A stretch of 39,395 nt of DNA from a virus. Lineage: Duplodnaviria; Caudoviricetes. Location: the IMG/VR virus record IMGVR_UViG_3300040985_000999, positions 1-39,395 of that record; one strand, 5' to 3'. The notes under the pieces are model-generated. The model made no database searches. It saw only the letters and a list, made by a program, of their open reading frames with translations, and was not told where the DNA came from. A program made the translations under genes and the position numbers. Below, in pieces: positions 1-39,395 of the stretch (positions are counted from its first letter, which is position 1; every line of letters begins with the position of its first letter).

Positions 1-8
1 GTGTGTGA

Positions 9-46
9 CGGACCCTTTATATAGGCCCGTCACACACTGACGTCAA
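9..46 (-). promoter_or_regulatory. Leftward sigma70-type promoter, copy 1 of conserved cassette
   Basis: Minus strand TTGACG-tcagtgtgtgacgggcc(17)-TATATA-aagggtccg; near-identical to 8134-8171 and 9625-9662; target gene lies outside the window. Confidence 0.7.
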
Positions 47-375
47 CCCCCATACAAATGGCTGCGCCACAGGCTCACGATGGGCATGTGGTTGTGCAGC
101 TCCGTCGGCTCTACATCTCCGACCTTGGATATCCAGCCCATCCGCTTCATGGCGTTGGGACCGGACACCCAAGTGTTGGGGTGGAGGGCGCGAGGAAGGA
201 TGACCCCTTCGAGGCGAGCCACCCGCCGGAAGCTATCCCCGGCGACCGTCTCATTGTTGATCAGGTGCCCCTCGCAGGCCGACAGGTAGGCGAGGACGAA
301 CTCCGGATTCTCGTCCATCGCCCGCTTCCAGCACTTCGCTGCCATCTCCATGGCCAGCTCCATACGCTCACTCAT
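43..375 (-). CDS. Hypothetical phage protein (110 aa, MSERMELA...)
   Basis: GGAGAGGAG SD upstream of ATG at 375; overlaps the end of the upstream ORF; start revised from the ORF track (477). Confidence 0.65.
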   Translation of the reverse strand: MSERMELAMEMAAKCWKRAMDENPEFVLAYLSACEGHLINNETVAGDSFRRVARLEGVILPRALHPNTWVSGPNAMKRMGWISKVGDVEPTELHNHMPIVSLWRSHLYGG

Positions 376-589
376 TGAACGTCTCCTCTCCCTTGTCAGC
401 GAGGTGCGGGGTTGTTTCGACCGAAAACCCGACGGGCGTCCTCTCATCGTCCCGTTGCCGACCTTTTGATAAATCATTGGTCACGAGGATGGCCTCGGCG
501 TGATCCACCGTTCTGGCCAGCGCACCATACTCATGCTTCTCACCGTATATTTTATGAAGCTTAATTGTCTCTCCCGTAAAATCGGTCAT
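368..589 (-). CDS. Hypothetical protein (73 aa)
   Basis: AGGAGGTTAAG SD directly after the polymerase stop codon. Confidence 0.7.
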   Translation of the reverse strand: MTDFTGETIKLHKIYGEKHEYGALARTVDHAEAILVTNDLSKGRQRDDERTPVGFSVETTPHLADKGEETFNE

Positions 590-598
590 CTTAACCTC

Positions 599-2401
599 CT
601 ACCCTAGTGCGGACCAACTCGGTCCAGTGCCGCCCTCCAGCAGATTTGCTGTCGGTGCGTTCGGAAACACGTCGAGGTAGCCCGCGATCATGTCATCTCG
701 CATGATCTGAAGGCATCTCTTCGCGTCGCTTGTCGCCGCCTCGTCGATCAAGGCGTCGTGAATAGTTGATAACATCCGGGTCATGGGCTGCTTGCCCGCC
801 GCCCGCTCCGCGTCGAGGGACGCCTTGTGTCGGGCGATGGCCTTGGCCATCACGCTCAACGCTCCCCTTTGTACGGGATAATTCGCGCATTTTGGGAGGT
901 CCGGTTTGCCCATGTAGATTGTTCCGCCATCGATACACCGCACGAACTTGGTGCGCTCGACCTCGTCGATGACCGCGTGGCGCAGGTTGAAGGCCTTGGG
1001 ATACCGGTCCTGCCAGAAGTCGATATAGTCCTGCGCGACGCCAATCGAGGTCCGCATGTTGACGGCGAGGCCGACGGCTCCCGATCCGTAGATGATGCCA
1101 AACGAGACGCCCTTCGCCTTCGACCGGGCGGCCTTGCCCTTCGGCGTGGTCTTGTCAATCTTGTGCCCGGCGATGACGGCGGCCACCTCGCTGTGAACAT
1201 CCCCCTCGACCATGTCCTGAAGTAGCTGCGTGTCCCCGCTCAAGAGCGCAAGGACACGCAGCTCGATGCCGCTGTAGTCCAGAGATACCAGACGACGTCC
1301 CAGCCCCGCCACGAACGAACTACGGACGCTCGTGAAGCTGCCGATTAGTTCTCGATCCTGCGGCATTTGCTGGAGGTTCGGCCCGGAGGAGCTGAACCGG
1401 CAGGTCTTGGCGGCGGCGATGTTGAACCGGGCGCGAATGCGCTTGTCCGGCGACACCTCCGCGTGGTTGATCAGGGTGACGCCAAACGAGCTTAAATACT
1501 TCGAGATCGTCTTGAACTCGGACAGGGCGTCGAAGGCTTTCTCCAGAGGCGTGCCGGGCACGCTGCCCGCCAGCATCTTGAGCGTCGCCGTCTTCATCGA
1601 GAGCTGCCCTGTCTTCTCTGTGCGGGGCCAACCGGCAAGGAAGTGGTCCGGCATCCGGGCCGCGAAATAATCCGACCACTGGCTGTCGCTGGTGAGCTTG
1701 GCGACCTCGGTCTCCGGCACCAGCCGCCGGATGCGTTTGATCCGCAGCGCCTTCACCTTCTCCCACTCGGTCACCAGTTTCATGTGGGTCTTTGGGTTGA
1801 GCAACATCCCGGTGTCCTCCATCTCGATGACGGCGGGCACCATGTCGTTCAGCATGTGGAACCCCAGCCAGTGGTCCCGGTCGGCCTGCTTGGCCCAGTG
1901 ATACCAGCACGCCCATGTGTGGTGCGCGTCGCCATAGGCATAGTCGAGCTGCTTCTTGGTGAGGACCTTCGCGCCCCAGTCGCTGTTCTGCTCCTCCTTT
2001 GACAAATCAATATCAAGGTCCCAGAGGATGAGCTGCTTGAGCCGGTAGTTCCCACCGCCAAGGATGGCGTGGCGGAGGTGCGCGAGGTCGAAGCACTTCG
2101 CGTCAGCGCCTGCGTCTTGGAACCAACGCAGTTCGAACCCGGCGTTATAGACGATCCATGTCCCGCCCTCGAAGAGCTTGGCGACGGCTCGGAAGCCACC
2201 CTTGATCCGGTCGAAATCGACGAGGTAGTGGCAGCCCTTCCGGTTGCATAGACTGACCAACCGGACCCGGCCCTCGGCGGGTCGGAGACTGGTGGTCTCG
2301 AAATCCAGCGCGGTCTCGCCTGATTTGATGCAGTGCTTCAGCGCCCGTTTCAGGTCGCGTTTGTTTGACACCATCCGGTATTTTAGTTTAGACACTGACA
2401 T
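599..2401 (-). CDS. Family A DNA polymerase with 3'-5' exonuclease domain
   Basis: ExoI LDFETT, ExoII YNAGFE, ExoIII YAYGD; motif A LDYSGIELR, motif B RSKAKGVSFGIIYG, motif C TIHDAL; SD AGGAGG. Confidence 0.95.
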   Translation of the reverse strand: MSVSKLKYRMVSNKRDLKRALKHCIKSGETALDFETTSLRPAEGRVRLVSLCNRKGCHYLVDFDRIKGGFRAVAKLFEGGTWIVYNAGFELRWFQDAGADAKCFDLAHLRHAILGGGNYRLKQLILWDLDIDLSKEEQNSDWGAKVLTKKQLDYAYGDAHHTWACWYHWAKQADRDHWLGFHMLNDMVPAVIEMEDTGMLLNPKTHMKLVTEWEKVKALRIKRIRRLVPETEVAKLTSDSQWSDYFAARMPDHFLAGWPRTEKTGQLSMKTATLKMLAGSVPGTPLEKAFDALSEFKTISKYLSSFGVTLINHAEVSPDKRIRARFNIAAAKTCRFSSSGPNLQQMPQDRELIGSFTSVRSSFVAGLGRRLVSLDYSGIELRVLALLSGDTQLLQDMVEGDVHSEVAAVIAGHKIDKTTPKGKAARSKAKGVSFGIIYGSGAVGLAVNMRTSIGVAQDYIDFWQDRYPKAFNLRHAVIDEVERTKFVRCIDGGTIYMGKPDLPKCANYPVQRGALSVMAKAIARHKASLDAERAAGKQPMTRMLSTIHDALIDEAATSDAKRCLQIMRDDMIAGYLDVFPNAPTANLLEGGTGPSWSALG

Positions 2402-2473
2402 GCAGCTTAACCTCCTGCAAAATTGACAGCTACCCTGTCCCCAAGATAGCCGATAGCCGATAAACTGAAGAGC

Positions 2474-2512
2474 TGCCCCGCCACCCGCAAGGATGGCGGG
2501 GCAATTCTTTTT
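2474..2512 (+). terminator. GC-rich hairpin with T-tract on the plus strand (intrinsic terminator-like, antisense to flanking genes)
   Basis: TGCCCCGCCA-CCCGCAAGGA-TGGCGGGGCA followed by ATTCTTTTT. Confidence 0.65.
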
Positions 2513-2515
2513 GCC

Positions 2516-3247
2516 CTACCGTTTGAGGCGGGTCCTTGGGGACTTTTCGTCCTTCTTGGCGGCACGTCTGCCCGCCTTCTTCTTGGGTTGGTCACCCTCA
2601 AGCAAAGCGTCCAAGTCCATCTCCTCCGCGAAGAAAGCGTTCATCGCGTCCCGCGTCAGCCACCGGTCCACGTCGAGAACCGGCTTGTAGTTGAGCTTCT
2701 CCTGCGCGGTGAACTCCTCCGACAAGAAAACGAACGCCGGGATGTTCGGCTCCTTCGCCAACATCCGCACGCGGCTGGCGTCCATCAAGTCGGAGATCGA
2801 GTTCCGGCCTGACTTCGAGGTCGAGGAGAATTTGACCTGCGTCAGCAACGCGTCAGCCGACACGCAGCCAAAGCCGAGCATGGCCGACCAGCCATCGCCG
2901 CTGTCGGCCCGGTAGGGGCCATGGTCTTCGAGGTCGGCCTTGGCCACCGCCTTCTCCGGCTGGTAGATCGACCACTCGACACGACCGACCGGCTTCGATC
3001 CCTTCCAGCACACCCAACCGGCAACGAGGCTCTTCGGCTCCATGATGTAGAGCTGATCCGGGTCGATGCCATCCTTGTTCCGGCCCAGCGCGTAGACGTT
3101 GGTCTTGCCGGAAAACGACAGGAACTGCGTGCCGTCGGAGCTGCCACCCATATCGTTGGTCGCATTCTCCATGGCATCAGCCATTTGCTGGTCGGACAGC
3201 GCGGGCAGATCAGCGCCACCGAGATACTTACTTAGATCGTTCGTCAT
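2516..3247 (-). CDS. Putative phage ssDNA-binding/annealing protein
   Basis: Lies between exonuclease and polymerase; FLSFSGKT and GWVCWKG motifs, charged C-terminus; AAGGA SD favours start at 3247 (alternative 3262). Confidence 0.6.
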   Translation of the reverse strand: MTNDLSKYLGGADLPALSDQQMADAMENATNDMGGSSDGTQFLSFSGKTNVYALGRNKDGIDPDQLYIMEPKSLVAGWVCWKGSKPVGRVEWSIYQPEKAVAKADLEDHGPYRADSGDGWSAMLGFGCVSADALLTQVKFSSTSKSGRNSISDLMDASRVRMLAKEPNIPAFVFLSEEFTAQEKLNYKPVLDVDRWLTRDAMNAFFAEEMDLDALLEGDQPKKKAGRRAAKKDEKSPRTRLKR

Positions 3248-3280
3248 TCTAGTTTCCTTCATTCTACTGGTTAATGGGGA

Positions 3281-4282
3281 TTAGCCCCGTGAGACAGTCA
3301 GCGCCTCGGATGGATTGCCGACTGTTTGGAAGGGCGTCAGGTCGATGCCTGCCGCCTTCACCGCCTTCGCGTCGAGCGAAGTGCGACCTTTGCGCGTTGT
3401 CAGTGTCACCGTAATGTCACCGACAATCGCCTTGTTCGTCTTGCGGGTCTTCAGGCCGAGCTTGATGTCCTCGGCAATTGACGCCTTCTCAACCTTCAGC
3501 GCATCCTCGGCTGTCTTGATCTCCATGTAGCGGACAGCGGAGGCGTCGAAGGATGAGCCGCGATTGGCCTTTGTGCGACTAGACGCACTCTCCTCGTTGA
3601 CGCCACAGACCTTCTTGAAGGCGCACATGGACTGGCACTCACGCCCGCCGTTGCGCTTCCCCTCGCGATCCAGACCGGCGACGTTCCGGGTCCGCAGAAC
3701 CTTCCGCGCCCTCTTGGCCATACGGTCGAGGATGGCACCATCGAACGGCACCTCGAACTGGATGATGTCGTCGAAGTTGCTGGCGTCCATGTAGACGAGG
3801 ATGCCGCTCTTCAGCGCCACGTCGGCGGGACGGGCGACGTGCTTGTCCACCAAGGCCATGCCGATCTGGAGCTGGGTGACGTGTTCCAGTTTGGGGAGGT
3901 TGGCCCTGTTGGTCCGGGGATCAATCGTCTTGATCTCAAGGCCATGCCACTCGTCGTCATAGACGATGAGGTCATCAGGCGTCGCGCTAATTTTGAGGTC
4001 GTCGTCCTGAATGGACAGCGCCTCGTCCGCGTCTCCCACGAACAGCGGCACGTTGGCCCGGCGCAGGTTGTCGATGACGTAGCTCTCGCCGTGGCTGCCC
4101 CTCCGGGCGTACCCCCAGTTCTGGGCCTCGGCCTGTTTCGGAGCGTGCTTGTCGAACCACTGCTTACGGATGCAGCTCGCGGCCTCCGACGCGTTCAGGT
4201 ACTTCGAGCGGTCGAAGTCGAACTTGTTTTTCTCGATGGTCTGCACGCCTCGGATGACGCTGCTCTTGATGTCGATTTTCAT
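3281..4282 (-). CDS. Cas4-like PD-(D/E)xK exonuclease with Fe-S cysteines
   Basis: N-terminal SCIRK, TPD...LEIKT, QLQIGM, C-terminal CQSMCAFKKVC; GGAG SD and ATGA overlap support start at 4282. Confidence 0.8.
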   Translation of the reverse strand: MKIDIKSSVIRGVQTIEKNKFDFDRSKYLNASEAASCIRKQWFDKHAPKQAEAQNWGYARRGSHGESYVIDNLRRANVPLFVGDADEALSIQDDDLKISATPDDLIVYDDEWHGLEIKTIDPRTNRANLPKLEHVTQLQIGMALVDKHVARPADVALKSGILVYMDASNFDDIIQFEVPFDGAILDRMAKRARKVLRTRNVAGLDREGKRNGGRECQSMCAFKKVCGVNEESASSRTKANRGSSFDASAVRYMEIKTAEDALKVEKASIAEDIKLGLKTRKTNKAIVGDITVTLTTRKGRTSLDAKAVKAAGIDLTPFQTVGNPSEALTVSRG

Positions 4283-4611
4283 CGTTTTCTCCAGTACAGT
4301 GAAAAGCAAATCTTGGTGTATTGACAATGAGCGAGCGCCACCGCCTCCGCCTCATTGTCCGACCAGACGAGAGGCGGATTGATCTGCCGCTCGGCCATCG
4401 CCAGTATACTGCCGGACAACTTCTCGATCTTCTCGATATACTTGGCATCCTCGGCTCGGTACATGGCCGACGTTCGTTGAGCGCGGGCGAGGTCCTCTTC
4501 CAGTTGCTCGATCTGGTCACCTTGAAGGGTGACGACAAGGTTCAGCTCATCCACGCGGGTGGATAATAGCTCACTACGCTCTAAGGCCAGCGCCTGTTCG
4601 CGGGGCGTCAT
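4279..4611 (-). CDS. Hypothetical coiled-coil protein (110 aa)
   Basis: ATGA overlaps with the genes on both sides; heptad-like L/E/Q/R-rich sequence. Confidence 0.7.
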   Translation of the reverse strand: MTPREQALALERSELLSTRVDELNLVVTLQGDQIEQLEEDLARAQRTSAMYRAEDAKYIEKIEKLSGSILAMAERQINPPLVWSDNEAEAVALAHCQYTKICFSLYWRKR

Positions 4612-5987
4612 GCTGGCTCTCCTTGGTCGAGTAGCTTGCGGTGGTTGGCGGCCTTGCGCCCGCTGATCCCGGCGACGGCCTTGTCGATCTTGGTGTCGCT
4701 CTGGAAGATATCGACGTGGACGTGCTGGGTCTGCCCGATCCGGTGAACGCGAGCGAAGAATTGATCCATGATGTCGGGGGAGAAGTCCTCCTCGACGCAG
4801 ACCACATGGGCACCGGCGGTCAGGGTGATGGCGACGCCCATCGCCGCGATCTGCCCGATCAGGATGTCCAGCTCACCGGCCTGAAAGGCGGCGATGAAAC
4901 CATCACGGTTTTCCCTATTGGTGCGCCCGTCGATGACGGCGACGCGGAGGGGCCGCTTATTCCCCTCGGTCGCGACGCCTATGGTCATCGCCCCCAGTTC
5001 GCGGTGGAGCGCGTCGATGACGTCCGTATGCCACGCACCCACCAAGATGGGACCATTGCCCTCCAGCACGCGCTGGGCGATCTCCGCGACCGACGCCTTG
5101 ACCTTGGCGACGCCGAGGTGACGGCGGATGGTGGCCAAGTTCACATCCTTGGGTTCCTTACTCGGAGACTGGAGGCCTGCCCTGATGTCGTCGAGGCTCA
5201 TCTTGTCGGTCTTCTGGAGGAGCTGCTTGAGGCCGGGGATGTCCTCCAACTTCACGGTCAGCCGATTGATGGTGATCGGGGGCATCGCGTCCCAGACTTC
5301 CTTCAGCTCACGCCGGACGGCGGGGCCGTTGAAGAGCATCTCGTTCAGCTCCGGCGTGTTCCTGTCCCCCACGGTAACCACCGTGGGGAACCGCTGGCGA
5401 GCGGAGAATTTCTTTTTCTGGGTGATGCAGTAGCGGAGCCGGAACCGGTTGAAGTCCAGCGAACCGATCTTCTCCTTGAGCGCCGGGGCAGCGGCCCGGC
5501 AGAGGAAGGAGAACAGATCGTCGTTGTACCGCGTCGATGGCGTACCGGTAAGGCACCATGTGTACTGGACGCTCTCGCACAGGCCGTGCTTGCCGAGGGT
5601 GGCGGCGGTGCGTTTTGCGCTGATATTCTTGAGCGCGTGGCTCTCATCACAGATGAGGATGTTGGCTCCCAGCGACTTCAGCTCGTCTCGGCGCTTGGTC
5701 GCGAAATCGTAGGACATGATCAGGGCGGCGGCGTTCAGGTCCAGCGGCGACTTACCTGTCTTGACGATGTGCGCGGGTGCGCCGACCTCCGCCTCGAACT
5801 CGGCCTTCCACATGGTCAGCGAGATGGGTGGGCCAACGATGATGGTCAGCCGGGGCTTTATGATGCGGATGGCTTCGAGGGCGGTCAGGGTCTTGCCTGA
5901 TCCCATGCCCGAAAAGTTTCCGCGCACGCCGGGTTCGGCGGCCAGAAATTTGGCGTCCTCGATTTGGTGGGGTAGCAGCGTTTTCAT
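4608..5987 (-). CDS. SNF2-like superfamily 2 helicase
   Basis: LLPHQ Q-motif, GMGSGKT Walker A, ICDESH, LTGTP, QFFARVHRIGQ; CAGGAGG SD before ATG 5987. Confidence 0.9.
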   Translation of the reverse strand: MKTLLPHQIEDAKFLAAEPGVRGNFSGMGSGKTLTALEAIRIIKPRLTIIVGPPISLTMWKAEFEAEVGAPAHIVKTGKSPLDLNAAALIMSYDFATKRRDELKSLGANILICDESHALKNISAKRTAATLGKHGLCESVQYTWCLTGTPSTRYNDDLFSFLCRAAAPALKEKIGSLDFNRFRLRYCITQKKKFSARQRFPTVVTVGDRNTPELNEMLFNGPAVRRELKEVWDAMPPITINRLTVKLEDIPGLKQLLQKTDKMSLDDIRAGLQSPSKEPKDVNLATIRRHLGVAKVKASVAEIAQRVLEGNGPILVGAWHTDVIDALHRELGAMTIGVATEGNKRPLRVAVIDGRTNRENRDGFIAAFQAGELDILIGQIAAMGVAITLTAGAHVVCVEEDFSPDIMDQFFARVHRIGQTQHVHVDIFQSDTKIDKAVAGISGRKAANHRKLLDQGEPA

Positions 5988-6011
5988 ATCAACCTCCTGA
6001 ATGAACGTCAG

Positions 6012-6040
6012 GGAATACACCCTGTGATTAAACCTGTCAA
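6012..6040 (-). promoter_or_regulatory. Sigma70-type promoter for the replication operon
   Basis: Minus strand TTGACA-N17-TATTCC about 25 nt upstream of the helicase start. Confidence 0.65.
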
Positions 6041-6045
6041 CCGCG

Positions 6046-6579
6046 TCAGTGTACGACGTGGGGTATCTCCTTGACCATGTACATCAGCATACCGTTCTGG
6101 TGCCGTCCTCGCTTGGTCTGCCAGCGGCGGCCCGTGGACACAAACTCGTAGCCGTCGTCGCTGACCGGCAACAAGGCGTCAACGCGGGCCTCGGCCCACG
6201 GCGCGGTCCATGTCTTGGCCTCGATGGTCCTGAACTCGGCCACGCTGACGGCGTCCTTCCGGGCCATCCAACCGGACGTGTCGAGCTGGCCCAGACGCCG
6301 GGCGAACAGGATGAGGTCGTCGATGATGTCGAGCGTCCACCCCTCCTGCACGGCGAGGTCTTTCCATGGTGTCCAGCCCGCCTCATCCAGCCCGATCCGC
6401 ACATGGGGTATTTTGGTGCGGTTGGTTGAGTTGCATATGGCGACGGTCTTGTCTCCGCGTGGGTCGGTCGTGGCCCAGACAAAATCCTTCGGCCACTTCT
6501 TGGCCGCGCCGGTCGGGACCAGCTCGCCGGTCATTAAAATGTAGGGCAGATGCCCCAAGCTCGTATGGTGGTAGATCAT
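6046..6579 (-). CDS. Putative ADP-ribosyltransferase-fold protein
   Basis: N-terminal YHHTSLGHLPYILMTGEL followed by FVWATT resembles the H-x-T...ILxxG-L and aromatic-S/T strands of ART-fold (DarT-like) proteins; ATGA overlap. Confidence 0.5.
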   Translation of the reverse strand: MIYHHTSLGHLPYILMTGELVPTGAAKKWPKDFVWATTDPRGDKTVAICNSTNRTKIPHVRIGLDEAGWTPWKDLAVQEGWTLDIIDDLILFARRLGQLDTSGWMARKDAVSVAEFRTIEAKTWTAPWAEARVDALLPVSDDGYEFVSTGRRWQTKRGRHQNGMLMYMVKEIPHVVH

Positions 6580-7238
6580 TCGGTTAGCTCCCTAAACCTC
6601 AAGTGATGAACGGCTTCGTTTAAAAGCAGGACGGCGGCCTGCCGGTTCGAGCAAAGATCGGTCATGTAGCTGACGCACAACAGCATCGGACAGTGCTGAT
6701 CGAGGTGGGCGCGTGCATACCAGCGAGCAGCGTCCTTCGCCGCGCCATCGACGATCACGATGGGCCGCTTCATATCCCCGACCTCACTGGCGTACATCTC
6801 GGCGGTCGCCCGGTGCTTCCGCACTCGCTCAATATAACGGGCCCCGCGGGCTAGGTGGACCTGCGTGAAGAACTCGTTATCCCGACGTCGTGCAGTCCAC
6901 CTATCCGCCCGATCCTTCTTCAACCGGTCCTTGGTCTCTTGGATATGCTTGACGGCGGCGAGGACCGGCTTGCGGGCGTCGCGGCGTGTCAGGTAATTCC
7001 GCTCGGCCCAGTCCTCGTAGGTCTCGTCTACGCAGCCGGTGTCATAGCTCACGTCCAGCACCGGGTTCTCGACGTCCTGATGCGTCCCGGTGACGAGCAG
7101 GCTATCGACGAACGTGTCTTGTTCCTCGACGGTCGGGTGCATCAGGGCCGCCTCATCCGCGTAAAAGGTCCTCATGGAGGCCCACCACCGGCGTCGCGAT
7201 GACGCCGTGTGGTGGGCCACTGGGCTTTGCGTAGGCAC
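6576..7238 (-). CDS. Hypothetical protein (start uncertain: GTG 7238, ATG 7175 or 7142)
   Basis: Fills the gap between ardC and the next gene, with stop/start overlaps at both ends. Confidence 0.6.
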   Translation of the reverse strand: MPTQSPVAHHTASSRRRWWASMRTFYADEAALMHPTVEEQDTFVDSLLVTGTHQDVENPVLDVSYDTGCVDETYEDWAERNYLTRRDARKPVLAAVKHIQETKDRLKKDRADRWTARRRDNEFFTQVHLARGARYIERVRKHRATAEMYASEVGDMKRPIVIVDGAAKDAARWYARAHLDQHCPMLLCVSYMTDLCSNRQAAVLLLNEAVHHLRFRELTE

Positions 7239-8104
7239 TAGGCCGCCTCCTCGATCTCGACGGCGCTGTAGCCGTCGAGGTGATCGACGGCGGCCTGCGC
7301 CTTGGTCGCCGCAGCGAAGATGAACTTCTTGTCGTCGTTCAGACGACCGAGCCAGTTGGCGATGTAGGACGCGTGATCGGCACGCGGGCTGTTCTCGACA
7401 CCCAGCGCAGCGCAGAGGTAGGCCGCGCCCAGCTCGGCCACCAGCTCTTCCTTGGCGTAGTCCTTGGTCCCGTTGCTGTTCGCGAAGTTGCGGTCGCAGC
7501 GGCTCTTGTGGCCCGTCCAGTGGGTCAGCTCGTGCAGGGCCGTGCCGTAGTAGCCAGCGCCGTCGTCGAAGGCGTCGAAGTTGGGGAGCTGGATGCTGTC
7601 AGGACCCGGCGCGTAGTAAGCCCGATTACCACCGTGAGTGATGACAGCGCCGGTGGCCGCGATGTAGTCGTCCGCGACGGCGTTGCGGTCGTTGCGGTCC
7701 ACGACCGGCACGGCCTTGGGGTAGAACTTCTCCGGCAGACCATCGATCTGCTCGGCGTTGAATACGTTATAGTGGCGGATCAGGGGGATGGTCTTCTCTT
7801 CCTTGGTCACCCGGTCCTCGACCTTGAAGGGTTTGAAGAAGGTGACCAGCGTGCCCTTCTCGCCGCCTTTGACCTGACCGCCGAGAGCGGAGGCCTGCTT
7901 GTAGGTGAACCAGTGGGGGCAGCTCCGGCCTTGGAGGCCGAGGAGCAGGACGTTGATCCCGCGATAAGGCGTGCCGCAGGAGCGGAGGGGAATGCCGCCG
8001 CCGCTGACGGCCCAGTTTTTCTGCCAAGGAACAACGCCCGCTTCGATGCTGGCGATGATGGAGTTGGTCACTTCTTGGTAGATGTCTCTTTTCGCTTTAG
8101 CCAT
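7238..8104 (-). CDS. ardC: ArdC-family anti-restriction ssDNA-binding protein with C-terminal zincin-like domain
   Basis: YQEVTNSII..IEAGVVPWQKNW, YRGINVLLL, WFTYKQA..LGGQVKGGEKG, YNVFNAEQIDGL, LHELTHWTGHKSR, YAKEELVAELGAA, HASYIANWL. Confidence 0.92.
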   Translation of the reverse strand: MAKAKRDIYQEVTNSIIASIEAGVVPWQKNWAVSGGGIPLRSCGTPYRGINVLLLGLQGRSCPHWFTYKQASALGGQVKGGEKGTLVTFFKPFKVEDRVTKEEKTIPLIRHYNVFNAEQIDGLPEKFYPKAVPVVDRNDRNAVADDYIAATGAVITHGGNRAYYAPGPDSIQLPNFDAFDDGAGYYGTALHELTHWTGHKSRCDRNFANSNGTKDYAKEELVAELGAAYLCAALGVENSPRADHASYIANWLGRLNDDKKFIFAAATKAQAAVDHLDGYSAVEIEEAA

Positions 8105-8171
8105 GATCGTGTCTCCGTTGGGTTAATGAAGGTCGGACCCCTTAAATAGGCTCGTCACGCACTGACGTCGA
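8102..8171 (-). promoter_or_regulatory. Conserved promoter-leader-RBS cassette, copy 2
   Basis: TCGACG-tcagtgcgtgacgagcc-TATTTA-aggggtccgac..ttcatt..aacggagacacgatc-ATG. Confidence 0.7.
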
Positions 8172-8364
8172 CCCCTCACGTAGAAAATAATTTGGCGGGT
8201 GATCAGATTACAGCATCCATCTCAACAACCCCTCGCAAATCGGGTGCATCGATCTGACCTCTCTCCGGTTGCGTGACCCTGCTGGACAGGGCGGAGACCA
8301 CCGGCTACCCATGACGCCGCCAAGCGCCGAGGGACGATATCCCTACATGCGAGGGTATCTCGTT

Positions 8365-8661
8365 TTAAACGTGGGGCAGTCCTCGACCACCCGGATTGTA
8401 TGGTTCCATGTCAGCGGCGGCTTTGCAAATGCCCGCGTTCCGCAGATCATAATTCTGGGACTGGCCGTCGCCCCCCCACTGGGAGAGCAGCTCAAGAACG
8501 ACGCGGCCCACGTTTTGCTGGAGGGTCCGGTGTTCTCGCCTGATCTCCTTCGCGAAGGTCTCGGCGTCGAAGCCCATCTCGTTGACGGCGGCGGTGAAGG
8601 CCTGCGCGGCGGCAACGGCTCGCTCGCGTTTGGCTTTGTTGATGTCGGTGAAGTTAGTCAT
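8365..8661 (-). CDS. Hypothetical protein (98 aa)
   Basis: AAGGA SD; overlaps the upstream gene; phage-like codon use. Confidence 0.7.
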   Translation of the reverse strand: MTNFTDINKAKRERAVAAAQAFTAAVNEMGFDAETFAKEIRREHRTLQQNVGRVVLELLSQWGGDGQSQNYDLRNAGICKAAADMEPYNPGGRGLPHV

Positions 8662-8974
8662 TGTCGTTATCCTTTTTCAAATCATCTCGGTTATACCCTT
8701 CGTCCTGACGGTCCTCGTCCAGCACCTCCCGCGCCAGCGCCAGCACCCAAAGGCTGATGACCTTTTGGGGCATGGGCCGGAGCAGCTCGGTGACGGCGAG
8801 CTTGAGGATGAGCGCCTGATAGCTGGGGGGCAGGCTGTCCATGCCGGTCAGTATACCCTCCGCGATCTTGCGGCCCCGCCTGACCCACTCGACGAGGTCC
8901 GGGTCCATCCTGCCTGTGGCGTCGGCCTTGAGGTCGTTCACCAGATCGCGAAACCTATCGTTCTTGCTACTCAT
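8654..8974 (-). CDS. Hypothetical protein (106 aa)
   Basis: GGAGGTG SD upstream of ATG. Confidence 0.7.
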   Translation of the reverse strand: MSSKNDRFRDLVNDLKADATGRMDPDLVEWVRRGRKIAEGILTGMDSLPPSYQALILKLAVTELLRPMPQKVISLWVLALAREVLDEDRQDEGYNRDDLKKDNDND

Positions 8975-9150
8975 ATCCCCACCTCCGCCACACTGAGGTG
9001 GACGGTGTTGGTGACGCGGACTTCGACCAGCGGTTTGAACACGACCCGGCCTCCCTTGAGGAAGCGTTCGCGAACACCGGCCATCCGGCCATATGGGTGG
9101 ACGTAGGCCGCAGCCTCATCGTAGGTCTTGAAGCCGCCGACGGCGATTAT
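8971..9150 (-). CDS. Unannotated 59-aa ORF apparently starting at ATA
   Basis: AGGAG + 8 nt + ATA; open for 59 codons; its TGA overlaps the ATG of the next gene (ATGA). Confidence 0.5.
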   Translation of the reverse strand: MIAVGGFKTYDEAAAYVHPYGRMAGVRERFLKGGRVVFKPLVEVRVTNTVHLSVAEVGI

Positions 9151-9195
9151 GCGTGTGTCTCCTGTTTGAGTTCGGTAACATTACGGTAACACCCC

Positions 9196-9228
9196 AAAAG
9201 CCCAGCCGGTGGGGACCGGTCTGGGCTT
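9196..9228 (-). terminator. Hairpin terminator/attenuator after the first leftward gene
   Basis: Minus strand AAGCCCAG(A)CCGGT-CCCC-ACCGGCTGGGCTT followed by a short T run. Confidence 0.55.
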
Positions 9229-9251
9229 AGGTGCATTTAATCGGATTTAAA

Positions 9252-9593
9252 TTACCGTTGCTCATCGACCCACGCTTGGGCCTTGGCGTTGCGCTCGGCG
9301 TAGCCGTCGAAGGCGACGTGGACGCTGATGCGTCCGGGGCGCTTGCCGCTGTCTAGAGCGGCGTACAAGTCGCGGATGCGGTCGCCGTAGAAGAGGTCCA
9401 AGGAGCCATGGACCCAGAGGACGCCGTTCGGGCAGCCGGTGGTGTCCACGATATCGCGCACCTGATCGTCGATCTTGCGCTGGGCTTGGATCAAACCATT
9501 CGGGTTGAGGTAATGGAAGGATACTTGGTCCTTAAGGCTCCAAGAGGAGGAGCATTGCTGGGCGTCGAGGGCTATGTAATCGAAAGAGGGCAT
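9252..9593 (-). CDS. Hypothetical early protein (113 aa, MPSFDYIALD...)
   Basis: ATG 9593 follows the same AACGGAGACACGA leader as ardC; the ORF-track extension to 9662 is the promoter. Confidence 0.7.
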   Translation of the reverse strand: MPSFDYIALDAQQCSSSWSLKDQVSFHYLNPNGLIQAQRKIDDQVRDIVDTTGCPNGVLWVHGSLDLFYGDRIRDLYAALDSGKRPGRISVHVAFDGYAERNAKAQAWVDEQR

Positions 9594-9662
9594 GTCGTGT
9601 CTCCGTTTTTGAGTGAATGAATGTCGGACCCCCCTTATGGACCCGTCACGCACTGACGTCAA
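9591..9662 (-). promoter_or_regulatory. Conserved promoter-leader-RBS cassette, copy 3
   Basis: TTGACG-tcagtgcgtgacgggtc-CATAAG-gggggtccgac..ttcatt..aacggagacacgac-ATG. Confidence 0.7.
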
Positions 9663-9675
9663 ATTAAAAATGCGT

Positions 9676-9705
9676 TTGACACCAAATTAAATTTCTGCGT
9701 AGGGT
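9676..9705 (+). promoter_or_regulatory. Rightward promoter, back-to-back with the leftward cassette
   Basis: TTGACA-N18-TAGGGT in an AT-rich gap, then CAGGAGG SD before ATG 9735. Confidence 0.6.
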
Positions 9706-9734
9706 CCGGGTCGTTTCAAACAGGAGGTTAAGAC

Positions 9735-11969
9735 ATGCGAAAGAGTGAGCTGATTAATGCTGCCCTCGCGGTGGCCAAGACGTACCCGGTCTTCCCGACC
9801 AATGATAAGAGGCCGGTCTGGAGCAATCTGGAGCTGGACGTTGGCCGAGGCCAAGGCGGCTACAAGATCGCAACGCAGGACCGAGAGCGGGTCGTTGAAT
9901 TATTCCACCATACCCGCGCCAGCGAGATCGCCGTCCCCATGGGTGCGATGTCCGGCCTGATCTGCGTCGATGTCGATTTATATAAGGACCCGTCGTTACA
10001 GGACTGGATCGACGACAACTCGGATTATCTAATGGGCACGCTGTGCCACAAGACGAGGTCCGGCGGCCTCCACTTTATATTCAAGCACCCCGGCGATGTT
10101 GGCAGGCTCCCGGCGACGCTGCGTGAAGGCGTCGATCTGAAAGCCAACGGCACGGGCTATATATGCTGGCCGCCGACCGAGGGGTACGAGCAGGTCGGAA
10201 AGTTTCAGGGCCTCGCAGACTTCCCTATGGAGCTGGTGACCGGGGCGCTCAAGGCGAAGGGCGGCACGGGATCGCTCGCCGGGGGCAACTCGTTTAACGA
10301 AGCGTCAGACGCTGACTTAATCGAGCGGGTACGCGAGGCCACTGAACTATACCCATCGCTTCGCAGCCTTAGTTTCAGGCTTGCGTCTAGACGCAAACCA
10401 GATGGTGAGGACTATACCCAGCATGATATCGTCGAGGTGCTGACGGGTATCATGCAAGAGAGTGTCGCTGCGGACGTAGGTCATCCCCGGCATGAGGACT
10501 GGCTCGACCGGGAGGAGAAGATACCGGAGCTGGCAGCCAGTGCGCTGGAGGCCAACGAGCTGCCGGTCATCAGCGCGGAGGAGGCTAAAATTTGGATGGA
10601 AGGCGAGGCCTTCATGGACACCCAGAAACTGATCGCGGCCTCCGTTCGCCCTACCGGCCCGCAGCGCGAGACGACAGCCTCGGACATCGAGGAGCGCGTT
10701 GCGGACATCGCTACGACGGATATGACAACGCCTACGAAAAGCAGCAACGAAAGCAGCGCCTCCGAAAAAGCATCCGCCGAGGACGACGGCTACATCGGCC
10801 TAAACGCCACTGAGTTGAGAGGTAACACCATCGACAAGCTCAACTGGATTGTACCGCTGATGATCCCTGAAGGGGCCATCGTCTCACTGGCCGGCGCATC
10901 GAACGTCGGCAAGACCAGATGGCTGGCTGCGCTCACTATGGCGATGGCGGCGGGCGACACGGCGCGGATGGGCCTGCCCCAAATCGACGGCCCCGTCTCG
11001 ACCCTGTGGCTGGCCAACGAGGAGCGGGTCCTCGACATCGCACGTCGGGTCAAGGCGGTCACCCTTCAGCACGACGACAAGGAGAGCGCCGACATCATTG
11101 TGCGCGGCAAGGACAAGGGAATGATGCGGCTCGTGGCGCTCAACGAGATCGGCAACCCGGAGATCGATGAGAAGAACGTCGCGGAGATCGTGGCGAAGGT
11201 CCGCGAGAATAACTGCAAGCTCGTGGTCTTCGACCCCTACGTCACCTTGTCCGACGCCATGGACGAGAACAGCGCGGTGTCGGCGGCCTCGATCACCAAG
11301 GCCATGCTGCTCATCTCCACCATGACCGGCGCAGCGGTGATGCACGCCCACCATACGCCCAAGGATCGCTCCAAGGACGTGGACTGGATTAGAGGCACCC
11401 CGGATGGCTGGCGCGGCTCCAGCGCGATCTACAGCGCCTTGGACTGCGGCTTCACGCTGGCCAACTGGATGCCAAGGAAGGACCCCGGACGCAGGAAGGC
11501 GTGGAAGGAGAATTATCTCGACGCCAACCTGTCCCGTTTCATCGTCTTGGACACCGGCAAGATCAGGGAAGGTGAGGCGCTCGAACCTGTGATGTATGAG
11601 CTGGTCGGTCAGGAGATGGACGAGAACGAGGGTGCGCCTATCGGCGTCTGTCGTCGAGCTGATGAGGCGCAAGCGTACAACGCGTTGCTCGGCGTCTCGT
11701 CAGAGATGATCCTAGCGGGCGAACTGGCCTATGAAATCAGCCGCGTCATGGGCGTCGGCACCTACACCAAGATGAACGATGTGCATAAACAGATGGAAGG
11801 CATCCCCAACTGGCCCGACATCAGCACGGCCAAAGGCAAGAAGGACCTGCTCGCGCTGTGGGACAAGCCGGTATACGCTGAAGGCTTCACGGTGCAGATG
11901 GTGGACACCGGCAAGACGACCACTGGCAAGTGGCAAATCATAATCAAGGAGGATGAGGACAATGGGTAA
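9735..11969 (+). CDS. Bifunctional primase-polymerase fused to RecA-type (AAA_25-like) helicase
   Basis: YPVFP, GLICVDVD, KTRSGGLHFIF, GVDLKANGTGYICWPP; Walker A GASNVGKT; LANEE; VVFDP; HHTPK; RGSSA. Confidence 0.9.
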   Translation: MRKSELINAALAVAKTYPVFPTNDKRPVWSNLELDVGRGQGGYKIATQDRERVVELFHHTRASEIAVPMGAMSGLICVDVDLYKDPSLQDWIDDNSDYLMGTLCHKTRSGGLHFIFKHPGDVGRLPATLREGVDLKANGTGYICWPPTEGYEQVGKFQGLADFPMELVTGALKAKGGTGSLAGGNSFNEASDADLIERVREATELYPSLRSLSFRLASRRKPDGEDYTQHDIVEVLTGIMQESVAADVGHPRHEDWLDREEKIPELAASALEANELPVISAEEAKIWMEGEAFMDTQKLIAASVRPTGPQRETTASDIEERVADIATTDMTTPTKSSNESSASEKASAEDDGYIGLNATELRGNTIDKLNWIVPLMIPEGAIVSLAGASNVGKTRWLAALTMAMAAGDTARMGLPQIDGPVSTLWLANEERVLDIARRVKAVTLQHDDKESADIIVRGKDKGMMRLVALNEIGNPEIDEKNVAEIVAKVRENNCKLVVFDPYVTLSDAMDENSAVSAASITKAMLLISTMTGAAVMHAHHTPKDRSKDVDWIRGTPDGWRGSSAIYSALDCGFTLANWMPRKDPGRRKAWKENYLDANLSRFIVLDTGKIREGEALEPVMYELVGQEMDENEGAPIGVCRRADEAQAYNALLGVSSEMILAGELAYEISRVMGVGTYTKMNDVHKQMEGIPNWPDISTAKGKKDLLALWDKPVYAEGFTVQMVDTGKTTTGKWQIIIKEDEDNG

Positions 11970-12162
11970 ACAATCAGTAACCCGGAAAAGCGATCAGGTC
12001 TGTGCGACATGCACCTACAGTGTGCCCCTGATTTACAACTCCCAGATTATCTCGCATGAATGTCGTATCCGAGCGCCGACTATGATGTTCAATGGCAACG
12101 AGGTGGAAAGTGGATGGCCTGAAATCCAGAACACTGACCATTGTGGGGAGTGGTCCTCGTGA
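11962..12162 (+). CDS. Small four-cysteine protein (66 aa)
   Basis: CATC...C..RAP...WP......HCGEW pattern; GAGGA SD; overlaps the primase stop. Confidence 0.7.
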   Translation: MGKQSVTRKSDQVCATCTYSVPLIYNSQIISHECRIRAPTMMFNGNEVESGWPEIQNTDHCGEWSS

Positions 12163-12419
12163 CCCGGCTCTGCCCGTTGCACTGGGCGTTGGCGGCTGAA
12201 GAGCTGGGCAACGCACTCACGCTCGATCAGCAATGGCTGGTTCGGGACTATCATCAGGCGCAGCGTAACGCGTCGCGCCTCCACATCGACAGAAACGTAT
12301 TGTGGCCAGACACTTACCCGGTAGTGAAGGGCAAAAACCCAGCTCTGTTAGCGAAACGCTGTAACCCGCAGGTTACTCTAACAGAGCTGGTGAGAGATGA
12401 CGAGCTTTGTAAGGGCTAA
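12159..12419 (+). CDS. Hypothetical protein
   Basis: GTGA overlap with the previous gene and GGGGAG SD; 3' half runs into the repeat region. Confidence 0.45.
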   Translation: MTRLCPLHWALAAEELGNALTLDQQWLVRDYHQAQRNASRLHIDRNVLWPDTYPVVKGKNPALLAKRCNPQVTLTELVRDDELCKG

Positions 12420-12554
12420 GTCCTTGAAACTAAACGGTTCACAACTCTGTTTTGCCTAGTCGCAAACAGAGCTTACAAAGAGGGAGGATTGCACAATAAA
12501 ATCAACGGTCTAGCTATACTCTGTCAGCTCTGTATATATCCCCTACGGGGATAT
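12341..12554. repeat. Cluster of (AG)CTCTGT(T) repeats in both orientations plus hairpin; putative replication origin
   Basis: AGCTCTGTT 12341, AACAGAGCT 12380 and 12465, CTCTGTT 12445, CTCTGT 12519, AGCTCTGT 12526; hairpin ATATCCCC-TAC-GGGGATAT 12536-12554; AT-rich; downstream of the primase. Confidence 0.55.
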
Positions 12555-12610
12555 GACTTGTTCGCTTGGTGCGACAGCCTCCATGGCGATACATACCGAG
12601 GAGAAAGATT

Positions 12611-12820
12611 TTGTGTGAAAATTGTAAACGGCGATTTGTAACCCAGCACGTCGCGCAGCATTCGGAGTTCGGTCTGGACGCGTTCATCGCGGGCAAATAC
12701 GACACGCTGGCGGCGGCAGGCGTCGCGCTGGTTAAATACTTTGGCAACCTGTACGAGGTCCTGCAAACCTCGACCGGCGAGGCCAGCCCCTTCCATAATT
12801 CACGGGGGAGGCAACGATGA
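12611..12820 (+). CDS. Hypothetical protein (about 69 aa, CxxC at N-terminus)
   Basis: GAGGAG SD before TTG 12611; ATGA overlap with the resolvase gene. Confidence 0.5.
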   Translation: MCENCKRRFVTQHVAQHSEFGLDAFIAGKYDTLAAAGVALVKYFGNLYEVLQTSTGEASPFHNSRGRQR

Positions 12821-13296
12821 TCATCTTGGGCATTGATCCCGGCGCGAAGGGGGGCCTCGCGGTGGTGGAGTACAAACCCGGCGAGCTGCCCGTGATCTTG
12901 GGTGGCATCCGTATGCCAACCATTATGGAGCGGACGAAGACACTCGTGGACGGCAACACGATCCTGCTCTGGGTGAAACCGTGGCACATTGATCTGACCG
13001 TGCTGGAGTGGGTCTCGGCTATGCCGAAACAGGGCGTGACGTCCAGCTTTAGCTTTGGCCGAGCGACCGGCGCTGTCGAGACGGTGGCGCGCTACAAAGG
13101 TGACCGTGTCGAGTGGGTCTCACCCGCTATGTGGAAAAATCACTTTGGTCTGAGCAAGGACAAGCGGGCCAGCATGGACAAGGCGGCCCATCTGTTTGGG
13201 GAGAGCTTCGAGTGGACGCGGAAGGCCGACGACGGCATCGCGGAGGCTGCTTTGATGACCCACTGGTTTGTAGACAAGAAGATGCATCGGTTGTAG
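12817..13296 (+). CDS. RuvC-like Holliday junction resolvase
   Basis: IILGIDPG, VLEWV, SFSFG, VSPAMWK, DGIAEAALM. Confidence 0.85.
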   Translation: MIILGIDPGAKGGLAVVEYKPGELPVILGGIRMPTIMERTKTLVDGNTILLWVKPWHIDLTVLEWVSAMPKQGVTSSFSFGRATGAVETVARYKGDRVEWVSPAMWKNHFGLSKDKRASMDKAAHLFGESFEWTRKADDGIAEAALMTHWFVDKKMHRL

Positions 13297-13299
13297 GGT
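13271..13299 (+). promoter_or_regulatory. Putative promoter giving a leaderless packaging-gene transcript
   Basis: TAGACA-N17-TAGGGT, then 8 nt to ATG 13308; no SD. Confidence 0.45.
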
Positions 13300-13307
13300 C
13301 CTCGATC

Positions 13308-14057
13308 ATGGCCAGACAAAAACGAAAATTCTATTACACCTATGCGCTGATCGATCCGCGCACCGCCCTCCCATTTTATGTTGGAAAGGGGAGCGGCCCG
13401 CGTCTCGTTCGGCACTTCCAGAATGTCCCGAAATCGCTCGAGGGCGAGCCGGGCAGCGCCAAGTACAAGAAGATCTCCAGCATCAAGAAGGCAGGGCTAC
13501 TGCCCAAGGCGACCATCTTAGGCAACTACGACGACGAGGACCTTGCGCTCAAGGCCGAGCGTCAGCTCATAAAGTCTCTAGGCCTCGCCAAGCTCACCAA
13601 CCAAAACGCAGGCGGCGGCGGACATCGCACGACTAAGCGAGGTCAGGGTCTGACGCCTAAGCAAGAGGCGTTCTGCCACGCCCTCGCCTCTGGTAAATAT
13701 TCCAGCAACACTCAAGCGTACTGCTCGGTTTACTCCACCAAACGCATGGCGGGTAAGACGATCCACGAGGCCGTGTCGCGGCTGCTCTCAAATAGCAAGG
13801 TCGCCACAAGGATCGAAGAGCTGCGACGCCCAGCGGTGCAGAAAACCAAGGTGGACCTCGAATATGTCATCAATGGACAGCAACGTGCGGCGGAGCTGGC
13901 TGACGAGACCGGCAACGCTGGGGCGATGTCCTCCGCCTACAAGGAGTTGGGCAAACTCGTGGACGCGTACCCAGCCGAGCGTAAGCATCTCACCGTTGAC
14001 GCTGACGACCTGACAGTCCGCATCAAGGCAGGCCGAGAGAGAGCGAGGCAGAAATGA
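13308..14057 (+). CDS. GIY-YIG nuclease-like domain fused to terminase small subunit
   Basis: N-terminal YYTYALIDPR..PFYVGKG..RL..H, ALKAERQLI, LTNQNAGGGG; C-terminal LTPKQEAFC...AY...RLLSNSKVATRIEELR; just upstream of TerL. Confidence 0.75.
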   Translation: MARQKRKFYYTYALIDPRTALPFYVGKGSGPRLVRHFQNVPKSLEGEPGSAKYKKISSIKKAGLLPKATILGNYDDEDLALKAERQLIKSLGLAKLTNQNAGGGGHRTTKRGQGLTPKQEAFCHALASGKYSSNTQAYCSVYSTKRMAGKTIHEAVSRLLSNSKVATRIEELRRPAVQKTKVDLEYVINGQQRAAELADETGNAGAMSSAYKELGKLVDAYPAERKHLTVDADDLTVRIKAGRERARQK

Positions 14058-14248
14058 GTGAGACAAATATCGACGGCGTTCACACGATCAAGCGGCACCC
14101 TTGGGGCAAGCCCATCCCCGGTGCGGGATCGATGCGTGTCTGTAAACGGTGCGGCGAGAAGGAGACCGACCACACGACGCAGTCGGAGTGCATCGGCAGG
14201 CCGGAGCTTGGCCCGGTCGAGAGCCTCCACGACTACGATCCAATTTGA
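14054..14248 (+). CDS. Small putative zinc-ribbon protein (64 aa)
   Basis: HPW...CKRCG...EC; start and stop overlap both neighbours. Confidence 0.65.
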   Translation: MSETNIDGVHTIKRHPWGKPIPGAGSMRVCKRCGEKETDHTTQSECIGRPELGPVESLHDYDPI

Positions 14249-15753
14249 TGGTAGCGATTGATCACGACGACCCGGAACGGGCCGACCAACTCCTCGCTGA
14301 CGAGATAGCGGACTTCTATGCCGATCCGTATGGCCACGTCATGTTCAGCTACCCGTGGGGCGTGCCCGGCTCCGGCCTCGAAGGCTTCGAGGGGCCTGAT
14401 CAGTGGGCCAAGGAGTTTCTGATCGAGCTGGGCGAGGAGATCAAGAAGCGCGGCTTCGACGGCGTCAACGCGGTGGACCCGATCCGGTTCAGCACGGCGA
14501 GCGGCCACGGCATCGGCAAGAGTTGTCTCACAGCATGGATCATCAGATGGATTATGGACACGAGGCCAAACTGTCAGGGGACGGTGACGGCGAACACCAG
14601 CGACCAGCTCCGGTCGAAGACGTGGGCAGAACTTGCGAAGTGGCACCAGTTGGGTATCACGCGCCACTGGTACACCCTCAACGCTGGCGGCGGTGGGTCG
14701 CTAAACTATTACAGGACCTCGGCGTCAGCGACGTGGCGCGTTGACGCTCACACTTGCGAGGAAAGGAACAGCGAGGCGTTCGCTGGGCAGCACGCGGCAG
14801 ACAGCACGAGCTTCTACATCTTCGACGAGGCCAGCGGCGTGCCCGACAAGATATGGGAGGTGCGCGAGGGCGGCCTGACCGACGGCGAGCCAATGTCGTT
14901 CGACTTCGGCAACCCCACCCGGAACAGCGGACGGTTCCACCAGAACATGGTGGGCCGGACCAAGCACCGATACATCAAGCGGTCCATCGACAGCCGCGAG
15001 GTGAAGATCACCAACAAAGAGCTGATCAAACAGTGGGCCGAGGATTATGGTGAGGATAGTGATTTCTTCAAGGTGCGTGTCCGGGGCGTATTCCCAAGCA
15101 GCTCGCTCCGGCAGTTCATCTCGACCGACGACGTGGACGCTGCAATGCATAGACAGCTCCGGCGAGGCGCATACGATTTCGCTCCTAAGATCATTGGCGT
15201 GGATCCCGCGTGGACCGGCGAAGACGAGTTCGTAATCGTCCTGCGCCAAGGCCTGTACTCGAAGGTGCTTGGCGTCTACGAGCGCAACGACGACGACGTG
15301 GCTATGGCGCAGCTCATCGGCCAGTTCGAGGACGATCACCAAGCCAACGCTGTCTTCGTGGACGGCGGCTACGGCACCGGCATCGTGTCCATCGGTGCAG
15401 CCATGGGCCGTGACTGGCAGGTCATCTGGTTCAGCGGCAAGAGCGTCGATCAAGGCTGCTTCAACAAGCGCGCCGAAATGTGGAACGCGATCCGATTGTG
15501 GCTAAAAGATGGCGGTTGTCTGGAAGAGGACGACATCATGCGGAACGCGCTGACCGGCCCGGAGCTGGTGCCACGCGTCGATGGCAAGATACATTTGGAG
15601 AGTAAGGAGGACATGCGGAAGCGGGGCCTCGCCAGCCCTGACCGGGCCGACGCCTTGGGCCTCACCTTTGCCTTGCCGGTGGCCGCGACCAAGCTCCCCG
15701 ACCGCCGCCAGCGCCTGTCCGACCAGACCGAGCATGAGTACGAACCCCTCTAA
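14248..15753 (+). CDS. terL: Terminase large subunit
   Basis: Walker A ASGHGIGKS, Walker B YIFDEASG, FGNPTRNSG, nuclease IGVDPA and SPDRADAL; TGATG overlap gives start at 14248. Confidence 0.93.
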   Translation: MVAIDHDDPERADQLLADEIADFYADPYGHVMFSYPWGVPGSGLEGFEGPDQWAKEFLIELGEEIKKRGFDGVNAVDPIRFSTASGHGIGKSCLTAWIIRWIMDTRPNCQGTVTANTSDQLRSKTWAELAKWHQLGITRHWYTLNAGGGGSLNYYRTSASATWRVDAHTCEERNSEAFAGQHAADSTSFYIFDEASGVPDKIWEVREGGLTDGEPMSFDFGNPTRNSGRFHQNMVGRTKHRYIKRSIDSREVKITNKELIKQWAEDYGEDSDFFKVRVRGVFPSSSLRQFISTDDVDAAMHRQLRRGAYDFAPKIIGVDPAWTGEDEFVIVLRQGLYSKVLGVYERNDDDVAMAQLIGQFEDDHQANAVFVDGGYGTGIVSIGAAMGRDWQVIWFSGKSVDQGCFNKRAEMWNAIRLWLKDGGCLEEDDIMRNALTGPELVPRVDGKIHLESKEDMRKRGLASPDRADALGLTFALPVAATKLPDRRQRLSDQTEHEYEPL

Positions 15754-15779
15754 TTAAGATCAATCGTTTGATCTTAATT
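15752..15779. repeat. Perfect AT-rich 28-bp inverted repeat
   Basis: AATTAAGATCAA-TCGT-TTGATCTTAATT. Confidence 0.85.
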
Positions 15780-15803
15780 GATCCGGTGCGGCGTTCTTGC
15801 GAC

Positions 15804-15833
15804 TAGACGGACCCCCTATTTTGGGTGTAGGGT
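15804..15833 (+). promoter_or_regulatory. Putative promoter giving a leaderless structural-operon transcript
   Basis: TAGACG-N18-TAGGGT, then 8 nt to ATG 15842. Confidence 0.45.
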
Positions 15834-15841
15834 CCTCCGCC

Positions 15842-16297
15842 ATGGATGGCCTTGCAGTATTCTCCGTGGCTAATAGCCACCCTCTATCGTTCCTTTTGAA
15901 CCGTCAGGTGCGGCATGTCTTCGCCTGCGTCAGGGACGTCGAGCGTGGGTATTGGATGTCATATGACTGGCACCAAGGCGTACCGCACATCACCGTTCAA
16001 GCCGCCGCCGACTACGATCTGGCGGGGCATTACCTCGGACTGGGGTATCAGGTGGTCCCGGTCGTCATCCGAGATACGCCCACGTTCGGACCCCTTCAGT
16101 GGAACAACTGCGTCGGTCACACGAAGACCGTATTGGGCATCCGTTCGTGGGCAGTCGTGCCATTTGGCCTCTACAAACATCTCATGCGGAAGGGTTTGCG
16201 CTCCTATGAATTTACATCAGATGACCATCGTGCCCGGCTTCGGCGGATCACCAGCGGCAGCCCCTCCGCCTCCGCCTCCGCCACCGCCTCCGGCTGA
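15842..16297 (+). CDS. Hypothetical protein, possibly permuted papain-like (His before Cys)
   Basis: RHVFACV ... WNNCVG..K.VLG....VVPFGLYKHL. Confidence 0.55.
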   Translation: MDGLAVFSVANSHPLSFLLNRQVRHVFACVRDVERGYWMSYDWHQGVPHITVQAAADYDLAGHYLGLGYQVVPVVIRDTPTFGPLQWNNCVGHTKTVLGIRSWAVVPFGLYKHLMRKGLRSYEFTSDDHRARLRRITSGSPSASASATASG

Positions 16298-16451
16298 TCC
16301 GCCTCGCCGCGTCGATCAAGAGGTCCAGCAAGCCCGCGCCGACGAGATCAAGCGGTCCAAGATCGCGGCAGGCATCGGCGGTACGAACAAGACCAAAGGT
16401 CTCCTCAAGGACAGTGATGCGACGACGTCTCGCCGCACGCTGCTCGGCTAG
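16206..16451 (+). CDS. Small polyproline protein preceding the portal
   Basis: GFGGSPAAAPPPPPPPPPP...RRTLLG; such proteins usually sit upstream of T7-like portals; start 16206 or 16221. Confidence 0.7.
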   Translation: MNLHQMTIVPGFGGSPAAAPPPPPPPPPPADPPRRVDQEVQQARADEIKRSKIAAGIGGTNKTKGLLKDSDATTSRRTLLG

Positions 16452-16454
16452 ACC

Positions 16455-16616
16455 ATGGCGAGCCTCGCACGCAAAGAACCCTCCGGCACGCTGCTCGGCG
16501 GTGAGGAGGAGGTCTCCTACCCAACGCTGTGGCTGACCGGCAGTCAGGTTGAGGCGTTGGGCCTGTGGGCGCACGACGTCGGCGGGACCTCCCAGATGAC
16601 CGCGACGATCCGCTAG
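16455..16616 (+). CDS. Small hypothetical protein (53 aa; not in the ORF track)
   Basis: MASLARKEPSGTLLGGEEEVSYPTLWLTGSQVEALGL...; exactly fills the gap before the portal SD. Confidence 0.6.
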   Translation: MASLARKEPSGTLLGGEEEVSYPTLWLTGSQVEALGLWAHDVGGTSQMTATIR

Positions 16617-16625
16617 GAGAAGCCC

Positions 16626-18362
16626 ATGCCATTGATCAGCCCTTCCAGCGTCAAAGACAGCATCCCGCCCAACTCGAAGAAGGGCGCGATGCTCCGCCGG
16701 TACGTTGGCCTTGAGAACGACCGTACCTCGTGGCGCAACCATTGGATGGAGATCACTGACTACCTGCACCCACGCAGGGGCCGGTATCTGTACGAGACGG
16801 CGAACACGCGGGGCCGCAAGCGGTCCAGCAAGATCATCGATAGCACAGGAACGCAAGCTCTGCGGACCATGGCTGCGGGCATGATGTCTGGCATGACCAG
16901 TCCGGCCCGGCCATGGTTTCGGTTCACGGTGGCCGACGACGCCCTGATGGACCGGCACGAGGTCAAGGTCTGGTTGGCCGAGGTCGAGCGCATCACCCGC
17001 GCCACGCTGCAAAAGTCCAACTTCTATAACAGCGCCTTCACGATCTACAGTGAGCTGGGCGCGTTCGGCACCGCTCCGCTCTACCGTCAGCGATCCTTCG
17101 ATAGCGTGATCCGGTTTCGACCCTTCACCGCTGGCGAGTACGTCATCGCTGAAGACGAGGACGGCAACGTCGATACGCTGGGCCGCTCCTTCACCATGAC
17201 CGTCAGTCAGGTCGTCCAGAAGTTTGTCATGGCGACCGGCAAGGAGGACTGGACCGGCGTCACCAGAGCGACCCGGAACCTGTGGAACCAGAAAAACTAT
17301 GATGAGCTGATCCCCGTCGTTCACATGATCGCGCCTCGACGTAAGTCAGACCGCGACCTGAACAGTCAGCGTGCGACCGACATGCCGATCCAGTCGGCGT
17401 ACATGGAGGAAGGCTCCGAGAACGACGACATGCTGTTCGAGGGCGGCTTCGAGACATTCCCCGCCTACATCCCTCGCTGGGACGTGCTGCCGGGCGACGT
17501 CTACGGACGGTCGCCGGGCATGGACAGCCTTGGTGACATCAAGCAGCTCCAGCAACAACAGAAGCGCAAGGCGCAGGCCATCGACAAGATGGTCAACCCG
17601 CCCATGACCGCGCCGACCTCTCTGAAGAACAAGCCATCGACCGTGCTGCCCGGCGGCACGACCTACGTGGATCCGGTCCAAGGCGGCCAGTCGTTCGTCC
17701 CCGCTTACACCGTGCAGCCTCGGCTGAACGAGATGCTGCTCGACATCCAAGAGGTGCAAGATCGCATCCAGCGGGGCTTCTATGCTGACCTCTTCGCAAT
17801 GATGATTAATTCGGACCGGCGTAACATCACCGCCACCGAGGTCGTCGCCAAGGAAGAGGAGAAGCTGGTCCTGCTTGGGCCTGTGCTACAGCGGCTGAAC
17901 GTCGAGCTGCTCGATCCGTTGTTGGATGATGTGTTCACATTTCAACTGGAGGCGGGTCTCCTCCCTGAACCTCCAGAGGCCTTGGAGAACCAACCGCTCA
18001 AGATCGAGTATGTCAGCCTCTTGGCGCAGGCCCAACAGGCTGTCGCCGCGACTTCCCTCGAACGAACGATGGGCTTCACCGGCAACATGGTCGCCGTCTT
18101 CCCTGATGTCGTCGATAACGTGGACCCCGACGTGGCTGTCCGACAGTACGCCGAGATATTGGGCAACTCGCCGGACCTCATGCGCGACAGCAAGGCCGTG
18201 GCCCAGATACGCAAGCAGCGGGCCGAGCAGCAACAAGCCGAGCAGATGGCCGCCGTCGCAGGGCAGGCCGCGCAGGGGGCCAAGGTCTTGAGCGAGACCG
18301 ACACCCAGAACCCGAATGCACTGACAGACCTGTTAGGTCGAGGAGCGTCCGTTGTCGGATAA
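16626..18362 (+). CDS. Portal (T7-like head-to-tail connector)
   Basis: SGMTSPARPWF, ELGAFGTA, YGRSPGM..LGDIKQLQ, TATEV...EEKLVLLGPVLQRL, IEYVSLLAQAQ. Confidence 0.93.
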   Translation: MPLISPSSVKDSIPPNSKKGAMLRRYVGLENDRTSWRNHWMEITDYLHPRRGRYLYETANTRGRKRSSKIIDSTGTQALRTMAAGMMSGMTSPARPWFRFTVADDALMDRHEVKVWLAEVERITRATLQKSNFYNSAFTIYSELGAFGTAPLYRQRSFDSVIRFRPFTAGEYVIAEDEDGNVDTLGRSFTMTVSQVVQKFVMATGKEDWTGVTRATRNLWNQKNYDELIPVVHMIAPRRKSDRDLNSQRATDMPIQSAYMEEGSENDDMLFEGGFETFPAYIPRWDVLPGDVYGRSPGMDSLGDIKQLQQQQKRKAQAIDKMVNPPMTAPTSLKNKPSTVLPGGTTYVDPVQGGQSFVPAYTVQPRLNEMLLDIQEVQDRIQRGFYADLFAMMINSDRRNITATEVVAKEEEKLVLLGPVLQRLNVELLDPLLDDVFTFQLEAGLLPEPPEALENQPLKIEYVSLLAQAQQAVAATSLERTMGFTGNMVAVFPDVVDNVDPDVAVRQYAEILGNSPDLMRDSKAVAQIRKQRAEQQQAEQMAAVAGQAAQGAKVLSETDTQNPNALTDLLGRGASVVG

Positions 18363-18651
18363 TTATGACGCAAGTGACCCGGAGCAGGTCAAGGCCGCCG
18401 AGGACCTCCAGCTCGACATGGAGAAAGACCTCGAAGCGATCATGCGGATGCCGCGAGGCCGTCGCTGGCTGCACGAGTTCCTGTATGGACCCTGCCACAT
18501 TGGCAGTCCGAGTTTCGTGCCGGGAGACCCGGCATGTACGAGTTTCAATGAGGGGGCGAGGAGCGTTGGCAACGCCCTGAACGAGAAGCTGCGGGCGACC
18601 AGCCCAAAGCTATATCTCACAATGCTAGAGGAGAACCATTTCGATGACTGA
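18352..18651 (+). CDS. Conserved head-module protein (Bbp19-like)
   Basis: PRGRRWL...SFNEGARSVG motif; position between portal and scaffold. Confidence 0.75.
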   Translation: MSDNYDASDPEQVKAAEDLQLDMEKDLEAIMRMPRGRRWLHEFLYGPCHIGSPSFVPGDPACTSFNEGARSVGNALNEKLRATSPKLYLTMLEENHFDD

Positions 18652-19381
18652 TACAGAAACAGATGAAGGCACCGGTGATGCAAGCGGCGACGAAGAGGGC
18701 GCTGCGGCTACTGAGGCTGCACGCGTCGCTGAAGCTGCGGCTGCTGCTTCGGGCGAAGGCGAAGGCGCGGCCACTGGTGACGAGAAAAACGCGGCCGGCG
18801 AGGGTGCCGGGTCCGTAGCAGATACCAAAACCTTGCTGTCGGATGACGGAGGTGATGGAGAAGGGGGTGCGCCGTCCAAGTACGCGTTCACCCCACCTGA
18901 AGGCCTCGACATTGAAATCAATGAACAGGTCCAAGGACAGTTGGATGCATTCGCAGATCAAGCGAAGGTGCAGGGCCTGACGCAGGACCAGTACCAGAGC
19001 CTCGTCGAGTGGGACATCCAGCGCGGTCGAGATGCGGTTGAAGCCGCAGCGACCAGTTATCAGGAACGCATGGAAGGATGGGCTGACGCCACACGAACCG
19101 ACAAGGTACTCGGAGGTGAGGACCTCGCGCAGAACTTGGCGGTGGCGAACGTCACTATGGACAAGTACGCCGACGCAGAGCTTCGCGCCCTGTTCGACAA
19201 GCCGTCCAAGGAGAACCCGGAAGGCTTCGGCCTTGGGAACCATCCAGCCGTCTTGCGCTTCCTCCACCTCGTTGGGAAAGATTTGTCGGAAGGTGGTGCG
19301 CTGATCGAGGGCGGAGACGCTCCCACGACAGATGACAGCCTCCGGCGCATGTATCCCAGCATGTTCAAAGAAGCCAGCTAG
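18644..19381 (+). CDS. Capsid assembly/scaffold protein
   Basis: Acidic N-terminus, GLTQDQ, GLGNHPAVLRFL..VGK.LSE; directly upstream of the capsid gene. Confidence 0.8.
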   Translation: MTDTETDEGTGDASGDEEGAAATEAARVAEAAAAASGEGEGAATGDEKNAAGEGAGSVADTKTLLSDDGGDGEGGAPSKYAFTPPEGLDIEINEQVQGQLDAFADQAKVQGLTQDQYQSLVEWDIQRGRDAVEAAATSYQERMEGWADATRTDKVLGGEDLAQNLAVANVTMDKYADAELRALFDKPSKENPEGFGLGNHPAVLRFLHLVGKDLSEGGALIEGGDAPTTDDSLRRMYPSMFKEAS

Positions 19382-19396
19382 GAAAGGAGCCTAACC

Positions 19397-20395
19397 ATGG
19401 CCACACTGGCAGTAACCAACCCGACCTTGGCGGACCTCGCCAAAGTCACCGACCCCGACGGCAGCATCGCTGACGTGGTCGAAATCCTAAACGCCACGAA
19501 CGAAGTCCTCACGGATATGTCGTTCATGGAAGGCAACCTGACGACTGGACACCGCTCGTCCATTCGCTCCGGCCTGCCCACTCCGACATGGCGTAAAATG
19601 TACGGCGGCGTTCAGCCAACCAAGAGCCGCAGCGTTCAGGTGACGGACAACGCGGGGATGATGGAAGACTATGCAGAAGTCGATGCCGCCCTTGTTGGGA
19701 TGGCCGGAGACCCTGCCGCCTTCCGCCTTCAGGAGGACCGTCCTCACATTGAAGGTATGAACCAAGAGTTTGCTTCCACGCTGTTCTACGGCGATGAAAG
19801 CACGGCTCCTGAAGAGTTCACTGGGCTGTCGCCTCGTTACAACTCTTTGACCGCCGAAAACGGGGACAACATCATTGATGGGGCGGGGAGCGGGTCCGAC
19901 AATGCGTCGATCTGGCTGATTTGCTGGTCACCGAATACGCTCCATGGGATCATCCCAAAAGGGTCGACGGCTGGCATTCGTCAGCGCGATCTGGGCGAAG
20001 TCACCATCGAAGACGCTGACGGCTCGAATGGCCGGATGCAAGCGTTCCGCACGCACTACCGCTGGGACGTGGGCCTCACCGTCCGCGACTGGCGCTATGC
20101 TGTTCGGATCGCGAACATCGACCGCTCTGCATTGTTGGCCACGGCGGCGACGGGTGCCGACCTGAACGACCTCATGCACCAAGCGTGGACCGAGCTGCCG
20201 AGTACGGCGGCGGGTCGCTGCTCGTGGTACATGGACAAGTCGATCTTGTCGATGCTCCGGCGTCAGACGGCCAACGCGGTCTCCAGCTCGACCCTCTCGG
20301 TCGATATGGTGGGCGGCACGATGCAGACCTCGTGGGGTGGTATTCCCATCCGACGCTGCGATGCGTTGCGGCCTGACGAAGCGGCGGTCACCTGA
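19397..20395 (+). CDS. Major capsid protein (BPP-1 Bbp17-like)
   Basis: TLADLAK..DPDG, GLPTPTWRK, FTGLSPRYN, GLTVRDWRYAVRIANID, GIPIRRCDAL; AAGGAG SD. Confidence 0.92.
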   Translation: MATLAVTNPTLADLAKVTDPDGSIADVVEILNATNEVLTDMSFMEGNLTTGHRSSIRSGLPTPTWRKMYGGVQPTKSRSVQVTDNAGMMEDYAEVDAALVGMAGDPAAFRLQEDRPHIEGMNQEFASTLFYGDESTAPEEFTGLSPRYNSLTAENGDNIIDGAGSGSDNASIWLICWSPNTLHGIIPKGSTAGIRQRDLGEVTIEDADGSNGRMQAFRTHYRWDVGLTVRDWRYAVRIANIDRSALLATAATGADLNDLMHQAWTELPSTAAGRCSWYMDKSILSMLRRQTANAVSSSTLSVDMVGGTMQTSWGGIPIRRCDALRPDEAAVT

Positions 20396-20436
20396 TCACG
20401 TCGTAAACCTCTAGTCCAAACGAAAGGAGCCTTAAA

Positions 20437-20928
20437 ATGGGTATCTTGGACGAACGCCTTGAGTTCTGCGACGAGGTCGATGTTTCCGCTGCGGCGGGAA
20501 CGGCCTTGGTCGGAGATGTTATCGATCTTGGTGCAGCCGGGGAGGATATCGGGAATGGGCAGCCGCTCTATCTCGTGATCCGCACTGGTTCCACAGAGAT
20601 CATCACTGGTGGCTCTGCGGGGACTTTGCAGTTCCAGCTCGCCTCGGACAGCACCGCAGCCATCTCCACGGACGGGACGGCGACGGAGCATCTGATCACC
20701 CAGAACTATGTCACTGATGACGCCAGCAACAACTCTGCGGAGTTCAACGCTGGTGGGATCATTTACATGGGGGCGATCCCAGCCGGGACCGTCAACAACT
20801 ACGAGCGTTACCTTGGCATCCTCGCTGTGACGGCGACGACGACCACGACGGCGGGCACGATCAATGCCTTCCTGACGCTTGATCCGCACATGGCAGCCGG
20901 GAAGAGCTATCCTGACGCCGTGAACTAA
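20437..20928 (+). CDS. Capsid cement/decoration protein (Bbp16-like)
   Basis: ILD..L.F, DVIDLG....G.G.PLYLVI, ERYL, AGTINAFLT; follows the capsid gene. Confidence 0.8.
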   Translation: MGILDERLEFCDEVDVSAAAGTALVGDVIDLGAAGEDIGNGQPLYLVIRTGSTEIITGGSAGTLQFQLASDSTAAISTDGTATEHLITQNYVTDDASNNSAEFNAGGIIYMGAIPAGTVNNYERYLGILAVTATTTTTAGTINAFLTLDPHMAAGKSYPDAVN

Positions 20929-20944
20929 GAATAGGGCTTGCGGG

Positions 20945-20974
20945 ACGATTGGCTGCCAACTGGCAGCCAATCGT
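20945..20974. repeat. Perfect 14-bp inverted repeat without U-tract
   Basis: ACGATTGGCTGCCA-AC-TGGCAGCCAATCGT. Confidence 0.85.
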
Positions 20975-21003
20975 TGCCTCCCACCTAATGAAGGAGAAGT
21001 CAC

Positions 21004-21801
21004 ATGGCTTCATTTACCGCCGTTGGCGATACAGTAGAGTTACAAACATACGACAAGGGCGATACCGTTCGGATCGCCCTGTCCGGCACCTACGCCATGA
21101 CCATCACCTTGCAGTTGGAGCAGGGCGCTCCCGGTTCGGGTTCATGGTCAACACTGAAGACGGTGTCCGGCGCGGCTAACGCCACGGTCGCCATCGATCA
21201 CACGACCACCGACTACAATCAGAAGCTCCGGCTTTTGGTCACGGTTGACACCTCCGGCACTTGCACAGCGACCTTGACGAACACGTCCAACCAGACGGTC
21301 AAGGAGTTCAAGGATCGGGTCGGTAATGCGTTGATGACCTTGTCGCAGAAGTTCACCAAAATTCATGGTGGGCTGGTGCGAGCATCGGGAGCCATCGTCA
21401 ATACGACGGCGGCGTTGACGCTCACTGAGAAGGCGCACGCGGGTCGCATCGTCACTCTGAACTCGACCACGGGCCGGGCGATCACCCTGCCGGAGGCGAC
21501 GGGGACAGGCAACGTCTACACGATCTTCGTGGGGACGACGGTATCGTCGGGCAGCCACACCGTTGTGGCTCCATCGGCGGCGACGTCGTTCATCGGTGGC
21601 GTCGGTATATCGACCGACATCGCGGGTGTGACGATCCTCGCCAACACGGGCGACGATACCATCACCATGTCCGGTTCAACGACCGGCGGCGTGTTGGGAT
21701 CGTGGGTCCGCTTCACGGACGTGGCGTCAGGCATCTTCATGCTTGAAGGCTTCCTGTGCGCCACGGGCCACGAGGCTGATCCGTTCAGCGCCGGTGTCTA
21801 G
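21004..21801 (+). CDS. Thr/Gly-rich virion surface protein (head spike/decoration-like)
   Basis: Beta-strand-like T/G/S-rich sequence, AITLPEATG motif, AAGGAG SD, head-module position. Confidence 0.65.
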   Translation: MASFTAVGDTVELQTYDKGDTVRIALSGTYAMTITLQLEQGAPGSGSWSTLKTVSGAANATVAIDHTTTDYNQKLRLLVTVDTSGTCTATLTNTSNQTVKEFKDRVGNALMTLSQKFTKIHGGLVRASGAIVNTTAALTLTEKAHAGRIVTLNSTTGRAITLPEATGTGNVYTIFVGTTVSSGSHTVVAPSAATSFIGGVGISTDIAGVTILANTGDDTITMSGSTTGGVLGSWVRFTDVASGIFMLEGFLCATGHEADPFSAGV

Positions 21802-21809
21802 AAACCAAC

Positions 21810-21845
21810 CGGCGGTGTCTGCTCGGACACCGCCGACTTTTCTTT
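21810..21845 (+). terminator. Intrinsic terminator after the head genes
   Basis: CGGCGGTGTC-TGCTCG-GACACCGCCG followed by ACTTTTCTTT. Confidence 0.8.
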
Positions 21846-21857
21846 GAGGAGAATAAA

Positions 21858-22190
21858 ATGGCTGCAAGATATATGGACGTTCAGTTCAAGAACCCGTTCT
21901 ACCATAACCGGTTTGGGTTGCTGGGCGACGCTGACGACAAGACGACGATCTATACGCTTCCCGACAATACGATCCTACCCAGTTCGGCGCGGGTGGTGAA
22001 GGGCGTGAGCCTGCACCGCAAGGCCGAGGGGATCGAGGAGCCGGAAGCGGAAGAGATCGATGAGGACCCTGAATACGACGAGGGCGAGCCGGATCGGGTC
22101 ACGCCGGTCGAGGGTGAAGACAAAGAAGTCGAGGCCCCGATCAAGAAGCGGGCCGCGCCCAAGAAGCAGGCCAAAGCCCAAGCTAAGTAG
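21858..22190 (+). CDS. Hypothetical protein with acidic then basic tail
   Basis: GAGGAG SD; 110 aa. Confidence 0.75.
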   Translation: MAARYMDVQFKNPFYHNRFGLLGDADDKTTIYTLPDNTILPSSARVVKGVSLHRKAEGIEEPEAEEIDEDPEYDEGEPDRVTPVEGEDKEVEAPIKKRAAPKKQAKAQAK

Positions 22191-22200
22191 GAGCTGAACC

Positions 22201-22791
22201 ATGGCGTCAGACGTACAGATCGCGAAGCTGGCTCTCCAGCATATTGGGGACCGGTTTGATATATCCGCCCTGACCGAGCAGTCGGTCGAGGCGGAGCAGG
22301 TCAACCTGATCTTCGACGACACGCGGGACTGGCTGCTTCGGCAGCACCCGTGGAACTTCGCGACCAAGTACGTCTCGCCTGCGGCCCTGTCAGGGACACC
22401 ACCGGCGCTCTACGACTATATGTACACCTACCCAACGGACGCTGTGCGGATCATCTCCATCACCGATCCTCTGGGCGTTAACACCATCATCAAATTTGAG
22501 GTGGCCCGGAACAGCGACAACACGCGGGTCATCCTGACCGACCAGATTGAGCCGGAGTTCAAATACACCTACCGGGAGACAACCAGCTCGCACTTCGACC
22601 CGGAGTTCACCATGGCGTTCACCTACGCCTTGGCGGCGAAGCTGGCCATGCCACTAGTGGGGGATAGGGAGCTGGCCTCCGACATGGACCTGAAGGCGCA
22701 GAGGATCATCAGCGCCGCCGAGGAGACCGACAGCAACGAAGGCTTCGCGGAGGAGGCCCCGGACGCCGACTGGATCACAGCGAGGCTTTAG
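22201..22791 (+). CDS. Tail adaptor (tail tubular protein A-like)
   Basis: IAKLAL.HIG, LLRQHPWNFA, Y.YPTD..RI, FDPEF..A...ALAAKLA.PL. Confidence 0.85.
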   Translation: MASDVQIAKLALQHIGDRFDISALTEQSVEAEQVNLIFDDTRDWLLRQHPWNFATKYVSPAALSGTPPALYDYMYTYPTDAVRIISITDPLGVNTIIKFEVARNSDNTRVILTDQIEPEFKYTYRETTSSHFDPEFTMAFTYALAAKLAMPLVGDRELASDMDLKAQRIISAAEETDSNEGFAEEAPDADWITARL

Positions 22792-25587
22792 ATGACGAGG
22801 GTCATACAATCAGCGTTGAACGGCGGCGAGGTCTCTATCGCTGTCGGCGCTCGCGTCGATATCGACAAGTACAAGACCAGTCTGGAGGAGTGCGAGAACT
22901 TCTTCGTGCAGGTCCACGGTGGCGTCTCTAATCGCAGCGGCTTCGAGTTCGTATGCGAGGCCAAGAGCGGCACCCTTTCGACGCGGATCATCCCCTTCGA
23001 GTTCAACATCGAGCAGACCTACATCATCGAGTTGGGCAATCTGTACATGCGGTTCATCAAGGACGGCGGGCAGATACTGAATGACCAGATCGTCGAGACC
23101 ATCACCGCGATCACCGCCGCCGAGCCGCCGGTCGTCACGGTCACTGGGCACAGCCTGACTGATGGGGACGCCGTCTTCATTGCTGACGTCACCGGCATGA
23201 CCCAGCTCAATGGCCGCACCTTCCTCGTCGCCAACAGCACAGCCAACACCATCGAGCTGACCGACTTCGATGGCACCGATATCGATGCGTCTGCCTACAC
23301 GGCGTACAGTGCCGCAGGGACGGCGACGCAGGTCTATCAAATCACGACGCCCTACACGACAGCGCAGCTCTTCGCGCTCAAGTTCGTGCAGAGCGCCGAC
23401 GTGATGACGATCACCCACCCGCTCCATGAACCCGCCGAGCTGACCCGCACCGATCACGACGTGTGGACGTTGAGCGACATCACCTTCGCACCGGCGCAGG
23501 CACACCCGGAGGCGGTCGCATCCGCCGCGACAACGACAGGCGCGGTGACCGAGAAGTATGTGGTGACCGCCGTCAGTCGAGACACCGGAGAGGAGAGCCT
23601 GCGCGGGGTGTCCGGCACGACCACGACGATCACCGCAGCCACTAAAGCCAACCCTGTTGTCATCACCGCCGCCGGGCACCCCTTGAGTGATCTGGACGAG
23701 GTGTTCATCACCGGCGTCGGAGGCATGACAGAGCTGAACGGCAAACGGTTCCGCGTCTCCAATAAGACGGCGAACACCTTCGAGCTTCAGACCTTCGACA
23801 AGGTGGACCTCGACGGCAGCAACTACACGACGTACACCACGGGCGGCACGGCAGCGGCGACGTACACGGTCATCTCGAACAGCGCCGTGACCAAGGACAA
23901 TGTGATTACATGGACCGACCTCCCCACCGCCGAGAGCTATAATATCTACAATGAGAAGGACGGCGTGTTTGGCTTCATTGGTCGGTCGGAGATCGATAGT
24001 TTCACCGACAACAACATCTCGCCAGACCTGACCGACACGCCGCCCAAGGCCCGCGACCCTTTTATGAGCGCAGGCGACTACCCTGCCGCTGTCGGTTACC
24101 ATCAGCAACGTCGCGGCTTCGCAGCGGGCACCAACAACCCGCAGCAACTCAACCTGACGCAGGTCGCCAACCATTTCAATCTGACGGTGTCCAGTCCCTC
24201 CAAGGACGACGACGCGATCCAAGTAACCATCGCCAGCCGCAAGGTGAACGAAATCCGCTGGCTGGTCGATCTGGGCGACCTGATCCTCCTGACCTCCGGC
24301 GGCGAGTGGAAGGTCTCCGGCGTCGATGGCGTCATCACTCCATCAGGCATCCAGATCGAGCCGCAGTCTTATTATGGGTCCGAGGAGATACCGCCGATCA
24401 CGGCAGGCGATGTCGTCATCTTCATGCAGCCCGGCTGGACGGTTCGCGACCTGACCTACAAATTCGAGACCGACGCTTATAGCGGCAACGATATCTCGGT
24501 GCTGGCCCGGCACCTATTCGACTTCAACTCCTTCACCGACTGGGCATACGCGCAGGCCCCGCACTCCATGATCTGGGCGGCGCGGGACGACGGCGTCATG
24601 CTGGCGATGACCTACAGCCGCGAGCAGGAGGTGTTCGCTTGGACCCGGCAGACGACCTTGGGCGACTTCAAATCGGTCGCGTCGGTTCGTGAGGGCGACG
24701 ATGACTACGTCTACGCGGTGGTGCAGCGGACGGTTGGAACCCGCACCGTCCAGTTTATCGAGCGGCTGCATAATCACGACATCAAGGATGTGCAGGACGC
24801 CTTCCATGTGGACAGCGGATTGAGCCTCGACACGCCGTTCACGATCACCGGCTTCACACAGGCCGATCCCATTGTGGTCACGACCGCCACGGCGCACGGC
24901 TTCTCGAACAGCGACACCGTCGATATTTCGGATATCAAGGTGGCCAGCACGGCGGCGGGCGACGTGCAGGGTTGGAAGCAATCCACCGAGCTGGACGGCT
25001 TCGGGTACACCGTCGCCAACGTCACCTCGACCACCTTCGAGGTGCAGCTCAACGGCGTGAACGTGGACGGCACCGGGTTCGACGCATACGACCAAGGAGG
25101 CAAGGTCAGGAAGGCGGTCACCGCCATCTCCGGCCTCTGGCATCTGGAAGGGGAGACCATCGTCGGACTTGCTAATGGCTATGCCACTGGGGAACTGACC
25201 GTCGCCAGCGGAGCAGTGACAATCCCCAACGCGGCTAGCCGGGTGCATCTCGGCCTCCCCTTTCAGTCCCAAATTAAGACCTTGCGTCTAGACGCAGGAA
25301 ACGCCACAGACAGTATTCAAGGCCGGAATAAGAAACTGAGCCGGTTGGCGGTGCGGTTGGAGAAGACCATGGGTCTGTGGGTCGGCCCGGACCTCGACCA
25401 CATGCACGAGGCCAAGTTCGGCCTGCCTCTGCTCTACGGTCAGGTCCTCAACATGATCGATGGCGACAAGGACGTAACCATGGGTCCGAGCTGGAACAAG
25501 GAGGGGCAGGTCATTTTGCAACAACGCGATCCGCTGCCTTGCACGATCTTGAGCCTGATCCCCGACGTCTACCTTGGGGGAAACTGA
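22792..25587 (+). CDS. Tail nozzle (tail tubular protein B-like) with three inserted repeat domains
   Basis: QSALNGGEVS, IIPFEFN, VQSADVM, QEVFAWTR; three IT.IT.A.P.VVT..GH.L.D.D.V.I repeats. Confidence 0.88.
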   Translation: MTRVIQSALNGGEVSIAVGARVDIDKYKTSLEECENFFVQVHGGVSNRSGFEFVCEAKSGTLSTRIIPFEFNIEQTYIIELGNLYMRFIKDGGQILNDQIVETITAITAAEPPVVTVTGHSLTDGDAVFIADVTGMTQLNGRTFLVANSTANTIELTDFDGTDIDASAYTAYSAAGTATQVYQITTPYTTAQLFALKFVQSADVMTITHPLHEPAELTRTDHDVWTLSDITFAPAQAHPEAVASAATTTGAVTEKYVVTAVSRDTGEESLRGVSGTTTTITAATKANPVVITAAGHPLSDLDEVFITGVGGMTELNGKRFRVSNKTANTFELQTFDKVDLDGSNYTTYTTGGTAAATYTVISNSAVTKDNVITWTDLPTAESYNIYNEKDGVFGFIGRSEIDSFTDNNISPDLTDTPPKARDPFMSAGDYPAAVGYHQQRRGFAAGTNNPQQLNLTQVANHFNLTVSSPSKDDDAIQVTIASRKVNEIRWLVDLGDLILLTSGGEWKVSGVDGVITPSGIQIEPQSYYGSEEIPPITAGDVVIFMQPGWTVRDLTYKFETDAYSGNDISVLARHLFDFNSFTDWAYAQAPHSMIWAARDDGVMLAMTYSREQEVFAWTRQTTLGDFKSVASVREGDDDYVYAVVQRTVGTRTVQFIERLHNHDIKDVQDAFHVDSGLSLDTPFTITGFTQADPIVVTTATAHGFSNSDTVDISDIKVASTAAGDVQGWKQSTELDGFGYTVANVTSTTFEVQLNGVNVDGTGFDAYDQGGKVRKAVTAISGLWHLEGETIVGLANGYATGELTVASGAVTIPNAASRVHLGLPFQSQIKTLRLDAGNATDSIQGRNKKLSRLAVRLEKTMGLWVGPDLDHMHEAKFGLPLLYGQVLNMIDGDKDVTMGPSWNKEGQVILQQRDPLPCTILSLIPDVYLGGN

Positions 25588-26036
25588 TGATTCGTAAAAT
25601 GCTCCTCGCTGACGTGGAGAAGGTGGTGGTGCTGGGCGCGGTCATGCACGCCGAGAGTATGCTGTCCGCGTGGCCCCTCAACCTTGAACGGGCGCTGGCC
25701 GTCCTCGAAGGGACGCTGGGGCTGGACACGACCTTCGCCTATGTCTCGGAGGAGGAGAACGGCGACATCACCGGGGCGCTGATCGGGGAGCTATCCATGC
25801 ACATGGTGGTCGATGTCCAGATCGCCACGGAGCATCTCTTCTATGTGGACCCGGAGGCGCGAGGCGGCTTCGCCGCTGTCCGGTTGATCGACGCCTTTGA
25901 CACGTGGGCTACCCTTGTGGGGGCCAGCCTGATCAGCATCCAAGTGGACGCTGGGATCAATAACGACCGCACTATGGACTTCCTTCATCGTCAGGGCTTT
26001 GCGGATCATGGCGTGTACATGACGAGGGAGGTGTAA
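25587..26036 (+). CDS. GNAT-family acetyltransferase-like virion-module protein
   Basis: MIRKM...D, FYVDPEARGG..A.RLI, FL.R.GF; TGATG overlap. Confidence 0.8.
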   Translation: MIRKMLLADVEKVVVLGAVMHAESMLSAWPLNLERALAVLEGTLGLDTTFAYVSEEENGDITGALIGELSMHMVVDVQIATEHLFYVDPEARGGFAAVRLIDAFDTWATLVGASLISIQVDAGINNDRTMDFLHRQGFADHGVYMTREV

Positions 26037-26037
26037 C

Positions 26038-26565
26038 ATGGGCGTAGCAATGGCAGGCATGGCTCTTTCAGCCATGAGTGCGATCTCCGGTGCCGTGGCG
26101 GCCCGACAGCAATCCCAAGCACGGCAGGATCAGGCCAACTATCAGGCCGCCGTCCAGCGGAACAACGCCATCATCGCCCGGCAGGACGCCGAGGCGATCC
26201 GCAAGCGGACCGCGGTCAAGGAGGCCGACCGGAAGCTCCTCGGAGAGGGCACCATTAGTGGAGCTAGAGCGCAGCAAGCGTCGCAAGGCTTCCTCGTGGA
26301 TGATGCGTCGGTTGGGGCGACCAACACGAGCCTGCTCGCGGACATCAGGGAGCAGACCGCGATAGATGTCGCCCGCATCAAGGACCAAGGCGATCTGGAT
26401 ATCCGGGCGACGCTGATTGGCGCGAGCAACTCGGAGGCGCAGGCAGGCCTACTCGACCTCAAGGCCGATCAGGAGAACCCCGGACTGGCCGGAGGCGCGA
26501 CGCTGCTCGCGGGCGCGGCCAAGACCATCAGCGTCGGCAAGAGCCTCGGCGCGTTCAAGGGATAG
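26038..26565 (+). CDS. Small internal virion (ejection) protein
   Basis: Hydrophobic A/G-rich termini, central Q/A-rich helix; position equivalent to T7 gp14. Confidence 0.7.
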   Translation: MGVAMAGMALSAMSAISGAVAARQQSQARQDQANYQAAVQRNNAIIARQDAEAIRKRTAVKEADRKLLGEGTISGARAQQASQGFLVDDASVGATNTSLLADIREQTAIDVARIKDQGDLDIRATLIGASNSEAQAGLLDLKADQENPGLAGGATLLAGAAKTISVGKSLGAFKG

Positions 26566-26573
26566 GGGGCATC

Positions 26574-28643
26574 ATGGCTACTGGACGAAATGGTATAACG
26601 GTTCCGGGTCGCTTGGGCGACGTCGCCCTGCGTACCGATCCCAAGACCCCACTCCAGAATTTCGACGTCCCCCTGCTTGATGGCGGTGTCGAGGGCCTGA
26701 AGCAATTCGCCGGTGCTGCCGACGAGGCGCTGGGTTTATTGCAGGGCATCAAGAAGGACGAAGACGACGCGAACGCCTTGGACCTTGAGCGCAAGATGAT
26801 CACGTTCGCCCAAGACGAGCGGGCGGCTTACAAGACCCCGCTAGCGTCGGGTCCTGTGGACGAGGACGGTAAATCTACTTTTGGGTCCGACCGCAGCGCA
26901 CTAGGCAAAGCCGCCAACAAGGAGTGGTTCACCGACCAGATGGGCCGGATTAAAACCCATATGGATGGCCTTCGGTCCAGCTCGGAGTATCAGGGTCTAG
27001 GACAGGCGGCCCAGAACGCCGTCGATCAGAGTATTCAAGGCAAGGAGCTGAAGTTCCGCAACGAGGCGCTCATGCACTGGCGTGAGCAGGCCCGATTGAA
27101 CAAGACGGCCAACATCGAGGCCAGCGCCACGGTGGCGGGCAATGAGGCCGTGGCTAATGCACCGTCCCCGGAGCTGGCGCATGATAGCCTCACGCGCCTC
27201 TTCAGCCACATGAACGCCGGGTTCAATCACGCCAACGGCACGACCTTGAAAGAACCGGCCAATAAACTGGTCGCGCAGCGGGCGCTGGATCAGGTCGCCA
27301 ATACCAGCATCGAGAACCTCCTCCAGACCGACCAGCCCGGTCGCGTCGCGCAGGCCGAGGCGTGGTTGCTGGAGAACAACAAGGTCACCCATAATTTTCT
27401 GGATGGGACGTCGGTCGATATCCGCCTGACGCCGAACGTCGTGAAGGACTTGCAAAACAAAATCCGAAAGACCGGCGAGGGCGAGCTGGCCCGCAAGGTG
27501 GGCAACGACCTCTTCAAGCTCCATCAAGACGACAGCATCGCCGCCCGTGCAGAGATCGAGAAGAACGCAGCCGGGTACTCGACCGAGGTCATCGAGAACG
27601 CCTTCGCGCAGTATGAGAGCCGCCGGTCCAACACCACGAATGCGAACGACCGCTTGGATCAGGACCAATACGACGCGGCCTCTCGATACGTCCAAAAGAA
27701 CTTCAAGCTCCCTGATGCCAGTGCGATGGACCGGTTGACGGGTGGGGAGGTATCAACTTTGAAGGCGCTCCTGAAGGAGGCGGAGCAGGATAAAATGCTC
27801 GGGGAGGACCATCCCAGCAACTACGGCGTCGTCATAAGATTGGCCGGGCTGACCGAGACAGAGTTGCGGGGCTACAGCCAAGCCGAGTTCATAAAAGATA
27901 TCGCGATGCACCTGAACAAAAAGGACGGCACGCGAGAGAGGGCCATGGACGAATGGACCTCCGCGCAGAACAGTGGGTCGCAAGCCGTCGCCCTGCGGGC
28001 CGGTAAAGACACGCGAGCGCGGATCAAGGCGCAGGCTCTGCTCGTGCGGAACGCCTACACGGACGGCACCAAATACTTCACCGCGCAGGCCAAGCGGTCG
28101 GCCGCGATCCGGTTCAAGGGCAGCGGGGCCACGGTCTCGGCAAAGCGGGCGAACTTCGTCTTACAGGCGGAGCGGGAGTGGACGCAGTCCCATAGCCGCG
28201 ACCAGCCACTGAGCAATGATCAGGCCAACAAGATGCTGGCCCGACTGAACTCGCAGGTCTACTTCGACGGCGAGAATGTGAGCCTGTTCGAGCTGCTACC
28301 TCAGATCACCGACGAGGACGGCGATCCCATCTTGGGACCAGACGCCATCAACAAGGCGTTCGACTTCGTTGCGCCGGAGATGCGCTTCGAGCTGATCGAG
28401 GCTTATCGAAAAGAGCGGTCAAAGACGAAGGGTAACGTCGAGGCGGAGATGGCCCAGCCGATCCCTGCGTCGGCGCTCCGGGGCTACTACAAGAAGCTGG
28501 TGCTCGACAACCCGTATTCGTCGATCAAGCCAGCTGCTCGGAAGTTCATCATCGATAAACTGACGAGAGGGACCAATAAACCTTCGACGGCCCAAGTCGA
28601 GCATTACTATGTGAATAACCTACTGATGCAGGCGGTGCGCTGA
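26574..28643 (+). CDS. Medium internal virion (ejection) protein
   Basis: 689 aa, alanine-rich helical; lies between the small and giant ejection proteins. Confidence 0.65.
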   Translation: MATGRNGITVPGRLGDVALRTDPKTPLQNFDVPLLDGGVEGLKQFAGAADEALGLLQGIKKDEDDANALDLERKMITFAQDERAAYKTPLASGPVDEDGKSTFGSDRSALGKAANKEWFTDQMGRIKTHMDGLRSSSEYQGLGQAAQNAVDQSIQGKELKFRNEALMHWREQARLNKTANIEASATVAGNEAVANAPSPELAHDSLTRLFSHMNAGFNHANGTTLKEPANKLVAQRALDQVANTSIENLLQTDQPGRVAQAEAWLLENNKVTHNFLDGTSVDIRLTPNVVKDLQNKIRKTGEGELARKVGNDLFKLHQDDSIAARAEIEKNAAGYSTEVIENAFAQYESRRSNTTNANDRLDQDQYDAASRYVQKNFKLPDASAMDRLTGGEVSTLKALLKEAEQDKMLGEDHPSNYGVVIRLAGLTETELRGYSQAEFIKDIAMHLNKKDGTRERAMDEWTSAQNSGSQAVALRAGKDTRARIKAQALLVRNAYTDGTKYFTAQAKRSAAIRFKGSGATVSAKRANFVLQAEREWTQSHSRDQPLSNDQANKMLARLNSQVYFDGENVSLFELLPQITDEDGDPILGPDAINKAFDFVAPEMRFELIEAYRKERSKTKGNVEAEMAQPIPASALRGYYKKLVLDNPYSSIKPAARKFIIDKLTRGTNKPSTAQVEHYYVNNLLMQAVR

Positions 28644-31600
28644 TGGCAGAGTTCAACCCGCTTATAAGCACGCCGCTGCCGGTCGGTATAGACCCGGAGG
28701 AGCATGAGACGGCACCGTTGCCGGACGCGCTCACGCCACAGCCTACAGCCAAGACGCGGAAGGCGACCGAGGTCGTCGATCTTCAGAAGCGCCGGGACGA
28801 GACCGTCCACTCTGCGGTGGCGGCGGATATGGCGGGCGCGACCGAGGTGAACCCGGACCAGTTCGCCAGCCTGCGTAAGATGGCGACCGAGGTGAACCTC
28901 GACACCCGCATCCTTCTGGGCGACGTGGAGCCGGAAAACATCCGGTCCCAGCATGTGGTCAAACAGACGCAGGAGATGCTGAAAGAGAACCCGCGTATCG
29001 AGAACTTCCTGCGCGACCCGGAAAACACCCGGCTGGTGCATGATGACCTCCGCGCCTTGCGGTATGTCTACCAGTCGATCCGCGAGCTGCAAGAAAGCGA
29101 GCAGCACGAGGGCGTTCTCGACGCGGCCAAGGGGACGTTCGATGCGACCATCGGAGGTTTTGGGAGGTCCGTCGAAGGGACCAACCTCGCGATCTTGGAG
29201 CAGCAACCACGGGGCCTCCTGTTCGCGGAGGCGGTCAATGAGTTGACCGAGGACGAGCGGATCGCGTTTGGCAAACTGCCCGCCGAGGAGCAGATCGGCT
29301 TCCTGCTTAACACCAACGAGAAGTTCAAGGCGGGGCACGAAAAGACCCAGACCGCGATCAAAACCAGCCAAGAAGACCTGACCGCCATCGAGCGTGAGCT
29401 GAACCAAATCCGGGCGCGGGTTGGGACCAGCACGACAGCCTTCTACGCGAACGCCATCGGTGAAGCGGTCGGCGGCATGATCCCGGCCATCGCCGTTGGT
29501 CTGGTCACGCGCAACCCCATGCTGGCGCAGACCATCATGTTCGGGCAGGCCTTCGGTAACCGGTACGCGCAGGCGACCTTGCGCGACGGCTTCGACAGCA
29601 ATCCGAATGCACGGGCCAACGAGGCGCTGACGTTCGCCGCTCTGGAGTTCTTCTCGGAGAAGGTGCCGTTGGGCATCCTCTTGAGCGAGAACGGGCGCGG
29701 CATGAAGGGCATCTTCAAATCGATGGGTGCCGAGGCGGTGCAGGAAACCTTCATCGAGTACATGGATATCGGCTTCGAGCTGGGCTACCTCGACAAAGAG
29801 ATGACGGTGGGCGACGCCCTCGAACGGCTGCGCGACGCTGCGATCATAGGTGCCGGTGCGGGCGGGACGCTGCGCGGCGGCATCCAAGGTATGCGCCGAC
29901 TGGCCGAGATCGGCGGGATGCGACGAGAAGAAGACGACGCCGAGGACCACGCCGCGAAACTGACCGCCGCCCAGCAAGCCGTCAAAGAGGCGAAGCTGTC
30001 GGCCCGGTCAGAAGTGAAGATGCGCGAGTTCATCGAAGAGGCGGGCGAGGGCACCACGGTGTCGATCTCCGCCGAGGACGTGGTCGAGCTGCAACAGTCC
30101 GGTGTTCTGACCGACGCCGACATGGCCGACCTCGAACTCACCGAGGCGCTGGCCGAGGCTCTGGTCCTGAACGGTGATATCGAAATCTCGACCGCCAAGA
30201 TGCTCACCCTGCAAGAGGCGACGCAGACCGAGCTGATCCGGCGGGTCCGGCAGGACAGTAGCAAAATGTCGGTCAAGGAGGCCGAGGATCAGCTCGCGGA
30301 GCGCGATGAGCTGATTAAGCGTCTAGTCGAAGAGGCGCAGACGCGCTTACAGGACGATCCCGACCACACCCCTATCTCTGATGCGGTGGCTGAACAGCTC
30401 CGCTCTATCGGCATCTTCAGCGAGGAGGAGGTCCAGCAAACGGCCCAGCTCGCGGAGGAGAGCTATGGCCCGCGTGCAGCGAACCTCGAAGGCGTCAGTG
30501 CTTTCGAGCTGTTCCTCGAAGAAAACGTCCAGCTCCGGGGACCGGCGGATACCCAGCGCAACGCCGCGACGGTCGCGCTGAACCAGACCTCCTTAGCGTT
30601 GGGCGTGAACCCTGAAGACCTGCGGCAGCAACTCGCACGATCCGGGGGTGAGATCAGGAAGACCGAGGCGTTCTTGAACTGGTTCGGAGACGGTGTTCTT
30701 GTGGACGCGGACGGCCTCGCCGTGCCTTGGGTCCACGGCACCGCCAGTGACATCCGCGCCTTCGAGGCGTTTGCCACCAGCAACGTAACCGCCTTTTTCT
30801 CACGCGACCCGATCTTCGCTGAGGGGTTCGCTGACGAGTGGGCTGAAGCGAAATCGAGAGACAACGCGGGAGACGATGCAGTGCTTCGGCGCCCGTTTCA
30901 GTTCGATGATGGCGTCCGGGCCAACCTTGTGCCCGTCTTCCTCAATGTGAAGAACCCCTTCGACCCTGAAAACGAAGCACACGTCCAGACCCTGATCGAC
31001 TATATCGCTGGCGAGCAGGGATTAGAGCCGTTAGGGGAGGCCTCCCTCCATCACCTCCGCTCCGGGGACTTTGTCCAACTGGCCGCTGTCAGCTATGAGA
31101 TCGAGGCGGCGGGTTTTGACAGCTACTTCGAGCAGGAAAACGGACAACGTAATATTGCGGTGTTCGAGCCGACCGCGATCAAGTCGCCGTTCAATCAAGG
31201 AACCTTCGATCCCAACGTCGCGGACATCCTGAAGCAGTCCGCGCAGTCGCTCACGGACACCGAGAACTTCAGGGTGTGGTTTGGAGACAGTGTCGTCGTA
31301 GACGAGGATGGGCAGCCGCTGGTTGTTTACCACGGCAGCCCGGAGGTCTTCGACACCTTCGACCCGGACGCTGTTCCTGATCGAGGGGGCCTCGTTGCTT
31401 TCGTGACCTCCGACCGCACTTTTGCGGAGGGGTATGCCAGCGACGGTCGGGGGAACGTCTTGGAGCTGTACGCTTCCATCCAGAACCCATTCGACTTCCG
31501 CACTGATTGGGCCATGGCCCAGAGCTTCTGGGAAGAGACCGGAGGTATATTCGATCAGTTCGAGATCGACCGGATCGCGCAGGGTCTGGGCACCTTTGTC

Positions 31601-34600
31601 GAGGGGCAGCCTGCTACACTCACGGAGGAGGAGTTCGTCGGCGCGGTCAAGGAAGGATCGTGGGACGCACTGGAGGCCCCGGAGTTTGCCCAGTGGCTCA
31701 ATGAGGGCGGGCACGACGGCGTTGTCCTGATGGAGAACGAGGCGATCAATTATGGCGTTTTTGAGGCGGAGCAACTCAAGTCGGTGAACAACCAAGGTGA
31801 GTTCTCCGACGCTGCGGGCACCAGCATATTCGAGCAATCCGACGTCCTCGTAGGTACACAGGCAGACCGTGTCGATGCCGCCATCGCAGCTAAACCAAAA
31901 GGTATGGCTGACGGCACGAAGCATGGCGTCCTACCCCACCTCCGGTCACTGGCCGAGGAGGACCCCTCCACCAGCAAAGCGTCGTTGATGCTGAAGACAA
32001 CCAACGCCAACGCGCAGCGGCAGCTCGACGCCATCGACAGCATCTTGGAGAACCACCCAGACGCGCATACCAGCCCAGAAGCATGGGCGGCGATGATGGC
32101 CGAGGCGTATGGATCAAGGGACGTTCCCATGTCCCCCTATCGGTTCATCAACGACATCACTGGCCAAGGGGCTATCGACGGGCTGTCCCGTCTATCGCCG
32201 GGTCAGATCGAGGATGCGGACCATGGCTTCGAGAACGCTGCCGAGTTCAGGGAGGCATACACGTCAGGCGCGTTGGGTGTCGATACGACAGGCAAGTTGT
32301 TCCTGTGGTCCTTCTTATCAAGGGGCGTCAGCCCTTACACGCAGGAGAGCCTGTTCATAGACGCCTTCGATGGCATCGATCCATGGCTCCAAGCCGCCGC
32401 TGACGGCAACTTCGATGTCGATGCGTATGCAGAATGGGCAAAGTCCGCTGCGCCTAAAGGAAGCGGGCAACCGGGTGCGGGCGCGACCCATAACTTAAAC
32501 GCCTTCGGTAAAGACTTTCTGGTCAAAATGGCGCAGGACAGTGGGGATGGTCGCTCACGTCTACAGCTCCTGCACGACCTGATGGCAGACCCCAAGGCTA
32601 CAGGCAAACAAGTCCGTCGAGCGTTCGCCACCTTCGGTGAGGGTGTCGGCATCGATAACAAGGTGGTGTCCTTCACTTTGTTGGTGGCGGGTTTCAGTGA
32701 TGTCATGGTCCTCGACCGGGTGCAGTTCCGGCAACTGTATGACGATGGCCGGTTCGCTGGGATCAACCTGTACGACGGTATGAAGAAGGAAGGTAAACCC
32801 GTGACCGGCACCTCCTTCGCCAAGCAGGGCGACGGCGTGCGGGGCATCTTCATCTATGAAGCGATGGAGCGGGCCATTGAAGCGCGGATCGACGAGATAT
32901 ACACCGCGCTGGGTCGAGAAGGGGAAGGGTCGGTCGGTCGATACCATTGGGAGACATGGGTCGCGGACAGCGAGCAGGAGGCCAGCCATGGTAGCCTTGG
33001 GGCCATCCTCCCCGACGCGCTTGGTAACGAGAATGCGATCAATGAGGTCACGGCGAAACAGGGGGAATATGGGTCATACGCTTACGGCGCACGGTATGGT
33101 GTCGACGGTTCCGGCAATGGCTTCTTCCTTTATAACTCGGTATCTGCTAAAACTTACATATTCACGGTCGAGCAGTTTGTAGACTTCCAGACCGAGGTGA
33201 AGAAGCCCGCCAATGGCGTTGTTCCCACAGGCTTCAAAGTAACGGAGAGCGGTAATGCCCCATGGCATCAAAGAGACGACGTCAGCGGAGACGCCCTTGA
33301 AGCCCTCGCTGCAAAAATCGCGGAAGGCCCAGCGGGCACGCAGCAAGGAACTGTTCGCAAAGATGGGAAGAACGAAACGCTTCCCGACCGACCTGCAACC
33401 GATCAGCCCGGCAGCCCTCTCGAACAAGACCCCAACGCCCGCCGCCAAGGCGTAGGCGGATCGTTCCGGCAGGAGCAGGACGCCTACGGCAACATCGCCA
33501 ATGTAATCTCGTTCACGAAGGACGCTGACCGCACGACCTTCCTCCACGAGCTGGGTCACTTCTGGCTCTTCCAGATGCACAAGGACATGGCCGATCCGCG
33601 CCTCACCGAGGCCGGGCGTGTTCGCCTTGAGCAGATGATGGGTTCCACCAAGTCGTGGTTCAAGAAGAACTCGAAGGACGCGTGGCGCGACATCCAGAAG
33701 ATTGCCGACGCTGCCGAGGCCGAGGCGGTGAAGAAACCTGACAACGGGAGCTTCCGCCTGAAGGCCGACCGCCTGAAGGCAGCCGTCGCCCACGCCAAGA
33801 AGAACGGCGGGGCCAAATACATGGAGACCGTCGCGGACGGCTTCATGGACGGCAGCGTCGAGCAGGGCACCGACCTCGAAGTCGGCTTCCACGAGCTGTG
33901 GGCGCGCGGCGTCGAGAGCTGGCTGGGCGAGGGCCGCGCACCGAGCAGCGGAATGCGCCGGGCCTTCACGTCGTTCTCGACGTGGGTCATCGGAACCTAC
34001 AAGCGGCTGCGGAACCTGAACGTCGAGCTGGACGCCGAGATCAGGGACGTCTTCGACCGGCTGGTCGCGACCGACGAGGAGATCGCCTACGAGCGGGACC
34101 GGGCGCTGTACACGATCCCGCAAGAGATCAGGGACGCAGCGACGCCAGCGGAGCTGGCCCAGATCGAGGCCGCCGAGATCGAGGCCATCCACGAGGCCCG
34201 CGCCCAGATGCAGGGCAAGGTGGCGGCGGAGCTGAAGAGGGAGCGCACGGTCGAGTACAAGACCAGCAAGGAACGCCTCACCTCGACGACGCTGGAGGAC
34301 ATCCAGTCCCGGCCCCTATACAAGGCCCTGAACATTTTGAGGACCGGCGGCGACGTCAATACCGAGGCTGTCTTCCTCGACAGGGCCGAATTTATCGCCC
34401 TGTACGGGCAGGAGAAGGCCAAGGCCATGCCTCCTCGTGTTTTCGGGGGCAAGGATAGCGACAGGATCAACTTGCCTCTCCTCGCGCAACTGAGCGGGTT
34501 TGAGGGGCAAGATCAGATGGTGGAGGCGCTCACAACGCCGCACCCCAGCGAGGCAGCTCTGCTTGAGGCCGAGGTGAACGCCGCCCTGCGCGAGCAGTTC

Positions 34601-37600
34601 GGATCGCTACTGGACCCCGACAAACTGGCCGACGAGGCCCAAGAGGTCGTCCAGAACGACAAAATGGTCGAATTAATGGCCATTCAGGCCCGTCTGGTCC
34701 GGCGATTGGCCAAGGAACCCCTCCAAAACGCCGCTCAACGCCGCGCATTGGACGAGGGAGCGCCCTTAGACGCCAAGGTGGACCGAGAGGCCGTCGAGGA
34801 CGAGCAGGCCGTTGCTGGGCTGGCTGAGAGCCAAGAGGATGCGATCCCCGGCGAATTGCGGGTCGCGCAGACCCAAGCACAGAAGGAAGCGAACAAGACC
34901 CAGCGGGTCGCCCAGCGGGCCGCCGTTCGCCGACTCAAGGACCTGACCCGGTCTTTGGACCTCAAAGGCATCAAGGCGGCGGCCAAGGAGATCGTCGCCC
35001 GGATGAAGGTCGGCAAGATCACGCCGCAGAAGTTCCGGCAGACGGCGGATCGTCTGGCCAAGAAAGCCCACCTCGCCATCGCGGGCCGGGACTACGCCGC
35101 CGCTGCCGATCTTCTGGAGCAGCGCACCCTGAATTTGGAGATCGCTCGCGAGGCGCAGGAGAAGCGGACGAAGATCGACCGCCGGGTCAAAGCCGTCCGC
35201 AAGATACTGGGCCGCATCGACACGGAGCTGAAGGGCTACAACATCGATGTCCTGACCGCCGTTCGTCTGATGCTGGAACCCTATGGTCTGGCCAGCGAGA
35301 ACCCCAGCAACCTGCCTGCCAAGGACGTGATCGCGCTGCTCGCGGAGGTCGAGCCGGAGATGGCCACTGGCATGGAGAAGGTGATCCGCGATGTCGCCGT
35401 CGCAGCCGCGCCGTATATCGAGGCGACCGGCAACGACCGGCCCTATCGCGAGATGCCCCTCGAACTGTTCGAGACCCTGATGGACACGGCCCAGAGCTAC
35501 ATCGCTCTGGCCCGCGACATGAAGACCGTCCTGATCGACGGTCGCCGGGTGCAGTTCGACACCGTGGCCGACGAGCTGGCCCAGTCCACCGCCGATCTGG
35601 ATCGGTCTCACCTCCCCGCTCTGGGCAAAGGCACCGAGCGGGAGCGCAACGCCATTGGCTGGCGTGGCACTATCCGCACCTATGGCCGACGCGTCGAGGC
35701 GTGGGCGCGAAGTATCGACGGTGGCGACGACGGCCCGATCCAGAAGTACTTCACCCGACCGGTGATGAAAGCCGTCGATGCCTACTACGCGGCGAAGCTG
35801 CCCCTGATGAACAGGGTCTTGGAGATCATCGAACCCCAGAACGACGAGCTGGCCGCACCGACGGCGATCAAGGCCGACGAACTGGGCGGGTACACCTTCC
35901 GCACCAAGGGCGAGCTGCTTCACTGGATGTTGCACACAGGCAACGAGAGCAACATACGGAAGCTCCTGATCGGGGGTGCTGTCGATGTCGGGAACAATGT
36001 GGTCTACCAGTGGACCGAGATGAACGACCCACGCGACGAGGTGAATACCGACAAGGCGGATGCGTTCATCCGGCGGATGTTCTCGACCGGTGTCCTGACG
36101 GCGCAGGACGTGCAAACGCTGAACTCGATTTGGGCCTTGTTCGAGGAAACCAAGGGTGGGGCGCAGCAAGCACACCACCAGATGCACGGCCACTACTTCG
36201 ACACGGTCGGGGCCACCCCTCGGCAGACGCCGTTCGGTGAGCTGACCGGCGGTTATGTCCCGGCGCTGACTGACCCTCTGATGAACCCGGACGGCCTGCG
36301 GCAGGAGCAAGCCGATCAACTAGGCAACGCCCAGCACGCCGCGATGTTCCCCGGAGCCGAGGATGGCTTCACCAAAGGCCGGGTGGACTACAACCAGCCG
36401 CTGGCGCTAGACCTCCGTATGCTCCCCCTGCATCTGGACAAGGTGTTGAAGTTTACGCATCTAGGCCCGCCGATCCGCTCGGCGGCCCAGCTACTGGTCA
36501 ACCGGCGGTTCGCCGCCACCCTCAACCGCGTGGACCGATATGCCATCAACGGCATACTGGAGCCGTGGCTCCGGCGCACGGCCCGACAGTCGCTATCGGA
36601 GCCGGGCAACCGGCATCTGGATAGCTTCTTCAGGGCGCTGTCCCAGCGGATCGGCGTGCAGACCATGGCGGGCAACATCGTGAACACCGCCCAGCAATTC
36701 ACTGGCGTTATCACTGCCTTCAGTCGGCTGCCCATGGGGGTGGTTTTGAAGAACTTCGGACGGTTCCAGAAGGACGGTCAAGGGACTTTGAAGTACATTG
36801 AGGGCCGGTCAAATTACATGACCAACCGCTTTCGTAATTCGGTCAACGACGTGGCCGAAAACATCAACGCCGTTCTCACCGACGCGACCCCTCTGGGTAA
36901 GCTGCAATATTACGCGAACAAATTTGGCTACATCACGCAGCAACTCGCGCAGAACGCCATCGACCCTGCGGTCTGGTTAGGTGCGGAGGAACACGCTCAC
37001 AACAACGGCCTGTGGCAGCAAGTTTATGACGCACACCTCCCCTTGGGGCGGGACATCGCCTATGAGAAGGCGCAGGCGGCTTCGGCTCTGTATGCCGACG
37101 AAATCGTCCGGGCGACCCAGACACCGCTGGGGCCGCAGGACGTCAGTCGAGGCGAGGCGTCCGGGGCGTTCACCCGGCTGTTCTTCAAGTTCGCGGGCTA
37201 CTTCAACAATATGGCCAACCTGTCTCTGACCGAGGCGCAAGTGATCATGCGGGACATCGGCTTCAAGGGTAACAAACCCGGTCGTCTGCTATGGCTGTAC
37301 CTGTCGGTGATCGCGGTCCCGTCCATCGTGGCGGAGGGGATCTCCATGGCCGCCTCCGGCGACTTCGACGACATGGATGAGAACGAGGCGGAGGAGAACA
37401 TACGGATATGGCTGAACCTCTTCGCCGTATCTCAAGTCAAAATGGTGAGCAACTTCGTCCCCGGTGTCGGCGGGGCTGTGTCGTGGGCTGTCGGACAGAC
37501 GACCGAGCAATTCTACGACGACCGTTTGAGCCTCTCCCCGGTACTGTCCATTGGCGAGGCCTCCCTATCAGCGGGGGCCGGTGTGGCCGAGGATGCTTAT

Positions 37601-37810
37601 AACAGCCTCACCGACAGTGATGGGCGGCCTCTGGCACGAACCCTCAAGGACACCCTGACCTTCGCCGGTCTTCTACTGGGCCTGCCCACCAACTGGTTCT
37701 CGAAACCCGCCAGCTACGCGCTGAAGGTCAAGGAGGGGCAGGCCGACCCAGAGGGTGTTCTCGATTGGGTGCAGGGATATCTGCGCGGGCGAGACGGGAC
37801 CGAGGACTAG
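28643..37810 (+). CDS. Giant internal virion/ejection polyvalent protein (3055 aa): 2x ART-PolyVal-like, HhH-GPD-like, zincin metallopeptidase
   Basis: F..WFGD...VD.DG....HG twice; GIDNKVVSF.LL..G..D..VLD; TFLHELGH...HELWARG; position equivalent to T7 gp16. Confidence 0.85.
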   Translation: MAEFNPLISTPLPVGIDPEEHETAPLPDALTPQPTAKTRKATEVVDLQKRRDETVHSAVAADMAGATEVNPDQFASLRKMATEVNLDTRILLGDVEPENIRSQHVVKQTQEMLKENPRIENFLRDPENTRLVHDDLRALRYVYQSIRELQESEQHEGVLDAAKGTFDATIGGFGRSVEGTNLAILEQQPRGLLFAEAVNELTEDERIAFGKLPAEEQIGFLLNTNEKFKAGHEKTQTAIKTSQEDLTAIERELNQIRARVGTSTTAFYANAIGEAVGGMIPAIAVGLVTRNPMLAQTIMFGQAFGNRYAQATLRDGFDSNPNARANEALTFAALEFFSEKVPLGILLSENGRGMKGIFKSMGAEAVQETFIEYMDIGFELGYLDKEMTVGDALERLRDAAIIGAGAGGTLRGGIQGMRRLAEIGGMRREEDDAEDHAAKLTAAQQAVKEAKLSARSEVKMREFIEEAGEGTTVSISAEDVVELQQSGVLTDADMADLELTEALAEALVLNGDIEISTAKMLTLQEATQTELIRRVRQDSSKMSVKEAEDQLAERDELIKRLVEEAQTRLQDDPDHTPISDAVAEQLRSIGIFSEEEVQQTAQLAEESYGPRAANLEGVSAFELFLEENVQLRGPADTQRNAATVALNQTSLALGVNPEDLRQQLARSGGEIRKTEAFLNWFGDGVLVDADGLAVPWVHGTASDIRAFEAFATSNVTAFFSRDPIFAEGFADEWAEAKSRDNAGDDAVLRRPFQFDDGVRANLVPVFLNVKNPFDPENEAHVQTLIDYIAGEQGLEPLGEASLHHLRSGDFVQLAAVSYEIEAAGFDSYFEQENGQRNIAVFEPTAIKSPFNQGTFDPNVADILKQSAQSLTDTENFRVWFGDSVVVDEDGQPLVVYHGSPEVFDTFDPDAVPDRGGLVAFVTSDRTFAEGYASDGRGNVLELYASIQNPFDFRTDWAMAQSFWEETGGIFDQFEIDRIAQGLGTFVEGQPATLTEEEFVGAVKEGSWDALEAPEFAQWLNEGGHDGVVLMENEAINYGVFEAEQLKSVNNQGEFSDAAGTSIFEQSDVLVGTQADRVDAAIAAKPKGMADGTKHGVLPHLRSLAEEDPSTSKASLMLKTTNANAQRQLDAIDSILENHPDAHTSPEAWAAMMAEAYGSRDVPMSPYRFINDITGQGAIDGLSRLSPGQIEDADHGFENAAEFREAYTSGALGVDTTGKLFLWSFLSRGVSPYTQESLFIDAFDGIDPWLQAAADGNFDVDAYAEWAKSAAPKGSGQPGAGATHNLNAFGKDFLVKMAQDSGDGRSRLQLLHDLMADPKATGKQVRRAFATFGEGVGIDNKVVSFTLLVAGFSDVMVLDRVQFRQLYDDGRFAGINLYDGMKKEGKPVTGTSFAKQGDGVRGIFIYEAMERAIEARIDEIYTALGREGEGSVGRYHWETWVADSEQEASHGSLGAILPDALGNENAINEVTAKQGEYGSYAYGARYGVDGSGNGFFLYNSVSAKTYIFTVEQFVDFQTEVKKPANGVVPTGFKVTESGNAPWHQRDDVSGDALEALAAKIAEGPAGTQQGTVRKDGKNETLPDRPATDQPGSPLEQDPNARRQGVGGSFRQEQDAYGNIANVISFTKDADRTTFLHELGHFWLFQMHKDMADPRLTEAGRVRLEQMMGSTKSWFKKNSKDAWRDIQKIADAAEAEAVKKPDNGSFRLKADRLKAAVAHAKKNGGAKYMETVADGFMDGSVEQGTDLEVGFHELWARGVESWLGEGRAPSSGMRRAFTSFSTWVIGTYKRLRNLNVELDAEIRDVFDRLVATDEEIAYERDRALYTIPQEIRDAATPAELAQIEAAEIEAIHEARAQMQGKVAAELKRERTVEYKTSKERLTSTTLEDIQSRPLYKALNILRTGGDVNTEAVFLDRAEFIALYGQEKAKAMPPRVFGGKDSDRINLPLLAQLSGFEGQDQMVEALTTPHPSEAALLEAEVNAALREQFGSLLDPDKLADEAQEVVQNDKMVELMAIQARLVRRLAKEPLQNAAQRRALDEGAPLDAKVDREAVEDEQAVAGLAESQEDAIPGELRVAQTQAQKEANKTQRVAQRAAVRRLKDLTRSLDLKGIKAAAKEIVARMKVGKITPQKFRQTADRLAKKAHLAIAGRDYAAAADLLEQRTLNLEIAREAQEKRTKIDRRVKAVRKILGRIDTELKGYNIDVLTAVRLMLEPYGLASENPSNLPAKDVIALLAEVEPEMATGMEKVIRDVAVAAAPYIEATGNDRPYREMPLELFETLMDTAQSYIALARDMKTVLIDGRRVQFDTVADELAQSTADLDRSHLPALGKGTERERNAIGWRGTIRTYGRRVEAWARSIDGGDDGPIQKYFTRPVMKAVDAYYAAKLPLMNRVLEIIEPQNDELAAPTAIKADELGGYTFRTKGELLHWMLHTGNESNIRKLLIGGAVDVGNNVVYQWTEMNDPRDEVNTDKADAFIRRMFSTGVLTAQDVQTLNSIWALFEETKGGAQQAHHQMHGHYFDTVGATPRQTPFGELTGGYVPALTDPLMNPDGLRQEQADQLGNAQHAAMFPGAEDGFTKGRVDYNQPLALDLRMLPLHLDKVLKFTHLGPPIRSAAQLLVNRRFAATLNRVDRYAINGILEPWLRRTARQSLSEPGNRHLDSFFRALSQRIGVQTMAGNIVNTAQQFTGVITAFSRLPMGVVLKNFGRFQKDGQGTLKYIEGRSNYMTNRFRNSVNDVAENINAVLTDATPLGKLQYYANKFGYITQQLAQNAIDPAVWLGAEEHAHNNGLWQQVYDAHLPLGRDIAYEKAQAASALYADEIVRATQTPLGPQDVSRGEASGAFTRLFFKFAGYFNNMANLSLTEAQVIMRDIGFKGNKPGRLLWLYLSVIAVPSIVAEGISMAASGDFDDMDENEAEENIRIWLNLFAVSQVKMVSNFVPGVGGAVSWAVGQTTEQFYDDRLSLSPVLSIGEASLSAGAGVAEDAYNSLTDSDGRPLARTLKDTLTFAGLLLGLPTNWFSKPASYALKVKEGQADPEGVLDWVQGYLRGRDGTED

Positions 37811-37864
37811 CAAAAATGGCACAAATGGCGTACAAGCGACTAGACGCAAGCAAGGAGTTGCCCC

Positions 37865-39361
37865 ATGACGGTTGATAACGAAACTGCGCGTACTGGTCCC
37901 TATACTGGTGATGGGGCCACTCTGACGTTCGCCTATGACTTTAAGGTGACCGATCAGACCCACCTTGTCGTCACCATCACGACCACGGCCACCGGCGTCG
38001 AGACGGTCAAGACGCTGACCACCGACTACACCGTCACTGGGGTGGATAGCGACAGCGGCGGCAATGTCGTGATGAACAGTGGAAAGTTCCCTCTGGCGAC
38101 CGAGCAGATCACCATCACCCGATCAGTCACGCAGGAACAATCGACTGATCTGAAGAACCGGGGCGCGACGCAGCCGGAGGTCCTCGAAAGCACGCACGAC
38201 CGCGCCGTCCAGATGATCCAAGACATGCAGGAGACCCTGAACCGGGCGCTCAAGCTGCCGGTCTCTGACAGCTCCGTTGCCGACATTACCAGCACGGTCC
38301 CCCGCCAGAACACGGTCCTCGGCTTCGACGGCTCCGGCGTCCTGACGGTTATTGACACGAGCAGTCTGGTGACGACGGCCAGCTACGCCGACATGGTCGT
38401 GGACAACTTCACTGGCGATGGCGCGACGGTCGCGTTCACCCTGTCCGCGAACCCCGGCACCGAGACGAACACGCAGGTCTTCATCGACGGTGTCTACCAG
38501 CTCAAGGGCACCTACACTGTCGTTGGTACGACGCTGACGTTCAGTGAGGCCCCGCCGACTGTCGCCGCCGACAACATCGAGGTCGTTCATGGTCAGGCCG
38601 CCGCCACGGCTCTGTTCATCAACGCTACGGTCACCGGCGTCCTGTCCCTTGCGAATGGGTCAGCGTCGGCCCCCTCCCTTTCCTTCACCTCCGACGCCGA
38701 CAGCGGCATCTACCGGATTGGCGCGAACCAGATGGGCCTCGCCGTCAACGGTGCGCTCGTCGCCTCCATCCTGACGACGGGCCTGACGGTCAACGGCAAC
38801 ATCCTGCCTGACACGGACAGCGCCGACAGCCTCGGCTCGACCGGCACGCGCTGGCTGAAGCTGTGGGTCGATGACATCGCCGTCACCACAACGATTGTGG
38901 TTGGCGGGAACCTTATCCAGACCGACGGCATCACGACGCTGTCCACCAGCACGACAGGTCTTCCGCTGCAAGTCAGCAGCACCAATGCCACGACGCATGA
39001 CACCTTGATCCGCGCCCGTACGGCGACATCGGGCAGTAATGCCCGCAACGGGTTTGAAATCCTCACGGACAGCGGGGGGACGCAGACCTTTGTCGTTTCG
39101 ACTGCCGGTCGCGTCACCGCTGATGGGGGGGTGATCTCTGGTGGGGACATCATCTCCGATACCGACAGCACGGACAGCCTTGGTTCAACGGGTGTCCGCT
39201 GGGCTGTCCTGTGGGTTGATGACGCCACCGTGACGAACAGCATCACCGCTGCCGGTGACATCACCGCTGCGAACCTGATCGCGACCGGCGATGTGTCCGC
39301 TGGCGATGCCGCCAACATGGGCTACACCGCCAATGATGGCTTGGTGTTGACCGGTCAAGGT
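37865..39361 (+). CDS. Tail fibre/spike, 3'-truncated (absent from the ORF track)
   Basis: AAGGAG SD; MTVDNETARTGPYTGDGATLTFAYDFKV...TDYTVTG..GGNV...ITITR...QD resembles a T7 gp17-type attachment domain; no stop seen before the adapter. Confidence 0.85.
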
Positions 39362-39395
39362 CTGTCTCTTATACACATCTCCGAGCCCACGAGAC
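39362..39395 (+). other. Illumina Nextera adapter read-through (artefact)
   Basis: CTGTCTCTTATACACATCT (Tn5 mosaic end) followed by CCGAGCCCACGAGAC. Confidence 0.98.

Follow-up and report, generated by a model that had tools for sequence, protein, structure and literature searches.

The window, i.e., the whole stretch of DNA analysed here, is a virus record of 39.4 kb that CheckV rates as 90% complete; its structural genes are of the BPP-1/epsilon15-like podophage type, as annotated with Pfam and PHROG. All features described below lie on the plus strand. An upstream cassette (22201..28643), composed of two tail genes, a GNAT gene, a T7 gp14-like gene, and an unannotated 689-aa gene in the gp15 position, leads into an open reading frame at 28643..37810, and a tail fibre gene is located downstream of this frame. 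The 3055-aa product is a polyvalent ejection protein of the IVP-D (T7 gp16-like) type and a homolog of Bbp10 of phage BPP-1 (tblastn E 6e-9, blastp E 2e-49). It contains an LPD22 domain at aa 61-151 (28823..29095; PF18834, E 9.5e-9), two ART-PolyVal cargo domains at aa 688-850 (30704..31192; PF18760, E 1.9e-11) and aa 887-1052 (31301..31798; PF18760), a HELGH zincin-like peptidase motif at aa 1635-1639 (33545..33559), and a C-terminal IVP-D scaffold (34886..37792), which is recognized by phrog_9880 at aa 2082-3050 and by tblastn homology to Bbp10. The homology to Bbp10, the position in the cassette, and the polyvalent domains all agree with the IVP-D/polyvalent assignment. Bbp10 is listed as a T7 IVP-D homolog in Table 2 of PMC4819975, a bioinformatic assignment, and proteins of the IVP-D type are described in that paper as bearing cytoplasmic cargo. 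A first-pass annotation had placed a DNA-glycosylase-like domain within a virion ejection protein, and the Bbp10 homology supports this placement, making the carrier a putative internal-virion (IVP-D) homolog. On the same grounds, the carrier is likely to be packaged and ejected with the genome.

The glycosylase module itself occupies aa 1087-1565 (31901..33337), these limits being given by homolog coverage, and AlphaFold2 (AF2) predicts it to be a single rigid unit. The motifs listed in the first-pass annotation occur in the order described (aa 1218-1231, 1334-1363, 1405-1412, and 1432-1439). The limits proposed there, aa 1066-1595, are wider than the conserved region and coincide exactly with two [LF]xQ junction motifs, which are discussed below. 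Searches scoring about 8,000 candidates each yield at least 339 long and at least 109 short proteins bearing the module. Clustering at 50% identity gives 484 clusters at an E-value of 0.001 and 345 at 1e-30, with a profile that took in the flanks. The module has 388 matches on viral contigs and is found at seven loci in GTDB genomes, all of them in metagenome-assembled records, while none of 50,697 GenBank phage records contains it and no cultured carrier is found there. Direct scans against the families of Pfam, PHROG, NCBIfam, and PADLOC give no match to the module (DUF7178, PF23802, included among the Pfam families), and searches of the PDB sequences with the single sequence or with a long profile return chance matches only.

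The AF2 model of the module (pLDDT 92.7, pTM 0.92) has the two-lobed all-helical fold of the glycosylases. The top five rows of a Foldseek search with this model are all Ogg2 chains, at E-values of only 0.015-0.07. In the structural alignments with VIA-align, the best match is 3knt (Z 15.6, rmsd 3.0, 203 of 206 residues aligned), and a comparable result is obtained for 3n0u (Z 15.3, rmsd 3.2, 207 of 209 aligned). Ranks 1-22 are taken by HhH glycosylases or a related queuine-salvage enzyme, with Z-scores of 14.6-15.6 for the Ogg2 structures versus at most 10.9 for all others. The alignments to 3n0u and 3knt delimit an Ogg2-like HhH-GPD core at approximately aa 1169-1449 (32147..32989). A profile of the core searched against the PDB sequences has M. 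jannaschii Ogg2 (MjOgg) as top match (E 0.011), with the catalytic Lys and Asp in register, and the same register is returned by hhalign against three Ogg2-like proteins, where the match is weak (probability 0.8%, E 0.074). A language-model atlas returned clusters in which 17-27% of the members bear PF22175. Scans of more than ten homologs with PF22175 give a best score of 14.6 bits against a cut-off of 27, and the curated cut-offs of PF22175 and PRK01229 are not reached by the module. Taken as a prediction, an HhH-GPD fold is virtually certain, and the fold comparison that the first-pass annotation had proposed as a check thus upholds its assignment, with the Ogg2 enzymes as the nearest structures. 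The core is followed by a conserved C-terminal extension (32990..33337), consisting of a three-stranded sheet and helices, with no recognised fold match; folded alone (pLDDT 75.9), it has no match at Z of 5 or more, from which novelty of the fold does not follow.

In the alignment with MjOgg, K1340 (codon AAG, 32660..32662) corresponds to K129, the residue mutated to Gln in 3knt, and is the predicted Schiff-base lysine, while D1358 (codon GAC, 32714..32716) corresponds to D147 and is the predicted catalytic aspartate. The spacing of 18 residues and the codon positions 32660 and 32714 that had been reported for the pair are correct. K1340 is located where the second HhH helix begins, a position of the bifunctional type, and an Asp-Lys dyad is the mark of bifunctional enzymes (PMC13490550). 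From the whole-fold and sequence alignments, we infer that the two residues lie in one active-site pocket. The hairpin is found by the Ogg2 alignment at G1336-I-D-N-K1340, flanked by model helices 235-245 and 253-262, rather than at the GVG named in the first-pass annotation. Its second Gly is replaced by Asp in 320 of 349 sequences and retained in 6. The absence of Fe-S cysteines, also claimed there, holds for the entire 3055-aa protein, which contains no Cys at all, and the [4Fe-4S] cysteine motif of Nth/MutY is accordingly absent. The core has a net charge of -15, and the residue after D-R is V/I where His is expected; together with the Asp of the hairpin, these features make the binding of the DNA backbone less typical.

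Conservation was evaluated for a set of 355 proteins; the searches behind it were word-seeded, which favours motif-bearing sequences, and used the best 150 profile matches, so that degenerate members may be under-sampled. Lack of conservation of the dyad, which had been named as a refuting observation, is not seen, as Lys and Asp are each present in 349 of the 349 proteins spanning those columns. Taken with the fold and the profile match to MjOgg, this puts the motif layout beyond chance. Conservation alone does not single out the dyad, because 36 positions are conserved at 98% or more, K1340 and D1358 being two of these. Many of the 36 are structural, as would be expected if the domain were catalytically dead and served the ejection machine by binding DNA or as a structural part. 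However, the 349 sequences, which extend down to about 33% identity, contain no substitution of either residue, and orthologous scaffolds lack the module, which is thus dispensable for ejection. We regard a dead domain as very improbable, and the module as likely to be catalytically active, with a predicted glycosylase/AP-lyase activity.

Another possibility is that the fold has been reused for a different task, the module acting on a free nucleotide or RNA in a queuine-salvage-like manner, on abasic sites only, or in a group transfer to DNA similar to gp46/PUGT. The longest alignment to the model is that of the queuine-salvage enzyme (259 residues, Z 10.0, rmsd 4.9), and the acidic core, the non-canonical hairpin, and about 270 extra conserved residues would be consistent with such reuse, as would the AP-lyase activity that is retained by truncated Ogg2 (PMC3397491). 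However, the Ogg2 structures score 5 Z units higher, the HhH-fold thymidine hypermodification enzyme gp46/PUGT reaches a Z of only 4.1, the arginine/phenylalanine positions of the HhH and the D-R positions agree with Ogg2, and partner modification genes were not found among the scanned carrier genes. Reuse of this kind is considered improbable.

The base-reading pocket was mapped in 3knt numbering, giving the equivalences F1344 = H133, R1359 = R148, W1439 = W198, and H1435 = D194, where the register of D194 was bridged via L090 and relies on the D-x3-W spacing. PF22175 occurs in none of 251 genomes of the phylum of G002 and in 11 of 301 genomes of the phylum of G005, from which the bridge sequences come. 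In the bridged alignments, H1435 takes the place of the guanine reader D194 and W1439 that of the stacking W198 (32945..32959), with His in 344 and Trp in 345 of 345 sequences. In MjOgg, D194 is the counterpart of the N1-binding Gln of OGG1; Ogg2 and AGOG read the guanine edge with an Asp, OGG1 with a Gln (PMC3397491). The position of the C-terminal sensor K207 of Ogg2 is occupied by H1449 (32987..32989; 345/345), as model residue 363 superposes on chain residue 207 in four of four Ogg2 entries. The carboxylate of K207 is the 8-oxoG sensor that reads N7-H, and loss of K207 abolishes 8-oxoG excision (PMC3397491). Unlike the terminal K207, H1449 is internal, since the chain runs on beyond it. 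Because both specificity positions are near-invariant His and the residues for catalysis and stacking are retained, we read the module as a putative working HhH-GPD enzyme with a substrate other than that of Ogg2.

The replacements of D194 by H1435 and of K207 by H1449 argue against 8-oxoG, one of the substrates suggested in the first-pass annotation, being read in the manner of Ogg2. A plain glycosylase for 8-oxoguanine or oxidised guanine would require that the sensor has re-evolved, with H1449 substituting for the terminal carboxylate. Ogg2 is clearly the nearest structure, the stacking Trp is retained, Phe at K+4 is also found in AGOG, itself an 8-oxoG enzyme, and the three OGG subfamilies differ in their sensors (PMC3397491), all of which would be compatible with this explanation. 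Against it stand the guanine-edge reader, which is Asp or Gln in the known enzymes and His here, the loss of 8-oxoG excision by Ogg2 devoid of its terminal Lys, and the PF22175 scores well under the cut-off. It has, in our view, only a small chance of being correct.

Compared with the Ogg2 enzymes (MjOgg 3knt/3fhf, Tm1821 3n0u, SsOgg 3fhg; PF22175), the module thus has the same whole fold, the K-18-D dyad, and the stacking Trp, and neither has an Fe-S cluster or the A-domain of OGG1. It differs in having His for D194, an internal His for the C-terminal K207, Phe for H133, and Asp for Gly in the hairpin, in its size (ca. 480 versus 207 aa), in being fused into a virion-protein homolog, and in falling under the family cut-off. 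Judged from its sequence, the module is predicted to work like Ogg2 yet is outside Ogg2 membership.

The scaffold of the carrier is common to DC33, Ab9, BPP-1 Bbp10, OANV1 gp16, and BL94 gp37, all five of which are without the module; the cargo in DC33, Ab9, and Bbp10 consists of ART, GNAT, or PBECR domains. Because it is missing from orthologous scaffolds, the module is an accessory that is not needed for ejection. One locus was found in a scan of IMG/VR for close scaffolds lacking it. Among 87 loci, the module is part of large structural-region ORFs and tail-ejection cassettes. Eight loci were annotated with PHROGs, one of them (L004) remaining mostly unannotated, and in these the module is found in split ejection genes of the epsilon15 type, adjacent to genes annotated as 'DNA ejection protein' (L041, L068), in a large scaffold protein that has phrog_14770 in common (L052), in an InPase/methylase polyvalent protein in the terminase-portal interval (L002), and as a 629-aa ORF within a head cluster (L074). 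The module thus turns up again on unrelated scaffolds, and these settings speak for delivery by the virion. A MuF identity considered for the L002 protein was rejected, the match being to InPase. The module forms the protein end in 34 of 272 full-length cases. ART-PolyVal domains accompany it in 51 of 120 proteins by hand count; with a more stringent phmmer criterion, the figure is 18 of 113. We have also considered an obligate mark-and-cut scheme with the ART domains, and rejected it, as ART occurs in a subset of the carriers and is present without the module in DC33.

The junction motifs flanking the module are FEQ at aa 1063-1065 (31829..31837), a candidate peptidase site, and LEQ at aa 1593-1595 (33419..33427). 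Similar [LF]xQ motifs are also seen at aa 863 and 1608. The pattern [LF][FYENKR]Q was picked after viewing the junctions of the present protein. Among dereplicated long carriers, it is found in the 70 aa preceding the module in 38 of 81 cases, where shuffling gives a mean of 8.8 and a maximum of 17, and in the 70 aa following it in 39 of 74 cases (shuffled mean 9.1, maximum 17); within 40 aa upstream, the motif is found in 37 of the 81. The matches are most numerous in the two 40-aa bins directly next to the module, with 39 upstream and 38 downstream in 81 carriers, compared to 3-23 in the other flanking bins and an expectation of 3.5-6.2 per bin derived from module and scaffold. An HExxH motif follows within 400 aa downstream of the module in 60 of 113 long carriers. 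Of 37 proteins having the peptidase motif, 28 also contain the junction motif, as do 9 of the 44 that lack a peptidase motif, a link that is confounded by scaffold kinship. Zincin domains of polyvalent proteins have been proposed to release cargo (PMC5512222). That [LF]xQ flanks the module and co-occurs with HExxH suggests that the module may be freed by cleavage at these sites, which we predict to take place after the Gln.

As to the target, the unannotated genes of 16 near-complete carriers were scanned for hypermodification enzymes. No QueC, FolE, PurZ, thymidylate synthase, glycosyltransferase, or other base-hypermodification Pfam family was found among the 274 of 449 ORF-cluster representatives covered, obtained by crude ORF calling with one member per cluster and leaving out singletons below 130 aa and some large ORFs. 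A scenario in which a phage with a modified genome excises the normal bases of its host was rejected on the basis of these 274 representatives. A sequence-specific glycosylase was likewise rejected, as no 2- to 6-mer is avoided by all 22 carriers. With neither a hypermodification family in the carriers nor a motif avoided by all, a normal base is unlikely as the target, which is probably a non-canonical base.

A C5 methylase is fused to the module protein in P0075 and forms a separate gene cluster in at least two carrier genomes. Methylated bases had also been put forward as substrates in the first-pass annotation; of these, 5-methylcytosine is argued against, solely for the carriers that encode a C5 methylase. 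Two carrier genomes (G557 and G565) contain integrases, and some carriers appear to be temperate; an enzyme that attacked the host chromosome in general would fit poorly with the integrases. The window has 3 GANTC sites versus about 55 expected, and no CCWGG. GANTC is, however, depleted at least as strongly in the non-carriers OANV1 (0 of 148 expected) and BL94 (0 of 109 expected), and in 34 of 74 carrier rows the observed/expected ratio is 0.75 or higher; the same split is known for pelagiphages (PMC9516812). GANTC-m6A was rejected as the target, since the depletion is common to non-carrier alphaproteobacterial phages, and it points to an alphaproteobacterial host of the window rather than to what the enzyme acts on.

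The explanation that we favour, with somewhat less than even confidence, is that an injected glycosylase/AP lyase clears a non-canonical base, probably not 8-oxoguanine, from the entering phage genome before its expression. The Bbp10/IVP-D polyvalent carrier would be packaged in few copies and ejected, after which the HExxH peptidase would cut the flanking [LF]xQ sites and free the module. F1344 and W1439 are predicted to sandwich the flipped base, with H1435 and H1449 reading it, while the K1340/D1358 dyad would excise it and nick the strand. The gap would then be filled by the base-excision repair of the host, and damage that arose in the virion, or a mark installed by the host, would be cleared ahead of early transcription. 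Few copies of a T7 gp16-type ejection protein presumably arrive in the cell, and few copies of a slow enzyme would suit one genome. Common lesions are already handled by glycosylases of the host, which leaves the gain from a repair cargo uncertain. The chlorovirus repair glycosylase PDG is expressed early and is not packaged (PMC7019647); since early expression is enough in that case, the fusion to an ejection protein suggests that the activity is needed before expression. The reasons for favouring the entering genome as the substrate are the link of the domain to delivery, its arrival in few copies, its occurrence in some seemingly temperate carriers, and the early expression of PDG.

Alternatively, the module may act in trans, as a phage-borne equivalent of Dag or Brig that cuts a modified base from the DNA of a competitor phage or of the host, with clustered nicks breaking it. 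Dag1 is a bifunctional HhH glycosylase directed against 7-deazaguanine phage DNA (bioRxiv 10.1101/2025.10.29.685425), and Brig3 excises 5hmC. Action in trans gains from the attack of Dag1/Dag2 on modified phage DNA and from the sibling cargoes, as other cargoes of polyvalent proteins have been interpreted as conflict effectors (PMC5512222). Release by the peptidase at the [LF]xQ sites would allow diffusion to other DNA, and the carrier genomes are seemingly unmodified; the missing modification genes do not separate the two readings, being equally compatible with both. On the other hand, Dag1 requires D184, four residues before W188, where the module has His at the same spacing (344/345), the avoidance of GANTC gives no support in view of the non-carriers above, some carriers encode C5 methylases or integrases, and packaging is unnecessary for competition. 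We consider action in trans an appreciable possibility, though unlikely.

Several known systems share parts of this arrangement. Dag1/Dag2 resemble the module in using an HhH fold in phage-host conflict and in their Lys, Asp, and stacking Trp, whereas they, like Brig3, are host-encoded and stand-alone; the Asp-x3-Trp of Dag1 and the His-x3-Trp of the module are compared by spacing only (bioRxiv 10.1101/2025.10.29.685425). The polyvalent proteins of PMC5512222 likewise combine LPD22, ART-PolyVal, and HExxH in a single chain, but here no LPD family of Pfam covers the module. A swappable cargo of an ejection protein is also exemplified by the N4 virion RNA polymerase (PMC4819975). T4 DenV and chlorovirus PDG are virus-encoded base-excision enzymes as well. 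Their fold presumably differs from that of the module. The word 'glycosylase' is absent from the main texts of PMC5512222, the supplements of which may list further domains, and PMC9503650, and it occurs once in PMC7824862, for T4 endonuclease V. In line with the first-pass annotation, to which no such domain characterised in an ejection protein was known, none was found in searches of the open-licence PMC and bioRxiv literature. That the module is an HhH-GPD family used as ejection-protein cargo is well supported, and this family is apparently undescribed.

A broader and more speculative proposal, which we hold to be possible but doubtful, is that a glycosylase family of new specificity, with a two-histidine pocket, has been loaded repeatedly into ejection proteins by several podophage lineages, is self-cleaved at [LF]xQ, and within the first minutes of infection erases a host-installed mark or destroys rival modified genomes, so that base excision would serve as an injected weapon in the conflict of phage and host. 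The use of glycosylases by bacteria as weapons against phages has been demonstrated recently. If the present interpretation is true, glycosylase chemistry would be found on the phage side as well, delivered ahead of gene expression, and the cargoes known for ejection proteins would gain an enzyme class. From the rebuilt pocket, a new specificity for the base is predicted, which is of relevance to tools for DNA damage and modification, and the self-processing that has been proposed for polyvalent proteins becomes open to a direct test through the [LF]xQ junction motif.

Each cargo junction of the giant ejection protein carries an [LF]xQ motif (window positions 31229-31237, 31829-31837, 33419-33427, and 33464-33472), which is a candidate self-cleavage signal. 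The motif scan shows that it is likewise present in the scaffold relatives Bbp10, DC33, and OANV1 gp16.

In other carriers, domain scans place the predicted Ogg2-like glycosylase module in a single chain with a C5 DNA methylase (P0075, aa 1509-1820) or with a RadC/JAB domain (P0081, aa 884-993). At the related locus L002, the gene immediately downstream of the module-bearing one (12412-13035) matches the PHROG annotation "DNA endonuclease V".

Weak BFVD structure matches were also obtained in other large phage proteins (A0A6J7WE55, A0A6J5LC27, A0A6J7WBL0_2, A0A6J5P8Z9_3, and others), part of which are ART-PolyVal-like, and these matches hint at additional HhH cargo families. Bacterial PF22175 proteins (L088, 1426-2142; L089, 1426-2112, minus strand; L090, 1411-2121) retain the Asp-x3-Trp but lack the C-terminal Lys with which Ogg2 enzymes end at the corresponding site.

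Elsewhere in the window, Pfam and PHROG identify an anti-restriction-like ArdC-N plus MPTase gene (7238-8104, minus strand), and Pfam a terminase small subunit with a fused GIY-YIG domain (13308-14057, plus strand). Family scans, including Pfam and PHROG, gave no convincing match for a 177-aa ORF (6046-6579, minus strand), whose His-x-Thr near the N-terminus may resemble the pattern of ART-fold enzymes.

According to word counts over positions 1-39395, GANTC occurs at 3 sites (306, 25589, and 34932) versus ~55 expected, CCWGG is absent, and several 6-bp palindromes are almost missing. This scarcity suggests that the virus infects an alphaproteobacterial host and avoids restriction.
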